Below, in pieces: positions 1 through 60,261 of a DNA stretch of 60,261 nt. The stretch is from positions 45,312-105,572 of the forward strand of contig PLCF01000025.1 of NCBI GenBank assembly GCA_003135555.1, in the 5' to 3' direction. The notes under the pieces are model-generated. The model did no database searches. It worked only from the letters and a program-made list of their open reading frames with translations, and was not told where the DNA came from. The DNA is from Vulcanimicrobiota bacterium (GTDB taxonomy: Bacteria; Vulcanimicrobiota; Vulcanimicrobiia; Vulcanimicrobiales; Vulcanimicrobiaceae). The position numbers were made by a program, and so were the translations under genes. Numbering within the stretch: position 1 is the stretch's first letter; each line of letters starts with the position of its first letter.

Positions 1-116
1 TGCCGCGCTTCCGCTACGACCGCCTGATGGACTTCGGGTGGAAAGTGCTGCTGCCGGTCGCGACGCTCAACCTGATCCTCACCGCCGTCGCCGTCGCGCT
101 GTGGCCGCATGCGTAA
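1..116 (+). CDS. nuoH: NADH-quinone oxidoreductase subunit H, 3' end (partial)
   Basis: Manual translation from base 3 gives [24 protein letters not shown]...PHA*, the conserved NuoH C-terminal motif; overlaps the nuoI start. Confidence 0.95.
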
Positions 117-732
117 GAACCTGTTCAACGTCGGCGCCATTTTCGCGGGGCTGGCGACGACGTTCGCGCACATGTTTCAGCGCAAGCCGACGATCCAGTA
201 CCCGTCGGTGAAGAAGCAGCACGCCCCGCGCTTCCACGGCCTGCACGAGCTGCGGCGCTACGGGGACGGTAAAGAGCGCTGCATCGGTTGCGAGCTGTGC
301 GCGATCGCCTGCCCGGCCAACGCGATCACGGTGATCGGCGCGGAGAATTCGCCCGAGGACCGGCGGTCGCCCGGCGAGCGCTACGCGGCACGTTACGAGA
401 TCGACGAGCTGCGCTGCATCTTCTGCGGCCTGTGTGAAGAGGCGTGTCCGACCGACGCGATCGTGCTCACGCCGCGCTTCGAGATGTCCGACTATCGGCG
501 CGGCGCGTTCGTGTACGCCAAGGATCGGCTGCTGGTACCGCTCGAGGCAGGGGTCGGCACCGCGCCCGACGAGCGTCCCAACGGCATCCCGGCCGATCTC
601 GGGGCGGTCGCGCGCATCAAGGACACCGTCGACATCGCCTCGGGCTACGAGGCGACCAACCGCGGCCACATCCTCAAGACGCAGCGGCGCGGGCTCGCGG
701 CGCTGCCGCCGAAGGGCCAGGGCGAGCGGTGA
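109..732 (+). CDS. nuoI: NADH-quinone oxidoreductase subunit I
   Basis: Two 4Fe-4S motifs [12 protein letters not shown] and [12 protein letters not shown]; position in nuo operon. Confidence 0.97.
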
Positions 733-1346
733 TCGCGTTTTGGATCTTGGCGCTGCTGATGATCGCCAGCGCGGTCTTCACCGTGACCGCGCGCCGGCCG
801 GTTCACTCGGTGGTCGGACTGCTGGTGAACTTCATCGCGCTGGCCGCGACGTACCTCACGCTGCAAGCCGAGTTCCTCGCGGTCATGCAGATCGTCGTCT
901 ACAGCGGCGCGATCCTGATCCTGTTCGTGTTCGTCATCGCGCTGCTGTCCAGCGGCGTGCGCCCGTTCGACGTCGGCCCCGACCGGATGCCGCGCATCCT
1001 GGTTCCGGCCGTCGTCTTCGCCGTGCTGACCTTGGCCGGGATCACGGTGACGGCGCTGCACACGCCGGTCACGGTGCTGCAGACCACCCCGACCAACGGC
1101 ACCACCGGCGACGCCGGCGCGTTCGGGAGTGTAGCCAATTTCGGCGTCGCGCTCTTCGCCGACAACCTGCTGGCGTTCGAGGTCACCGCCTTCATCCTCA
1201 TGGTCGCGGTGATCGGTGTGGTGCTGATCGCCGGCGACGAGGGGCCCGGCGGCGTGGTGCGGCGGCGCCCCAAGCGCGTCATCAAGCGCGAGCCGATCCT
1301 GAAGGCCCGGCCCCCTTCCCCTGAGCTCGTCGAAGGGTCAGGGTGA
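729..1346 (+). CDS. nuoJ: NADH-quinone oxidoreductase subunit J
   Basis: GTG start overlapping nuoI stop (GTGA); AEFLAVMQIVVYSGAILILFVFVI motif; hydrophobic. Confidence 0.95.
   Translation: MIAFWILALLMIASAVFTVTARRPVHSVVGLLVNFIALAATYLTLQAEFLAVMQIVVYSGAILILFVFVIALLSSGVRPFDVGPDRMPRILVPAVVFAVLTLAGITVTALHTPVTVLQTTPTNGTTGDAGAFGSVANFGVALFADNLLAFEVTAFILMVAVIGVVLIAGDEGPGGVVRRRPKRVIKREPILKARPPSPELVEGSG
1313..1346 (+). repeat. Short dispersed palindromic repeat copy (core CCCTGAGCTCGTCGAAGGG, 1319-1337) in frame in the nuoJ 3' end
   Basis: Related copies at 24288-24305, 24361-24380 (opposite strand) and 52075-52121. Confidence 0.6.
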
Positions 1347-1355
1347 TACGGTAGT

Positions 1356-1661
1356 ATGAACGTCGCACCCGAGAACTACGTCGCGCTCTCCGCGGTGCTG
1401 TTCTTCATCGGCGTCGTGGGCGTGATCGCGCGCCGCAATCCGCTCATCATGCTCATGTCGATCGAGCTGCTGTTCAACGCCGCGAACCTGGCGCTGGTCA
1501 CCTACGCGCGCGCCTGGGTCAACAACGCCGGCCACATCTTCGCTTTCCTGGTGATCACCGTCGCCGCGGCCGAAGCCGCGATCGGCCTGGCCATCGTCGC
1601 CGTGACCTTCCGCAAAGAGCCCTTCGTCGACGTCGACGAAGTCTCGGCGCTGCGGGGCTAG
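1356..1661 (+). CDS. nuoK: NADH-quinone oxidoreductase subunit K
   Basis: RRNPLIMLMSIELLFNAANL and VAAAEAAIGLAI motifs; 101 aa. Confidence 0.97.
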   Translation: MNVAPENYVALSAVLFFIGVVGVIARRNPLIMLMSIELLFNAANLALVTYARAWVNNAGHIFAFLVITVAAAEAAIGLAIVAVTFRKEPFVDVDEVSALRG

Positions 1662-1666
1662 CCACC

Positions 1667-3619
1667 ATGCTGCTGTATCTGGTGTGGCTGTTGCCCCTGG
1701 TCGGCGGTGTGGGGCTGTGGGCGTTCGGTCCGCAGCTCAAGTCGTGGGCCGGCCCGATCGGGTCGGCGCTGGTCGGCGTCTCGTTCATCGCGACGTTGTT
1801 CTTGTGGCGCGACGCGACCGCGGCCCGCGCGCTCGACGTGCCGTTGGGATCGTGGCTCCCGGGCTGGAGCTTCGGCCTGTTGCTCGACCGGCTCTCGCTG
1901 ATCTGGACGCTGATCATCACCGGCGTCGGGTTCCTGATCCACGTCTACTCGATCGGCTACATGGACCGGGACCGCGCCTTCGCCCGCTTTTTCGCCTACA
2001 TGAACTTCTTCGTGTTCGCGATGCTCACGCTGGTGCTCAGCGACAACGTCATCGGTTTGCTCGTCGGCTGGGGCCTGGTCGGGCTGGCGTCGTATTTCTT
2101 GATCGGCTTCTGGTTCTACAAGCCGACCGCCGTCGCGGCGGCGCGCAAGGCGTTCGTCATGAACGTGGTCGGCGACATCGGGATCATGTTCGCGATCTTT
2201 CTCATCGTCGCCAAATTGGGCGGGATCGGCTACGGCCTCATCTTCGCGAACGTCGGCTCGGCGTTCACCCCGCACGAGCTGTTTCTCGTGTGCCTCGGGC
2301 TGTTCATCGGCTGTGCGGCCAAGTCGGCGCAGATCCCGCTCCACAGCTGGCTGCCCGACGCGATGGAAGGACCGACGCCCGTCTCGGCGCTGATTCACGC
2401 CGCCACCATGGTCACCGCCGGCGTCTACCTGGTGGCCCGCTTCGCTCCGCTGTGGTCGGCTTCGCCCGACGCGCAGGAGCTCGTCGGCGCGATCGGCGCG
2501 CTCACCGCCATCGCCGGCGCGATCCTGGGCTGCGCGCAGTGGGACATCAAGCGGATTCTGGCCTACTCGACGATGTCCCAGATCGGCTACATGATCATGG
2601 GCGTCGGGATCGGCGCGTACGACGCCGGCGTATTTCACTTCCTCACCCACGCGTTCTTCAAAGCGCAGCTGTTCCTGGGTGCGGGGATCATCATCCACGC
2701 GCTCGCCGACGAGCAGGACGTGCGCCGCATGGGCGGCCTGCGCAAGCAGATGCCGTTCGCGTTCGCGGCGATGCTGGTCGGCGTGCTCGCCATCTCGGGC
2801 GTCCCCGGCCTGAGCGGGTTCTTCTCGAAGGACGCGGTTGTCTACGGAGCGCTCCAGACCGGGCATCCGTGGCTGTACGCGGTCGCCGTCGTCACCGCCG
2901 GGATCACCGCGTACTACATGTTCCGCCTGTTGTTCGTCACGTTTTTCGGCGCCTATCGCGGTGCGGTCGATCCCTCGGACCTGGGCATCCGGCATCCCGA
3001 GCTCGCCGGGACGGCGGCGAGTCCGGGCCATCATCCTGAAGAAGAAGAGCCGCACCCGCACGCTCCCGGCTGGCTGATGTCGGCACCCGTCGCGATCCTG
3101 ATCGTTCCGACGATCGCGATCGGCTGGCTCGACTTCGGCTCCAATTCGGCGTGGAAGCAATTCTTCGCCGGGTTCTTCCCGCGCGCGGCCGACGCGGCCG
3201 GCGCGGCCCCGATCTCCGAGGCGGTCTCGACGCTGCTGGTGCTGCTGGCCGTCGCGATCGGTTTCGCGGTCGCCTACGCGCGCTACGGCGCGCCGGCAGC
3301 GTTGCGCGGAGCGATAGCCCGGCTGCGCACCGAGACGATCCGCATGCCCGGCGTGCTGGTGAACGCCTATTACTTCGACGCCGCGTTCGAGGCGCTGCTG
3401 GTGCGGCCGGCGCGCGCGTTGGGCGGGTGGTTCGACCGCACCGTCGACCCGCACGTCATCGACGCAGGCGTGCGTGAGGCGGCGATCAGCGCGCAGTGGC
3501 TGGGGCATTTGTTCCGCAGCTTCCAGACCGGCCTCGTGCGCGCGTATGCGCTCACGCTGGCGTTCGGCGTCGCGTGCATCGTGGCGTACTACGCGCTGGC
3601 GTTCGGAGGCGGCCGATGA
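1667..3619 (+). CDS. nuoL: NADH-quinone oxidoreductase subunit L
   Basis: AKSAQIPLHSWLPDAMEGPTPVSALIHAATMVTAGVYL motif. Confidence 0.97.
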   Translation: MLLYLVWLLPLVGGVGLWAFGPQLKSWAGPIGSALVGVSFIATLFLWRDATAARALDVPLGSWLPGWSFGLLLDRLSLIWTLIITGVGFLIHVYSIGYMDRDRAFARFFAYMNFFVFAMLTLVLSDNVIGLLVGWGLVGLASYFLIGFWFYKPTAVAAARKAFVMNVVGDIGIMFAIFLIVAKLGGIGYGLIFANVGSAFTPHELFLVCLGLFIGCAAKSAQIPLHSWLPDAMEGPTPVSALIHAATMVTAGVYLVARFAPLWSASPDAQELVGAIGALTAIAGAILGCAQWDIKRILAYSTMSQIGYMIMGVGIGAYDAGVFHFLTHAFFKAQLFLGAGIIIHALADEQDVRRMGGLRKQMPFAFAAMLVGVLAISGVPGLSGFFSKDAVVYGALQTGHPWLYAVAVVTAGITAYYMFRLLFVTFFGAYRGAVDPSDLGIRHPELAGTAASPGHHPEEEEPHPHAPGWLMSAPVAILIVPTIAIGWLDFGSNSAWKQFFAGFFPRAADAAGAAPISEAVSTLLVLLAVAIGFAVAYARYGAPAALRGAIARLRTETIRMPGVLVNAYYFDAAFEALLVRPARALGGWFDRTVDPHVIDAGVREAAISAQWLGHLFRSFQTGLVRAYALTLAFGVACIVAYYALAFGGGR

Positions 3620-5079
3620 CCGTTACGGCGCTCGTGCTGGGGCCGCTCGTGATCGGCTTGTTGCTCTACCTGGTGCCGCGCGAGCACGGCGGCATCGCCC
3701 GGCTCGTCGCCGTCGCGGTGGGAGCGATTTCCTTCGGGCTGGCGCTGTACGATCCGGCGGCGGGCGACGCATCGGTGCGTTGGCTCTCACGACCGTTCGC
3801 CGCGTCGTTTCATCTCGGCTTCGGCCCGGTATCGTACTGGATCGTCGTGTTGCTCGCGCTGGCGACCTTCGGCGCCGCGCTGGCGGTGACCGGGCCGCGC
3901 TCGCGCGCGCTCGCGGCGCAGTTGTTGATCCTGCAGGGTGCGATGAACGGCGTGTTCCTGGCCAAAGACCTGCTGTTGTTCGCGCTGTTCTGGGACCTGA
4001 TGCTGATCCCGGTCTTCCTGGTGCTCGTCGAGTTCGCACCGCACGGCCGCACGGCCTGGAAGTACCTGATCTACAACCTGGCCGGCGGTCTGGCGCTGTT
4101 GCTGGCCACCGCGGCGTTCGGCTACCTCGCCACCACGACCGACGTGATCGGCAAGAGCCTTCCCGCGGGCACCATCGGCAGCGTGTGGGGCGCGTGGATC
4201 TTCGCCGGCTTCGCGTTCGCGTTCTTGATCAAGACGCCGGTCTTCCCGTTTCACACCTGGATGCCCGAGACGTACGCCGAGCTGCCGGCGCCGATGGTCG
4301 CGGTCGTCTCGGCGGTGCAGTCCAAGGCCGGGCTGTACGGGTTCTTGATTGTCGGTTTGCCGTTCCTCGCACCGGAGATGGCGCGGGCCCAGACCCTGAT
4401 GTTCGCGTTGGGCGCGATCGCGCTGATCTACGGCGCCCTCGCGTCGCTGGTCGAACGCGACGCCAAGCGCGTCGTCGCCTACAGCTCGCTCTCGCATCTG
4501 GGGCTCATCGTGCTGGCGGTGTTCAGCGGCTCGAACCTGGCGATCGCGGGCGCGGTCGTCTACATCGTCGCGCACGGCTTGTTCAGCGCGGTGCTGTTCC
4601 TCGCGCTGGGCGCGGTCGAGCAGCGCGAAGAGACGCGCGACTTGGCGCGCTTGGGCGGCCTGGGTGCGCGTAACCCCAAGCTCGCCGGGGCGTTGATGCT
4701 CGGCGCGCTCGCGGCTTTAGGTCTGCCGGGGCTGGCGGGGTTCAGCGGCGAGATCCTGATCCTGACCGGTCTCTATCGCGCGGGCTTCGTCTGGCCGGCG
4801 CTCGTCGCGCTCGTCGCCGTCGTGCTCGCTTCGGCCTACATGCTGCGGCTGTTCCAAGGCATCATGAACGGCCCCGAAGTCCCCGACCTGCCGGAGCGGC
4901 GCGACATGACCTGGACCGAAGCGCTGGCGATCGCGCCGCTCGTCGCCGGCTTCGTGCTGCTGGGCATCAACCCGGCGCCGCTCGTCGCGCGCGCCGCAGC
5001 GCTCGCGCAGCCCGCGCCGCCCGCGCTGGTGTCGGTGCGCGCCGTCCCGGAGGACTCGCATGCTGCCGGCGCTCGCTAA
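3616..5079 (+). CDS. nuoM: NADH-quinone oxidoreductase subunit M
   Basis: ATGA overlap with nuoL; IKTPVFPFHTWMP and KRVVAYSSLSHLG motifs. Confidence 0.95.
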   Translation: MTVTALVLGPLVIGLLLYLVPREHGGIARLVAVAVGAISFGLALYDPAAGDASVRWLSRPFAASFHLGFGPVSYWIVVLLALATFGAALAVTGPRSRALAAQLLILQGAMNGVFLAKDLLLFALFWDLMLIPVFLVLVEFAPHGRTAWKYLIYNLAGGLALLLATAAFGYLATTTDVIGKSLPAGTIGSVWGAWIFAGFAFAFLIKTPVFPFHTWMPETYAELPAPMVAVVSAVQSKAGLYGFLIVGLPFLAPEMARAQTLMFALGAIALIYGALASLVERDAKRVVAYSSLSHLGLIVLAVFSGSNLAIAGAVVYIVAHGLFSAVLFLALGAVEQREETRDLARLGGLGARNPKLAGALMLGALAALGLPGLAGFSGEILILTGLYRAGFVWPALVALVAVVLASAYMLRLFQGIMNGPEVPDLPERRDMTWTEALAIAPLVAGFVLLGINPAPLVARAAALAQPAPPALVSVRAVPEDSHAAGAR

Positions 5080-6502
5080 CATCCCGACCGGCGCTGACTA
5101 CGCCGCGCTGTTGCCGGCCTTCGTCGTCGCCGTCACCCCGCTGTTGATCCTGTTCGTGGACCTGTTCTATCGCGAGAGCGGTCCGTGGCGCCGCGTCGTC
5201 GCGGTCGGTCTCGCGCTGGTCTGGCTCATCGTGGCGGGCGCGCTCCAAGCCGGACAGTATCCGCACGACTACGTCGCGTTCGGCGGGGCGTTCGTGCAAG
5301 GCGGGTTCTCGATCGTCTTGAGCGAGATCGTGATCGTCGCGACGATCGCAACGCTGCTGCTGTCGATCGGGGTCGGCCGCGACGACCAAGTGGCCGGAAC
5401 GACCTCGCTGTTGCTGTGGAGCGCCAGCGGCGCGATGCTGATGTCGGGCGCGTCCAACCTGATGACGGTCTTCCTGGGGCTCGAGCTGCTCTCGCTCGCG
5501 CTGTACTGCCTGTGCGCGATGTCGACCCGGCGCACCGCCCGCGAGTCGGCGCTCAAGTACCTCATCTTGTCCTCGATGGCGTCGGGCTTCTTGCTCTACG
5601 GTTCGGCGCTGCTGTTCGGTGCGACGGGCTCGGTGGCGTTCGCGGCGCTCGCGAGCGCGACGGTGACGCCGCTGCTCGCGCTGGGCGCCGGGCTCTTCAT
5701 GGTCGGGCTGGCGTTCAAGCTGAGCCTCGTCCCGTTCCACGCCTGGACGCCCGACGTGTACGAGGGTGCGCCGCTGCCGGTCACGGCGTTCATGTCGATC
5801 GTGACCAAGGCCGGGACGCTCGCCGTGCTGGCGCGCTTCGCCTACGCGGCGCTGCCGTCGGAGCATCGTGCCGCGGTGCTGCTTCCGCTCTGGGTGCTCG
5901 CCGCGCTGTCGATGCTGGTGGGGAATCTCGCCGCGCTCGCGCAGACCGACATGAAACGGCTGCTGGCGTATTCGGGGATCGCGCAGGTCGGGTACATCGT
6001 CACCGCGTTTGCCGGCACCAGCGCGCTCGGCTTGCGCTACGCGATCCTGTATCTGGCCGGCTATACGTTCATGAACCTGGGCGCGTTCGCGGTCGTCGCG
6101 CTGATGGCGCGCGACGGTGACGCGATCGTCGGCCTGCCCCGTTTCGCCGGGCTGGCCGCGCGCCGGCCGTGGCTGGCGGCAGCGATGACGCTGTTCTTGA
6201 TCGGCCTGGCCGGCCTGCCGCCGACGATCGGCTTCACCGCCAAGATTCTGATCCTCACCACCACGCTGGGCGCCGGCTACGCGTGGCTGGCCGGGACGCT
6301 GATCCTCGGCACCGCGATCTCGGCCTACGTGTATCTCAAGATCGTGCGCGCGATGTTCGCCCGCGTCGACGCCGCCCACGTGCGCGACGAACGCTCGCCC
6401 AACGTGCTGCCCTGGGTCGCGGTCGCCGTGTGCGCGGTAGCGACGGTCGTCCTGGGCCTCCAACCGCTGACCCCGTCGAACATTCTGCCGCTCGTCAAAT
6501 GA
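5060..6502 (+). CDS. nuoN: NADH-quinone oxidoreductase subunit N
   Basis: ESALKYLIL and FKLSLVPFHAWTPDVYEGAP motifs; GGAGGA RBS. Confidence 0.97.
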   Translation: MLPALANIPTGADYAALLPAFVVAVTPLLILFVDLFYRESGPWRRVVAVGLALVWLIVAGALQAGQYPHDYVAFGGAFVQGGFSIVLSEIVIVATIATLLLSIGVGRDDQVAGTTSLLLWSASGAMLMSGASNLMTVFLGLELLSLALYCLCAMSTRRTARESALKYLILSSMASGFLLYGSALLFGATGSVAFAALASATVTPLLALGAGLFMVGLAFKLSLVPFHAWTPDVYEGAPLPVTAFMSIVTKAGTLAVLARFAYAALPSEHRAAVLLPLWVLAALSMLVGNLAALAQTDMKRLLAYSGIAQVGYIVTAFAGTSALGLRYAILYLAGYTFMNLGAFAVVALMARDGDAIVGLPRFAGLAARRPWLAAAMTLFLIGLAGLPPTIGFTAKILILTTTLGAGYAWLAGTLILGTAISAYVYLKIVRAMFARVDAAHVRDERSPNVLPWVAVAVCAVATVVLGLQPLTPSNILPLVK

Positions 6503-6957
6503 TCACGCTGCGCGACGCGCGCGCCGACGACGAAGCGTTCGTCGCCGGACTCGTACCACGCTTCGTCGAGCACGGGGCGGCCGACGGGCACACCACGGCC
6601 GAGGTGATCGACGGCACGCGCCGGGTATTGCGCGAAGCGTTGCGCAACGGGCGGCCCGGCGCGGTCTTCCTCATCGCCGAGGACGACGCCGGCGAGCGCG
6701 CCGGCTTCGTCTATGCGGTGGTCGAATCCGACTTCTTCACCGCAGAGTCCTACCTGCACATCTCCGAGCTCGCGACGGCGCGCAGCGGCGCGGGCGTCGG
6801 CGCCGCGCTGATGGCCGCCGTCGAAGCGCGGGCGCGCGAGCGCAACTACCGCTTCGTGAGCCTCAACGTTGTCGACGAGAACGCCGCGGCGCGCCGGCTC
6901 TACGAACGGCTCGGCTACGGCCTGGGTCACCGCCACTACGTCAAACGGCTGACCTGA
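6499..6957 (+). CDS. GNAT family N-acetyltransferase
   Basis: ATGA overlap with nuoN; GAGVGAALM and NAAARRLYERLGY GNAT motifs. Confidence 0.85.
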   Translation: MITLRDARADDEAFVAGLVPRFVEHGAADGHTTAEVIDGTRRVLREALRNGRPGAVFLIAEDDAGERAGFVYAVVESDFFTAESYLHISELATARSGAGVGAALMAAVEARARERNYRFVSLNVVDENAAARRLYERLGYGLGHRHYVKRLT

Positions 6958-6963
6958 TCCGAG

Positions 6964-7788
6964 CTAGACCCTCACCTTGGCGCGCCGCTTGCCGGCCGAC
7001 AGTGCCAGCTCGGCGATCTGTGCGGTCAGCGGATCGTTGGGATCGGCCAGGCGTTCGAACAGCGAGAAGTGGTTGTCGTCGGTTTCGGCAAACGAGGTTT
7101 CACAATCGTGTGCGGCCCAGGCGTCGGCGAACTCGCGCCCCAGCGCCTTGAACTCCTCGCTCTCGCGGCTCCCGGTGCGCGCCAGCACGGTCGTCGGCGC
7201 GGCTGGCGAGAGCAGCGTGGGGCTCAGGGCGGCGGCCCGCGCCGCGTCGAGCCCCAACCACTCTTGGGCGAACGACGTGACGAACGGGCGCAGATCGTGC
7301 AGACCGCTCAGCGTCGCGACCGCGGCGACGGGCGCGTCGACGGCGCACATCGCCGCTAGCTGGCCGCCGGCCGAGTGACCGGCGACGACGATGCGCGACG
7401 GATCCGCGCCGTGTTCCTTCGCGTTGGCGCGCAGCCAAGCGACGGAGCGCCGCGCCTGCGCGACGATCTCCTCGAGCCGGACCGCCGGGGCGAGACCGTA
7501 GTTCACGATCGCCGTCGCGACGCCGTGCGGCGCAAAGCCGCCGGCGACGAAGGTCGCGTCGTCCTTGTGCAGCCGGCGCCAGTAGCCGCCGTGAAAGAAC
7601 ACGATGAGCGGCGCCCCGGTGTGCGGAACGATCAGGTCGAGCGTCTCGTCGGCGGATCGGCCGTATGGCAGGTCGCGCGCGTGCAGCGTGTGCGCGCGCA
7701 GATGGTCGCTCCAGGCGCGCCAGCGGCGGAAGAAGACGGTGACGTCGGGGACCGTCGCCGAGGCGTCGTACGGATCGGCGCTGGTCAC
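6964..7788 (-). CDS. Alpha/beta hydrolase, arylformamidase (kynurenine formamidase)-like
   Basis: HGGYW oxyanion motif, GHSAGG nucleophile elbow, C-terminal NHF; GTG start overlaps upstream stop. Confidence 0.8.
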   Translation of the reverse strand: MTSADPYDASATVPDVTVFFRRWRAWSDHLRAHTLHARDLPYGRSADETLDLIVPHTGAPLIVFFHGGYWRRLHKDDATFVAGGFAPHGVATAIVNYGLAPAVRLEEIVAQARRSVAWLRANAKEHGADPSRIVVAGHSAGGQLAAMCAVDAPVAAVATLSGLHDLRPFVTSFAQEWLGLDAARAAALSPTLLSPAAPTTVLARTGSRESEEFKALGREFADAWAAHDCETSFAETDDNHFSLFERLADPNDPLTAQIAELALSAGKRRAKVRV

Positions 7789-8309
7789 CGCGGCAACCCG
7801 AATTGCAAGACGTCGACCTTGCCTGCAGCGTTCCAGCCGATCGTCTGTTCGATCGCCGGCGCGTGCTCGCACTCGATCTTGAACACGTACAGGGCCGCGG
7901 CGCCGTTGGTGACCTTACGGACCTGGACGAACCGGCGCACCTCGCCGAGGCGCCGCAGGCTCGCCGCCGCGTCGGCGAGCGCCGCGTCGGTGATCTTCTC
8001 GTTCAGCTCCGAGGTGTAGTGCGTGCGGTCGATGCGCCCGGCGCGGTTGGCTTCGAACTCGGCGCGCGCGCGCGCCGCGATCTCCGGCGACGGCAGCGAG
8101 GCGGCAACCGGGGACTCGGCAGGTTCGGCGGCGGCGGGCCCCTCGGGTCCGGCGTCGGCGCGCACGAGCACGCGGCCGATGGCCGAGCCCGGGATCGTCA
8201 GCGGCGCTTCGCGCGGCGGCCGCAGCTCGCGGTGCGGCGGCGCGGCGGCGAGCGCGGGGGCAGCGAGCCCGGTGAGAAGCAGGCCCACGAGCAGGCGCCG
8301 CACGATCAT
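7785..8309 (-). CDS. Hypothetical exported protein
   Basis: Signal peptide MIVRRLLVGLLLTGLAAPALA, Pro/Ala linker, small C-terminal domain; coupled to hydrolase. Confidence 0.65.
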   Translation of the reverse strand: MIVRRLLVGLLLTGLAAPALAAAPPHRELRPPREAPLTIPGSAIGRVLVRADAGPEGPAAAEPAESPVAASLPSPEIAARARAEFEANRAGRIDRTHYTSELNEKITDAALADAAASLRRLGEVRRFVQVRKVTNGAAALYVFKIECEHAPAIEQTIGWNAAGKVDVLQFGLPR

Positions 8310-8337
8310 CGCCGGGCACTTCCACCTCGAAAGAACG

Positions 8338-8370
8338 GAGCCCCCCGCTTTCACGGGGGACTCATCTTTT
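8338..8370. terminator. GC-rich hairpin with T-rich flanks, possible bidirectional terminator
   Basis: GAGCCCCCCG-CTTTCA-CGGGGGACTC followed by ATCTTTT on + and CGTTCTTT on -. Confidence 0.4.
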
Positions 8371-8445
8371 GGCGGTATCAGCTACGGGAGATGCTGGTGA
8401 AGGTCACGCCTGGCCAGCGGCGGATCGGCCGCAGGCCGAACGCGA

Positions 8446-8470
8446 GTGTTCGCGCACGTTGCGCGAACAC
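8446..8470 (-). terminator. Perfect 11-bp hairpin immediately after fumC stop
   Basis: GTGTTCGCGCA-CGT-TGCGCGAACAC; no U tract, so terminator or RNA-stabilising stem. Confidence 0.45.
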
Positions 8471-8471
8471 A

Positions 8472-9899
8472 CTAGGGATGCGTCATGTTGACCGGGACGA
8501 CGAACTTGTCGAAGTCCTCGCTGCCGATGTACCCCAGCGACAGGGCAGCTTCTTTGAGCGTGCTCCCGTCGTGATGCGCTTTTTTCGCGATCTCGGCAGC
8601 CTTGTCGTAGCCGATCTTGGGCGTGAGCGCGGTGACGGTCATCAGCGATTCACCGAGATACTTTGCGATCACCGGTTCGTTCGCCTCGAGCCCCTCGACC
8701 GCGTGCTCCCGGAACATCGTGCAAGCGTCCTGCAACAACCGGCACGAGTGCAGGAAGTTGTAGATCATCACCGGGTTGAACACGTTGAGCTCGAAATTAC
8801 CCTGCGAGCCGCCGAACCCGATCGCGACGTCGTTGCCGAACACCTGGACGCACACCATCGTGAGCGCTTCGGACTGGGTCGGGTTCACTTTGCCGGGCAT
8901 GATCGACGAACCGGGCTCGTTCTCGGGCAGGATCAACTCGCCGATCCCCGCGCGCGGACCCGACGCGAGCCAGCGAATGTCGTTGGCGATCTTCATCAAC
9001 GACGCGGCCAGCGTCTTGAGCGAGCCCGAAGCGGCGACGACCTCGTCGTGCGAGGCCAGCGCTGCGAACTTGTTGGGATGCGAGCGGAACGGCAACGCCG
9101 TCAGCTCCGCGATCTTGCGGGCGGCGCGTTCGGCGAACTCAGGATGCGCGTTGAGCCCGGTACCGACCGCCGTCCCGCCGATCGCGAGATCGTAGAGGTC
9201 GTCGAGCGATTCGCGCAGGCGCTCCAGATCGCGGTCGAGCTGGCTCACGTAGCCGGAGAACTCTTGGCCCAGCGTCAGCGGCGTGGCATCCTGAAGGTGC
9301 GTTCGGCCGACCTTCACGATGTCGGTCCAGCCTTTCGCCTTCGCGTCGAGCGCGTCGCGCAGTTGCTCGACCGCGGGGAGCAGCTTGACCATCGCCTCGG
9401 CGGCGGCCATGTGCATCGCGGTCGGAAACGTGTCGTTCGAGGACTGCGACATGTTGACGTGGTCGTTGGGGTGAACCGGCTTCTTCGAGCCCATCTCGCC
9501 GCCCGCGATCTCGATCGCGCGGTTCGAGATCACCTCGTTGACGTTCATGTTCGTCTGAGTGCCCGAACCGGTCTGCCAAACACGCAGCGGGAAATGGTCC
9601 TGCAGCTTGCCGGAGATGACTTCGTCGGCGGCTTGCACGATCAACTTCGTCTTTTCGTCGTCGAGCTTGCCGAGGTCGCGGTTCACCAGCGCGGCCGCTT
9701 TCTTGAGCACCGCCATCGCGCGAATGATCTCGCGCGGCATGACGTCGCGCGGCGTCGAGTCGTCGCCGATGTCGAAATGGATCAGCGAGCGGGCGGATTG
9801 AGCCCCGTAATACTTGTCCGCCGGGACGTCGATCTTCCCCATCGAGTCGGTCTCGACGCGGGGGTGCGCGATCGAGCCGTTCGTCTGCGTGGTCGCCAT
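8472..9899 (-). CDS. fumC: Class II fumarate hydratase
   Basis: [15 protein letters not shown] signature, [26 protein letters not shown]; start at MATTQTNG. Confidence 0.97.
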
Positions 9900-10054
9900 A
9901 ACGCCGGACGCTTCGGCGGCCCGGGGCGCGGGCACTCCGCGAGAAAGGTCGCAGTCCGGGCCCGCCCGGCGGTCGCCCGGCCGCGTTGTTCTAGGCCATC
10001 GGGGCGTCGACAATGTATACTTTAGTCGGTCCCACCCTCGGGAGGAGCGTCTTT

Positions 10055-11215
10055 ATGCGTCTGGTGCGGCTACTCGCCGTCGTCGCGGCCCTCGTCGCGG
10101 TCCCGCTCGGGCCTGCTTTGGGCGCCGAAAAGACCATCGTCACGCAACCGGCGTCCCCCAACGACCCGGCGGTGCTCGACGTGGCGCGCGCCAAGGTCGC
10201 CGCCGGCGACACCAAGGGCGCGATCGCCGGATTGGCGCCCTACGTTGCCGATCATCCCACCGACGCCGCGGCCGGCCGGTTGCTGGGCGACCTCTACTTC
10301 CGCGTCCCCGACTTCGCCAAGGCCGAGAAGGTGTGGAAAGCGCTCATCGCAATCGACGCGACCGACCGCGATACGCACAGCCGCTTGGGCGCACTGTACG
10401 CCGCGCAAGACCGCATCACCGACTCGATGTACGAGTTCCAGCTGAGCCTGCCCAACCGCACCGGTTACGTCGGCTTGGTGATGGGTCACAAGAAGGCCGG
10501 CGATCTCCAGGCGTACATGACGACGCTCCAATACGAGACGGACTCGCGCCCGTTCGACATCGCCAAGTGGTCGGAACTCGGTCAAGCGCAGCGGGCGCTG
10601 CATCACTCTCAACTCGCCTTCGATGCCTTCAACCACGTCGTCTCGGTCCGTCCCGCCTCGTGCCCGGCGCGCGTCGACGCCGCCAACGCTCTGGTCGATC
10701 TCGGGCGGCTCGACGCCGCGATCGTCCACCTCAAAGCGTGCCTGGCCGTCGATTCGAACTACTACCCGGCGGTCGTGAACCTCGGCGAGGCCTACCTCGA
10801 GAAGAACGACTTCGTCAGCGCGCGGCCGCACCTCGATCGCGCCTTGGCCTTGCGTCCCGAAGGAAACGAGGCGCTCGTCGACATCGGCTACATCTACGAC
10901 GTGCAAGGGGACTGGAAGACGGCGGTCAGCTACTACAACCGCGCGATTCGCGCCGACCCGATGCGCCCCGAGCCCTACATCGATCTCGGCTACAAGTACT
11001 ACCAGCAGCGACTCTTCCCGCTCGCCGAAGCGGCGTACCTCAAGGGGCTCAGCGTCTCGGAGGACGACGGGCGGCTGCACTACATGCTCGCGGTGACCTA
11101 CAACTTGCAGGGCAAGATCGCGCTGGCGCGCGACCAGTACCGCCAGGCGATCGCCTCCGAGGAGCCCATCGTGGTCCCGCTCGCGCAGCGTGAGCTGGCG
11201 CAGCTTCCACCGTAG
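10055..11215 (+). CDS. Exported tetratricopeptide repeat protein
   Basis: GGAGGAG RBS, signal peptide, multiple TPR-like helices (NLGEAYL, DIGYIY, DLGYKY). Confidence 0.85.
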   Translation: MRLVRLLAVVAALVAVPLGPALGAEKTIVTQPASPNDPAVLDVARAKVAAGDTKGAIAGLAPYVADHPTDAAAGRLLGDLYFRVPDFAKAEKVWKALIAIDATDRDTHSRLGALYAAQDRITDSMYEFQLSLPNRTGYVGLVMGHKKAGDLQAYMTTLQYETDSRPFDIAKWSELGQAQRALHHSQLAFDAFNHVVSVRPASCPARVDAANALVDLGRLDAAIVHLKACLAVDSNYYPAVVNLGEAYLEKNDFVSARPHLDRALALRPEGNEALVDIGYIYDVQGDWKTAVSYYNRAIRADPMRPEPYIDLGYKYYQQRLFPLAEAAYLKGLSVSEDDGRLHYMLAVTYNLQGKIALARDQYRQAIASEEPIVVPLAQRELAQLPP

Positions 11216-11318
11216 ACGACGAAGACCGTCTCGGTAGCGGCCCGGAAACGGCCGGTAACGCGCGGCCTTCGCGGCGGCCGGCGCCGGCGCGTTACGCGCC
11301 TGCTGCACAATCGTTCCG

Positions 11319-11729
11319 ATGCACCGGATCCTGCGCGCACTTGCGGTCGCTACTTGCCTGCTCTGGCCCAGCACCGTCCTCGCCGCGGGGGCGACCGCCC
11401 CCGGCGCGCCGGCCGAGCGTCCTTTCGGGCGTCTCAAGCTGACCATCGTCGAGGTTCGCCGTGGCCTCGACGGCCTCACCGCGCGGGCGGTGGCGCATCC
11501 CGGCGAGGCGCCGACGGTCTACGCCCGGGCAGTGCTGCTCGAAGACGCCCTGCGGGATTGGGCCAGGCACTTTCCCAGCGACCCCTGGATCCCCGGCTGC
11601 GCGTTCGCGCTGGCGCAGCTGTACGGTCAGCTCGATCTTCCCGACGCCGAGACGCGCAAGAACGACGCCCTGGACTGGCTCATCGCCGCCTACCCCCGCA
11701 GCGACTACGCGCAGATGGGCCGGATCTGA
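11319..11729 (+). CDS. Hypothetical exported helical protein
   Basis: Signal peptide; FPSDPW and YPRSDYA motifs reminiscent of TPR/BamD-like helical pairs. Confidence 0.6.
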   Translation: MHRILRALAVATCLLWPSTVLAAGATAPGAPAERPFGRLKLTIVEVRRGLDGLTARAVAHPGEAPTVYARAVLLEDALRDWARHFPSDPWIPGCAFALAQLYGQLDLPDAETRKNDALDWLIAAYPRSDYAQMGRI

Positions 11730-11823
11730 TCGGCCGCTGAGGCCCGCGCGGCTCGAAATACGGGCTTATGTAAAGGGCGCGTAAACTCGCCGTTTACTTT
11801 GCGTGCGGAGACCGCTCGCTGCC

Positions 11824-11851
11824 TCACGGCCTTGCTTGCTACCTCCGATAG
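11824..11851 (+). promoter_or_regulatory. Candidate sigma-28-like promoter for DUF11 operon
   Basis: TCAC-N16-TCCGATAG; alternative TAAA-N14-GCCGTTTA at 11771-11796. Confidence 0.35.
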
Positions 11852-11916
11852 TATTTGCGTCGGCTGCTGCCTCGTGGTGGGTAGCGGCGTTCCGCACGTA
11901 ACGAGGAGTTTCATAG

Positions 11917-12402
11917 ATGCGCAGCATCTCGGCGTCGTGGCTGGTCGTTCTGGCGCTCATCCTCCCGGAGGTCGCCTACGCCAAGCCGAGCGTGACACTC
12001 AAGCTCACCGGTTCGGTCGTGACCCGAGCCGTTGACGGGCACACTACGCTGACCCCCGTCGACAAGACGCAGCCCAAGACCGGCGACGAGATCCAGTACG
12101 ATATCGTCGCGGCGAACGCCGGCGACTCGCCGGCGCTGCGGCTCGTACCGACCGGGAAGATCCCCGCCGGGACCAGCTACGTCGACGGGTCGGCCAAAGC
12201 GGCTCGCGCGCATCCCGAGTTCTCGCTCGACGGCGGCAAGACGTGGTCGGTCGCGCCGACCGTGAAAGTCCGTCAAGCCGACGGAACGATGGTTGTCAAG
12301 AAAGCCGATCCGGCGCTCTACACGTCGGTCCGCTTCATCGCCGACGGCGCACTCGCGGCACACGGAACGGCCGCCTACACCTATGAGGTCCGCGTCAAAT
12401 GA
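11917..12402 (+). CDS. Small exported DUF11 (conserved repeat domain)-like protein, incomplete domain
   Basis: GAGGAG RBS, signal peptide, KTGDEIQYDIVAANAG...KIPAGTSYVDGSA; ends YEVRVK. Confidence 0.85.
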   Translation: MRSISASWLVVLALILPEVAYAKPSVTLKLTGSVVTRAVDGHTTLTPVDKTQPKTGDEIQYDIVAANAGDSPALRLVPTGKIPAGTSYVDGSAKAARAHPEFSLDGGKTWSVAPTVKVRQADGTMVVKKADPALYTSVRFIADGALAAHGTAAYTYEVRVK

Positions 12403-12443
12403 TGCGGGCCTCCTGCTTGCCCACGGAAGGGAACACTCGATCG

Positions 12444-14672
12444 ATGAACCCGCACTTGCGGTCTCTTTTGCGCACTTGCGCCGCCGTCGTTGCGCCGGTC
12501 GTCGTCGGTCTCGGGCTCGCGACCGCCGCTCCGGCGTTCGCGAACGGTACGCCGGCCGGTACGCCGATCACCAACACCGCGACGGCGACGTACTCGGACG
12601 GCGTCAACAGCTACAATTCGCAGTCGAACACGGTCACGACGACCGTCCAAAACGCTCCGTCGATGACGATCGCGCCGCCGCAGTCAACGCCCGGCGCAAA
12701 CACCGTCAGCCCCGGCGGAAACGTCACCGATACCTACACGCTTACGAACACCGGTAATGCCGCGGGCTACTTCGCTCTCTCCGGCGCGCTCGGCACAGCC
12801 AACGGCGTCACTGCCGGCCAAGGCACCTTCGTGCAGTTCGTGGTGAACGCGGGCGCGGGCAACCAGAACTTCGCCACCGTCGCGGCGGTGAACAACTACC
12901 TGCTGACCGGAAACGCCGGCGGACCGTTCCTTACGGCGATCAACGGCACGATTTCGATCAGCGTGAACTACAACGCCAACGCGGGCGCCTCGGGCACGAT
13001 CACGACGCTCGTGACGGCCAACGTCACGCAGCAGGCCGGCAGCGGGACCTCGCAGCAGACCTCGACGCCCAACACCGTGGGTCAGTACAACGACCCGGTG
13101 GTCGCCGACGCGCGCATGGATCTGCAAAAGCTTGCGGTCGTGGGCGGCACGGTCGCTGCGCCGACGGTGCAGTACACCGTGCGCGCCAACAACGGCGGCA
13201 GCCGTTCGATGGTCGCGGTAAACCGCAACGGCCTTCCGGCGGGCGCCGGGATCACTGGTGCCGGCGTCATCCTCACCGACAAGATCCCCTCATACAATGC
13301 CGTGCAGCTCACGCTCAACGGCACCCCGGCGTGGGTGACGCAGCCGACCGGCGCGACGTTCATCTACTCCACCGACGGCGTGACGTGGACGGCCTCGACG
13401 GTCGGCGCGGTCTACGTCGGCGCCTTCATCCCGGCGTCGGCGATCACCGGGACGTTCGGCGCGTCGAATCCGGGCTCGTCGCAAGGCAACGTGACCGCCG
13501 GGCAGGCGCAGGCCGCGTTCACCTTCGTGATCAACGGTTCGACCGCGGCAGGCGGCGCTAACCCCACCGCGATCGACAACGTGGTCAACTCGATCTACGC
13601 CGACCAGTCGGGTTTCATCGAGGGACCCGGCATCGCGTTCCAGACGGTCACCAACAACGCCGGTGCGACGGCCGCGCAGACCGCTCCGGCGATCGCGAAC
13701 GTCAACGGCACGCTGACCGGCGCGGCGCACATCCAATCCGCCTGTTCGCCGACGGCGAACTCGGTGCTCAACGGTCCCAATGGGTTCCCCGGAGCAACGG
13801 GTCCGGACACGACGACCAACACCGACTACACGGCGGTCTCGTACACCAACGGCGGCACGCTCCTGTCCGCCGTGGACGCCCAGACCGTGACCGTACCCGC
13901 AGGTGCGGCGGCGCTCACGATCGTCAACTCGCTCCAGAACACCGGCAACAAGGACGACACCTACAACCTCACCGTGGCGACGGGACCGGGTCTTACGGCG
14001 CTGCCTGCGGGTTGGACGGCGACGTTCGCAAGCGCCGGCCAGGGCGCCAGCGGAAGCTGCGGCGCGGTGGTGGCCGGAACGGTCATCACCTCGGTCTGCG
14101 TTCCGTCCGGCGCGACGGTGAACTACCGGACGATCTACACGCCGCCGGCCGGCGCAACGACGTTCAACGCGTTTGCCGGGTACGGCGACGCGGTCACCGC
14201 CACGTCGACCAACGACGTCACCAAGACGAACATCACGGTCGACGAAATCTTCGTGGGCGGCTTCGTCAAGCTGGTGAAGTCGTTGCAGGCCGGGCTCGGA
14301 CAGCCGTGCGCTACGGCCTCGGTCTGGACCGGCGCACCGGCCAACGTGAATCCGGGCGACTGTCTGTGGTACTCGATCGTCTACACCAACGTCGCGCCGA
14401 CGGGCGGCACCAACGACATCACGCTCAACGCGACGACGGTGGTGATCACCGAAGACGGTGCGGCCTCGGGCGGCACGCAGATCGCCTACGCCAACGACTG
14501 GGCGGCGAACACCAACGGCCTCTTCGCGGTTCCGACCGACACCAACGGCGGTACGCTGGGCGGCTACAATCCGGGACCGGGTGCGGCCGGATCGTCGCGG
14601 TTCACCGACACCATCGCTGCCTTAGCTGCGGGCGCTACGGGGACGTGCACGTTCAAGGTGCAGGTCAAGTAG
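12444..14672 (+). CDS. Large exported DUF11/Ig-like repeat protein, putative major fibre subunit
   Basis: GGAAGG RBS, signal peptide APAFA|NGTPAG, Thr/Gly/Asn-rich beta domains, internal and C-terminal DUF11-like motifs. Confidence 0.85.
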   Translation: MNPHLRSLLRTCAAVVAPVVVGLGLATAAPAFANGTPAGTPITNTATATYSDGVNSYNSQSNTVTTTVQNAPSMTIAPPQSTPGANTVSPGGNVTDTYTLTNTGNAAGYFALSGALGTANGVTAGQGTFVQFVVNAGAGNQNFATVAAVNNYLLTGNAGGPFLTAINGTISISVNYNANAGASGTITTLVTANVTQQAGSGTSQQTSTPNTVGQYNDPVVADARMDLQKLAVVGGTVAAPTVQYTVRANNGGSRSMVAVNRNGLPAGAGITGAGVILTDKIPSYNAVQLTLNGTPAWVTQPTGATFIYSTDGVTWTASTVGAVYVGAFIPASAITGTFGASNPGSSQGNVTAGQAQAAFTFVINGSTAAGGANPTAIDNVVNSIYADQSGFIEGPGIAFQTVTNNAGATAAQTAPAIANVNGTLTGAAHIQSACSPTANSVLNGPNGFPGATGPDTTTNTDYTAVSYTNGGTLLSAVDAQTVTVPAGAAALTIVNSLQNTGNKDDTYNLTVATGPGLTALPAGWTATFASAGQGASGSCGAVVAGTVITSVCVPSGATVNYRTIYTPPAGATTFNAFAGYGDAVTATSTNDVTKTNITVDEIFVGGFVKLVKSLQAGLGQPCATASVWTGAPANVNPGDCLWYSIVYTNVAPTGGTNDITLNATTVVITEDGAASGGTQIAYANDWAANTNGLFAVPTDTNGGTLGGYNPGPGAAGSSRFTDTIAALAAGATGTCTFKVQVK

Positions 14673-14679
14673 CACTCCG

Positions 14680-16884
14680 ATGCGGGGATTCTTCGCGCGC
14701 CTTGGGCGCACGATGGGCCTCGCTGTATCTCTGATCGCTCTGGCGGCAGGGATCGGCGAGGCGTCCCCTGTGGCGGGCCTCGTCATCGCCAACACGGTGA
14801 CCGCGCAGTACAGCGACCCCAACGGAGCGACGTACGCCGTGCAGTCCAACACCCTCTCGGTTTCGATCGCGGCAGTCTCGGCGATCGCCGTCTCTCCCAA
14901 GGAGACGGCGGTCGATCCGAGCTCTGAGGGCTATCCGATCGGCACGCCGGTCACCCGTACGTTCAGCATCACCAACACCGGCAACGTCACCGACGCCTAC
15001 ACCATCTCGAGCATCGTCTGCGGCGCCGGCACGATGACGTCGGCCGCGTTCGTCACGGCGAGCGCGGTCATCCCGGTCACGCCCGGGAGCACGGTCTCCC
15101 CGACGCTCCATCCGGGCGAATCGATCAAGCTGCAGGTCGTCATCGCGACAACCGGCGTCGCCGTCGGCGTGCCGTTCGCCGTCGGCGTCGTCGCGAGCTC
15201 GACGAACGCGACGACCGCGAACGGCCTCGTCACCGACACCGGGCGCGAGTTTGCCGTCGCACAGCCCGGCGCGTCGATCGCCGGCACCTCGGGACCGGCC
15301 ACGGCGATCGCGAAGCTCGTGAACCAGGTGCGTTCGCATCCGGCGCGCCCCGGTGAGACGGTAACCTACTCGATCGCATTTCGAAACTACGGTGGGTCGC
15401 CGGCGACGAACGTCGTCATCGTCGACGACGTGCCGGCCGGGATTCGCGCGTTGCCGCAGACGGTTGCCGTCAACGGCGTCAGCGCCGCCGGAACGGCGAC
15501 GCTGGTCGGCCAGCGCATCACCGTACGGGTCGGCACGCTAGGAGTCGGCGCATCGGACGTGGTCAGCTTCGATGCGGTCGTCGACAGCGGCTTGACGGCC
15601 GGTGCCACGTACGTGAACGTGGCGTCGCTGACCGCCGACGCGATCGGTACGATCACCACCAGCCCGGCGAGCGTCTTCGTCGGCATCTCCAACATCTGCT
15701 ACGACGGCTTCGCCGGTTCCGGTGCGCCGGTGAACTCGGCCACGCTGAGCCTGCGCGATCTGCAGACGCACGCGCTCATCGCGTTGCCGCAGACCGGCGC
15801 AGCGCAAGGGCTCACGCGCGCGCCGCAGGACGCCCTGCCCCCGCCCGGTTTGCCGCCGAACACCGGAAACGCCAACCCGTTCACGACCGGCGCCGACGGT
15901 GCCTACAGCTTCGTCTTCTCGGGGCAGCAGCTGGGCACCGCGGCGGCGCCGGCGCAGTACGAGCTCGACATCACGGCGCCGAACTATCGCGACCGGCGCA
16001 TCGCGATCAGCGTGACGCCGGACGCGACCGGGCTGCTGTACACTGCCGGGGTGCACGCGCTCGACGAGCAGCAGCTGGCGCGGCCGGGCGGCTTCGAGCT
16101 CGTTTCGACCAACGTCACGCTCTCCGAGGTGTTCGGTCTGCTCGGGAACGTGCCGCTGTTCGCGCCGCACCCGCTGGCGCTGTCCAAGACGGTCGACCGC
16201 GACGTGGCTTCGGGCGGCGATCGTCTGCTCTACACGCTCTCGGTGGGCAGCGACGGCGCGCAGCTCGGCGCGACGCGCGTCGTCGACACGCTGCCGGCCG
16301 GGGTGGTCTACGCGCCGGGTACCGCGCGCGTCGACGGTGTTCCGGTCGAACCCAAACGCGATGGCCGCGTCCTGACCTGGAGCTTGCCGGCGCTCAACTC
16401 GCAGCACACGATCACCTATGCCTGCGTTGTGATGCCGTCCACCGCCGACGGTGCGACCCTGGTCAACGTCGTCGACGTCGATGCGCTGGGCGGCTCCGGA
16501 ACGCACGTGCACGCCGCGGCGACGGCCGACACGCGCGTCGTCGCGGGCGCGTTGGGCAATCGCATCGTGATCACCGGCCGGGTCTTCGTCGACGTCGCGG
16601 GGACGGGCCGCTTCGCCCAAGGAGATCGCGGTTTGGACGGCGTCCGCGTCTACCTCGAGGACGGCTCGTCGGTCACGACCGACCGCTACGGGCGCTTCAC
16701 GTTTCCATCGGTCCACCCCGGCCAGCACGTGTTGCGCGTCGATGCGTCGACCTTGCCGGCCGGCGTGCGCGCCTATTCCGACAAGCGCTACGACAGCCCG
16801 CGCAGCCTGCAGCGCCTCTTGCACGGCATCTACGACGCCGGGCTGATGCATGACGTCAATTTTGCGGTGGAGCCGGCCGCATGA
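14680..16884 (+). CDS. Exported protein with two DUF11 domains and C-terminal SdrD-B/carboxypeptidase-regulatory-like domain
   Basis: AKLV..PGETVTYSIAFRNYG..VVIVDDVPAG; LSKTVDR..VVDTLPAG; ITGRVFVD..TDRYGRFTF..PGQHVLRVD. Confidence 0.85.
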   Translation: MRGFFARLGRTMGLAVSLIALAAGIGEASPVAGLVIANTVTAQYSDPNGATYAVQSNTLSVSIAAVSAIAVSPKETAVDPSSEGYPIGTPVTRTFSITNTGNVTDAYTISSIVCGAGTMTSAAFVTASAVIPVTPGSTVSPTLHPGESIKLQVVIATTGVAVGVPFAVGVVASSTNATTANGLVTDTGREFAVAQPGASIAGTSGPATAIAKLVNQVRSHPARPGETVTYSIAFRNYGGSPATNVVIVDDVPAGIRALPQTVAVNGVSAAGTATLVGQRITVRVGTLGVGASDVVSFDAVVDSGLTAGATYVNVASLTADAIGTITTSPASVFVGISNICYDGFAGSGAPVNSATLSLRDLQTHALIALPQTGAAQGLTRAPQDALPPPGLPPNTGNANPFTTGADGAYSFVFSGQQLGTAAAPAQYELDITAPNYRDRRIAISVTPDATGLLYTAGVHALDEQQLARPGGFELVSTNVTLSEVFGLLGNVPLFAPHPLALSKTVDRDVASGGDRLLYTLSVGSDGAQLGATRVVDTLPAGVVYAPGTARVDGVPVEPKRDGRVLTWSLPALNSQHTITYACVVMPSTADGATLVNVVDVDALGGSGTHVHAAATADTRVVAGALGNRIVITGRVFVDVAGTGRFAQGDRGLDGVRVYLEDGSSVTTDRYGRFTFPSVHPGQHVLRVDASTLPAGVRAYSDKRYDSPRSLQRLLHGIYDAGLMHDVNFAVEPAA

Positions 16885-19800
16885 CGCTGCGTCATCGCGT
16901 CCGCCGCAGCGGCGTCGCGCTCGTGATCGCGGGGTTGTTCTTTTCAACCGTCGACGTGAACCCGGCCGGCGAGATCGCCGGCGCGCGCGCGGACGAGATC
17001 GCCGCGACCGCGACCGCCGCGCCGGCGCCGGCGTCACCGCAGCCCGAGCCGTCGGCGGCAGCGCCGGCAGCGGCGGTTCAACCCAGCGCGTCGCCGGCGC
17101 CGCAAGCGTCGGCAGCCGCGGTCGCCGCGACCGAGAGCTCCGAGCGCGCGCCCGAAGGCGGCGATCTCACGCACCTCACCTTTACGGCGACCGATAGTTT
17201 GAGCGCGGCCCTGGTCGATCCGGCCGACGACGGCGTGGCCAACGGTACCTCGGCGGCGATCGAGGTCGAGACGGTGAAGGGCGCCGGCGTCGAGCTCAAG
17301 GTCGGCGACGCGGTCGTGCCGTTTTCGCGCATCGGCAAGCGCACCGTCGACGACAAGACCGGCGTCACGCGCTACACCTACTACGGCGTCACGCTGCAGC
17401 CCGGGCCCAATGCGGTCGCGCTGACCCCGGTCGGCGCGAACGGCTTCGGGCCGACGACGCATCATCGCATCTACGGTCCCGGGCGTCCGGTCACGCTGGG
17501 CGTCGTGGTGAGCGGGCCGTCCCGCGCCGACGGCGTGAGCCCCGACCTCGTCCGCGTCGAAGCACGCGACGCGTGGGGACACCGCGCGGCCGGCGGCAGC
17601 GTCGTGCAGGTCGTGCTGGTGCAAGGCGACGCGCGGCTCGAGCGCGTCGGCAGCGCCCAGCCCGCGACGTCGGTCACGCCGGTACCGCTCGCCTCCGCGT
17701 CGCCGGGAGTCGTCAACGGTACGGTCAACCGGCAGCGCGTCGACGTCGTGCTCGATGCGGACGGCCTCGCGACGGTGCGCTTGATCCCCGGCCTGACGCC
17801 GGGCGCGGTGCTGCTGCGCGCCGAATGCGGCGACGCCGCGCACGAGACGCGTCTGTTCCTCGCGCCCAACCTGCGCGCGCCGTTCGTCACCGGGCTGGTG
17901 AGCGCCGGCGCCGGCGCCGTGCCCGGGATCCCCGATGCGCCCGACGGGCAGCCCAACGGGACGAACTCTCGCCGCGGCCGCGTCGCGCTGTTCGCCACCG
18001 GTGCGATGGGCAAGTCGCTGGCGACCTTCGCCTACGATACCGCGGACACGCTGCAGCGCACGTCGGAATACGGCGGCGCGCTGGGCACCTACAACGGCGA
18101 TCCCAACGACCGGCCCTATGCGACCAGCGGCGACGCGAGCACGCGCCGCGACGACGCGCTCTCGCGCGATCACCTGTTCGCGCGGCTCGACAGCGGGCGC
18201 ACCACCGCGCAGTGGGGCGAGTTTCGCGCCCGCAGCGGGAGCGATTCGAGCGCCCTGGGCGGTTTCGATCAGCTCGTCGACGGCGCGAAGCTCGAACTCG
18301 GCGGCCAGACCCGCCGCGCCACGCTCTTCGCGGCGCGCAACGACGTCGGGTACGACCGGCGCGTCTTCTCGCCGACCGGCCTTGCGAACGGCATCACGCT
18401 ACGGCCCAACATCGTCGTCGGCTCCGAGGTCGTGCTCTTGGCGACCCTCGATGCGCGGATCGGGACCGTCATCGCGCAGACCGCGCTTACGCGCGGCGTC
18501 GACTACTCGATCGAGTACGCCACCGGCCAGCTGCACTTCATCGACGTCCCGCTGCCCTTTGACGAGGCCTTCAATCCGCGTCAAATCGTCCTGACCTACG
18601 AGTTCGATGCGCCCGGAAGCGCCGCCCGCACGATCGGCGGACGCGCCGAAACGCTGCTCGGCCGCAACGGCGCGCTCAAGCTCGGCGTCGGTTACGTCAA
18701 CGACACCACCGGCGCGGGGAACGTCGCGCTCGCGTCGCAAGACCTCAGCGGACTCATCCGCGGCGGCTCGTGGCAGATCGTGCATGCGACCAGCCGCGGC
18801 TCGCTGCTCGCGACGACGCCTGATTCGCCGTTGGCCGGCGCCGGCGGGAGCGCGTTGCACGCGCAACTCACCCGCGCGGTCGGCCCCGACCGGTTCTCGT
18901 TGCTGTTCGAGCGCACCGACGCGGGATACAACGATCCGTTCGGCGGTCTCAGCACGCCCGGACTCCTCAACGAACACCTCGTCTACGCGCACAAGTACTC
19001 CGCGGGTCTGGGTGAAGTCTCGCTCGACCTCGCGCACCAGGCCAACTCGGGGTTGGGCGACGCGGGTAGCTCGCAGACGACCGCGGCGCTGCGTTCGCGG
19101 CGTGCGATCACCAAGCGGATGACGGTAACGGCCTCGCTGGAGCGGCGCATCGCCGCGGCCGGCGCGGGCGGCCCGGCGTTGGGCTTCAACCCGGTCGGGA
19201 TCTTGCCGGTGCCGGGCGCTTCCCCGCTGCCGCTCGCCCCCAGCTCCGTCGCGGCAAGCCAGTCGTCGACCCAGGCTTCGCTGGGCGTGGACTGGCGCGC
19301 GACGCACGCGCTCGACGTCAGTGTCAACCGGCTCCAAACCTTGGGTGGTCAAAACGACGCGCAGCCGGCGCAGACCGATGCGCAGATCACCTACGATCTG
19401 GGCAAAGGCGGGCGGGCGTACCTGCGCCAGCGCTGGAGCGCCGCGCCGATCCAGAGCTTCGCCGAAGCGACGCAGTCGTTGACCAGTGCCACCGGCGGCA
19501 TGCGTGCGACCGAGATCGGGTTCGCCCGCCGCGTCGGCAACGCGACCAGCGTCGACACGTCGTACGTCGTCGACCATACCGCCACCGGCGGTGACGTGTA
19601 TGCGTCGATGGGCGTGCGCGAGCGCATCTCGCTCGGGCTCACCAAAGGCGACGCGTTCGTGCAGCATGCGACCGCCGCGGGCGGCGGCAGCGGCGGCTTC
19701 GACCTGTACGGCCTCTCGCTGTCGTATGCCGATCCGGCCAACAAGTTCCGAGCCAGCGGTTCGGCGCAAATGCGCACCGGCAGCGCCCCGGGCGTGAGCC

Positions 19801-20378
19801 TCTCGTTGGCGGCGACCGGAGCGATCTCGCCTGATTTCGCGCTTTTCGCGAGCGTCAACGACGCCCGCGCGATCGGCAGCAGCCAGGCCGACGAACGGGT
19901 CGGGCTGGCCTGGCGTCCGTCGCGCAGCGACGCCGGCGTCACGCTGCTCGAGTACGATCGCCGCGACGGCACCAGCGCGCTCACCAACACCCAGAGCGGG
20001 GTGCTCTCGGCCGAGCAAGTGCTGCGCGTGCGCAACCGCACCGAAATCGTCGGACGCTACGCCTACAAGCTCGACGGCGATTCGTACTACGCCGCGCACA
20101 GCTCGCTGGCCGGGCTGCGCATCGATCAGAAGATCGGCTCGCGGCTCGACCTCGGGGCGGAAGTGCGTCGCGCGAACGTGGTCGGAATCGAAGGCGCCGA
20201 CGCGACCGCCGTCGCAGTGGAAGCCGGCGTGCGGCTTGGAGACAGCGCGCGGGTCGGCGTGGGATACAACGTGCGCGGCAGCGCCGATCCGTCGCTGGCC
20301 GCGGCGCCGGTGCGACGCGGCTTCTTCGTGACCCTCACCAGCGTCGTGGATCGTCTGTTCGGCTGGGGCAAGCACTGA
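16881..20378 (+). CDS. Large predicted outer-membrane beta-barrel protein with periplasmic Ig-like domains
   Basis: ATGA-coupled; N-terminal export signal and Pro/Ala linker; long run of amphipathic beta strands in the C-terminal two-thirds. Confidence 0.75.
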   Translation: MTLRHRVRRSGVALVIAGLFFSTVDVNPAGEIAGARADEIAATATAAPAPASPQPEPSAAAPAAAVQPSASPAPQASAAAVAATESSERAPEGGDLTHLTFTATDSLSAALVDPADDGVANGTSAAIEVETVKGAGVELKVGDAVVPFSRIGKRTVDDKTGVTRYTYYGVTLQPGPNAVALTPVGANGFGPTTHHRIYGPGRPVTLGVVVSGPSRADGVSPDLVRVEARDAWGHRAAGGSVVQVVLVQGDARLERVGSAQPATSVTPVPLASASPGVVNGTVNRQRVDVVLDADGLATVRLIPGLTPGAVLLRAECGDAAHETRLFLAPNLRAPFVTGLVSAGAGAVPGIPDAPDGQPNGTNSRRGRVALFATGAMGKSLATFAYDTADTLQRTSEYGGALGTYNGDPNDRPYATSGDASTRRDDALSRDHLFARLDSGRTTAQWGEFRARSGSDSSALGGFDQLVDGAKLELGGQTRRATLFAARNDVGYDRRVFSPTGLANGITLRPNIVVGSEVVLLATLDARIGTVIAQTALTRGVDYSIEYATGQLHFIDVPLPFDEAFNPRQIVLTYEFDAPGSAARTIGGRAETLLGRNGALKLGVGYVNDTTGAGNVALASQDLSGLIRGGSWQIVHATSRGSLLATTPDSPLAGAGGSALHAQLTRAVGPDRFSLLFERTDAGYNDPFGGLSTPGLLNEHLVYAHKYSAGLGEVSLDLAHQANSGLGDAGSSQTTAALRSRRAITKRMTVTASLERRIAAAGAGGPALGFNPVGILPVPGASPLPLAPSSVAASQSSTQASLGVDWRATHALDVSVNRLQTLGGQNDAQPAQTDAQITYDLGKGGRAYLRQRWSAAPIQSFAEATQSLTSATGGMRATEIGFARRVGNATSVDTSYVVDHTATGGDVYASMGVRERISLGLTKGDAFVQHATAAGGGSGGFDLYGLSLSYADPANKFRASGSAQMRTGSAPGVSLSLAATGAISPDFALFASVNDARAIGSSQADERVGLAWRPSRSDAGVTLLEYDRRDGTSALTNTQSGVLSAEQVLRVRNRTEIVGRYAYKLDGDSYYAAHSSLAGLRIDQKIGSRLDLGAEVRRANVVGIEGADATAVAVEAGVRLGDSARVGVGYNVRGSADPSLAAAPVRRGFFVTLTSVVDRLFGWGKH

Positions 20379-22819
20379 TGCGCCGCGCCGTAGCGGCGCT
20401 GGTCTCGCTCGCCTTGACCGCGACGCTGGTGGTCGCGGTGCGCGAGCCGGCCCGCGCCGCCGCGCTGTGCGCGACGCCCGGCCGCGACGGGTCGCCGACC
20501 ATCACAGGCGTCGTCAACACCTATTGGAGCGGCTCCGCCAACGCCGCCGCTGCGGCGACGTCGATCACGGTCGCCGCGCATGCAACCGGCGACGCCGGCG
20601 TCGCGATCGCGAACGGCGACCTGCTGCTGGTCATCCAGATGCAAGGCGCGACGCTCAACACGACCAACACGTCGTCGTACGGCGACGGCAGCGGCAGCGG
20701 CAGCGGCGCGCTCTCGACGACCGCCGGAACCTACGAGTACGTCGTCGCGACGGGTGCGCTGGCGACGACCGGCGGAACCGTCAACGTCAAGGGAACCAAC
20801 GCCAACGGGCTCATCCACGCCTACACCACCGGCGCCGGCGCATCGTACCAAGTCATCCGCGTCCCGCAGTACATCGCCCCGACCGTCGGAGGCGCGCTGG
20901 CGCCGCTGGCCTGGAACGGCACCGCCGGCGGCATCCTGGCGATCGATGCCGACAACCTGCTCTTCGGCAACGGTGCGACCGTGACCGCCAACGGCAAAGG
21001 GTTTCGCGGCGGACAAGGCCGCGCCAAAGCCGGCGACGCGACCGCCGCCAACGGCGACTACGTCAACGTCGACACGAAGAACGCGCACGGGATCAAGGGC
21101 GAAGGCACCGCCGGCACGCCGGGACTTGTCTACACCGGCGGCGTCGGATCGACGGTCACCGATACCTATCCCGCCGGCGGCGACACCGGCCGCGGCGCCC
21201 CCGGCAATGCCGGCGGCGGCGGCGCGGACGCCAACGTCGCCGCGAACGATCAAAACACCGGCGGCGGCGGTGGAGGCAACGGCGGCGCGGGCGGCGGCGG
21301 CGGCAAATCGTGGAGCTCCGACATCGCCGACGGAGGCAAAGGCGGAACGTTCGCGCCGTCGGCCGCGCAGATCGTGTTGGGCGGCGGCGGCGGCGCCGGC
21401 TCGCGCAACAACGGCAGCGGCTTCGACTCGTCGGGCGGGACGGGCGGCGGGATGGTGCTCATGCGCGTCGCGGGGCTGAGCGGCGGCATCACGATCACCG
21501 CGAACGGCACCATGGGCGTCGATCCGCAGAACGACGGTGGCGGCGGCGGCGGCGCCGGGGGCACCGTCATGGTCACCGGGCTCGCGAACTTCGCCGCCGT
21601 GACCGTTACGGCGAACGGCGCCAACGGGACCGACGCCGACGTGCTCAACGGGGGCGGAGCGGCGCACGGGCCCGGCGGCGGCGGCGGCGGCGGCGTGCTC
21701 GTCCACAGCGGCGGCGTCGCGGCGACGCTCAACGGCGGCGCCGCGGGCGTCACCGACGGCTCGCCCGATCCCGACGCGCACTACGGCGCATCGGCCGGCG
21801 CGGCGGGCCAGACGTTCATCCTGGGCGCGGGCAGCGTCCCGGGCGCATCGTCGGGTGCGGAGTGCGGTTCCTCGGGCGGGACGATCTTCATCGGACCGGT
21901 CGGTGCGCCGCAAGCCACCGGGAGCTACGACGGCAACGTCGCGACGACCAACAACAACGATTTCGTCGAGAAGTCGTTTGCGCCGCCCGCGTTCAACGCC
22001 GTCAACAGCTCGACCGTCGTCGGGACGCCCAACGGCAACAACTACAACGCGGCGGTGAGCGGGATCGCGATCCGGCATCAGGTCCGCAACACCGCGGGCG
22101 CGGGCGGAAACTTCATCTTCTACGCGCAAGCGCCCAGCGCGGGCGGGAGCTGGACGGTCGCGGTGTACAACGACGCGGCGGGCTCGCTGGGCGCCCAGAT
22201 CGCCGGGACCGCGAGCGGGAACTCATACACGACGACCGCGACCATGGCGATCGGGGCGGGCGGCAATGCGTTCGTGTGGACGGTCTACTCGGCTCCCACC
22301 GGCCTGCAGGCCTTCAACCGCTTCGACGCGCTCGTCGCGGTGATCGATGCCGCCACCAACAGCAACAACAACGAAGTGCACGACGAGCTCTACAGCGGCT
22401 ACGTCGTGCAGACCAAGTCGTACTCGATCACCTCCACCGGCTGCTCGGGCGGCGTGCCGGCGGGGACGTGGTGTCCGGGCGCGACCCTGCAGTACACCGT
22501 CGACGTTCGCAACATCACCGTCGCCGCCAATGGCACGACGCCGGCGTCGGCGACGCTGACGGCCAACACGCTCACCGTCACCGACGACGGCTCGAACCTC
22601 AACTCCTGGGCCAAGGACGGTGGGTATCTCAACACGCCCGGCGCCTCGTCGGGCGGCACCGCGCCGACGACGATCACGTACTTCTACAACGCGACGAGCA
22701 ACACGACGTTCCCGGCGAATTACAACACCACCAACAAGGTCTTCAAGGTCGTCGCGGTGTGGACGACGCTCACGGCGGCGCAGAACTCGCAGCTGATCTT
22801 CACCGCGGTCCAGTTCTGA
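20378..22819 (+). CDS. Exported Gly-rich adhesin-like protein with C-terminal DUF11-like domain
   Basis: Signal peptide, poly-Gly segments, C-terminal ~300 aa similar to 12444-14672 product; TGATG coupling. Confidence 0.8.
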   Translation: MRRAVAALVSLALTATLVVAVREPARAAALCATPGRDGSPTITGVVNTYWSGSANAAAAATSITVAAHATGDAGVAIANGDLLLVIQMQGATLNTTNTSSYGDGSGSGSGALSTTAGTYEYVVATGALATTGGTVNVKGTNANGLIHAYTTGAGASYQVIRVPQYIAPTVGGALAPLAWNGTAGGILAIDADNLLFGNGATVTANGKGFRGGQGRAKAGDATAANGDYVNVDTKNAHGIKGEGTAGTPGLVYTGGVGSTVTDTYPAGGDTGRGAPGNAGGGGADANVAANDQNTGGGGGGNGGAGGGGGKSWSSDIADGGKGGTFAPSAAQIVLGGGGGAGSRNNGSGFDSSGGTGGGMVLMRVAGLSGGITITANGTMGVDPQNDGGGGGGAGGTVMVTGLANFAAVTVTANGANGTDADVLNGGGAAHGPGGGGGGGVLVHSGGVAATLNGGAAGVTDGSPDPDAHYGASAGAAGQTFILGAGSVPGASSGAECGSSGGTIFIGPVGAPQATGSYDGNVATTNNNDFVEKSFAPPAFNAVNSSTVVGTPNGNNYNAAVSGIAIRHQVRNTAGAGGNFIFYAQAPSAGGSWTVAVYNDAAGSLGAQIAGTASGNSYTTTATMAIGAGGNAFVWTVYSAPTGLQAFNRFDALVAVIDAATNSNNNEVHDELYSGYVVQTKSYSITSTGCSGGVPAGTWCPGATLQYTVDVRNITVAANGTTPASATLTANTLTVTDDGSNLNSWAKDGGYLNTPGASSGGTAPTTITYFYNATSNTTFPANYNTTNKVFKVVAVWTTLTAAQNSQLIFTAVQF

Positions 22820-22834
22820 TGGCGCAGCCGGCTC

Positions 22835-23224
22835 TTACCTCCGTTGCGCGATGGCTTCTATCTCGACGCGCGCCCCGCGCGGCAACGCCGCGACCGCGAC
22901 GGTAGAGCGCGCCGGCATCTGCGTGCCGGGGAACGACTGGCCGTAGACGGCGTTCACCGCCCCGAAATCGCTCATGTCGACGAGGAAGATCGTCGTTTTC
23001 ACGACCTCGGCGAAGGTTAGACCGCCGGCGGCCAACACCGCGGCGAGGTTCGCCATGACTTGCCGCGCCTGCGTCTCGATGCCGCCGTCGACGAGCTCGC
23101 CGGTCGCGGGGTCGAGGCCGATCTGACCCGAGGTGAACACGTACGCGCCTGCCGCGACGGCCTGCGCGTACGGCCCGATCGCCGCGGGGGCGGCCGTCGT
23201 GTGGAGCGTTTCGCGCGCGCTCAT
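22835..23224 (-). CDS. ridA: RidA/YjgF family reactive intermediate deaminase
   Basis: APAAIGPYAQAV, SGQIGLDP, PARSTVAVAALPRGARVEIEAIA; ATGA overlap with AKR. Confidence 0.93.
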   Translation of the reverse strand: MSARETLHTTAAPAAIGPYAQAVAAGAYVFTSGQIGLDPATGELVDGGIETQARQVMANLAAVLAAGGLTFAEVVKTTIFLVDMSDFGAVNAVYGQSFPGTQMPARSTVAVAALPRGARVEIEAIAQRR

Positions 23225-24282
23225 CCCGGGGAGGTCGCCGTGGCCGGCTCTGCCTGCGCGAGATCGGTGGGCGGCGACATCGTCCCCTTGTAGCGCCCTT
23301 GCTCGGGGCCGACGCCGAAGTTGGTCTTGCGCAGCTCGGTGATGCGCGCCAGCTCGGCCGCGGTAAGCGCCGGCGTGTCGGGTGCGGCCGCGAACTCGCG
23401 CAGCTGCGCTGCGTCGTAGATGTTCGGCAGCACCGTCATCACGCGCGGCTCGGCGAGCAGCCATTGGAGGGCGGCTTGCCCCAGCGTGCGGCCGGGCGCC
23501 TCGAGGAAGCGCAGCGTCTCGACTTTGCGAACGCCGTTGATCAGCCATTGGCGCGGGCGGTGACTGCGGTGGTCGGTCGGCGGGAAGACGGTGTCGGCGG
23601 TGTAGCGGCCCTCGAGCATCCCCGAGCTGTGCGGGACGCGGATGAAGTAGGCCGTGTCGGCGTCGAGCTCGCGCGCCGCGGCGACCATCTCGTCGCCGGG
23701 GAACTGCTCGAGCAGGTTCCAGATCATCTGAACCATCGGCGCGTTGACGCGCGCGGCTTCGATCCCTTCCCACAACCAGCCGATCGCGGGTCCGAGCGCG
23801 ATGCCCCAGGTGCGAATCTTCCCCTCGGCTTTGAACTGCTCGAGCAGCGCGACGAGGGCGCCGTCGTGCACTTGCTCCAGGCGCGCGTTGTGCATCTGGT
23901 AGATGTCGACGTAGTCGGTTTGCAACCGCCGCAGCGACTGCTCGAGCGCGTAGCGCACGAACTCGGGCGAGAAGTCCTGTTCGATCTCGTTCTGCCCTTT
24001 GCGCTCGCCCGCGTGGTGGTACCAGTCGTACCCGAACTTGGTCGCGTAGACGACGCGCTCGCGCCGGTCCGCGAAGGCCTTCGCGAGCTGCTCCTCGCTG
24101 CGGCCGTTGCCGTAGGTGTCCGCCGCGTCGAACGTGGTGACGCCCAGGTCGAGCGCCTCGTGCATGAGCGCCACCGCGTCGTCGTCGCTGTTCTCGCCCC
24201 ACCATCCGGTGGAGGTCGTCCAGAGGCCGAAGCCGACCTCGCTAACGGTGACGTTGGTGTTCGGGAGCGTGCGGTACTTCAT
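23221..24282 (-). CDS. Aldo/keto reductase
   Basis: VSEVGFG, FDAADTYGNGRSE, YATKFG, SLRRLQTDYVDIYQMH. Confidence 0.93.
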   Translation of the reverse strand: MKYRTLPNTNVTVSEVGFGLWTTSTGWWGENSDDDAVALMHEALDLGVTTFDAADTYGNGRSEEQLAKAFADRRERVVYATKFGYDWYHHAGERKGQNEIEQDFSPEFVRYALEQSLRRLQTDYVDIYQMHNARLEQVHDGALVALLEQFKAEGKIRTWGIALGPAIGWLWEGIEAARVNAPMVQMIWNLLEQFPGDEMVAAARELDADTAYFIRVPHSSGMLEGRYTADTVFPPTDHRSHRPRQWLINGVRKVETLRFLEAPGRTLGQAALQWLLAEPRVMTVLPNIYDAAQLREFAAAPDTPALTAAELARITELRKTNFGVGPEQGRYKGTMSPPTDLAQAEPATATSPG

Positions 24283-24287
24283 GCCAG

Positions 24288-24380
24288 CCTTCGACGAGCT
24301 CGGGACTACGAGGGAAGTACCATGGTTTCGGGGCCCGGGAACGGCGGCCCCGCCCGCGAGCCCTTCGGCAGAGCTCAGGA
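24288..24380 (-). repeat. Two copies of the CTGAGC-N-GTCGAAGG repeat in a divergent intergenic region
   Basis: + strand CCTTCGACGAGCTCGGGA (24288-24305) and CCCTTCGGCAGAGCTCAGGA (24361-24380). Confidence 0.6.
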
Positions 24381-24427
24381 TTGAAATTGAAGTTTAAGAG
24401 GGAGCGGGCGGCTAAATCGCCCGAATC

Positions 24428-25852
24428 GTGACATCGCAGGATGACGACTTCCGGGCGGCCTTCGAGCGCGTCGGCGCGTGGATCGACGACTACTACAACG
24501 ACCCGCTGCGCTATCCGGTCCTCTCGCGCGCCCGCCCCGGCGATCTGATCGCGGCGCTGCCGGCCGAGGCGCCGCTCGAGGGCGAACCGTTCGAACGGAT
24601 TTTCGCCGACTTCGAGCGCTGCATCATCCCGGGTATAACGCATTGGAACCACCCGCGTTTCTTCGCCTACTTCGCGATCAGCGCGGCCAAGGTGACCGTC
24701 CTGGCGGAGGCGTTGGCGGCGGCGCTGGACGTGAACGCGATGCTGTGGCGGACCTCGCCCGCGGCGACCGAGCTCGAAGACGTGACGCTGGGCTGGCTGC
24801 GCCGGATGCTGGGGCTGCCCGACAGCTTCCACGGCATCGTCTACGACACGGCCTCGATCGGCGGCTTCACCGCGCTGGCGGCGGCGCGTGAAGCGCTCGG
24901 CCTCGACATTCGCGCGCGCGGGATGGCGGGGCGTAGCGATCTGCCGGCGCTGCGCGTGTACGTGACCGAGCACACCCATTCGCACGTCGAAAAGGCTGCG
25001 ATCGCATTGGGCATCGGCCGCGACAACGTCGTCGCCGTCGCCGTCGACGAGAACTTCGCGATGCTTCCCGGCGCGCTCGCGCGCGCGATCGATGACGACC
25101 GCGCAGCCGGGCGGCTCCCGATGTGCGCCGTGGCGACGGTGGGAACGACGTCGACGACGTCGACCGATCCGGTCGGCGCGATCCGCGCCGTCACGCGCGA
25201 GCGTGGCGTGTGGCTGCACGTCGACGCGGCCTACGGCGGACCGGCGGCGATCCTGCCGGAGTTCCGCTGGCTGCTCGACCCCGCGCACGACGCCGACTCG
25301 ATCGTCGTCAACCCGCACAAGTGGCTGTTCGTCCCGGTCGATCTCTCGGTGCTGTACGTGCGCGATCCCGAGCTGCTGCGCCGCACCTTCAGCCTGGCCT
25401 CCGACGTGCTGGTGACCTTCGAGAGCGGCGTCCACAACTACATGGACTACGGCCTTCAACTGGGCCGCCGCTTCCGCGCGCTCAAGCTCTGGTTCGCGCT
25501 GCGCAGCTACGGCGTGCGCGGGATGCAAGCGCGGCTGCGCGCGCACATCGCGATGGCGCAAGAGCTCGCCGGTTGGATCGCGGCGGCGCCCGGCTGGGAG
25601 ATCGCCGCCGCGCATCCGCTCTCGGTGGTGTGCTTTCGGTACGTTCCCGACCCCGCGCTCGATCCGCCCGCGGTCGATGCGCTCAACCTCGCGATCATGG
25701 ACGCGGTCAACGCGACGGGCGAGGCGTTCTTGTCGTCGACGCGGCTGCACGGCCGGCTCGTGCTGCGCATCGCGATCGGCAACGAGCGGACGACCCGCGA
25801 CGACGTGCGCGCCGTCTGGGAACTGCTCGCGCGCGCCGCCGGCGTGCGTTAA
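24428..25852 (+). CDS. Group II PLP-dependent (aromatic amino acid-type) decarboxylase
   Basis: PGITHWNHPRFFAYF, SPAATELE, LHVDAAYGG, NPHKW, RRFRALKLW. Confidence 0.93.
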   Translation: MTSQDDDFRAAFERVGAWIDDYYNDPLRYPVLSRARPGDLIAALPAEAPLEGEPFERIFADFERCIIPGITHWNHPRFFAYFAISAAKVTVLAEALAAALDVNAMLWRTSPAATELEDVTLGWLRRMLGLPDSFHGIVYDTASIGGFTALAAAREALGLDIRARGMAGRSDLPALRVYVTEHTHSHVEKAAIALGIGRDNVVAVAVDENFAMLPGALARAIDDDRAAGRLPMCAVATVGTTSTTSTDPVGAIRAVTRERGVWLHVDAAYGGPAAILPEFRWLLDPAHDADSIVVNPHKWLFVPVDLSVLYVRDPELLRRTFSLASDVLVTFESGVHNYMDYGLQLGRRFRALKLWFALRSYGVRGMQARLRAHIAMAQELAGWIAAAPGWEIAAAHPLSVVCFRYVPDPALDPPAVDALNLAIMDAVNATGEAFLSSTRLHGRLVLRIAIGNERTTRDDVRAVWELLARAAGVR

Positions 25853-25960
25853 CGCAAGCTTTACCCCTATGTAGGGCCGTACGCGCGTTCGCATACGACC
25901 GGTCGCTCCGCGAACGGGCGTTCGGAATGCTCGCGGAGGGCCACGTGCAAGGCAGGCCGG

Positions 25961-26563
25961 GTGACCCGGACGGCGTCAACGACGCGCTGGCAGATCTCGG
26001 GGGCCCGGCGGCTCGCGCTCGAACACGACCGCCGCGACGAGGCTGCGCGCTGCGCCCAGTGCAAAGCGCCGCCGTTTCGTGGGTTCGGCGATCATCGCGC
26101 GCTGCGCGCGTGGATCATCGAGCATCGCGCCGCGCTCGCCGCGGAGCTGCGCGACTACTTTCGCAAGAACCCGGAGCTGCACGCGCGGCCCGAACGCTGG
26201 TTCGGCCTGCTTACACCGTACCTGCGTGCCGAGGTCGCGCTGGCGTGGGAACGCTCGCAGCTCGCGCCGGCAGGCGGAATCTCGCTCGAGCGCATGGCCG
26301 CCGTCGATGCGGCCGACGGCGCGCAGATCTCCGACGAGCTGTACGCGTTCGTCGTCGACGGTTTCGTCGCGCTCGTCTGCGCGCCGTGCCGCGGAGCGCT
26401 CGATGCGCCCGCAGCGCCGGCGGCGATCAGACGGCGCTACGCGAATTGGTTTTTCGACGGCGACATCGACGCCGCTGCGACGACGGATCCGGTGCGCATG
26501 CTGCTGCTCGACGCAGCGATCGCGCACTGCTGCGCCGAGCAGCGCGTCGCCTCAGAAGGCTGA
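25961..26563 (+). CDS. Hypothetical protein with two CxxC motifs
   Basis: 200-aa ORF filling the gap; CAQC and CAPC; no family recognised. Confidence 0.55.
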   Translation: MTRTASTTRWQISGARRLALEHDRRDEAARCAQCKAPPFRGFGDHRALRAWIIEHRAALAAELRDYFRKNPELHARPERWFGLLTPYLRAEVALAWERSQLAPAGGISLERMAAVDAADGAQISDELYAFVVDGFVALVCAPCRGALDAPAAPAAIRRRYANWFFDGDIDAAATTDPVRMLLLDAAIAHCCAEQRVASEG

Positions 26564-26815
26564 GAAGAGCGCCCTCACGTTGGTCTGGCCGCAGTCCGCG
26601 GCATCGTCCTGGGCGCGCGCGTCGGGGACGCGCACCAGCGTGACGACGTGCGAGGTGGCGATCTCGGCCCGGTGCGCGACCACCCCGTCGCAGCGCAAGT
26701 CGACCCCGACTTCCACGAACGGGCTGCGCGACGCCACCGCCGAGCGGATGCGCTCGGCATCGCCCTCGTCGACGAGGTAGGTTCCCTTGGTCAGAAAGAC
26801 GGTGTACTGCGGCAT
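26552..26815 (-). CDS. Small hypothetical protein
   Basis: GGAG RBS before ATG; protein-like composition (MPQYTVFLTKGTYLVDE). Confidence 0.6.
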   Translation of the reverse strand: MPQYTVFLTKGTYLVDEGDAERIRSAVASRSPFVEVGVDLRCDGVVAHRAEIATSHVVTLVRVPDARAQDDAADCGQTNVRALFSAF

Positions 26816-26966
26816 CGCTCCAGCGATCCTACCTTTGGAGGGCCCGCGGGTTCTACAAAGTTTTCCGGAACTTCGACCGGCGCTTGTGGACCCGCTGTGG
26901 AGGCGCGGCCGAAATCGGCGCGGCGCACGCGCCAGGAACGCAGCCCAAGCAGCCGAAGCGCGAGGG

Positions 26967-27344
26967 ATGATGGTCTTCGATCACGTCGACCTGCGGGTCG
27001 CCGACGTCGCACGCTGCAAATCATTTTACGACGCCTTCTTGAAGGAATACGGTTTTCGCGGCAAAGCCCAGCCCGACGGTTCTCAGCTGTACTACCGCCT
27101 CGAGGAGCGCGCGGTGCGCGAGGTGATCGTCCTCAACGGCACAGCCGATCACCGTCCCAACGCGAACCGGCTCGCGTTCTTCGCGGCGACGCGCGCCGAT
27201 GTCGATCGCATCGCGGCGGCCGCGCAAAGCGCCGGCGCGCGCGCGTACGAAGCGCCCGGCGCGTGCCCGGAATACACGGCGTCGTACTACGCGGCATTTT
27301 TCGAAGATCCCGACGGCAACCGGCTCGAAGTCGTCTGCCGCTGA
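26967..27344 (+). CDS. VOC/glyoxalase family protein
   Basis: FDHVDLRVAD..FYD and YYAAFFEDPDGNRLEVV; start 26967 or 26970. Confidence 0.92.
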   Translation: MMVFDHVDLRVADVARCKSFYDAFLKEYGFRGKAQPDGSQLYYRLEERAVREVIVLNGTADHRPNANRLAFFAATRADVDRIAAAAQSAGARAYEAPGACPEYTASYYAAFFEDPDGNRLEVVCR

Positions 27345-27355
27345 GCAAGCCCTGC

Positions 27356-28672
27356 CTAGAACGTGCGCAGGTAGGCTTCGCGCTCCCACGGGTGCACCGC
27401 GCGGCGGTAGCTTTCGTACTCGGCCAGCTTCGCGTCGCGAAACGCGTGGTAGATGTGGTCGCCGAGCGCGCTGCGAATCACCAGGTCGTCGTCGAGCGCC
27501 GCGATCGCTTGGCGCAGCGACTTGGGGAGCATGCGAATGCCGTGCTCCGCGCGGAAGCGTTCCGACAGCTCGTACGTCGATCCGGTGAACGGATCGCCGG
27601 GCAGACTGCGCGCCCGGATGCCGTCGGCGAGCGCTTCGACCAGCACCGCCAGCGCGAGGTACGGGTTGCAGCACGGATCGGGGCTGCGCACTTCGAGCAG
27701 CGGCGGTTCGTCGCCGAACGACGGCGGGACGCGCACCAGCGCGTTCGCGCTGCGATGCGACCACACGGTGTAGACCGGCGCATCCCACGCGGCGACGAGA
27801 CGCTTGTAGGAGTTCACCGTCGGATTGCACACGGCGGTGAAGCCCGGCGCGTGGTCGAGCAACCCGGCGATGGCGTGCAGCCGCACCGCTTCGTCGACGT
27901 CGCCCAGCGCGAAGTAGACGTGCAGCCCGCTGCCGGCCGACGCTTCGAGCGGCTTGGGCATGAAGGTCGCGTGCAGGCCGCGGCGCTGGGCGACGCGGCG
28001 CACCACGTTGCGCACGGTGAGCAGCCGGTCGGCGATGGTGAGCACGCCGGCGGCGGCGAGATCGAGCTCGTGCTGTCCGGCGCCGTGCTCGTGGTGCGCG
28101 CTCGAGATCGGAATCCCCATCGCTTCGAGCGCGGCGCTCGTGTCGAGGCGCGCCTCTTGCCCGCGGTCGCTCGAGGAGAAATCGAAGTACGAGCCCGCGT
28201 CGGTCGTCCGGGTCGTCGGCGAACCGTCGGGCGCGAGCTCGAAGAGATAGTACTCCACCTCCAACGCGGCCGCGACGCGTCCCAGCACGTCGCCGGCGTC
28301 TTCGAGAACGCGCTTGAGCGTCGTGCGCGAGCAGCCTTCGAACGGCGTGCCGTCGGGCATCGCGATGTCGCACAGGATCCGCGCCTCGACTTGGCCTTCC
28401 TCGACCCACGGCAGCACGGTAAACGTGGTCGGGTCGGGACGCAGGATCATGTCGACTTCTTCGCCGCGTACGAACCCGTCGATCGAGCCGCCGTCGAAGG
28501 TAACTTTGCCGTCGAACGCATCCTCGAGCCCGGTGGCCGGGATCGAGATGCTCTTCTGCACGCCCAGCACGTCGACGAACGCGAGCCGGACCCAGCGCAC
28601 GCCGCGTTCTTTCGCGGTTGCCATGGCTACGCGCCGCGCGGCCGCCGCGTCCTTCACCGTCGTCAAGGTCAC
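27356..28672 (-). CDS. Glutamine synthetase family protein (GSI-like, atypical active site)
   Basis: FDGGSIDGF, LEVEYYLF, HHEHGAGQHE, ATFMPKP, NSYKRL, EVRSPDP. Confidence 0.9.
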   Translation of the reverse strand: MTLTTVKDAAAARRVAMATAKERGVRWVRLAFVDVLGVQKSISIPATGLEDAFDGKVTFDGGSIDGFVRGEEVDMILRPDPTTFTVLPWVEEGQVEARILCDIAMPDGTPFEGCSRTTLKRVLEDAGDVLGRVAAALEVEYYLFELAPDGSPTTRTTDAGSYFDFSSSDRGQEARLDTSAALEAMGIPISSAHHEHGAGQHELDLAAAGVLTIADRLLTVRNVVRRVAQRRGLHATFMPKPLEASAGSGLHVYFALGDVDEAVRLHAIAGLLDHAPGFTAVCNPTVNSYKRLVAAWDAPVYTVWSHRSANALVRVPPSFGDEPPLLEVRSPDPCCNPYLALAVLVEALADGIRARSLPGDPFTGSTYELSERFRAEHGIRMLPKSLRQAIAALDDDLVIRSALGDHIYHAFRDAKLAEYESYRRAVHPWEREAYLRTF

Positions 28673-28675
28673 TGG

Positions 28676-29896
28676 TCAGCCGTCGAGCGCGTCGACGGCG
28701 AGCGCCGCGCGAACGGTGAGCTGATCGTGCGGCGAATCGAGGTCGAGCCGCCCGATCTCGCCGATCTGGCGCAAACGGTAGAAGACGGTGTGGCGGTGCA
28801 CGTTGAGCCGCGCGGCGGCCTCCTTGATGTTCTGCCCCACGTCGAAGAAGAGTTTGAGCGTGCGCACCAGCTCGGTCTGGTGTTTGTCGTCGTAGCCGCG
28901 CAGCGGATCCAGCACGCGGGTCGCAAAGGCGCGCCAGTCCTCGCGCGTTGCGCCGGTGCGGTGGAGCAACGGGTAGACGCCCAGGTCGTCGTACGGCATC
29001 ACGCGCCCGCCGCCGAACATGCGGCGTGCGATGATCATCGCCTCGCGCGCCTCGTCGACGCTGCGCGCGACGCCGATCATCTCGGCGTGGCGGCCGATCC
29101 CGCCCACCACCTTCACCTCGAGCCCCGCTCGCTGCATCCCGCGCGGGATCATCGTCGCGGCCGTGCGCGCGTTGGCCGCGTCGACCTCGAGCGGCGCCGG
29201 TACGAGGAAGAAGAAGCCGCCGCCGCGCTCGACCACGACCACATCGCCGGTGCGGGTGCCCAGCGTGTCGAGACAAACGCGCCGGATCTCGGCGTTCTTC
29301 TGCATGGCGATGGTCTCGTCGAGGCCCTCGCCCTCGACGGCGACCGCGACGTAGCCCGGGGCGAGCGCGATCCCGCGCGCCTGCGCGTCCTCGCGCGCTT
29401 CGAGCGGGTCTTCGTAGGCCCGGGCCAGCAGGCGGTCCCAGAAGCCGCGGCGCCGGCCGCGGCCGCCGCCGGCATCGCGCGAGAGCTCGACTGCGATCTG
29501 CGCCGCCGTGAGCCGGATCAAGCCGGCCCGGTCGTCCGAGACGCGCGCCGAGAACGGGAAAACCGAGAGCCAGCCCAGCCGCGCCTCGCCGGCGCGCAAC
29601 GGATACGCGCGCGCGTTCGAATCGGCCGGCGGCGTCAAAGCGACGCCTTCGTCGCCGGCCGTTCCGGCCGGCAGCAGGTCGCGTACCGAGGGCGGGATCG
29701 GGCGTTCGCCGGTTCCGGCGACGGCGAGGTGGCGCCACTGGGCGTCTTCCACGAGGACCGCGGCATCGATGGCGCCCGCGAGGTGGGCCGCCAGAGCCGG
29801 TGCACCGCCGCCGCTCGCGGCGACGCGCGCCAGCGCCTCGGCGTACGAGAGCAGCGTTTCGGATCGATCGCGGCGCAATGGCCGGGCGGGTACCAC
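28676..29896 (-). CDS. PucR/CdaR family transcriptional regulator
   Basis: C-terminal HTH LVRTLKLFFD..AAARLNVHRHTVFYRLRQI; GTG start with AGGA RBS. Confidence 0.9.
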   Translation of the reverse strand: MVPARPLRRDRSETLLSYAEALARVAASGGGAPALAAHLAGAIDAAVLVEDAQWRHLAVAGTGERPIPPSVRDLLPAGTAGDEGVALTPPADSNARAYPLRAGEARLGWLSVFPFSARVSDDRAGLIRLTAAQIAVELSRDAGGGRGRRRGFWDRLLARAYEDPLEAREDAQARGIALAPGYVAVAVEGEGLDETIAMQKNAEIRRVCLDTLGTRTGDVVVVERGGGFFFLVPAPLEVDAANARTAATMIPRGMQRAGLEVKVVGGIGRHAEMIGVARSVDEAREAMIIARRMFGGGRVMPYDDLGVYPLLHRTGATREDWRAFATRVLDPLRGYDDKHQTELVRTLKLFFDVGQNIKEAAARLNVHRHTVFYRLRQIGEIGRLDLDSPHDQLTVRAALAVDALDG

Positions 29897-29987
29897 GTTA
29901 TCGTCCTGCACCGGTCCGGCGACAGTTTCCGCGCCGAGAACGCTCTCCTGCGGCCGGAAGGAGCGCCGGCGGCGCCTCGGAGCCTCG

Positions 29988-30009
29988 GCGTTCACCATTT
30001 GCACAACGC
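29988..30009. promoter_or_regulatory. Candidate PucR/CdaR-type operator
   Basis: Imperfect palindrome GCGTTCACCATTTGCACAACGC upstream of the regulator. Confidence 0.35.
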
Positions 30010-30249
30010 GAAGCTCGCAGCGTATCCCATCCGTCCCGCGAGGAGCCTGTCCATGCGCGTTCTGCTGCCGATCGCAGGCACCCCTGGCAGGCTGTAAAGG
30101 GAAGCTATCTAGGCGTAGCCGCAAGCGACCGATTGGCAAGCCTTCGTAAAAAAGCGCTCCGGCCGGGCACCGATGTGGAATGCTGTCCGCTGGGACCTCA
30201 ACGGAACGAGGCTCGGGAGAGGCAGCCATGGACCGGCGCGTGCGCGAGC

Positions 30250-32580
30250 ATGATTGAGACGATCCCGCCGCAGCGCGTCATGCGGCGGGCCGTTCCGCTT
30301 GTCGCCGGCGCGGTTCTGCATCGCTTGACGGAGGCCGCGCGCAAGCCGTTGGCGGTCGTCATGGCCCCGGCCGGCTTCGGCAAGAGCACGCTGCTGCGGG
30401 CATTCGCCGCGACGCGCCGCTCCGCCGTGAGCATCGATGTCGCCGCGGGCGCAACCTTCCGTGACGTCGTGCGGGACCTGTGCGACGCGCTGGGCCCGCT
30501 CGCGCCTGGGGCGCGACTGGCCTTTGCCAGCGCGTACGGCCGCGCCGCGGAGCGCGGACAACGGGCCGAGCCGCTGGCGCGCTGGCTCGCCTCGTACCTC
30601 GAGCGGCGCGACCTGACGCTGATCGCCGACGGCGTCGAAAGCTTAGGCGACGAGCTGGCCTTGTGGGCCGACTTCGTAGAGGCGCTCGTCACGCACGCCC
30701 GTGACGTCAACGTCGTCCTGGGCGCCCGCGAAGACGCCGATCTCCCCGTCCCGCGGTGGTTCGCCCGTGACCTCATGGCGATGCCGATCGCCCGGCCCGA
30801 GCTGCGCTGGACGGTCGACGAAGCGCGCGCGCTGGCCGCACAGCTCGGCACGCTACCCACCGGCCGGGCGTTGCAGGGCGTCGTGGAAGCCTCGGGCGGG
30901 CGGGCGTTCGACATCGTCTACTGGCTGCGCACCGGAGCGATGCCGGCCGCGGGCGCGGACCCGTCGCAGACCTTGCTCGGAGCGCTGAGCACCGACGAGC
31001 GCGGATACGTGATGCGAACCTGCCTGCTGCACCGCATCGACGACGCGGTGCTCGCGGCCGCGGAGCTGCCCGCGCACCTGATGCTCGATCCCAACTCCCG
31101 GCTCGGGCCGCTCATCGTGCACAAGGCGCCCGACGGGTTCCGCTACGACGACAAATTGCGCGCGCGCGCCGAGCACGCGCTGCGCGAGGACGTCGCGGCG
31201 TTCGACGCGATCGCGCGCCGGTCGGTGCGCGCACTCGAGGCCGTCGACCGCATTCGCGAAGCGCTCGACGTCGCGCGCTCCGTGCCCCTGCCCGACGAGC
31301 TGCGGCGGCTGTTGCATCTCCACGGCCCCAGCCTGGAGGATCGCGGCGACGTCGACGCCGTCGAGAACGCGCTCGAGCTGCTCGAAGACAGCGACGACGA
31401 CGACGCGGTCGTGCTGCTGCTGCGCGCGACGCGCGAGTCGCGCCTGGGGCGCAGCGATATCGCCGAAGCCTGGTTCGGCCACGCGCTGCGGCGCGCCGAA
31501 ACGCAGCGCGTCGCGGCGGAAGCCGCGTACCGGTTGGCGCGCGAGATGGTGCGCCGCGACCGGATCGACGCCATCGAGCTGCTCGAACCGTACGCTGCGG
31601 ACACCGAGCTCGCGCCCGAGCAGCGCGCGGCGATCCTTTCGGTGCTCGCCGAGGCCTATCTGGTCGCGCGCCGGCTCGACGATGCGCGCACGGCGCTGCG
31701 AGGCGCGCTCACGCTCGCGCAGCAGCTCGATCTGAGCTCGCGCGCGCACGTCTACACGCGCGCATCGTACGTGGAGCTGTACGGCGGCGATCGCGAGCGC
31801 GCGCGCGACTACGCGACCATCGGGGCGCAGCTGGCCGAGGAAGCCAACCTGTACGTGGTCGCCTTCGGCGCCTACAGCGTGCTCTACAACGTCGCATACG
31901 ACGACGCCGGGCCGTCCGAGAGCTTGATCTACTTGGACCGGCTGGGCGACTGCGCGATCCGGTCGGGCAACCTCGATTTCCATCTGTACGCGGTCGCCGC
32001 GGCCTACGAGCTGCACGTCGAACGCGGCGATCTCGGCGCGATCGAGCGGCTCGAGCGCGACCTGCGCGAGTTCGACGTACAGTACGCGGCGTCGGCGACG
32101 CTGCAGGGTCTGCTGCCGTCACGCGCGATGGTCACCGCCTGGTCGGGGGAGTTCGCGTCGGCGTACGAGGTGCTCGTCGCCAGCGGCAACCAGCAGGCCG
32201 ACCCCGAGCGCGAGGCGCTGCGCTGGAGCGAGATCGCGCTCTACGCCGCTGCCGCCGGCCTGCTCGACGAGGCGGTGGGCGCATTGGCGCGCTGCTCCGA
32301 AGCGTCGTCGCGCGCCGATGCGCGCTCGCAGCACACCGTCCGCGCCACGATCCTGGCGCGCCTCGCGGCGACCCTCGCCGGCGACCGCGACCAGCTGCCG
32401 TGCACCGACGCGCCGGCGAACCCGCGGCTGGGCGCCTTGGTCCGGGCGGTGAACGCCGTCGCCGCGTTGCGGCACGGAGCCGAGGGCGGCGAAGCGTTGC
32501 TCGACGCGCTCGAAGACCTCAGCGATCACGAGTTCGCCGGGATGGCGAAGCTGCTGGCCGCATTGCCGGGGCCTGAATGA
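30250..32580 (+). CDS. MalT-like P-loop ATPase/TPR protein lacking a C-terminal LuxR HTH
   Basis: APAGFGKSTLL Walker A, LTLIADGVE Walker B-like, ELRWTVDEA, TPR-like helices. Confidence 0.8.
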   Translation: MIETIPPQRVMRRAVPLVAGAVLHRLTEAARKPLAVVMAPAGFGKSTLLRAFAATRRSAVSIDVAAGATFRDVVRDLCDALGPLAPGARLAFASAYGRAAERGQRAEPLARWLASYLERRDLTLIADGVESLGDELALWADFVEALVTHARDVNVVLGAREDADLPVPRWFARDLMAMPIARPELRWTVDEARALAAQLGTLPTGRALQGVVEASGGRAFDIVYWLRTGAMPAAGADPSQTLLGALSTDERGYVMRTCLLHRIDDAVLAAAELPAHLMLDPNSRLGPLIVHKAPDGFRYDDKLRARAEHALREDVAAFDAIARRSVRALEAVDRIREALDVARSVPLPDELRRLLHLHGPSLEDRGDVDAVENALELLEDSDDDDAVVLLLRATRESRLGRSDIAEAWFGHALRRAETQRVAAEAAYRLAREMVRRDRIDAIELLEPYAADTELAPEQRAAILSVLAEAYLVARRLDDARTALRGALTLAQQLDLSSRAHVYTRASYVELYGGDRERARDYATIGAQLAEEANLYVVAFGAYSVLYNVAYDDAGPSESLIYLDRLGDCAIRSGNLDFHLYAVAAAYELHVERGDLGAIERLERDLREFDVQYAASATLQGLLPSRAMVTAWSGEFASAYEVLVASGNQQADPEREALRWSEIALYAAAAGLLDEAVGALARCSEASSRADARSQHTVRATILARLAATLAGDRDQLPCTDAPANPRLGALVRAVNAVAALRHGAEGGEALLDALEDLSDHEFAGMAKLLAALPGPE

Positions 32581-33509
32581 GCGTCGCCGCTTTGGCCGCC
32601 GGAATCGCCGGCCGCGAACGCGAGGCCAGCGCCGCGTTGCGCCGCCGCTTCGCGCGCGAGCACGCACCGCTGGCGGTCGGGGCGGTGGTCGATGCTTTCG
32701 TCCGCCGTGCCGCGGGTTGCGGAACCGAGGAAGGCTACGACGAGCTGCAGGCCTGGCTGCGCGCGGTCTGTTCGGCATACGGCGACGTGCCGGGACTGCG
32801 CGGCATCCTGCTCGAGCTGCCGGCGGCGTTGGCCGGGACGATGCCCGAGAGCGGACCGGCGGCCGCCGAGACCGATGCGCTCGCCGCCGCGGTGGCGACG
32901 ACCGTGGCCCGGTGCTGGCGCCCGTTGCGGCGCGAGCAGCACGAGCCGCTCGACGAGATCGACAGCCGCATCGACGCGCTGGTGGTGCGCCTCGAGACGA
33001 AGGATCTGCTGACCTCCGAACACTCGCGGGCCGTCGCGGCCTGGTGCACGCGCCTGGCCCGGCGGCTCGGGCTCGCCGCCGCCGAGGTTACCTTCGCGGC
33101 GCGTTGCGGGCTGCTGCACGACATCGGCAAGGTCGTCACGCCCTCCGAGGTGCTCAACGCACCGCGGGCGCTCGACGAGCGCGAGTGGGTGATGATGCGG
33201 GCCCATGCGGCCGCGGGCGAGGGGATCGTCCGCGGCATCGGGGAGCTGCGCGTCTTCGCGCCGGCCGTGCGCAGCCATCACGAGCGGCTCGACGGACGCG
33301 GCTACCCCGACGGGCTCCCGGCCTCGGCGATCCCGCTCATGGCCCGGATCGTCGCCGTCGCGGACTGCTTCAACGCCATGATCGGCCGGCGGCCCTACCG
33401 CTTGCCGATGGCGCCGCCGCGGGCGCTCGAGGAGCTCACCAAGAACCGCGGGACGCAGTTCGACCCCGAAATCGTCGACGCAATGGTCGATGTTGTGTTA
33501 GGACTTTAG
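32577..33509 (+). CDS. HD-GYP domain phosphodiesterase
   Basis: HSRAVA, LLHDIGK, HHERLDGRGYPDGL, VAVADCFNAM; ATGA overlap. Confidence 0.93.
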   Translation: MSVAALAAGIAGREREASAALRRRFAREHAPLAVGAVVDAFVRRAAGCGTEEGYDELQAWLRAVCSAYGDVPGLRGILLELPAALAGTMPESGPAAAETDALAAAVATTVARCWRPLRREQHEPLDEIDSRIDALVVRLETKDLLTSEHSRAVAAWCTRLARRLGLAAAEVTFAARCGLLHDIGKVVTPSEVLNAPRALDEREWVMMRAHAAAGEGIVRGIGELRVFAPAVRSHHERLDGRGYPDGLPASAIPLMARIVAVADCFNAMIGRRPYRLPMAPPRALEELTKNRGTQFDPEIVDAMVDVVLGL

Positions 33510-33533
33510 ACCTCCCCAAAAATGGGGTATACT
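33506..33533 (+). promoter_or_regulatory. Sigma-70-like promoter with palindrome in spacer
   Basis: TTAGAC-N16-TATACT; spacer contains CCCCA-AAAA-TGGGG. Confidence 0.4.
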
Positions 33534-33615
33534 CAAGTCCAGCCGTAGGAGTTAGGCAGCGTCAAAGGCCGGGCCGGGGCCGCCGCGACGCACCACCATG
33601 GATGGAGGGGACGAC

Positions 33616-34827
33616 TTGAAACAGGCAAACGGCCTGATGGCTTTCGCCGCGGCGGCGCTGCTCACGGCGTGCGCGCAGGGCACGGGATCGGTGCTCCCCT
33701 CGATGGGTTCCGACCGCACTCCGAGCACCCTCAAGGCCGTCCCGATCCCGGCGACGACCCCGACGCCCTCGCCCGGTTTGCTAGGCGGCGTCCTCAATCT
33801 CGTGGGCGGCCTGGCCTGCGGCGTCACGTTGGGGGTCACGTGCCACATCCTGCCGGGCGCCGGCCCGCAAGGGCTCGCCGCGGGGACGCCGGCCGGCCAG
33901 CTGCCCGGCTTCCACCCCAACGATCTGCGCGACGCCTACAACCTGCCGTCGACGGGTGCCGGCGCGGGGCAAACGATCGGGATCGTCGTCGCTTTCGACA
34001 ACCCGGACATCGAGGCCGACCTCAGCGTCTACCGCGCGAAATTCGGGTTGCCGCCGTGCACAACGGCCAACGGGTGCTTCAAGAAGCTCGGTCCCGGGCT
34101 GCTCGGCGCGGTCGTAGCGGGCAACGAAGGCTGGGGGCAGGAGAGCTCGCTCGACGTCGACGTGGCGTCGGCGGTGTGCCCGAACTGCAAGATCATCGTC
34201 TCCGAAGCGCCCTCCGACTCACCGGCGGCGCTGCTGGCCGCGGCGCGCGTCGCGGTGGCCTACGGCGCGACCGTGGTGAGCAATAGCTATAGCCTTGCCG
34301 AGTACCCGGCCGAGGCTGTCGACGACGCGGCGTATGCGATCGGCGTCCCGTTCGTGGTCGGCGCCGGCGACTCGGGCGCCGGGGCGCAATGGCCGGCGGC
34401 CTCGTCGCACGCGATCGCGGTCGGTGGAACCTCGCTGGCTCGCGATACCAGCGCGCGCGGCTGGAGCGAGAAGCTGTGGTCCCTGTCGGGCGGCGGCTGC
34501 AGCAAGCACATCGCCAAGCCCGCCTGGCAGCCCAGCGACGGGTGCGCGGGTCGCAGCGCCAACGACGTGGCCGCATTCGCCGATCCCAATCCGGGCGTCT
34601 CGGTGTACGACAGCTACTTGTCGCACGGCGCCGGCTGGCGTACCTACGGCGGCACCAGCGTCGCCGCTCCCATCGTCGCCGGCGCGATCGCGCTGGCCGG
34701 CAACGGCACGACCGATCTGCTCGACGCCGGCTACATTTACGGCCACGCGAGCGCGCTGCATGCGATCGGCGGCGGGTACAACGCCGTCGCCGGCAACGGT
34801 TCGCCCGACGGCGTGGGCGCCTTCTAG
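33616..34827 (+). CDS. S53 (sedolisin-like) serine peptidase, lipoprotein
   Basis: TTG start after GGAGGGG; lipobox LLTAC; ESSLD, AGDSG, GGTSVAAP catalytic motifs. Confidence 0.88.
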   Translation: MKQANGLMAFAAAALLTACAQGTGSVLPSMGSDRTPSTLKAVPIPATTPTPSPGLLGGVLNLVGGLACGVTLGVTCHILPGAGPQGLAAGTPAGQLPGFHPNDLRDAYNLPSTGAGAGQTIGIVVAFDNPDIEADLSVYRAKFGLPPCTTANGCFKKLGPGLLGAVVAGNEGWGQESSLDVDVASAVCPNCKIIVSEAPSDSPAALLAAARVAVAYGATVVSNSYSLAEYPAEAVDDAAYAIGVPFVVGAGDSGAGAQWPAASSHAIAVGGTSLARDTSARGWSEKLWSLSGGGCSKHIAKPAWQPSDGCAGRSANDVAAFADPNPGVSVYDSYLSHGAGWRTYGGTSVAAPIVAGAIALAGNGTTDLLDAGYIYGHASALHAIGGGYNAVAGNGSPDGVGAF

Positions 34828-34863
34828 TGGCACACTAGCGCCGCGCCGGCTTTGCGGGCGGCC

Positions 34864-36129
34864 TCATCCGCCGCCCGTGATTTGGCGCAGCGCGTAGTAT
34901 GCGGCCAACGAGCCGATGGCGATCGCGGTCGCGACGGCGACGGCGTTGAGCCACGCCGAGTTGACGTGTTTGCCCATGACCTTGCGCCGGTTGATGACGA
35001 CGAGCATGAGAACCAGCTCGAACGGCAACAGGACGCCTTGGAGTACCTGCGCGTACACGATGAGCTTGAGCAGCGAATCGTACGGGACCACGACGACGAG
35101 CAGCGCGCCGAGCAGAATCGCGCCGCCGAAGAGTGAGTAGAAAACGGGTGCTTCGCGGAAGCGCCGGTCCAGCGACGCTTCCAGGCCGAAGGCTTCGCAC
35201 ACGATGTACGCAGTGGCCAGCGGAAGAACGGCGGCGGTGAAGACGCCCGCGTTGAGGATCCCCAGCGCGTAAATCGACTCGGCAAACGAGCCCGCGAGCG
35301 GCCCCAGCGCGCGCGCAAAATCGGCGGCCTGCGCGGTGGCCAGGTCGAGCGGCGGTTTCCCGGCGTGCAGCGCCGCGCGATGGATCGTCGCGGCGTTCGC
35401 GATGATCATGAAGCCGGCCAGCACGATCGCGAGGATCGATCCAACGATGATGTCCACGCGAATCGCGGGGAGGTCGCGCGCCCGCGAGCCCTTGTCGACA
35501 ACCTGCGACTGTAGGTAGAACTGCATGTAGGGCGAGATCGTGGTGCCGATCAATCCGACCACGGTGAGCAGAAACGCTTGGGTCGGAACGATCGTCGGAA
35601 CGAAGGTGTCGTGCGCCACCTGTCCCCAGTCCGGGTGCGCCAGGTAACCGGAGCCGATGTAGCACAGATACATCAACGAGAGCACCACGAATACGCGCTC
35701 GACGATCTTGTTGGGCAGGCGCAGCACGAGCAGTGTCACGACGAGCACGGCGACGGGGATCGCGATGAAGCGCGAGACGCGAAAGATCTCGGCCGACTGC
35801 GCGATCCCGGCGAACTCGGTCGCGGTGATGGCGGTGTTCACCAAGAACAGGCCGAGCATCGTCACGAAGGTGACGCGCAAGCCGAAGTTCTCGCGGATCA
35901 GACCGGACAGGCCTTGGCCCGTGACGGCGCCCATGCGGCCCGCCATCTCCTGAACCACGATCAGCGAGACGGTCAGCGCCAGCAGCGTCCACAGGGTGGC
36001 GTAGCCGAACTGCGCGCCCGCCAGCGAATAGGTTTGAATCCCGCCGACGTCGTTGCCGGCGGACGCCGTGACGAAGCCCGGCCCGAGCACGGCGAACAGG
36101 GCGAGAATCGTTCGCCAGGAGCGGCGCAC
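34864..36129 (-). CDS. NRAMP-related divalent cation (probably Mg2+) transporter
   Basis: GPGFVTASAGNDVGG, VQEMAGRMGAVTGQG, GTTISPY. Confidence 0.9.
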   Translation of the reverse strand: MRRSWRTILALFAVLGPGFVTASAGNDVGGIQTYSLAGAQFGYATLWTLLALTVSLIVVQEMAGRMGAVTGQGLSGLIRENFGLRVTFVTMLGLFLVNTAITATEFAGIAQSAEIFRVSRFIAIPVAVLVVTLLVLRLPNKIVERVFVVLSLMYLCYIGSGYLAHPDWGQVAHDTFVPTIVPTQAFLLTVVGLIGTTISPYMQFYLQSQVVDKGSRARDLPAIRVDIIVGSILAIVLAGFMIIANAATIHRAALHAGKPPLDLATAQAADFARALGPLAGSFAESIYALGILNAGVFTAAVLPLATAYIVCEAFGLEASLDRRFREAPVFYSLFGGAILLGALLVVVVPYDSLLKLIVYAQVLQGVLLPFELVLMLVVINRRKVMGKHVNSAWLNAVAVATAIAIGSLAAYYALRQITGGG

Positions 36130-36141
36130 CGCCGGACTCGC

Positions 36142-37446
36142 CTACGTCGCCGCTGCGGCGCGGCGTTGCTGCGCGCGCTTGGTGAAACGCGGCAGTTGCT
36201 TCTTGAGCCGCTCGGGGATGATCGCGTCGATCGCATCGTCGACGGTGACGAGCCCGAGCATCTTGCCGCCCTCATCGGTGACCGGACAGGCCAGGATGTC
36301 GTAGCGCGCGATGGTGCTGGCGACGTCTTCGGCCGAGGTGTCCGTACGGACCGAGATGATGTCGGTGTCCATGATGCTGTGGATCGTCGCGTCGGCGGCC
36401 GAGAGCAGCAGCGTGCGCAGCGAGAGCACGCCCATGAGCTTTTCGGACTGATCGACCACGTAGAGATAGTAGATGAACTCCGTCTCGGGCGCGATCTGCC
36501 GGATCTTGGCGATCGTCGCCGTCACGGTGCGGTGCGGGTAGATCCAGAAGTAGTCCGTCGTCATCAGACCGCCCGCGGTGTCCTCGTCGTACGCGACGAG
36601 CTCGCGCAGGTCGTCCGCCGTCTCCGCGTCCATCTCGCGCAGCAGCTCTTCCTGGCGTGCCTCCGGAAGGTCGCCGAGCAGGTCGGCGGCGTCGTCGGAG
36701 TCCATCTCTTCGATGATGTCGGCGGCGCGCTCGGTGCCGAGGTCCTCGATGATCGAGCGCTGCACGTCGGCGTCGAGATGCTCGAGCGCGTCGGCGGCGC
36801 GCTCGTCGTCGAACGAGCCCACCACCCGCGCCGCGTCTTGCGACGAGAGATCGCCGATGATGTCGGCCAACTCCGAGGGGTGCAGGCGCGACAGCCGGTG
36901 TTCGCTGACCGACAGGCGAATCTGGGTCGGGCTCAAGTCGTGCAGCGGGGCGACGTTGTCCCAGGCGATGAGCGAACGCGGGATTCGGTCGACGAGTCCG
37001 GGGACGATGCGGGCGACGCCGAGCCGGCGCAGCAGCCCGCCCACGCCGATGTCGGCGGCGACGACGCGCAACGCGCCGGCGGTGCGCGCGACCTCGATGT
37101 CGTTGATGCGCACGACCTTGCGGCCGTCGACGTCGACGATCTGCTTGTCGAAGAGGTCTTCGACGAGGTAGAGCGCCTCGTCGTCGGGCGGCCGCACGAT
37201 GCGCGGCGGGGTGAGCAGGACCAGCGCATCGGTGTCGAGCGATGCGACCTCGCCGATCGGCGCGGCGAGCTCGCCATGGCGGGTCTTCACGATGATCGCG
37301 TCGATGCGCGGAAACGTGTCCTCGGGATGCTCGACGATGAAGTCGGCGATCTTGCCGACGGTCTCGCGCACGCCGTCGCGCTCGACGACCGCGGGGCGCC
37401 CGATCAGCTCCGAGACGAAGCCCTCGTGGAAGGCGGTCGCTGCCAT
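36142..37446 (-). CDS. MgtE cytosolic-domain protein (PRC-like + MgtE_N + CBS pair), no membrane domain
   Basis: LHPSELADII, MDSDDAADLL, YDEDTAGGLMTT, GLVTVDDAID; ends after CBS pair. Confidence 0.9.
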   Translation of the reverse strand: MAATAFHEGFVSELIGRPAVVERDGVRETVGKIADFIVEHPEDTFPRIDAIIVKTRHGELAAPIGEVASLDTDALVLLTPPRIVRPPDDEALYLVEDLFDKQIVDVDGRKVVRINDIEVARTAGALRVVAADIGVGGLLRRLGVARIVPGLVDRIPRSLIAWDNVAPLHDLSPTQIRLSVSEHRLSRLHPSELADIIGDLSSQDAARVVGSFDDERAADALEHLDADVQRSIIEDLGTERAADIIEEMDSDDAADLLGDLPEARQEELLREMDAETADDLRELVAYDEDTAGGLMTTDYFWIYPHRTVTATIAKIRQIAPETEFIYYLYVVDQSEKLMGVLSLRTLLLSAADATIHSIMDTDIISVRTDTSAEDVASTIARYDILACPVTDEGGKMLGLVTVDDAIDAIIPERLKKQLPRFTKRAQQRRAAAAT

Positions 37447-37549
37447 CGTGATTTCACCCCCTCTCCAACAAAAATGCCGGTACGGGTATCCCCGTCCGGC
37501 CGCTTGGCGCGAATGGTGTCCTCGGGCGCGCGAGCGCCGAAGTCCACGT

Positions 37550-37715
37550 CCTCAACGTCGAGCTTCAGCACCACACGCCATCGAATCGGAAGCGCTCTTC
37601 CGATCCAGCCACATTAAGCGCCGCCTTGATTCGGCGGAGCCTGGTCACCACGTCGGGGTCTCTCGACCTTTCCGGGCAGCGGCGTATCTGCGCGTGGACG
37701 CCTCACCTAACGAGG
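37550..37715 (-). ncRNA. M-box (ykoK) Mg2+ riboswitch
   Basis: Minus strand CTCGTTAGGTGAGGC..AGATACGCCGCTGCCCGGAAA..AAGG..TTAATGTGGCTGGAT..GTGCTGAAGCTCGACG matches ykoK leader landmarks; upstream of Mg transport genes. Confidence 0.92.
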
Positions 37716-37785
37716 AATCCACTCTCAAGTGTACGCCCGGGCGTCAAGCGCGGGAACGGCGCCGGGCGAACGTGAAGCTGCCCCC

Positions 37786-38274
37786 ATGTCGCTCCGAGTC
37801 GCCGCGAGCCTCGCCGCCGCGGCGTTGCTGTGTTCGTGCTCGGCCCCCAAGACCGGCGCCGGCGGCGGCACTTCTGCAGCGAGCGCGGCACCGGCCGCCG
37901 GCGCGACGGCCGCGGCGCGAGCCCCGGCAGGACCGGCCAACGCGCTGGTCTCGGCACTCGGCCGCGCGGACTCCGTCCCGCTCGATTCCGCTCAACGCCA
38001 CGAGCTCGACGCGGCGGTGGCGAAGGCCCCGGCGGCGCTGCGGCCGCGCTTGCGCTATGCGCTTGCGACCGCCGACGACGGCCGCCGGCATTTGGTGGTC
38101 TACGACGGCGAGGGCCTGCGCGCCGACGGGCGGCGCCCCGGGAAAACCAACGCCTACATCGTCTTCCGCATCCTCAACTCCGTCACCGGCGAGCACTACG
38201 ATCCGCAGCAAAACGCGATCGTCGCGCGCATGCCGCCGCCGCCGCAGCGCGACACCGCCCCCGGCGGCCCCTAG
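37786..38274 (+). CDS. Hypothetical lipoprotein
   Basis: MSLRVAASLAAAALLCSC lipobox-like signal, Ala/Pro linker. Confidence 0.65.
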   Translation: MSLRVAASLAAAALLCSCSAPKTGAGGGTSAASAAPAAGATAAARAPAGPANALVSALGRADSVPLDSAQRHELDAAVAKAPAALRPRLRYALATADDGRRHLVVYDGEGLRADGRRPGKTNAYIVFRILNSVTGEHYDPQQNAIVARMPPPPQRDTAPGGP

Positions 38275-38290
38275 GCAGGCTGCGCTTCCG

Positions 38291-39550
38291 TCAGCGGTGG
38301 ACGAGCGCGTCTGAGACGAGGGTCGCGAAGACTCGCGCGAGGTGTTCGGAGTCGGCGACGAGCCGCTGCTGGAACTGGTTTTGAATGCGGTCGCGGGTGA
38401 ACGCGGTGACCTCGGCGCCGACGTTGAGGTCGCGGATCGCGCTCTCGGAGGCCTGCGTTTGGGCGCTCGCGTTGGAACCGTTGGTCGCCGCTTCCTGTAA
38501 CGCGACGGTTTGCGCCCCGACCTGCGCGCGCACCCCGCCCAACGAGCTGATCGCGTAGTCGACGCGGTACTCCGCGGCCTGGTTTTGCAGATCGGTGCCG
38601 AGGATGACTTGGTTCACGCCGAGGTTCACCGAGCTCAGCCCCGGGATGTCGATCCCGATGACCGCGCCTTCGGCGTCGCCGGTGTTGACGTACAAGGTGC
38701 CGCCGGCAGCCTTTTGCTGCGCCGGCAGCGACACGAGCAATGACGTCTTGCCGACGTCGGCCGCGCTGATCGTCCCGATGTTGAAACCGAGCACCTGGGG
38801 CCCGCCGCCGCCTTGCGATTGCTGCACGAACGTGGGGTTCCCGGGCGTCGGAGGTGAGAAGCCGACGGGCGTGTTGGAGCCGGGAGGGACCTGCAGCGAG
38901 ACCGTCTGGTCGGCGCCGAAGCCGGCTTGATCCTGGCTGCCGATCGTCACCGTGATGTTGAGGTTGCCGGTGACGGGATCGACGGAATCGATCGTGATCA
39001 GCTGCGCCATCTGCGGGGCGTCGAATGCCACGTACGGGCTGTTCGGATCGACGCTCGTGTCGAGCACCGTGCCGCCGCCGGTCAGCCCGTCGTTCACCGA
39101 TAGCAGCGCGCGTGTCGGAAGAACCGACTGGCTCGACGCGCTGCCGTCGAGCAGCTGGCGACCGTTGAACGACGTGTTCTGCGCGATGCGATCGATCTCG
39201 AGGCGCAGCTGATCCAACTCGGCCTGCAAGTTGTTGCGGTCCGCGACGCTCTGCAGGTCGCTGCGCGCCTCCACGACCAGCGTGCGCATGCGCTGCAAGA
39301 TATCGGTGACCGTGCTCATCGCGCCGTCGGCGACGGTGAGCGCATTGCTCGCGTTTTGCACCTCGTGGACACCCTGGTCGAGGCCCGCAACTTTGGAGGC
39401 CAGCGTCTCGGCGATCGCGAGCCCGCTGGGGTCGTCGGCGGCCGTGACGACACGCAAACCGGAAGCGAGACGTTGCGTCTCCTTCCGTAAAGAGTTCTGC
39501 GTGTTCAACCCCGCGCTGAGCGCGAGATCGCTGAGGCCTTGAACGTCCAT
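38291..39550 (-). CDS. Flagellin family protein (divergent)
   Basis: RLASGLRVVTAADDPSGLAIA, ILQRMRTL, NTSFNGRQLLDG, RAQVGA, ESAIRDLN. Confidence 0.92.
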   Translation of the reverse strand: MDVQGLSDLALSAGLNTQNSLRKETQRLASGLRVVTAADDPSGLAIAETLASKVAGLDQGVHEVQNASNALTVADGAMSTVTDILQRMRTLVVEARSDLQSVADRNNLQAELDQLRLEIDRIAQNTSFNGRQLLDGSASSQSVLPTRALLSVNDGLTGGGTVLDTSVDPNSPYVAFDAPQMAQLITIDSVDPVTGNLNITVTIGSQDQAGFGADQTVSLQVPPGSNTPVGFSPPTPGNPTFVQQSQGGGGPQVLGFNIGTISAADVGKTSLLVSLPAQQKAAGGTLYVNTGDAEGAVIGIDIPGLSSVNLGVNQVILGTDLQNQAAEYRVDYAISSLGGVRAQVGAQTVALQEAATNGSNASAQTQASESAIRDLNVGAEVTAFTRDRIQNQFQQRLVADSEHLARVFATLVSDALVHR

Positions 39551-39626
39551 GCTGGTGGTGCGGTCTTCCCTCCATGGAAGCTGCCCGTTCCCTAGGGCGT
39601 GGGGGACCGTGATCCCCCTACGCTCC

Positions 39627-39654
39627 CTATCGGCAGTCGGCGAGCGGGGGCTTA
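39627..39654 (-). promoter_or_regulatory. Sigma-28 (FliA/SigD) promoter of flagellin
   Basis: Minus strand TAAG-N16-GCCGATAG, near the TAAA-N15/16-GCCGATAA consensus. Confidence 0.8.
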
Positions 39655-39728
39655 ACGAGAGCGGCGCTATTTCGCCGGGCTGACCCGACGCGCTACAGCC
39701 GGTCGCAGGGGCGGCCGATGGTACGGGT

Positions 39729-42700
39729 GTGCGTCCCCGTCTGCGCCGCCTGACCGCGGCCGCGGGCGCCGTCTGTTTGACCCTGTCGGCGATCTTTTTC
39801 GCCACGGACACGGCACTCCGCGCGGCGCCGCTTTTGGCGGTCAGGCTCCATCTCCCGTTCCCGGCGCCGCGGCTCGCCCTGGATGCGCCGGCACCGGCGG
39901 GATCGCCCTCGCCCGGCGGATCGCCTACGCCCGCACCGCGCCGTCGCGGCGTTCTGGGCGATGGCCCGGTCGTCTTCAAGGGTAACGGAACCTACCAACT
40001 CGCCTTGACCCGCTCGAGCCGCAACGGCCTGATGCTGGGGAACGACAACTACTCGACGGCCTTGTCGATGGTCGCCGAGCGGCGCACCGAGCAGACCTCG
40101 TTCTCGGTCTCGAGCGCCTTCGGCTACGGCGCGGGGAACCTGTCGGCGGGGTCGCTGATCGTCGGGTACCGCACGCCCAAGTACGGCTTGACCTACGGGC
40201 AGGTCACCGGGCCCAGCGATAGCCAGCTCCAGATCGGCGGGTTCGCCCGCGGGCTGAGCCTCTCGGTGCCGGTGCGCAACGGCGACGTCTCGTACCTCGC
40301 CGCGACGGCGCAGCAGAGCGACGCCACGACGTATCGCGTGTACGGGCTGCGGCGGACCTGGAACGCCTTGGGCGGATACCTCTCGGCCTCGCAGTACTAC
40401 GGCCTGGGCGAACAGGGCGGCGGCCACGAGTCGATCACCGACATCGGCTACCGCCGTTACGGCGCGAAGCTTTCGACCGACAGCGAGTTCGCATTGTCGT
40501 CGATCCACGGCGTCGCCAACGCCCCCGACGGGATGAAGCTCGCGGCGGCGTTGCACGCCGATCTGCAAGGCAAGGACACGTTCACGACCATCGGCTTGAG
40601 GTTCGATCCGGCCGGATTTCAGACGCTCACGGGGGCCCTCGACGGCGGCTTCAACGGCGATCTCGCGATTCGCCGCCACTCCGAGCGCTTCGGCGACATC
40701 GACCTCAACCTCGGCCACAGCGACGAGCACATCGCAGGCTCGGTCCAGCACGACAATCGGCTGACCATCTCGGGCGGGAGGAGCTGGGCCCACGTCGGCA
40801 TGCAATACGTCGCCGGCCTCGACGGAACCAGCGGTGACGGGCTGTCGACGCTCCAGCGCACGGGGGCGTTGACCTTCAGCGAATCGCTGCGCGGTTTCGC
40901 GCTGGTCCAGACCTTCCAGGCGACGTCGGTGAGCGCCACGACGGGCGCCTCGACGCAGAGCCAGATTTCGCTGGGTGCGAGCCGCGCACTGTTGGGCGGC
41001 AGCGCGGCGTATCAGTTTTCGCGCAGCACCGCGCTCACCGGCTCGAGCACCGGCGGCGCGGTCGCGCAGTCGTTGTCGTATCGCCGCTCGGTCGGCAAGA
41101 AGCTCGACGTGCAGGTCGGAGAGTCGATCCAAGCCAGCACCAACAACGGCGTTCCGGCGCGCTTGCTCGACACCAGCGTCTCGCTCGTGCGGCGGTTGTC
41201 CAACGTCGTGGCGCTGCAAGTCACCGGGGACGTGTTCCACCAGACCGGCGTGGGCGGCGGAGGCGGCAGCGGGATCCAAGTGTCGCTGGTCGGTCCGTTC
41301 GGTTTCGGACAGCCGCGCCAAGGCTTCGGGCGCGCGAATCCGAACTTGCCCGCGGTCATTCGCGGCGTCGTCACGTACTCGACCTCGGCGAATCCGTTTG
41401 CCTACAACGCTCCGACGATACGCGGCTACAACAACGCGCTCATCGTGCTCGACGGTCGCGTTACGCAGCGCACCGACGCGAACGGTGAGTTCGAGTTTCG
41501 CTTCGTCTCGCAGGGAACGCACTCGATCCGCATCGACCCTGCGACGATCCAACCCGGCTTGATCACCGATCGCGAGTATCAAACGGTCCAGGTGCTGGGC
41601 GGTCAGACGACGACGATCCAGTTCAACGTCGGAAACTTCGCCGGGATCTCCGGCGTCGTCGTCGCCACCGACGCGAGCGGGAAAAAGCGCGGCCTACCCA
41701 ACGTCGGGATCTCCGTCGACGGGATCCAGGCGGTGACCACCTCACCCGACGGTCACTACTCGGTCGGCCGGCTCAGCCCGGGCGCGCACACCGTGCAAAT
41801 CGTCGAGTCGACCTTGCCCAGTACCGTCGCGCCGATCGGCGAGACGAAAAAGACCGTCACCGTGACCGCGGGGACGTCGATCCCGCTCAACTTCGTGACC
41901 ACGCCGCTGGGTTCGATCTCGGGCATGGTGGTCGCGCCCGGCGAGGGCGGGTTCGGCCAGCTGGGCGGCCTGCGCAACGTCTACGTCGTGGCCGAGCCTG
42001 GCGAGCACGCCGTGATCACCAACGACGACGGCTCGTTCGTCCTCGACAACATGATTCCGGGCAGCTACACGCTCAGCGTCGACCCCGATACGGTACCGGA
42101 CGGCTTGAGCGTCCTCTCGGGACCGGACGGATCGCTGGCATTGGGCGGCGGGGCCGCGCTGTCGGGGATCATCTTCCGCCTCGGCGCGGCGCCCAAGCAG
42201 GTCGTGTACACCTTCAGCGACGGTCGGCGCAGCCCGATCCAGGTCACCACCGATCCCGCGCCGGCGGCGCCCGGCGCGCTGCTCCACGTCGTGGCGCGAA
42301 CCAACGCCAAGGATCTCAAAGCGCTCTTCGTCGAGAGCGACGTCTTCGGCGGCTTTGCGCTCAAGCTGGACCCGCGCGCGGCGGCCTGGACGGGCACGGT
42401 GATCGTGCCGAGCCTGGCCAAGGGCGACTATGCCCTCAGCGTGACGGCGCACCGCAAGGACGTAACCGACGCCTCGGCACTGGTCCCGGTCGACCCGGCG
42501 GTTCCCCTGTTCGCGCTGCGCGTCAGCCCGCGCAACGCGCTGCCCGGCCACACGATCCGGGTGATGCTCAAGACCCTGGCCGCGGTCGACGAGGGTGACA
42601 CGCTGGTGTTCGAGGACGGCTACAAAGTGCTGCTTCCCAAGCCCACCGGCCGAGTCTTTGCCTTCGACATGCGGCTGTGGCGCAAGGGCCTGCCTTACGC

Positions 42701-42752
42701 CGCAACGCTAGCGACGAAGCGCGGGCAGACGTACACAATAAGTCTCCGTTAA
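39729..42752 (+). CDS. Usher-like outer-membrane protein: beta-barrel plus three carboxypeptidase-regulatory-like domains
   Basis: Signal peptide, amphipathic strands, repeats DANGEFEF/PDGHYSV/DDGSFVL followed by (P/Q)GxH/YxxxV/I. Confidence 0.7.
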   Translation: MRPRLRRLTAAAGAVCLTLSAIFFATDTALRAAPLLAVRLHLPFPAPRLALDAPAPAGSPSPGGSPTPAPRRRGVLGDGPVVFKGNGTYQLALTRSSRNGLMLGNDNYSTALSMVAERRTEQTSFSVSSAFGYGAGNLSAGSLIVGYRTPKYGLTYGQVTGPSDSQLQIGGFARGLSLSVPVRNGDVSYLAATAQQSDATTYRVYGLRRTWNALGGYLSASQYYGLGEQGGGHESITDIGYRRYGAKLSTDSEFALSSIHGVANAPDGMKLAAALHADLQGKDTFTTIGLRFDPAGFQTLTGALDGGFNGDLAIRRHSERFGDIDLNLGHSDEHIAGSVQHDNRLTISGGRSWAHVGMQYVAGLDGTSGDGLSTLQRTGALTFSESLRGFALVQTFQATSVSATTGASTQSQISLGASRALLGGSAAYQFSRSTALTGSSTGGAVAQSLSYRRSVGKKLDVQVGESIQASTNNGVPARLLDTSVSLVRRLSNVVALQVTGDVFHQTGVGGGGGSGIQVSLVGPFGFGQPRQGFGRANPNLPAVIRGVVTYSTSANPFAYNAPTIRGYNNALIVLDGRVTQRTDANGEFEFRFVSQGTHSIRIDPATIQPGLITDREYQTVQVLGGQTTTIQFNVGNFAGISGVVVATDASGKKRGLPNVGISVDGIQAVTTSPDGHYSVGRLSPGAHTVQIVESTLPSTVAPIGETKKTVTVTAGTSIPLNFVTTPLGSISGMVVAPGEGGFGQLGGLRNVYVVAEPGEHAVITNDDGSFVLDNMIPGSYTLSVDPDTVPDGLSVLSGPDGSLALGGGAALSGIIFRLGAAPKQVVYTFSDGRRSPIQVTTDPAPAAPGALLHVVARTNAKDLKALFVESDVFGGFALKLDPRAAAWTGTVIVPSLAKGDYALSVTAHRKDVTDASALVPVDPAVPLFALRVSPRNALPGHTIRVMLKTLAAVDEGDTLVFEDGYKVLLPKPTGRVFAFDMRLWRKGLPYAATLATKRGQTYTISLR

Positions 42753-42778
42753 GCCATTCGGCCCAATCTAAGCCCGGC

Positions 42779-42805
42779 TAAGGTCCCGGCCCGCTTTGAC
42801 GATCA
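42779..42805 (+). promoter_or_regulatory. Candidate sigma-28 promoter for major pilin
   Basis: TAAG-N15-GACGATCA. Confidence 0.5.
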
Positions 42806-42872
42806 AGCAACTAAGGGGCGACCGGATCGCCTCTTCAAGCAGCGTCCCACACACACTCGAAAGGATTCGAAC

Positions 42873-43634
42873 GTGAAAAGAGCACTGGCTGCTCTGGTCA
42901 TGCTGGGGATCGGATACGTCTCGACGGCGCCTAGTTCGGCTGCCGTGACCGTCTACGGATCGGCCCAGCTCAAGTACACCGTCAACGCCACGGCGTCAGT
43001 CTCGATCGCCACGAATTACAACGCGGCGGGCGCCCAGGGTCTGGGCGCGCCGAGCATTCTGGCGTCGGCCGCCGGCAACTGCACGGCGCCGGCCGCCGAA
43101 GTCGCGGCGACCCTGACCTTCGCCGGCATCACCCCGCCGGGCGGCGCGGGCTTCACCGGCTGCTACTACAAGAACGCGATCTCGGTCGGCGTTCTGTCCA
43201 ACGACGCGAGCGGCGTCAAGGTCGTCGAATACGCCGACGTGATCGCCGGGGGCGAGCAGATCTGCATGTTCCCGATCGACTCGACCCTTCAGGCCGCACC
43301 CTCGGCCTCAGGCGCCGCCGGCAACCCCGCGGCCTACGCCGGGGCGGCCTGTCCGACGGTCAACGCCGTCGCGGGTCAGAAGCTCACCGCGCTGGGCGCC
43401 ACCAACTCCGGCGGTGCCGGCTTCGGTGCGGCCGGCAACCCGGGCGGTACGGCCGTCAACGCCAACCCGCTGTACACGATCTATACAGCCGGCGGTTCGA
43501 CGATCTGCACCTGCGTGGGCAACAGCGGCGCGGTCTGGAAATTCCTGGGGCAGGACATCCAGCTCAACGCCGACGGGACCGCCGCATCGGGTGCGGCCTC
43601 GAACGTCATAACCGTCGCGGTCATCCCCCAGTAG
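42873..43634 (+). CDS. Putative major pilin (single exported beta-sandwich subunit)
   Basis: AAGGA RBS, signal peptide, N-terminal alternating strand GSAQLKYTVNA, several Cys, C-terminal strand NVITVAVIPQ. Confidence 0.65.
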   Translation: MKRALAALVMLGIGYVSTAPSSAAVTVYGSAQLKYTVNATASVSIATNYNAAGAQGLGAPSILASAAGNCTAPAAEVAATLTFAGITPPGGAGFTGCYYKNAISVGVLSNDASGVKVVEYADVIAGGEQICMFPIDSTLQAAPSASGAAGNPAAYAGAACPTVNAVAGQKLTALGATNSGGAGFGAAGNPGGTAVNANPLYTIYTAGGSTICTCVGNSGAVWKFLGQDIQLNADGTAASGAASNVITVAVIPQ

Positions 43635-43694
43635 GCTTCCGGCAGGCCCTCACGACTGAATCCTTCGCCCGGAGCGGCCGAGAGTAAAAGAGTG

Positions 43695-44480
43695 ATGCGC
43701 ACCTTGCGTCTGATTCGAACCCTCGGAACGAGCGCGGTCCTCGGACTCGCGCTCGCCGCTCCCTCGGCGGCGGATATCTCCGTCGACGTCTCTCCGGCCA
43801 AGTACGAGCTGCAGACGCAGCCCGGCAAGACCGAGACGTTCCCGATCACGGTCCGAAACACGAGCAGTGCCGCGGTCCATATCGTGGCATCGCTGTCGGA
43901 CTACGCGGTGGGGCCCACCGGAAACTACGCCTTCGCGCCACCCGGCAAGTCGCCGTTCTCGCTCGGGAAAGACATCAGCGTCAATCCGCGCGAGTTCGAC
44001 ATCGAGCCGGGCTCGTTCACCCAGGTACGGTTCTCGGTCGACATTCCCGCGACTGCCAGCGGCGAGTATAGCAGCCTCGTGTTTTTCACGACGCGGCCTA
44101 CCCGCAAAGGCGGCGGCCTGTCGATCGTCGAGCGGATCGCCTCGAAGATCTACGTCATGATCCCCGAGTCGACCCACATCGGCGGCGAGATCGACGACGT
44201 CAAGACGCAGTCGCTGGGCGACGGTCAGCACTACCTCGTCGATTTTCACAACACCGGAAACGCGCACGTGTACTTGAGCGGACGAGTCGAGATCAAACAG
44301 GGCGGAGCGGTCGTCGACCGGGTTGCGTTCCCGCAAGGGATGCTCGTCGAGCGCTCGGGGAAACGTTTGATCGACGCGCTCGGAAAGAAGCTCGCGCCGG
44401 GTTCGTACTCGGTGGTTGCCCTGGTAGACTACGGCGGCCCGAACCTTGTCGCCGGCCAAGCGAACATCACCGTACGCTAA
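43695..44480 (+). CDS. Periplasmic pilus chaperone-like protein (PapD-like two-Ig-domain)
   Basis: VDVSPAKYEL, ITVRNTS, VNPREFDIEPGSFTQVRF, FHNTGNAH. Confidence 0.8.
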   Translation: MRTLRLIRTLGTSAVLGLALAAPSAADISVDVSPAKYELQTQPGKTETFPITVRNTSSAAVHIVASLSDYAVGPTGNYAFAPPGKSPFSLGKDISVNPREFDIEPGSFTQVRFSVDIPATASGEYSSLVFFTTRPTRKGGGLSIVERIASKIYVMIPESTHIGGEIDDVKTQSLGDGQHYLVDFHNTGNAHVYLSGRVEIKQGGAVVDRVAFPQGMLVERSGKRLIDALGKKLAPGSYSVVALVDYGGPNLVAGQANITVR

Positions 44481-44517
44481 TAGCGAACGGATCAACGGAA
44501 CGGATTCCGGAGACCAC

Positions 44518-47500
44518 ATGCTTCACCTGACGCGGACGCTGGCGCTTATCGCCATCGTTGTCGCCGCCGTACTCGGCGCCGATGGGTTCGTCGCACTGGC
44601 GCAGTCGACTCAGTCGACGCAGCGCTCGGCGGGCGGCGTTCGCGCGCCCGGCGCACCGACCCCGCCGCCGCTTCCGTTCGGCGACCAATCGCGCGGGTCG
44701 CAAGGTGTAGGCCGTTCCATGAACGCCGGCGACGCCACCGAAGCTGCACGCCAGCTCTCGCGCTACGCGCTGCCGGGTTCTCCCAACAGCCCGCTGACGC
44801 GCTACAGCGGTCCGCGGCCCCCGATTCCCAAGCTGACCGAGTTGCTCAAGCACGGCGGCCGCCGCATCCAGTCGGCGTCGGGCGCTTCGATCACCTTGAC
44901 GGGGACCTCGTCGACCGCGTATCTCGACGACCAGACGCTGTCGTACGGCGCGACGGTGTATTGGCTGTGTCAGAATCTCAAGCCGACCACGAGCTATCGC
45001 TACATCGTCTTCTCGCCCGACGGCTACGCGTGGACCGTCTCCGCGCGCAACTACCCGGGCGGTGGCGGCTCGTACTCCGCAACCTTCACCACCGACGCGA
45101 GCGGACGCTGTGAGGTTGTCAATGGCGGCAACCTCGATCCGTACTACGCGAACCTCACCCTGCAAACGCCGCTGACGTCGTCGCCCTCGCCGGTCACGGC
45201 GATCGGAGCCGGCCGCGTCGGCGCGACCGATCCGCCGTACTCGGGCGTGTGGGCGATCGCCGTGCAGAACACCGGCACGAACCAGTACGAGGCCGTCGCC
45301 TACGCCGTGGTGCTGGGTACCCTCAACTTCACGACGTACTCCAACGCCGGGTTCACGACCAAGGCGAACGACTTCGCGTCGGGCACCACCGTCTACGTCG
45401 CCGCGGCCGGGCTCAACCCTGCGCATTTCTATTCGTTCGGGTTCGTCAACACCTCGGGCAACAATCTTCCCTGCGTGTTCACCATCCCGTCGGGTGCGCA
45501 GAACAACAACAACAACACCTGCTTTCTGCAAGGTGCGACCGGCGTGCTGCCCACCAGCGGCGGATACAGCGGCCAATGGACCACGCCTGCGGCCGGGGCG
45601 AACAGCGTCGGCACCTACTCCGTGCAGCTCTTCGACGCGTCGACGAACGACCTGATCTCGACCCAGCAGATCTCGCTCAACCCGGCCTCGGTCGTGTGGG
45701 GCGGGCTGGTCCCGTACAACGGCGCGACCAACGGGACCAATCTCGGCGACATCTTCGCGACCGACGGTATCCTCAACGCGAACGGAACGCCGGTCGCCGA
45801 GCAGTCGGTGACCGGTTTGACGTATTCGGCGACCGGACTGACCGCCGGCCACTCCTATCAGATGACCGTGAGCAACGCCAACGGCGTGGTCATGAGCGGT
45901 ACGACGAGCGACCCCAACGGACTGTTCGGACCGCAGGCGTATTCACCGCCGACGGCGGTCGCGATCGCCGGGACGGCGCTCCCGGCGACGAAGATCCCGT
46001 TCCCCATAAACCTCCCCACGGCGCTCACGGCGTTCGGGCAGACGCAGATTCCGTTCGCGCCCAACGTCTACACCGCCCAGCTCTACGACGTCACCGCGGG
46101 CGCGGTCGCCGGCTCGAAGTCGTTCTCGATCGTCTCGTATTCCGGGACGTTTCAGTGGACCAGCCCGCCCGGCGCCTACGTCAACGCGAACGCGGGCGGC
46201 GTCGCGACCAACGTCACGACGACGCTGCGCAACACGGCCGGCGTGCTGTATGGAAACTGGAACGGCGACGGCATCAAGACGATCACCATCACGCAGGACG
46301 CGGGAGCGAAGGTCACCCTCGGCGGGCAAGCCGGCGTGACGACGACGATTGACTCGTCCGGCCAGACCTGGAACATCGCCGCGACGCCGGCGACGATAAC
46401 GCTGACGCCGGCCGTCGCCGGGCAGTCGTTGCCGGTGAACGGCACGATCCCGGTTCCGTTCACCGTCGCCACGACGACCTGTCCGACCGCCTGCACGCTG
46501 CGCACGTCGATCACGCCGCTGCACGGTGTCCTGGGGAGCACGACCAATGCGACGATGACCAACGCGGCGACGAACGGGCTCGACGTGTTCAACTTCGGCG
46601 TGTTGGCGGCGAACACGCTGCCCACGTACCGGTGGCAGATCGGCGCGTACTCCAATGCCGGGCAGCTTCCGACGCCGCGGTACAACCAGATGATGTATCG
46701 CTCGGGCACCAACGGTGCGGCCGGCGGTACGTACACGATCACGCTCACGGTGACGAACAACGGCGCCCCGCAGGCGCTCGGAAACCTGGAGCTCGTGATG
46801 CCGTCGACCGTCGACCCCAACAACACGGTGCCGGCCTTGGTGTCGGCGACGATCAACGGCGTCAACAAGACGGCCAACTGGTTCATCGCGGTGGAGTCGA
46901 ACGCTACCGGACATCAAGACAACCGGCTGGGCAACAACGCCTTTGCGCTCGTGACGACGACCAATGCTGCGACCCTTGCGGTTGGCAAGACCGCGACCTT
47001 CGTCATCACGCTGCCGATTCTGGACACGGCGTTCCCGTTCCAGGAAGTCCTCGGCACCGCCGACTATTACAACTCGGCAGCCGAAGGCGGCGCGTCTTAC
47101 AACGTCGGCCCCGACAACGTCTTGAGCAACGCCGTCGCCGGCACCATAAACATCGACTCCACCGAGCTGGCCGTGTTCTCGCTCGACGCGACGTTGATGT
47201 CCGCCACGATCACGCCGGCGGTGGTCCCGGCCTTGGCCGGCTCGACCGCGACGCTCAAGTTCATCAACACCTCGACCGGGCTCGATCCCAACCCTGACTA
47301 CGTCAACCAGCTAACCTTCACAGTGCCGACCGGCGCCGTGCCCAGCTCGGTGACCGTCAACTCGCCCAGCCAAGGCGGGGTGACGTGGTTCGCGAACCCG
47401 ACCGGAACCGCGGGCCAATGGCGCGTCGAGCTGTGTCAGCCCGGTCCGGCGCCCTGTCCGGGCAATACCGATGCGAACGCGCTGCCGCCCGGCGCCGAGC

Positions 47501-48690
47501 TCGACATTACGTTCAACTACGCCGCGGCACCGACGATCGGAACCTATCCGATCGCCTGGGCCGTGCGCGGGGCGAACGGCAACGCCGTCGTCACCGCGAC
47601 CGCCGGGCAGCAGCCGCAGCTGGTGATCGCCAACACGACCGCGCAAACCAGCTTCACGTTCGTCGGCGGGTACACCGCGGCGCCGTCGTACCCGCCGGTC
47701 GCGCCGATCCAGCCGGTCACGGCGGGCAGCCAGCCGGTGGTCGGATCGTGGTCGAACTTCACCAACGGCAACGCGTTCGTCTTCGAGTTGCACAACAACG
47801 GTTCGACGGCGATCACCGACATCGACATCGCGATCCCGTCGTCGAACACCTCGGGTCAGGTCTTTGACGCGCAAGCCTGGCAGGTCATCGCGTCCTCGAT
47901 CAACGTCTACGGTTCGGGCGCGCAGGGCGCCAAGTGCCTGGCCAACGGCTACAACACGCTGACGCAGCCGGTGCGCGGATCACCGGGGACGCCGGGTCAC
48001 ATCATCCTGTCGGGCTGCAACCTGCCTGTCGGCCAGAATCTGGACGTGTTCTTCTACGCGCTCTCGCCGTACGACATCGGTTCGACCTTCAAGTTCCCGG
48101 CCTCGGTCGCCAACGGCGGTCCCGCGCCCAACCCGGTCACCAATCCCAACACGCTGGCGATCTATAGCCTCTCGAACACGGTGCGCGTCGTCATCGACGC
48201 GCGGCTCGCGATCCAGATCCCGACCGGCGCGGCGTACGCACCGGCGCTCTTCGGCGGCTCGACGCCGGCCGTCAACTGTCCCGGCTGCACGTTCACGACC
48301 GCCGGCACGTACCCGCTGATCAACCTCAACAACATCGTGGGGACCGTCACCGCAGTGGATTCGCTGGCGGCATCGGTGTACAGCGACTCCGCCAACGGGT
48401 GGAACCTCTCGGTATCGGCCGACGTGAACCCCGGGACCTCGAGCGGCCAGCTGAGCACCTGGGTCTCCGCGTCGTCCTCGGCGCCGGGTGTCGGAACGTA
48501 CACGCGCAGCGTGACCGCGGCGACGCTGGTCCCGACGGCCGGAACGCTCACGCTGTCGAGCTTCACGGGCGCGGTGCGCAAGCAGCCCATCGACAACATC
48601 ATGTCCTACACCGTCAACGTGAACCCGCTGTCCGTCAACAACAATGCGACGACGACGGTCACCCTCACGTACACGCTGATCGCGAATTGA
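44518..48690 (+). CDS. Large exported multi-Ig-domain adhesin with C-terminal pilin-like domain
   Basis: GGAG RBS, signal peptide, ~1390 aa Thr/Gly/Asn-rich; ends SVYSDSANGWNLSV...VTLTYTLIAN. Confidence 0.75.
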   Translation: MLHLTRTLALIAIVVAAVLGADGFVALAQSTQSTQRSAGGVRAPGAPTPPPLPFGDQSRGSQGVGRSMNAGDATEAARQLSRYALPGSPNSPLTRYSGPRPPIPKLTELLKHGGRRIQSASGASITLTGTSSTAYLDDQTLSYGATVYWLCQNLKPTTSYRYIVFSPDGYAWTVSARNYPGGGGSYSATFTTDASGRCEVVNGGNLDPYYANLTLQTPLTSSPSPVTAIGAGRVGATDPPYSGVWAIAVQNTGTNQYEAVAYAVVLGTLNFTTYSNAGFTTKANDFASGTTVYVAAAGLNPAHFYSFGFVNTSGNNLPCVFTIPSGAQNNNNNTCFLQGATGVLPTSGGYSGQWTTPAAGANSVGTYSVQLFDASTNDLISTQQISLNPASVVWGGLVPYNGATNGTNLGDIFATDGILNANGTPVAEQSVTGLTYSATGLTAGHSYQMTVSNANGVVMSGTTSDPNGLFGPQAYSPPTAVAIAGTALPATKIPFPINLPTALTAFGQTQIPFAPNVYTAQLYDVTAGAVAGSKSFSIVSYSGTFQWTSPPGAYVNANAGGVATNVTTTLRNTAGVLYGNWNGDGIKTITITQDAGAKVTLGGQAGVTTTIDSSGQTWNIAATPATITLTPAVAGQSLPVNGTIPVPFTVATTTCPTACTLRTSITPLHGVLGSTTNATMTNAATNGLDVFNFGVLAANTLPTYRWQIGAYSNAGQLPTPRYNQMMYRSGTNGAAGGTYTITLTVTNNGAPQALGNLELVMPSTVDPNNTVPALVSATINGVNKTANWFIAVESNATGHQDNRLGNNAFALVTTTNAATLAVGKTATFVITLPILDTAFPFQEVLGTADYYNSAAEGGASYNVGPDNVLSNAVAGTINIDSTELAVFSLDATLMSATITPAVVPALAGSTATLKFINTSTGLDPNPDYVNQLTFTVPTGAVPSSVTVNSPSQGGVTWFANPTGTAGQWRVELCQPGPAPCPGNTDANALPPGAELDITFNYAAAPTIGTYPIAWAVRGANGNAVVTATAGQQPQLVIANTTAQTSFTFVGGYTAAPSYPPVAPIQPVTAGSQPVVGSWSNFTNGNAFVFELHNNGSTAITDIDIAIPSSNTSGQVFDAQAWQVIASSINVYGSGAQGAKCLANGYNTLTQPVRGSPGTPGHIILSGCNLPVGQNLDVFFYALSPYDIGSTFKFPASVANGGPAPNPVTNPNTLAIYSLSNTVRVVIDARLAIQIPTGAAYAPALFGGSTPAVNCPGCTFTTAGTYPLINLNNIVGTVTAVDSLAASVYSDSANGWNLSVSADVNPGTSSGQLSTWVSASSSAPGVGTYTRSVTAATLVPTAGTLTLSSFTGAVRKQPIDNIMSYTVNVNPLSVNNNATTTVTLTYTLIAN

Positions 48691-48699
48691 TGGTGCGGC

Positions 48700-49374
48700 G
48701 TGTTGCGTAGACTGGCCGCGCTCGGCGCGACGATCCTGTTGGCCGGCGGGAATCCGAGCTTCGCCGGCGCCGCGTCGCCCGCGGCCCAAGGGTCGGCGCA
48801 AGTCAACTACAAGATCATGCCGACCGTGCGCGCGCAGGTCGTGCCGAACTACCTCAGCGGGTTCGGACCGACCGGCGGGCTGGGCAGCGGCTCGACGCCC
48901 GCGGCCGGAGCCAGCGCGGTGCTCGGCGGCGGGACGGTCGATTTCGGCAACGTCATCGTGGGCTACCAGTACCTCTACAAGTACGCGGCGCAGGTGAGCG
49001 TGCAGACCAACGACAGCGCGGGCTTCGTGGTCTACGGCGAAGGCGCGACCGACCTCAACGGCAGCAACCCGATTCCGGCGCCCGCGACCTTCCCGCTCTT
49101 CCAGACGCTGTACTGGCTGGTATCGGGTGCCGGCAACACGCCGTTCTCGCCCGCGACGTCGTTCAACCGCACCAACGGCAACCCGATCGCCGGCGGCGCC
49201 GGCGGGATCGACTACTCGGGCGTCGGCGGTAAGCCGTTGCCGGCGTCGGCGGTCTGGACCTACCCGACGTCGGGCAACGTCAGCCGAGGGTACGACTACG
49301 AGCTACGCCTGTCCGGCGCGATCCCGACCTCGCAGTTCAACGTCTACATCGTCTACACGGTGATCGGAAATTGA
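48700..49374 (+). CDS. Putative minor pilin
   Basis: Signal peptide; GSAQVNYKI similar to major pilin N-terminus; VDFGNV; ends YIVYTVIGN. Confidence 0.65.
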   Translation: MLRRLAALGATILLAGGNPSFAGAASPAAQGSAQVNYKIMPTVRAQVVPNYLSGFGPTGGLGSGSTPAAGASAVLGGGTVDFGNVIVGYQYLYKYAAQVSVQTNDSAGFVVYGEGATDLNGSNPIPAPATFPLFQTLYWLVSGAGNTPFSPATSFNRTNGNPIAGGAGGIDYSGVGGKPLPASAVWTYPTSGNVSRGYDYELRLSGAIPTSQFNVYIVYTVIGN

Positions 49375-50123
49375 GACGCACGAACATCTTCGCATTGCTC
49401 GCGCTCGCCGTGCTGGCCGCCCTGGCGGTCGTCTCGCAAGCTGACGCGCTGCAGGCCCAAAAGGCGTACAAGGAGATGGTCGTCACGATCATCGTGACGC
49501 CCAGCCCGGCGCCGGTCGGCTTCTTGCGGCCCGCGGCGCCCGCCGCCGCGCCCGCCGCAGCCGTGGCGCAGTTCGCGCGACTCGTCGCCGATCCGTTCGC
49601 CGGGCCGGCGCAGATCGCGTCGTCGCCGAGCGCGTGGGATGTTGCTCCCGGCGTGACGGTCGCGCAGGCGAGCGCGCAGCCGCCGCCCGTGCCGGTGCAG
49701 TTCGTCGCCAAGCCCGATCCCAATGCGGCGTTCATCCACATCGTGCCGCACACCCCGACGCTCTATGCGCCGTACGGGATCACCACCTTTACCTGCGTGT
49801 TCGAGGTCTACACCTTCTACACGAACACCTACAATCTGACCGATTGGGGCTACGGCACGTCCAAGACGTCGGGCTCGGGCAGCGGCACCTTCCCGATCGA
49901 GAACTACTCGATGGTGAGCTACCTGTCGTGGGCGGTGCCGGACTTCTCGCCGACGTTCCGGCCGTACAACAACGCCGGCCCGCCGGGCGAGACGACCTGG
50001 TCGGGCGCCAAGGGCCAGGCGCAGCAGCACTGCGTCGACCTCACGCTCAACGTTCCGAACAGCCAACCCGCCGGGACCTACACGGCGACGGTCCAGTACA
50101 ACCTCTACGTCACCTTGCCGTAG
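49371..50123 (+). CDS. Putative minor pilin
   Basis: TTGA overlap; signal peptide; C-terminus LNVPNSQPAGTYTATVQYNL typical of pilin-like final strands. Confidence 0.65.
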   Translation: MRRTNIFALLALAVLAALAVVSQADALQAQKAYKEMVVTIIVTPSPAPVGFLRPAAPAAAPAAAVAQFARLVADPFAGPAQIASSPSAWDVAPGVTVAQASAQPPPVPVQFVAKPDPNAAFIHIVPHTPTLYAPYGITTFTCVFEVYTFYTNTYNLTDWGYGTSKTSGSGSGTFPIENYSMVSYLSWAVPDFSPTFRPYNNAGPPGETTWSGAKGQAQQHCVDLTLNVPNSQPAGTYTATVQYNLYVTLP

Positions 50124-50136
50124 TGGTGTCCCACGT

Positions 50137-50610
50137 TCACTCGTCGCGGCGGGCCGCCGCCAGCACGAGCGCGACGAGGATGAGGATCGCCACGCCGCTG
50201 TAGAGGCGCGTCGAGCGCTGGTGCAGCGCAAGAAAAGCCGGGTCGTGCAGGTTGGTGGTCGTTTCCATGAGCGGGACGACGGCGCGTTGCTCGTAGGTTG
50301 CCAGGCCGAGCGCCACGGCGACGAGCGCCGCACGCACGAGGTCCCACGTCCGGTCGCCGGCCGTTGCGGCACGCAGCAGTGCCGCCACGATCGCGATCGC
50401 TCCGAGCACGTAGCCCCAGGACGTCAGGTGGCCGAGCGAGCCGGCCGTAAGGGCCGCAAAGCGGCGCATGTCCAGCAGCGCCAGCGCACGGAAGGTCAGC
50501 GGCGCCGAGATGAACGCGAAGCCGGCCAGCGCGCCGAGCCAGATCCCGAGCGCCGGAATCTCGATCGCCGCGAGGACGCGGTCGCGCTGTCCGGAACGCC
50601 TGCTCCTCAT
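50137..50610 (-). CDS. DUF4149/TMEM205-like membrane protein
   Basis: GIWLG..FISAPLTF, FLALHQRST, four hydrophobic helices; exact start uncertain. Confidence 0.75.
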   Translation of the reverse strand: MRSRRSGQRDRVLAAIEIPALGIWLGALAGFAFISAPLTFRALALLDMRRFAALTAGSLGHLTSWGYVLGAIAIVAALLRAATAGDRTWDLVRAALVAVALGLATYEQRAVVPLMETTTNLHDPAFLALHQRSTRLYSGVAILILVALVLAAARRDE

Positions 50611-50637
50611 CGCCCCGCTCTTCAGAGGAGACGCTCG

Positions 50638-51399
50638 TTGGACCCGCTCGCGTTCATCACCGCGCTCGCTCGCGACGCCGGCGCGCTCTTGTGCGAGCGG
50701 CTCGACGAGGTGCGCGAGGTAACCGAGAAGCGGCCGCACGACCTGGTGACCGATGCCGATCGCGCCGCCGAGGCGCTGATCCTGCGCGGTATTCGGGCGG
50801 CCTTTCCGAGCGCCGCGATCCTGGGCGAGGAGAGCGGGGCCCATGCCGGCAGCGGGGACGAGCGCTTTATCGTCGACCCGCTCGACGGCACCACCAACTA
50901 CGCCCACCGCTATCCGGTGTTCTGCGTCTCGATCGCCTACGAGCGCGCCGGCCGCGTCGAGGCCGGCGCGATTTACGCGCCGATGCTCGACGAGCTGTTC
51001 GCGGCACGGCGGGGCGGCGGCGCTACTCGCAACGGCGAGCCGGTGCGCGTTTCGGCGGTCGCGTCGGTCTCCGCCGCGCTGGTGTGCACCGGGTTCAACC
51101 CGGCCGGCTACGCGCGCAACGGGAAGTACTTCGCGCACCTCTCGGATCGTGCGCAAGGTGTGCGGCGCGACGGCAGCGCGGCGCTCGACCTCGCGTACGT
51201 CGCCGCCGGGCGCTTCGACGCGTTTTGGGAGTGGGACCTCAAGCCGTGGGACGTCGCAGCGGGCGCGCTGCTCATCGAGGAGGCGGGCGGCCGCGCCGGC
51301 GCGATCGCGGGTGGTCCGCTGGCGCTGAGCGGCGGTTCGATTCTGGCCTCGAACGGCGCGCTGCACGCCGAGATGGAACGCCTGCTGGCCGAGGTCTGA
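50638..51399 (+). CDS. suhB: Inositol monophosphatase family protein
   Basis: DLVTDAD, LGEE, VDPLDGTTNY, GSAALDLAYVA, KPWDVAAG; TTG start after AGAGGAG. Confidence 0.92.
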   Translation: MDPLAFITALARDAGALLCERLDEVREVTEKRPHDLVTDADRAAEALILRGIRAAFPSAAILGEESGAHAGSGDERFIVDPLDGTTNYAHRYPVFCVSIAYERAGRVEAGAIYAPMLDELFAARRGGGATRNGEPVRVSAVASVSAALVCTGFNPAGYARNGKYFAHLSDRAQGVRRDGSAALDLAYVAAGRFDAFWEWDLKPWDVAAGALLIEEAGGRAGAIAGGPLALSGGSILASNGALHAEMERLLAEV

Positions 51400-51445
51400 C
51401 CGCGGCAGAAGGGAACCGTCGCGCGCCTCCGCCACTCACAGCCCA

Positions 51446-51814
51446 ATGGAACCCACCGAGGACATGGTCGTCGTCTCGCGCGCGTCGCTCGAGCAACTGC
51501 AACGCCAGATCGACAGCTTGCCCGACGTGTTCGCTAAAACGACGCAAGAGCTCGGGCGTGCGCTCTCGGCGCGGTTGTCGACGGCGTTGGATGAGCTCGC
51601 GGCGCAACTGGGCGAGACGACCGATGATGCTTTGCGGGCCATTCGCGATGCGATTCCAGTGGTTGTTGCGCAGTATGCGCCTGAGATCGAGCCGGTGGTG
51701 CTCGATGCGATTACCGAGGCGATCTATGCGCGGGCTGCGGAGCGGTTTGCTACCTTGCATGCGGCGCAGAGAATTTTGCGCGAGCGGTTTGCGGAGCAGT
51801 CGCCACAGGAGTAG
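51446..51814 (+). CDS. Hypothetical helical protein
   Basis: 122-aa ORF with coiled-coil-like composition. Confidence 0.6.
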   Translation: MEPTEDMVVVSRASLEQLQRQIDSLPDVFAKTTQELGRALSARLSTALDELAAQLGETTDDALRAIRDAIPVVVAQYAPEIEPVVLDAITEAIYARAAERFATLHAAQRILRERFAEQSPQE

Positions 51815-51837
51815 CCGTTGTTGGGATGGTGGCGCGG

Positions 51838-51977
51838 TGGCGGGGCGGGACATCGTCGCACCGGGGACGCTCCCTGCGCGCATCCTGCGCTCCAGTCGCT
51901 CCGCGCTCAGGCGCTCTCGGCCTTCCGGGCCTTCGCGCCTTCGCGAGGCCCCTGCGCGCCGACGTCCCGCCCCGCCA
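51838..51977. repeat. 140-bp element bounded by 14-bp perfect inverted repeats (REP/MITE-like)
   Basis: TGGCGGGGCGGGAC (51838-51851) / GTCCCGCCCCGCCA (51964-51977); internal CGCTC x5 and GCCTTC x3. Confidence 0.6.
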
Positions 51978-52074
51978 TCTTCGGCCATCGTTGCACTCGG
52001 CGGATTGTGGCGGGTTTGCGCGTGGGGGTGGGTGTGGGGGATGGTGGAGTTGCCGTGTACGGGCGAGACTTCTG

Positions 52075-52121
52075 TGTCACCCTGACGGAGTCACGTGCGC
52101 GTGAGCCCCGTCGAAGGGTGA
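52075..52121 (+). repeat. Extended copy of the CCCTGA...GTCGAAGGG repeat
   Basis: TGTCACCCTGA...GAGCCCCGTCGAAGGGTGA with TCACCCT/AGGGTGA arms. Confidence 0.55.
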
Positions 52122-52141
52122 TCGTTAGCAGGTCGGCGTGC

Positions 52142-53284
52142 CTAGTGGGTGAGGGTGTCCATGGTTTTTAGGAAGTGGTCGATTTCTTCGTCGGTGGTGT
52201 AGAGGTGGGGGCTGATTCTTAGGCCGCAGCCGGGGCGGTAGTCGACGAAGATGCGGCGTTCGATGAGGGCGTGCAGGATGCGCTCGGCGTCGGGGACGTC
52301 GATGCCGACCCAGCCGGTGCGCTGCGCGGCGGCGTGGGGCGTGCTGACGCGCCAGCCGCGTTCGAGTGCGGACTCGGTGAGCCGCGTCGTAAGTCGCACG
52401 TTGTGCTCGCGGATTGCGGGGACGCCGAACTCGCGAATGATGTCGTGGCCGGCCTTGGCAACCACGTAGCCGGGGATCGTCGGCGTGCCGGTCGCCCAGC
52501 GCAGTTGGTCGGTCGCGTAGTCGATCGGCGGCGGCTCGAACGCGAACGGTTCGCGGTGCGCGAACCAGCCGGTGACCATCGGCGCGAAGGCCGTGCGCAG
52601 CGACGGCCGCAGGTACATCCAGCCGCAGCCCGGTCCGCCGCACAGCCATTTGTGCGACCCGCCGACCACGACGTCGAGGTCGAGCGCGACCACGTCGTAG
52701 GGATACGTTCCGGTCGTCTGATAGGCATCGAGCACGACGAGCGCGCCGAGCTCGTGGGCGCGCGCGACGATCGCCGGAACGTCGATGAGCACGCCGCTCT
52801 GATAGTAGGCGTGCGAGAGCACGACGAGCGCCGTGCGTTCGGTGATCGCCGAGCAGATGCGGTCGGTGGGGATCGTGCGGCCGTCGTCGGTCGGGACGCG
52901 AATCGCCTTCGCGCCCGCGCGCTCCCAGGCGGTCCAGACGTAGGCCAGCGACGGGAACTGCAGCGCCTCGTAGACGATCTCGTTGCGATCTCCCCGCAGA
53001 TCCAGCGCCGATGCGAGCGCCGATTGGAGCAGGCTGACGTTGGGCGCGAGCGCGACCGAGGCGCCGGGCGCGCCGATGATCGCGCCGATCCCGTCGCCGA
53101 TGGCGCGCACTTCGTCGAGCCAGCCCGGCCAGGCGCCCTCGGGGCCGCCGGCCGCCCACTGCTCGTAATAGCGTATCAACGCGTCGCGCGCGGCGAGCGG
53201 CGGCGCGCTCATCGAATGCGAGACGAGCCACGTGTTGACGTCGAGTCCCGCGAAGCGGTCTCGCGCGGCTTGCGGCAGGCTCAT
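52142..53284 (-). CDS. kynU: Kynureninase
   Basis: LDAYQTTG, GGSHKWLCGGPG, TGWFAH, GTPTI; ATGA-coupled to kynA. Confidence 0.82.
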   Translation of the reverse strand: MSLPQAARDRFAGLDVNTWLVSHSMSAPPLAARDALIRYYEQWAAGGPEGAWPGWLDEVRAIGDGIGAIIGAPGASVALAPNVSLLQSALASALDLRGDRNEIVYEALQFPSLAYVWTAWERAGAKAIRVPTDDGRTIPTDRICSAITERTALVVLSHAYYQSGVLIDVPAIVARAHELGALVVLDAYQTTGTYPYDVVALDLDVVVGGSHKWLCGGPGCGWMYLRPSLRTAFAPMVTGWFAHREPFAFEPPPIDYATDQLRWATGTPTIPGYVVAKAGHDIIREFGVPAIREHNVRLTTRLTESALERGWRVSTPHAAAQRTGWVGIDVPDAERILHALIERRIFVDYRPGCGLRISPHLYTTDEEIDHFLKTMDTLTH

Positions 53285-54081
53285 GACCCGTCCGGCGCTC
53301 CGGCGCCGTACGGGCCGCCGAGCAGGGTGCGCACTTCCCACAACTCGGGGAAGAAGCGGCGCTGCAGCGTCGTTTGGAGGTACGGGACGCCGAGCGAGCC
53401 GCCGGTGCCGGGCTTCATCCCGATCATCCGTTCCACCATGGCGATGTGGCGACCGCGCCACAGCAGCACCCGTTCGTCGAACTCGATCAAGTCCTCGAGC
53501 AGCAGATAGGCGGCGTAGTGCTGCTGGTCGTTCTCGTAGACGGTGCGAAACGTGGCCAGAATCGCGTCGTGTGACGAGACGTCGAACCCGCGCCGGGTGA
53601 GGTAGCCCTTGAGCGCGTCGTAGAGCGTCGGCTCGCGCAGGCGGCGGTCGACCCGCGCGCGCTCGTCGGCGGTGAGGGCGAGGTGCGCGAGCGCTTTGTC
53701 GTTCCCGCGCAAGCCGCAGCGGAACTCGATCTCGCGAAACTGCGCCGATTGAAACCCGCTGGCCGGGTTGAGGCCTTCGCGAAACGCGTTGAAGTCCTGT
53801 GGCGTCATCGTCTCGAGTACGTCGACCTGCATCTCGAGGATGCGCTGGATCGCGTGGATGCGGCGGAACGCCTTGGCGACCTTGAGCACGTCGTCGGCGT
53901 CGAGAAAGCGCACCGCGGCGTCGAGCTCGTGCAGCGTCTGTTTGAACCACAGCTCGTAGACTTGGTGGATCAGGATGAACAGCGTCTCGTCGTGCTGCGG
54001 CGGATCGCTGAGCGGCCGCTGGAGCGAGAGCAGCTCGGGAATCTTGAGATACGACCCGTAGGTAAGCGGTGCGGTAGCCAC
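53281..54081 (-). CDS. kynA: Tryptophan 2,3-dioxygenase
   Basis: HDETLFILIHQVYELWFK, ASGFQSAQFREIEF, VERMIGMKPGTGGS. Confidence 0.95.
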   Translation of the reverse strand: MATAPLTYGSYLKIPELLSLQRPLSDPPQHDETLFILIHQVYELWFKQTLHELDAAVRFLDADDVLKVAKAFRRIHAIQRILEMQVDVLETMTPQDFNAFREGLNPASGFQSAQFREIEFRCGLRGNDKALAHLALTADERARVDRRLREPTLYDALKGYLTRRGFDVSSHDAILATFRTVYENDQQHYAAYLLLEDLIEFDERVLLWRGRHIAMVERMIGMKPGTGGSLGVPYLQTTLQRRFFPELWEVRTLLGGPYGAGAPDGS

Positions 54082-54110
54082 CCGGCAGCCTTTCGCGCCG
54101 GCTCGCGGCG

Positions 54111-55766
54111 CTACTTCGTCGCCGCCTCGGGCCGCAGGCGCCAGGCGTAGGCGTTCCACAGATGTTCGCCGGTGACCGAGGGGACGATGCCCTCGAGCCC
54201 GTCGCGGTAAGCGACCGCTTCGCGGTTGAACCCCAAGAACACCAGATACGTCTGCTCGACGAGCCGGCGGGTGAGCGCGCGGTCTCCGGCGGCTTCGCGC
54301 GCCGGGTCGGCCGCGTCGAGCTCCTCACGCGCCGCGCGCTCGATCGCGGGATCGCAGATGCCGCCGAAGTTGTCGCCGTTGGGCGGCCGCGTGTCGCAGC
54401 GGAAGAGGTAGGAGTGGTCGGCGACCGCGTTGGGCTGCCAGCCCGAGTACGTGATGTCGAAGCGCCCGGTCTGGAAGATCCCGTGGTCGGCCTTGGATGC
54501 CCAGATCAGATTGTAGTTGTACGACTTGAGGTCGATGCGGATTCCCAGTGCCGCGAGATCTTGGCGGACGAGCAGCCCGAAGCGCCCGGTCGCCTTCGAT
54601 TCCGTGGTAGCGATGAACTCGAGCGTCAGCGCGCGGCCGCCCTTGCGGCGCGTCCCGTCGCTGCCGGCGCGCCAACCGGCTGCGTCGAGCAGCTTCGCGG
54701 CGCCGGCGGGGTCGAAACGCGGCTGCACGATCGCCGCGTCGTAGGCGAACTGGCCGGGGAGCCGGTCGGTGTCGCCCGCGACCCAGAGCTCGCCGTCGAG
54801 GGTGCGCATGGCGCGCGTGCGGTCGATCCCCATCGCGATCGCGCGTCGCACGCGCACGTCGTCGAGCGGCGGATGCTGCAGGTTGAACAAGATGAAGTCG
54901 AACTCGTAGTGCGGCTGCAGGACCACGTGCGCGTCGGGTCGCGTCCGTAGCGCGTCGAGAAACGTTCGGCCCAGCTGCACGCGGCCGAAGACCAGGTCCA
55001 GGCTGCCGGTCTTCCACAGCGTCGCGAGCGTGTTGGGGTCGGGGACGATCGCGATCTCGATCCGCCCGATCGCCGGCGCGCCGCGAAAGTAGTGCGGATC
55101 GGCGGCCAGGACGATGCGCGAGCCGCGTTCCCAGGCCGCCAGCTTGTAGGGGCCGAGTCCGATCGGAGCGGCGTTGTACGGATCGCGGTTGAGATCGTGC
55201 TTGCCGGCCAGCAGATGCGCCGGCAGGATCGGATACGGGTCGTTCGCACCCATGGTGAAGCACGACGCGACGAACGGCGAGAACGGCCGCGTCAAGCGCA
55301 CCTGCACGGTATAAGGATCCAGCGCGCGGACCGCGGCGACGTGGTCGAACCCGGTGCGGTCGGGGACCGCGTTGTTGGGGTTCATCGCCGCCGCGAACGA
55401 GAACACTACGTCCTTGGCGTCAAACGGCGCGCCGTCGTGCCAGCGCACGCCGCGCCGCAGCCGATAGGTCACCGTCCGGCCGTCCGGCGAGACCCCGCCG
55501 TTGGCGCGCGTGGGGATTTGCACGGCGAGATCGGGAACGAGCCGGCCTTCGCCGTCGGCGCGCATCAGATAGCCGTGGATCAGGGTCCCGAAATTCGAGA
55601 CCGCGGCGTTGTCGAAAACGAGCGGGTTGAAGCCCGGCAGATCGCTGCCGCTCGACGTCCGCACGACGTCGCGTGGCAACGCCGCGCCGGTCCCGGCGCG
55701 CGTGCAGCCCGGCGCGACGGTGACGAGCGCGGCGGCCAGCACGCACGCGCTACGCGCGTACCTCAC
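54111..55766 (-). CDS. Peptide/nickel ABC transporter substrate-binding lipoprotein (family 5)
   Basis: Lipobox VAPGC; LRRGVRWHDGAPFDAKDVVFS; PIGLGPYKL; DVRVRRAIAMGIDR. Confidence 0.92.
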   Translation of the reverse strand: MRYARSACVLAAALVTVAPGCTRAGTGAALPRDVVRTSSGSDLPGFNPLVFDNAAVSNFGTLIHGYLMRADGEGRLVPDLAVQIPTRANGGVSPDGRTVTYRLRRGVRWHDGAPFDAKDVVFSFAAAMNPNNAVPDRTGFDHVAAVRALDPYTVQVRLTRPFSPFVASCFTMGANDPYPILPAHLLAGKHDLNRDPYNAAPIGLGPYKLAAWERGSRIVLAADPHYFRGAPAIGRIEIAIVPDPNTLATLWKTGSLDLVFGRVQLGRTFLDALRTRPDAHVVLQPHYEFDFILFNLQHPPLDDVRVRRAIAMGIDRTRAMRTLDGELWVAGDTDRLPGQFAYDAAIVQPRFDPAGAAKLLDAAGWRAGSDGTRRKGGRALTLEFIATTESKATGRFGLLVRQDLAALGIRIDLKSYNYNLIWASKADHGIFQTGRFDITYSGWQPNAVADHSYLFRCDTRPPNGDNFGGICDPAIERAAREELDAADPAREAAGDRALTRRLVEQTYLVFLGFNREAVAYRDGLEGIVPSVTGEHLWNAYAWRLRPEAATK

Positions 55767-56296
55767 GCCGGCGCCGCGGCGAACCGCGCGTAGATCAGCT
55801 CGTCGTGAACCGCACCGTGGCGGTCGACGATGGAGTGGCGCAGCGTCGCTTCGTGGACGTACCCGGCGAGTTCGAGCACGCGTGCCGAAGCGGCGTTCGT
55901 GGACATGACGTTGGCCCACATTCGCCGCGGCCGCAAGCGGTCGGTCGCGAACACGTGCTCGGTGAGCGTCCGCAGCGCGTCACCGGCCAGACCGCGACCC
56001 CAAAAACGCTTGCCCAGCCAGTATCCGATCATCGTGCTCCCGGCGTGTTCGAGCATGCCGGGAGTCAAACCGATCCCGCCGGCCAGCTCGGCGTCGACCT
56101 CGATCGCCCAATGCAGCTGCACGTTCGCGAGCGAGTTGCCGGCGATCCAGGCTTGCGCGTCTTCACGCGTATACGGGCTCGGGAAGCGGTGGTTCATGAA
56201 GCGCGCGACGTCCGGATCGCTCGCGACGCCGGGCAGCACCCGAACGTCGTCGAGCCGCCACGGCCGCAGGGTGACCAGTTCGCCGCGGATTTCCAT
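55763..56296 (-). CDS. RimJ/RimL-type GNAT acetyltransferase
   Basis: IGYWLGKRFWGRGLA, NAASARVLELAGY. Confidence 0.9.
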   Translation of the reverse strand: MEIRGELVTLRPWRLDDVRVLPGVASDPDVARFMNHRFPSPYTREDAQAWIAGNSLANVQLHWAIEVDAELAGGIGLTPGMLEHAGSTMIGYWLGKRFWGRGLAGDALRTLTEHVFATDRLRPRRMWANVMSTNAASARVLELAGYVHEATLRHSIVDRHGAVHDELIYARFAAAPA

Positions 56297-56372
56297 GCCG
56301 CACCGCTTCGCACTGCAGGCCCGCCCGCCCCGGGGCTCAGGGCCCGCGGCCCGGCGACCGATACCGAAGGTT

Positions 56373-59075
56373 GTGACAATCCCCGGGCCTCGGCTCACCG
56401 CGCTCGTTGCCGTCTTGAGCCTGGTCTTCGCGTGCGGTGCTCCCGCGCGTGCGGACGACGCCGCGGCCACGGTCGAGGGTGTCGTCGACGATGTCGGGAC
56501 GGGCTTGCCGATCGGCGGCGCGAGCATCGGAACCGTCGATCGCCTCACGCTGGTCACGACCGCGAGCGACGGCAGCTTTCACATCGCCGGATTGGCTCCC
56601 GGCATCTACCGCCTGCGCGTCGAACGCGCCGGCTATCAACCCGCGCTTTCGGACGACGTTGCGATACCGGCAGGCGCCGTCGTCCGCGTAACCCTCGCGC
56701 TGCAGCGCAGCGCGGCGGGCGGCTCGCTACGCGTGATCGGGGCGACCGCGACCAACGCCGCTTCGGCACTGTTGCGCGCGACGACGACCTCGCGCACGCT
56801 CACGTCCGAAGCGCTCGAACAGCGCGGCATCACGCGCGCCGGCGACGCGCTGCGAGAGTTGCCGGGGATCACCAACGGAATCGCCGGCGACACCGCCGCG
56901 CTCGGCGACGACATTCCGCTCCAGCTGCGCGGGATCGGAACGCTCGAGACGACCACCGCGATCGATGGGCATCCGATCGCGTACGGCTTCCCGGGCGGCT
57001 ACAACTACCAGCTTTCGCCGCTCGCGGCGTTCCGCGACATCGGCGTGACCTACGGCTCGGGCAGCAACGTGCTGGGCACCAGCGCGATCGGCGGCGTCAT
57101 CGACTTTCGCACGCTCGTGCCGACTCCCGACCAACGTATCACCGTCGGGCAAGGCATCGGTACGTTCGACAAGCTGTCCACGACGTTGCGCGTGACCGGA
57201 ACGACCGGCAGGCTCGGTTACGCGCTGGCCTACGGCGCCAGCGGGCTCGACGGCCAATTCGCGCACAGTCGACCCTACCAGCCTGGTGCCGCGTACGACG
57301 TCACGGCGACCGCGCCGTCCGTGCGAGCCGTCGGCACCTACGACATGGACGCGAGCGCGAACGCGCACACCGGCTTGGTGAAGCTGCGTTACGACCTCGG
57401 CCCCAAGGACGCGATCGTGGCAACCGGCGTCCTCGCGTCGTACTATGAGAACAAGACCGGCAACGGCGACGGCGATTTCCTCGAGACGGCACCGGCGACC
57501 GCCTTTGCGCAGCAATCGCTGGCGAGGTACGTGCCCAGCGGCACGAACCCGTGTGCGGCCGGAACCTTTGCCGTAGCCAACGGCGGCCACGGCCCCGACG
57601 GCACGCCCGACGGCGGAAGCCCGTGCGCGACCGTCGCGCAGTACGTCGCCGACACGGTCGGCTTTCAAGGCGCGGGGCCGTCGTTCCAGACCTTCAACCT
57701 CTACGATGGGCAACTCGCATACGAGCACGCCGGCGCGACGCGTTTCGCGCGGCTGGCGCTGTTCGGAAACCGCTACGCCGATTTCACCACGCGACAGTAC
57801 CGTTTGCCCTTCGTCCACGCGCCCGGTGACAACTTTTCGATCACCGACAACCGGGAGAACGAAGGCGGCCTGATCGCGAGCGAAGACTTCTCCGGCCGCA
57901 ACAATACCTTCGGCGTCGCCTATACCTACCTCAACACGGCGTTCGCCCTGTCGCGCACCACCAGCAAAGCCGGCTCGTACGGCGCGCCGATCGTGCACCA
58001 GCAGAGCTACGAGTTGCACGACGTCTACCGCTCGGCGGCTTCTCCGCTTTCGCTGTTCGCCAACCTCGCCTTGACCCAGGCCAGCGCGACGCACAGCAGT
58101 GCACTCGACCCGCGCCTCTCGCTGCTCTATCAGCGGCCGGCGTCCCGGGACGTGTTCCGCGTCTCGGCGGGCGCGACGACGGCGCAACCGTCGGGCGACG
58201 AGCTGGGCCAGCCCTTCGTGCCGCAACAACTCAGCGGTGCCGGCGGCGGCGGGGGAATCAAGTGCGGCGCGCTCAACTCGATCGGCAGCGTGCCGTCGTC
58301 GGCGCTGCATCCCGAGCGGGGGATCGACGAAGAGGTCGCGTACGCCCACGGCTTCGGCGGCGACGCCTACGTCCAGGCGACGCTCTACAACGTCAACGTC
58401 CTGGACAAACTCTATAAGACGATCGTACCGCTCGCATCGACCGGCGGCGCCTTCGTCGACCCGGCGTTTCTCGTCCAGCAGACGCAGCTCATCACAAACG
58501 CGTGCGGCGCCGGCATCGCTCCGACGTTGGTGGGCGTGACCGGCACCTACAACGTGGGGCGACTGCGTGCCCAAGGCTTCACCCTCGCCGGTCGGTATCG
58601 CTTTGACCGGCGCACCGCGCTGGACTACGACTGGACGCTCGACTCGACCACGATCGTCTCCATCCCGACGCCGTTGCTGCAGTCGAACTTCACGTTGGTT
58701 CCGGGGAGCCAGCTGCCGGGATTACCGCTGCACACGCTCGACGTCGCGCTCGACCGCCTGGTGGGCAGCACGCTCGACGTGCGCCTCTCGCTGCACGGCG
58801 TCTCCGACAACAACACGAAACGTTTGCCGGCCTACACGTACAGCGACCTCAAGCTGAGTCTGCCGCTGCGGCGCGGCACGCTGGCCCTCGAGATCGACAA
58901 TCTCTTCAACGGGTACAGCGATCCGCGCGGCCTCCTGTACGAAGGCGAGCCCTACGCGCTCAACGGCTACGCGGGTGCTCTGCAGTATGCCCCGTTCACC
59001 GGCGCCGCCGCCAGCGAGCGCTTCGGCCTCCCACCGCGCACGCTCTTCCTCGACTACGTCGTGCGCATCCGCTAG
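56373..59075 (+). CDS. TonB-dependent receptor with N-terminal carboxypeptidase-regulatory-like domain
   Basis: Signal peptide, plug (LRELPGI, IDGHPI, AIGGVIDFRT), LHPERG, IDNLFN, PRTLFLDY. Confidence 0.9.
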   Translation: MTIPGPRLTALVAVLSLVFACGAPARADDAAATVEGVVDDVGTGLPIGGASIGTVDRLTLVTTASDGSFHIAGLAPGIYRLRVERAGYQPALSDDVAIPAGAVVRVTLALQRSAAGGSLRVIGATATNAASALLRATTTSRTLTSEALEQRGITRAGDALRELPGITNGIAGDTAALGDDIPLQLRGIGTLETTTAIDGHPIAYGFPGGYNYQLSPLAAFRDIGVTYGSGSNVLGTSAIGGVIDFRTLVPTPDQRITVGQGIGTFDKLSTTLRVTGTTGRLGYALAYGASGLDGQFAHSRPYQPGAAYDVTATAPSVRAVGTYDMDASANAHTGLVKLRYDLGPKDAIVATGVLASYYENKTGNGDGDFLETAPATAFAQQSLARYVPSGTNPCAAGTFAVANGGHGPDGTPDGGSPCATVAQYVADTVGFQGAGPSFQTFNLYDGQLAYEHAGATRFARLALFGNRYADFTTRQYRLPFVHAPGDNFSITDNRENEGGLIASEDFSGRNNTFGVAYTYLNTAFALSRTTSKAGSYGAPIVHQQSYELHDVYRSAASPLSLFANLALTQASATHSSALDPRLSLLYQRPASRDVFRVSAGATTAQPSGDELGQPFVPQQLSGAGGGGGIKCGALNSIGSVPSSALHPERGIDEEVAYAHGFGGDAYVQATLYNVNVLDKLYKTIVPLASTGGAFVDPAFLVQQTQLITNACGAGIAPTLVGVTGTYNVGRLRAQGFTLAGRYRFDRRTALDYDWTLDSTTIVSIPTPLLQSNFTLVPGSQLPGLPLHTLDVALDRLVGSTLDVRLSLHGVSDNNTKRLPAYTYSDLKLSLPLRRGTLALEIDNLFNGYSDPRGLLYEGEPYALNGYAGALQYAPFTGAAASERFGLPPRTLFLDYVVRIR

Positions 59076-59206
59076 GCCGCGGCGCGCTGCGGCGAGAGGG
59101 TTCGGCCTCGTATACCGGTTGCAGCGAGCCCAGGGGAGCGACAAAGCAAATCCACGAACCGATTCTGCGCGGGTGTTCCCTCGACACGCGGAGTGAGCAC
59201 GCCACG

Positions 59207-60261
59207 GTGAACGGCAAGGTTCGCACAGAGCAGGGCGATCGGGTCGATCTCAGCAAGCCGGCGGCCGGGCTGCCCACCGGGACGGTGTCGTTCTTGTTCA
59301 CCGACGTCGAAGGCAGCACGCAACTGTGGGAGCGCCATCACGACGCGATGCGCACCGCGCTCGCAGATCACGACGCGATGCTGCGCGAGGCCGTCGAGAC
59401 GCACCGCGGCACGGTGTTCAAAACCGTCGGCGACGCCGTCTGCGCCGCCTTCCTGCGGCCCGAGGACGCGCTGGGTGCGGCGCTCGAAGCGCAGCGGTGC
59501 TTGGCGGCCCATCCCTGGCCTGCGCCGATCGAGCGGCTGCGGGTGCGCATGGCGATCCACACCGGGAGCGCGGTCGAGTCGGAGGGCGACTATTTCGGCC
59601 CGACGGTGAATCGCGTCGCGCGCTTGATGGCGATCGGGCACGGCGAGCAGATCCTCGTCTCGAGCACCTCGGCGCTGCTGTTGCGCGACGTGTTGCCGCC
59701 GCAGGCGTCACTGCGCGATCTGGGGCTGCACCGGCTCAAGGACCTCAGCCATCCGGAGACCGCCTATCAGGTGGTCGCGGAGGGTCTGCGCGACGACTTC
59801 CCGGCGCTGCGTTCGCTCGACGGGCCGTCCAACGGCGCGGTCGCGCACAACTTGCCCCTGCCGCTGACGAGCTTCTACGGCCGCGAAGGCGAGCTCGCGA
59901 CGCTGACGCGCGAGCTGGGAGAACACCGGCTGGTCACGCTCACCGGGTTCGGCGGCGTCGGCAAGACGCGCCTGGCGCTTGAAGCCGGCTGGAGTTTTCT
60001 CGAGCTGTTCCCCGACGGCGTGCACCTGGTGGAGCTCGCGCCGCTGAGCGATCCGAACCTGGTTGCGCCGCGCATCGCGACGACGCTCGGGCTGCCGGAG
60101 CAGATGGGCCAACTGCCCGGAAACCTGTGGGTCGACGCGTTGCGCGCCAAACGTGCGCTGCTGATCGTCGACAACTGCGAGCACGTGCTGCACGCTGTCG
60201 GCGACGTGGTCGAGAAGCTGTTGCAGCGCTGCCCCGACTTCCGCGTGCTGGCGACGAGCCG
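59207..60261 (+). CDS. Class III adenylate/guanylate cyclase domain fused to NB-ARC/STAND ATPase (partial, runs off window)
   Basis: Manual translation: LPTGTVSFLFTDVEGSTQLWE, FKTVGDAVCAAF, GFGGVGKTRL, LIVDNCEH; absent from ORF track because it has no stop in the window. Confidence 0.92.
   Translation, partial: MNGKVRTEQGDRVDLSKPAAGLPTGTVSFLFTDVEGSTQLWERHHDAMRTALADHDAMLREAVETHRGTVFKTVGDAVCAAFLRPEDALGAALEAQRCLAAHPWPAPIERLRVRMAIHTGSAVESEGDYFGPTVNRVARLMAIGHGEQILVSSTSALLLRDVLPPQASLRDLGLHRLKDLSHPETAYQVVAEGLRDDFPALRSLDGPSNGAVAHNLPLPLTSFYGREGELATLTRELGEHRLVTLTGFGGVGKTRLALEAGWSFLELFPDGVHLVELAPLSDPNLVAPRIATTLGLPEQMGQLPGNLWVDALRAKRALLIVDNCEHVLHAVGDVVEKLLQRCPDFRVLATS

Follow-up and report, generated by a model that had tools for sequence, protein, structure and literature searches.

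Chaperone-usher pili (type 1/P) comprise a tip (FimH/PapG), a rod (FimA/PapA), a terminator (FimI/PapH) and an operon-encoded outer-membrane barrel, the usher (FimD/PapC). Each incomplete Ig-like fold receives its missing part from the N-terminus of the following subunit, the tip being an acceptor only, the rod both donor and acceptor, and the terminator a donor only. Sortase pili (BcpA, SpaA, RrgB) consist of covalently joined subunits with isopeptide-containing CnaA/CnaB Ig domains. Fibrillar adhesins of the CLIPPER/DUF11 family (PF01345) form stalks of CnaA-like domains arranged as beads on a string, with a lysine, an aspartate and a late asparagine in this order. In whole CLIPPER domains, an isopeptide arises from a Lys-Asp-Asn triad (crystal structure 9IFR), and as far as the available text of PMC12617251 goes, the triad lies within one chain and stabilizes only the domain itself. 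The thread filament of the archaeon Sulfolobus acidocaldarius (Saci_0406), which has no outer membrane, combines donor-strand complementation with apparent intersubunit isopeptides and no sortase; according to the accessible part of PMC9715654, Asn57 is linked to the α-amino group of Asp24 two subunits along, and not by a Lys-Asn CnaA-type triad. In the monoderm Clostridium perfringens, the TasA family protein BsaA follows an “exchange and lock” principle, where a single N-terminal donor strand enters the sheet of a neighbour and is locked by a Glu-aided Lys-Asn bond; mutants lose oligomers, secretion needs SipW and type IV pilus genes, and the available portion of PMC11580942 describes a TasA-like fold with neither a barrel nor a division into tip, shaft and base. 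Finally, the man-made SpyTag/SpyCatcher pair is a split Ig-like isopeptide domain derived from CnaB2, whose tag and catcher refold and spontaneously form a Lys-Asp bond (PMC6539128, accessible part).

The window analysed here is a stretch of 60,261 nucleotides from a two-membrane (diderm) soil bacterium. Cultured Eremiobacterota possess an outer membrane, as stated in the available text of PMC9758169. Positions 11917-22819 (forward strand) harbour an operon of five translationally coupled genes, termed g1 to g5:

10013..11215, forward strand: TPR-repeat protein with signal peptide (Pfam TPR_1, E 4e-25), upstream of the operon
11917..12402, forward strand: g1, 161 aa, secreted, single CLIPPER/DUF11 domain, acceptor only
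12444..14672, forward strand: g2, 742 aa, candidate shaft subunit, donor and acceptor
12549..12647, forward strand: donor hairpin of g2, residues 36-68 (TPAGTPITNTATATYSD...SNTVTTTV), N44 codon at 12573-12575
13107..13628, forward strand: internal complete CLIPPER-like domain of g2, about residues 222-395, with K229, D279 and N379/N382
14256..14672, forward strand: C-terminal acceptor domain of g2, residues 605-742, with K612 (14277-14279) and E670 (14451-14453)
14680..16884, forward strand: g3, 734 aa, candidate base subunit, donor but no acceptor domain
16881..20378, forward strand: g4, 1165 aa, candidate outer-membrane protein, start overlapping the g3 stop
20378..22819, forward strand: g5, 813 aa, candidate tip, acceptor but no donor, start overlapping the g4 stop

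An alternative ATG of g2 at 12399 overlaps the g1 stop. All strings and coordinates quoted in the original prediction, which had proposed a donor-strand, isopeptide-cross-linked pilus, are present in the sequence.

Three complete domains in the operon share the order lysine, acid and late asparagine: DLQK (K229), LTDKIP (D279) and PTAIDNVVNSIY (N379/N382) in g2; AIAK (K212), VDDVP (D249) and YVNVA (N313) in g3; and LSK (K503), VDTLP (D536) and TLVNVV (N596) in the second g3 domain. The mature N-termini of g2 and g3 correspond to the last two strands of such a DUF11/CLIPPER domain, including the bond-type asparagine, which lies 5-10 residues past the likely signal-peptide cut (N44 in ITNTATATY of g2; N38, codon 14791-14793, in IANTVTAQY of g3, hairpin residues 30-63). 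Conversely, the C-termini of g2 (...GGFVKLVKS...VVITEDG...CTFKVQVK*) and g5 (...YVVQTKS...LTVTDDG...IFTAVQF*) retain lysine and acid and lack the Asn hairpin, as the original prediction had read them. The C-terminus of g1 (...YTYEVRVK*), an acceptor which that prediction had overlooked, likewise stops before the last hairpin, and the truncation point shared by g1, g2 and g5 recurs in distant loci. Accordingly, g3 is an orphan donor, and g5 and g1 are orphan acceptors. Residues 434-704 of g2 align with 496-761 of g5 (E 3e-6), and residues 1-113 of g2 with 1-110 of g3 (E 6e-8). Of the genome's 12,814 six-frame ORFs (100 aa or longer), a regular expression derived from the motifs of these same donors matched 2, namely the N-termini of g2 and g3. 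DUF11 is recognised by Pfam in g1 (E 4e-7, profile positions 8-84 of 114; TIGR01451, E 2.6e-10) and in two stretches of g3 (E 1.3e-14; RrgB_K2N_iso_D2, E 1.7e-7), and it is not recognised in the C-terminal domains of g2 and g5. The C-terminus of g3 is an SdrD_B/CarboxypepD_reg-like domain (SdrD_B at residues 633-696). In g5, a Gly-rich, AgmC_N-like region (residues 12-448; NF047640, E 3.5e-30, 105 bits, under the 275-bit cut-off) precedes the acceptor domain (about residues 668-813), which contains K680 (22415-22417) and D736.

The residues in question are well conserved. Searches yielded 304 homologues of g2 at E <= 1e-3; in an alignment with 22 of them (36-84% identity) I42, N44, A48, Y50, D52, S61, N62, D279 and K612 are invariant, the acceptor residues E670 and D671 as well as K229, N379 and N382 are conserved to at least 90%, and no stretch of the protein is better conserved than the donor hairpin. 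In g3, N38, K212, D249, N313, K503, D536 and N596 are invariant among 5 homologues, and in g5 K680 is invariant in 19 alignment rows, with T[DE][DN]G retained in the rows reaching that site. The prospective bond residues N44, K612 and E670 of g2, K680 of g5 and N38 of g3 hence show little or no variation even among homologues of only about 35% identity, and the loss of conservation that would have spoken against the original prediction did not appear.

The product of g4 has a signal peptide, an Ala/Pro-rich linker (residues ~19-90) and two invasin-like Ig domains (residues 105-332; resembling invasin 1cwv with Z 13.8 and rmsd 1.4 Å over 93 residues), followed by approximately 44 β-strands at residues 335-1156 in the AF2 model (overall pLDDT 73). 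It matches nothing in Pfam or NCBIfam, but the fold matches of barrel type include a BAM-LptD assembly state, BamA, porins, PapC and SDBC. The strand region is therefore predicted to form a very large outer-membrane-type barrel, in line with the barrel originally assigned to this gene. Among 1170 relatives of g4 in cluster representatives, natural fusions to the base subunit occur: in P0400 (1924 aa), residues 42-734 align with g3 33-728 (E 5e-71) and residues 745-1880 with g4 44-1153. A two-stretch DUF11 match also precedes the g4-like part in P0395, P0409, P0418 and P0422, a further four of the nine long proteins that were scanned; SdrD_B was found in P0395, P0409 and P0400. A donor HMM matched the N-terminus of g4-family proteins in 18 of 38 cases at lengths of 1500 aa or more, in 0 of 54 at 950-1499 aa and in 0 of 58 below that. 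It missed the other 20 of the 38, and by eye several long members have donor-like N-termini without the asparagine, which is not universal.

Gene order is conserved, and the same kit is found in distant lineages. The genes g1-g4 are kept together in 50 of 80 related loci, 25 of which include g5, while in the other 25 g5 does not adjoin the operon. The g4 gene is present in 28 of 41 genomes, this one included, and in 23 of 24 others from the same genus. Loci labelled Novosphingobium and Geobacter (many such other phylum labels go back to metagenome bins, where binning errors may have occurred) each encode a tip whose C-terminus is an acceptor, a pair of short shafts, an acceptor resembling g1 in which Asn replaces the acid, and a base-barrel fusion with a donor at its start. 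By reading, the asparagine is kept in 8 of 8 donors of these two loci and the window.

Based on this anatomy, we consider it reasonably probable that the operon of this diderm specifies a modular surface fibre, built from a CLIPPER isopeptide domain split between chains. Since a self-crosslinking domain is cut in two, the proteins probably plug into each other head to tail. Sec would export all five proteins, and g5, whose N-terminal part resembles an adhesin and which has an acceptor but no donor, would lead the assembly. The g2 donor would plug into g5, and more g2 subunits would be added, each fitting the donor at its N-terminus into the acceptor at the C-terminus of the preceding subunit, until g3, with a donor only, would terminate the chain and tie the surface-exposed fibre to the g4 barrel as its anchor and probably also its outer-membrane passage. 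The seated hairpin would bring together K612 (K680 in g5), E670 (D736 in g5) and N44 (N38 in g3), and a Lys-Asn isopeptide would then form without an enzyme, as in whole CLIPPER domains. Pairing in trans would be favoured by the orphan donor g3, the orphan acceptors g5 and g1, the g3-g4 fusions beginning with a donor and the recurrence of the kit in the Novosphingobium- and Geobacter-labelled loci. The originally proposed roles of tip, shaft and base fit these orphan halves and fusions.

Such a fibre would share with chaperone-usher pili the polarity, the completion of Ig-like folds, the distribution of donors and acceptors and the operon-encoded barrel. Yet, neither usher nor PapD-like chaperone (PapD_N) was found in the genome (84% complete), the donor is a two-strand hairpin instead of one strand, a covalent lock is predicted, and the g4 barrel is much bigger and, in a large number of lineages, joined to the base subunit in one protein. 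The internal g2 domain resembles CnaA-type pilin domains (BcpA, Z 10.1, rmsd 2.9 Å, 133 residues aligned) and g3 matches an RrgB profile, as in sortase pili, but the same genome revealed no sortase, consistent with the proposed sortase independence, the C-termini of g2, g3 and g5 read as lacking a sorting signal with hydrophobic tail, and the junction would self-form inside a reconstituted domain. CLIPPER adhesins belong to the same family, for which g1 and g3 pass the Pfam cut-off, and their fold is CnaA-like (PMC12617251, available text), which corrects the CnaB-like assignment of the original prediction. Here, however, the last two strands and the asparagine lie on the N-terminus of another protein, and thus the same chemistry would join subunits. 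The Saci_0406 thread is unrelated in sequence. In agreement with the suspicion that this is not a classical pilus class, literature searches found no published description of such a split-domain pilus; if true, it would represent a CnaA-type Tag/Catcher system of natural origin that serves to build an organelle.

The g2 model (AF2, pLDDT 81) is a chain of β-sandwich domains with donor strands at 41-51 and 56-67. Docking of g2[441-742] with g2[34-200] gave ipSAE values of 0.92, 0.92 and 0.93, compared to 0.00 for the best of 3 controls, but is blind to cis versus trans because cut pieces were used: a circularly permuted domain closing within one chain would score equally, and the score may also reflect likeness to whole CLIPPER/CnaA domains known to the model. 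Among solved complexes, 116 of 157 reached the calibration mark, as did 2 of 215 mismatched pairs, counts that are only rough here because our own alignment was supplied. The runs shared 99% or more of their contacts, at a partner pLDDT of 76-81, with strand 666-669 paired with 46-50 and strand 608-612 with 59-62. The predicted interface comprises residues 34-36, 40-53, 55-64 and 66-69 on the donor side and 605-614, 616, 631-647, 661-670 and 741-742 on the acceptor side, and includes K612, E670 and N44. The hairpin is thus predicted to complete the C-terminal domain, as the shaft-to-shaft pairing originally envisaged demands.

This fit of the g2 donor to the g2 acceptor, predicted with high confidence, speaks against a rival architecture, which we regard as improbable though worth weighing: a fixed three-part adhesin, where one g5, one g2 and one g3 are joined by trans hairpins into a single long stalk on g4, with no addition of g2 to g2. 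In its favour, the present data are compatible with any chain length, each donor type apart from g1 has one acceptor type as its counterpart, and single-polypeptide DUF11 “beads on a string” filaments exist (bioRxiv 10.1101/2025.08.19.671072, available part). However, no block to g2 self-addition is visible, and distant loci encode two shaft paralogues, comparable to pili with major and minor subunits.

Closure in cis, in which g2 is circularly permuted and its own hairpin completes its own last domain, would yield no fibre and confine trans pairing to g3-g5 (or g1), or to none; we judge it distinctly unlikely. Besides the blindness of docking, the hairpin forms two strands in the g2 monomer model at moderate confidence (pLDDT 62-73), and Gram-positive tip pilins offer a precedent for nested domains to which N-terminal and C-terminal segments both contribute. 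This precedent may be compared to the GBS104-like Ig entry with two segments in the available text of PMC12617251. Yet, the link between the hairpin and domain 1 is only some six residues long, and hence cis closure would require a closed ring of the four-domain chain. Moreover, the Novosphingobium-labelled shafts of 328 aa and 356 aa have one domain between donor and acceptor, orphan donors and orphan acceptors are conserved together, and the base-barrel fusions retain a donor with no acceptor in the same chain. The very improbable, already disfavoured reading as unrelated secreted DUF11 adhesins beside an unrelated outer-membrane protein, with short but complete C-terminal domains and an N-terminal motif that merely starts domain 1, could appeal to the missing Pfam DUF11 match in the g2 and g5 C-termini and to the commonness of DUF11 domains without isopeptide residues (PMC12617251, available text), but conflicts with a donor that no other stretch of g2 surpasses in conservation and that matches the final strands of complete domains in alignment, the docking contrast, the common truncation point, and the conserved order and fusion of the genes.

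Within the favoured split-domain fibre, g1 keeps its lysine (K29) but has a glycine (G80) at the position of the catalytic acid, and 117 of 125 family members lack the lysine or the acid. Because the acid is mostly missing, this lone acceptor may be a non-covalent cap or donor chaperone, holding donors reversibly in the periplasm; the 8 of 125 homologues with K and E weaken the idea that g1 is never covalent. The TPR protein encoded upstream of the operon shows weak NCBIfam matches to PilW, Tgl and GltE-type TPR lipoproteins, all far under cut-off, and is possibly an assembly helper; a homologue is present anywhere in the locus in 33 of the 80 related loci.

Five genes on the forward strand, termed g1 to g5, form the split-DUF11 operon (11917-22819) and encode the components of a candidate surface fibre:

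g1: 11917-12402, + strand, 161 aa, proposed cap or chaperone
g2: 12444-14672, + strand, 742 aa, proposed shaft; alternative ATG at 12399, overlapping the g1 stop
g3: 14680-16884, + strand, 734 aa, proposed base
g4: 16881-20378, + strand, 1165 aa, proposed outer-membrane barrel
g5: 20378-22819, + strand, 813 aa, proposed tip

The overlapping reading frames of g3/g4 (4 bases) and g4/g5 (1 base) suggest translational coupling, and a Sec signal peptide is plausible at the start of all five proteins. The in-frame ATG at 12399 would yield a longer g2, as annotated in a few homologues (P0020, P0106). The Pfam model PF01345 (DUF11) matches g1 (E 4e-7, 30.8 bits) and two stretches of g3 (E 1.3e-14, 55.0 bits) at a cut-off of 24.6. 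The g3 protein also matches RrgB_K2N_iso_D2, a Gram-positive pilin model (E 1.7e-7), and ends in an SdrD_B/CarboxypepD_reg-like domain. As whole proteins, g2 and g5 do not match PF01345 and are linked to the family via motifs and fold only; g2 and g4 match no Pfam or NCBIfam model. The first 448 residues of g5 resemble the N-terminal domain of AgmC (NF047640, gliding_AgmC_N; E 3.5e-30, 105-109 bits, below the cut-off of 275), and by this match g5 is a distant AgmC relative in its N-terminal region only. AgmC yielded no match in 14 control genomes, and the papers listed in a literature search for it were all unrelated. AgmC is a Myxococcus gliding protein; g5 carries a conserved Cys shortly past the signal peptide, and its residues 12-448 (20378-21721, + strand), the N-terminal half of the tip, are Gly-rich with GGGGG runs.

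DUF11 has recently been renamed CLIPPER, and passages of the corresponding paper (PMC12617251) describe a crystal structure (9IFR) with a CnaA-like fold, whose intramolecular isopeptide bond is formed by a Lys early in the domain, an Asp midway and an Asn late in it. The original prediction had termed the fold CnaB-like, which has to be corrected to CnaA-like on the basis of this structure. Every motif and coordinate that it quoted is found in the sequence, and its observation of a split domain is borne out by the motifs, their conservation and the specificity of the donor pattern. Three internal domains hold the complete triad within one chain, namely g2 K229/D279/N379-N382 as well as g3 K212/D249/N313 and K503/D536/N596. 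Both g3 triads are invariant among five homologues (48-70% identity), and the g2 triad is also conserved among homologues. Residues 222-435 of g2 are predicted to fold as a CnaA-like β-sandwich, which matches BcpA (Z 10.1, rmsd 2.9 Å, 133 aligned) and also Cnm, Cna, SpaA and RrgB.

The core finding is that g1, g2 and g5 each have a C-terminal domain without the Asn strands: all three stop before these strands, and a one-chain Lys/Asp/Asn triad is absent from these domains. Such a domain is termed acceptor here, and the N-terminal two-strand hairpin with the putative bond-forming Asn (N44 of g2, N38 of g3) is termed donor. Past their signal peptides, g2 and g3 begin with homologous sequences (E 6e-8), and the donors resemble the final two strands of a whole domain (g3 internal LTAGATYVNVASLTAD...TSPASVFV versus g2 TPAGTPITNTATATYSD...SNTVTTTV). 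The hairpin is the best-conserved stretch of g2, with I42, N44, A48, Y50, D52, S61 and N62 invariant in 22 homologues down to 36% identity. A regular expression for the donor matched 2 of the 12,814 six-frame ORFs of the genome, g2 and g3, and a donor query likewise retrieved these two only. The g2 acceptor query retrieved g2 only, at a sensitivity at which g5 was missed too. The last two domains of g2 are homologous to those of g5 (E 3e-6), and in both proteins the last domain stops at the strand preceding the absent hairpin. The acceptor Lys is kept, with K612 invariant in g2 homologues and K680 in 19 rows of the g5 alignment, and so is the acid (g2 E670 at least 90% conserved; g5 T[DE][DN]G where the rows extend that far). 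Two rows of the g5 alignment are odd: P0185 is g2-like and P0218 ends early. Taken over the g2, g3 and g5 alignments, Lys, acid and Asn are conserved in homologues, as had been anticipated.

The AF2 model of g2 (pLDDT 81, pTM 0.58) is a string of β-sandwich domains, in which the hairpin comprises strands 41-51 and 56-67 (pLDDT 62-73) and the last domain is partly weak (pLDDT 43-61). With the whole model, Foldseek returned generic multi-Ig matches only (PrgB, integrins); the VIA fold comparison covered residues 69-608 only. When the cut pieces g2[441-742] and g2[34-200] were folded as two chains, with 22 alignment rows each, the N-terminal hairpin was predicted to complete the C-terminal domain as proposed, with ipSAE values of 0.92, 0.92 and 0.93 versus 0.00 for the best of three controls. 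The docking mark is reached by 116/157 solved complexes and 2/215 mismatched pairs, a rough calibration here, since an own alignment was used. The runs share at least 99% of contacts, with a pLDDT of 76-81 for the partner and 93-94 for the other chain. In the predicted interface, hairpin residues 34-36, 40-53, 55-64 and 66-69 face residues 605-614 of the Lys strand, residues 661-670 of the acid strand and the C-terminal pair 741-742; strand 666-669 pairs with 46-50, and strand 608-612 with 59-62. From this strand register, we infer that E670/D671 adjoin N44/T45. The docking may pass due to resemblance to whole CnaA/CLIPPER domains.

Two modes of pairing are conceivable: the hairpin may fill the last domain of its own chain (cis), or that of another chain (trans). 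Since the docked pieces were cut, both modes pass that prediction equally. Orphan halves, fusions and the occurrence of the same kit elsewhere render trans pairing more likely, as judged from the sequences. A cis-only model leaves three proteins of the operon incomplete, since g3 has a donor without acceptor, and g5 and g1 have an acceptor without donor.

The second line of evidence comes from the g4 family, which comprises 1170 members at E <= 1e-3 and 803 at E <= 1e-10 among 1.84 billion 50% cluster representatives. The 150 matches listed include 38 proteins of 1500 aa or more, in which the g4-like part is C-terminal. One of these, P0400 (1924 aa), aligns over residues 42-734 with g3 33-728 (31% identity, E 5e-71), donor included. 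Within a scan of nine long proteins, a two-stretch DUF11 match before the g4-like part was also found in P0395, P0409, P0418 and P0422, and SdrD_B is present in P0400, P0395 and P0409. A donor HMM matched the N-terminus of 18/38 long proteins, 0/54 of g4-only length and 0/58 shorter ones; it replaced a strict regular expression, which was too narrow (3/38). The fusions and the HMM matches indicate that the base subunit is physically joined to the barrel in these proteins, with a free donor at the far end. In four base-barrel fusions (P0403, P0419, P0445, P0466) the N-terminus appears donor-like by eye and is devoid of Asn at the bond position; some lineages may use a plug without covalent lock.

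The third line is the conservation of the kit. A search with the g2 alignment gave 80 loci. In 50 of these, g1-g4 are retained, and 25 of the 50 also retain g5; many of the rest are interrupted at contig ends. Two distant loci, labelled Novosphingobium and uncultured Geobacter, were examined in full. In each, a large tip protein terminates in an acceptor that includes Lys and acid. Two short shafts (328 and 356 aa in the first locus, 374 and 394 aa in the second) possess both halves, and an acceptor standing alone, similar to g1, shows Asn at the acid position. The set is completed by a fusion of base and barrel (1695 and 2064 aa, respectively), which begins with a donor. The short shafts contain a single domain between donor and acceptor, which makes folding back on itself difficult. 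The two shaft paralogues may be a major and a minor subunit, or may belong to two types of fibre; the g1-like gene sits between them (L095 8983-11598; L088 5630-8638). Spread of the system across phyla is probable, while the labels of metagenome bins may be wrong. The g4 gene is found in 28/41 genomes, this one counted, including 23/24 others of the same genus and 4/4 in one genus of another family; it was not found in the remaining 12 genomes (eight other genera). The first pass of this search of the 41 genomes was a stricter one.

In some g4-family members, an OmpA-type domain separates the g3-like stalk from the barrel. A Pfam OmpA domain is present in P0463 (3493 aa), and the Geobacter-labelled fusion (L088 8716-14910) reads as containing an OmpA-like peptidoglycan-binding stretch. 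Such a domain would anchor the fibre base to the cell wall.

By its sequence, g1 is a truncated CLIPPER domain: the Pfam match ends at profile position 84 of 114, and the C-terminus (...YTYEVRVK) resembles that of g2 (...CTFKVQVK). The Lys (K29) is kept, and a Gly occupies the acid position. A sample of the g1 family shows the following residue pairs:

Residues at the Lys and acid positions in 125 members of the g1 family (5 from loci, 120 matches listed)
K and G: 93
K and A: 12
K and E: 8
T and A: 5
T and G: 3
H and D: 2
R and G: 2

Thus, 117/125 members are devoid of the Lys or of the acid. The stricter notion that g1 never carries both together is ruled out by the eight members with K and E.

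The AF2 model of g4 (33 alignment rows, pLDDT 73, pTM 0.64) predicts a disordered Ala/Pro-rich stretch (approximately 19-90), two Ig-like domains (105-332) and about 44 strands of 10-16 residues each (335-1156, pLDDT mostly 70-90). The Ig part resembles invasin/intimin D0-D1 (1cwv; Z 13.8, rmsd 1.4 Å, 93 residues, 23% identity). The strand region resembles outer-membrane barrels from a wide range of families, without a close match to any: the top Foldseek match is LptD (E 1.8e-7), and VIA retrieved a BAM-LptD assembly state (Z 12.1), BamA (Z 11.8), porins (Z 10-11), Deinococcus SDBC (455 residues aligned) and, as one among many barrels, the PapC usher (Z 9.8, rmsd 12 Å). A phmmer search of PDB sequences with g4 gave nothing meaningful (best E 0.41), and the ESM Atlas provided leads only, such as “TonB-dependent receptor” or “outer membrane protein”. 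According to passages of PMC9758169, a cultured member of the phylum has two membranes, the outer one with LPS, and a thin peptidoglycan layer. A predicted run of antiparallel amphipathic strands, barrel-type fold matches and a diderm host together constitute the general hallmark of an outer-membrane barrel, and we read the g4 model as a very large barrel of this kind outside described families. In contrast to invasin/intimin, where they come after, the Ig domains of g4 precede the barrel. The fused forms share the passenger-then-barrel order of type Va autotransporters, but g4 is predicted to have about 44 strands. By analogy to ushers, and because the passenger precedes the barrel in the fusions, g4 might serve as a fibre channel as well as an anchor.

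The operon was compared with known fibre systems. Sortase (PF04203) was not found in the 84% complete genome (controls positive in three Gram-positives), and the C-termini of g2, g3 and g5 are β-strands or folded domains, with no sorting signal with a hydrophobic tail. In comparison to chaperone-usher pili, an analogous docking is predicted (0.92 vs 0.00), but the operon's donor is a hairpin and the fold is different. A PapD-like chaperone (PF00345) was found neither among seven neighbourhood proteins by Pfam nor in the 84% complete genome, where the search controls were positive in E. coli and D. radiodurans; no usher (PF00577) was found in the genome, g4 being without Pfam match. Two precedents in print are an archaeal thread (PMC9715654) and C. 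perfringens BsaA (PMC11580942), for which passages of these papers describe donor-strand complementation combined with a sortase-free inter-subunit isopeptide bond. Their folds differ from those of the operon, and both lack an outer membrane. DUF11 filaments composed of a single chain have been described as well (bioRxiv 10.1101/2025.08.19.671072). A text match of haloarchaeal tafi to DUF11 was due solely to DUF1102. The assembly routes named in passages of a 2026 review (PMC13721041) are chaperone-usher, type IV, sortase-assembled and curli, and its isopeptide passages concern sortase-assembled monoderm pili only. Full-text searches of the open literature retrieved no account of a split CLIPPER domain or a self-locking diderm pilus.

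The proposed assembly would start with Sec export of g1-g5. The tip protein g5 would then be followed by copies of g2, each of which is predicted to insert its N-terminal hairpin into the C-terminal domain of the preceding subunit, a polarity identical to that of chaperone-usher pili. Once the reconstituted core brings Lys, acid and Asn together, a Lys-Asn isopeptide bond would form spontaneously, since the triad is conserved and whole CLIPPER domains form such a bond. The chain would be terminated by g3, which probably tethers it to g4, in agreement with the fusions. Finally, and speculatively, g1 might cap the chain or reversibly hold donors in the periplasm, since its acid is absent in three lineages, an argument weakened by the eight exceptions.

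All computational tests made support the original model; pairing in trans, covalent bonding and the length of the polymer are proposals. The operon would specify a donor-strand-complemented fibre with an isopeptide lock, a principle already in print, and there is a fair chance that it represents a distinct, widespread pilus class. The full reading is possible, though not quite an even bet: an undescribed, widespread class of diderm pili, in which an enzyme-free, self-locking fibre employs a natural Tag/Catcher split of CLIPPER to covalently join tip, shaft and base, a dedicated giant barrel of about 40 strands acts as anchor and conduit, and the catalytically dead g1 is a chaperone holding donors until the barrel is reached. 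If true, diderms would be able to assemble covalently joined fibres on their surface with neither sortase nor chaperone and usher, adding a further route to chaperone-usher, type IV, sortase-assembled, curli and type V pili. The large unannotated family of giant outer-membrane proteins, the 1170 relatives of g4, would be accounted for. The Tag/Catcher principle of protein engineering would turn out to be a natural assembly mechanism, and orthogonal natural tag/catcher pairs could be obtained from many lineages. The fibre also offers a possible handle on adhesion in the Eremiobacterota, a mostly uncultured phylum.

The operon is flanked by the following genes and ORFs:

8472-10013, - strand, flanking gene
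10013-11215, + strand, secreted TPR-repeat protein upstream of the operon
11319-11729, + strand, small ORF (136 aa) between the TPR gene and g1, signal-peptide-like start
23221-24282, - strand, flanking gene
24428-25852, + strand, flanking gene

Homologues of the TPR protein occur in 33/80 related loci, directly 5' of g1 in L016, L067 and L072. Weak matches, all far under the cut-off, link the TPR protein to the pilus/gliding TPR lipoproteins PilW, Tgl and GltE, and it may help barrel assembly. The small ORF has no Pfam or NCBIfam match and no tblastn match in five related loci, and may not be a true gene. The three outer flanking genes appear housekeeping-like from their translations (in the order listed, class II fumarase/aspartase-like, aldo-keto reductase-like and PLP-dependent decarboxylase-like proteins). 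A promoter and terminator scan revealed sites no more numerous than in shuffled sequences, and no RNA runs matching the operon DNA were listed. Homologue names include Candidatus Eremiobacteraeota, Vulcanimicrobiota and Candidatus Elarobacter, and DNA near-identical to 11917-20378 (0.85-0.97 of sampled words) is present in peat-metagenome runs from three studies, one of which is possibly the source of the DNA analysed here.
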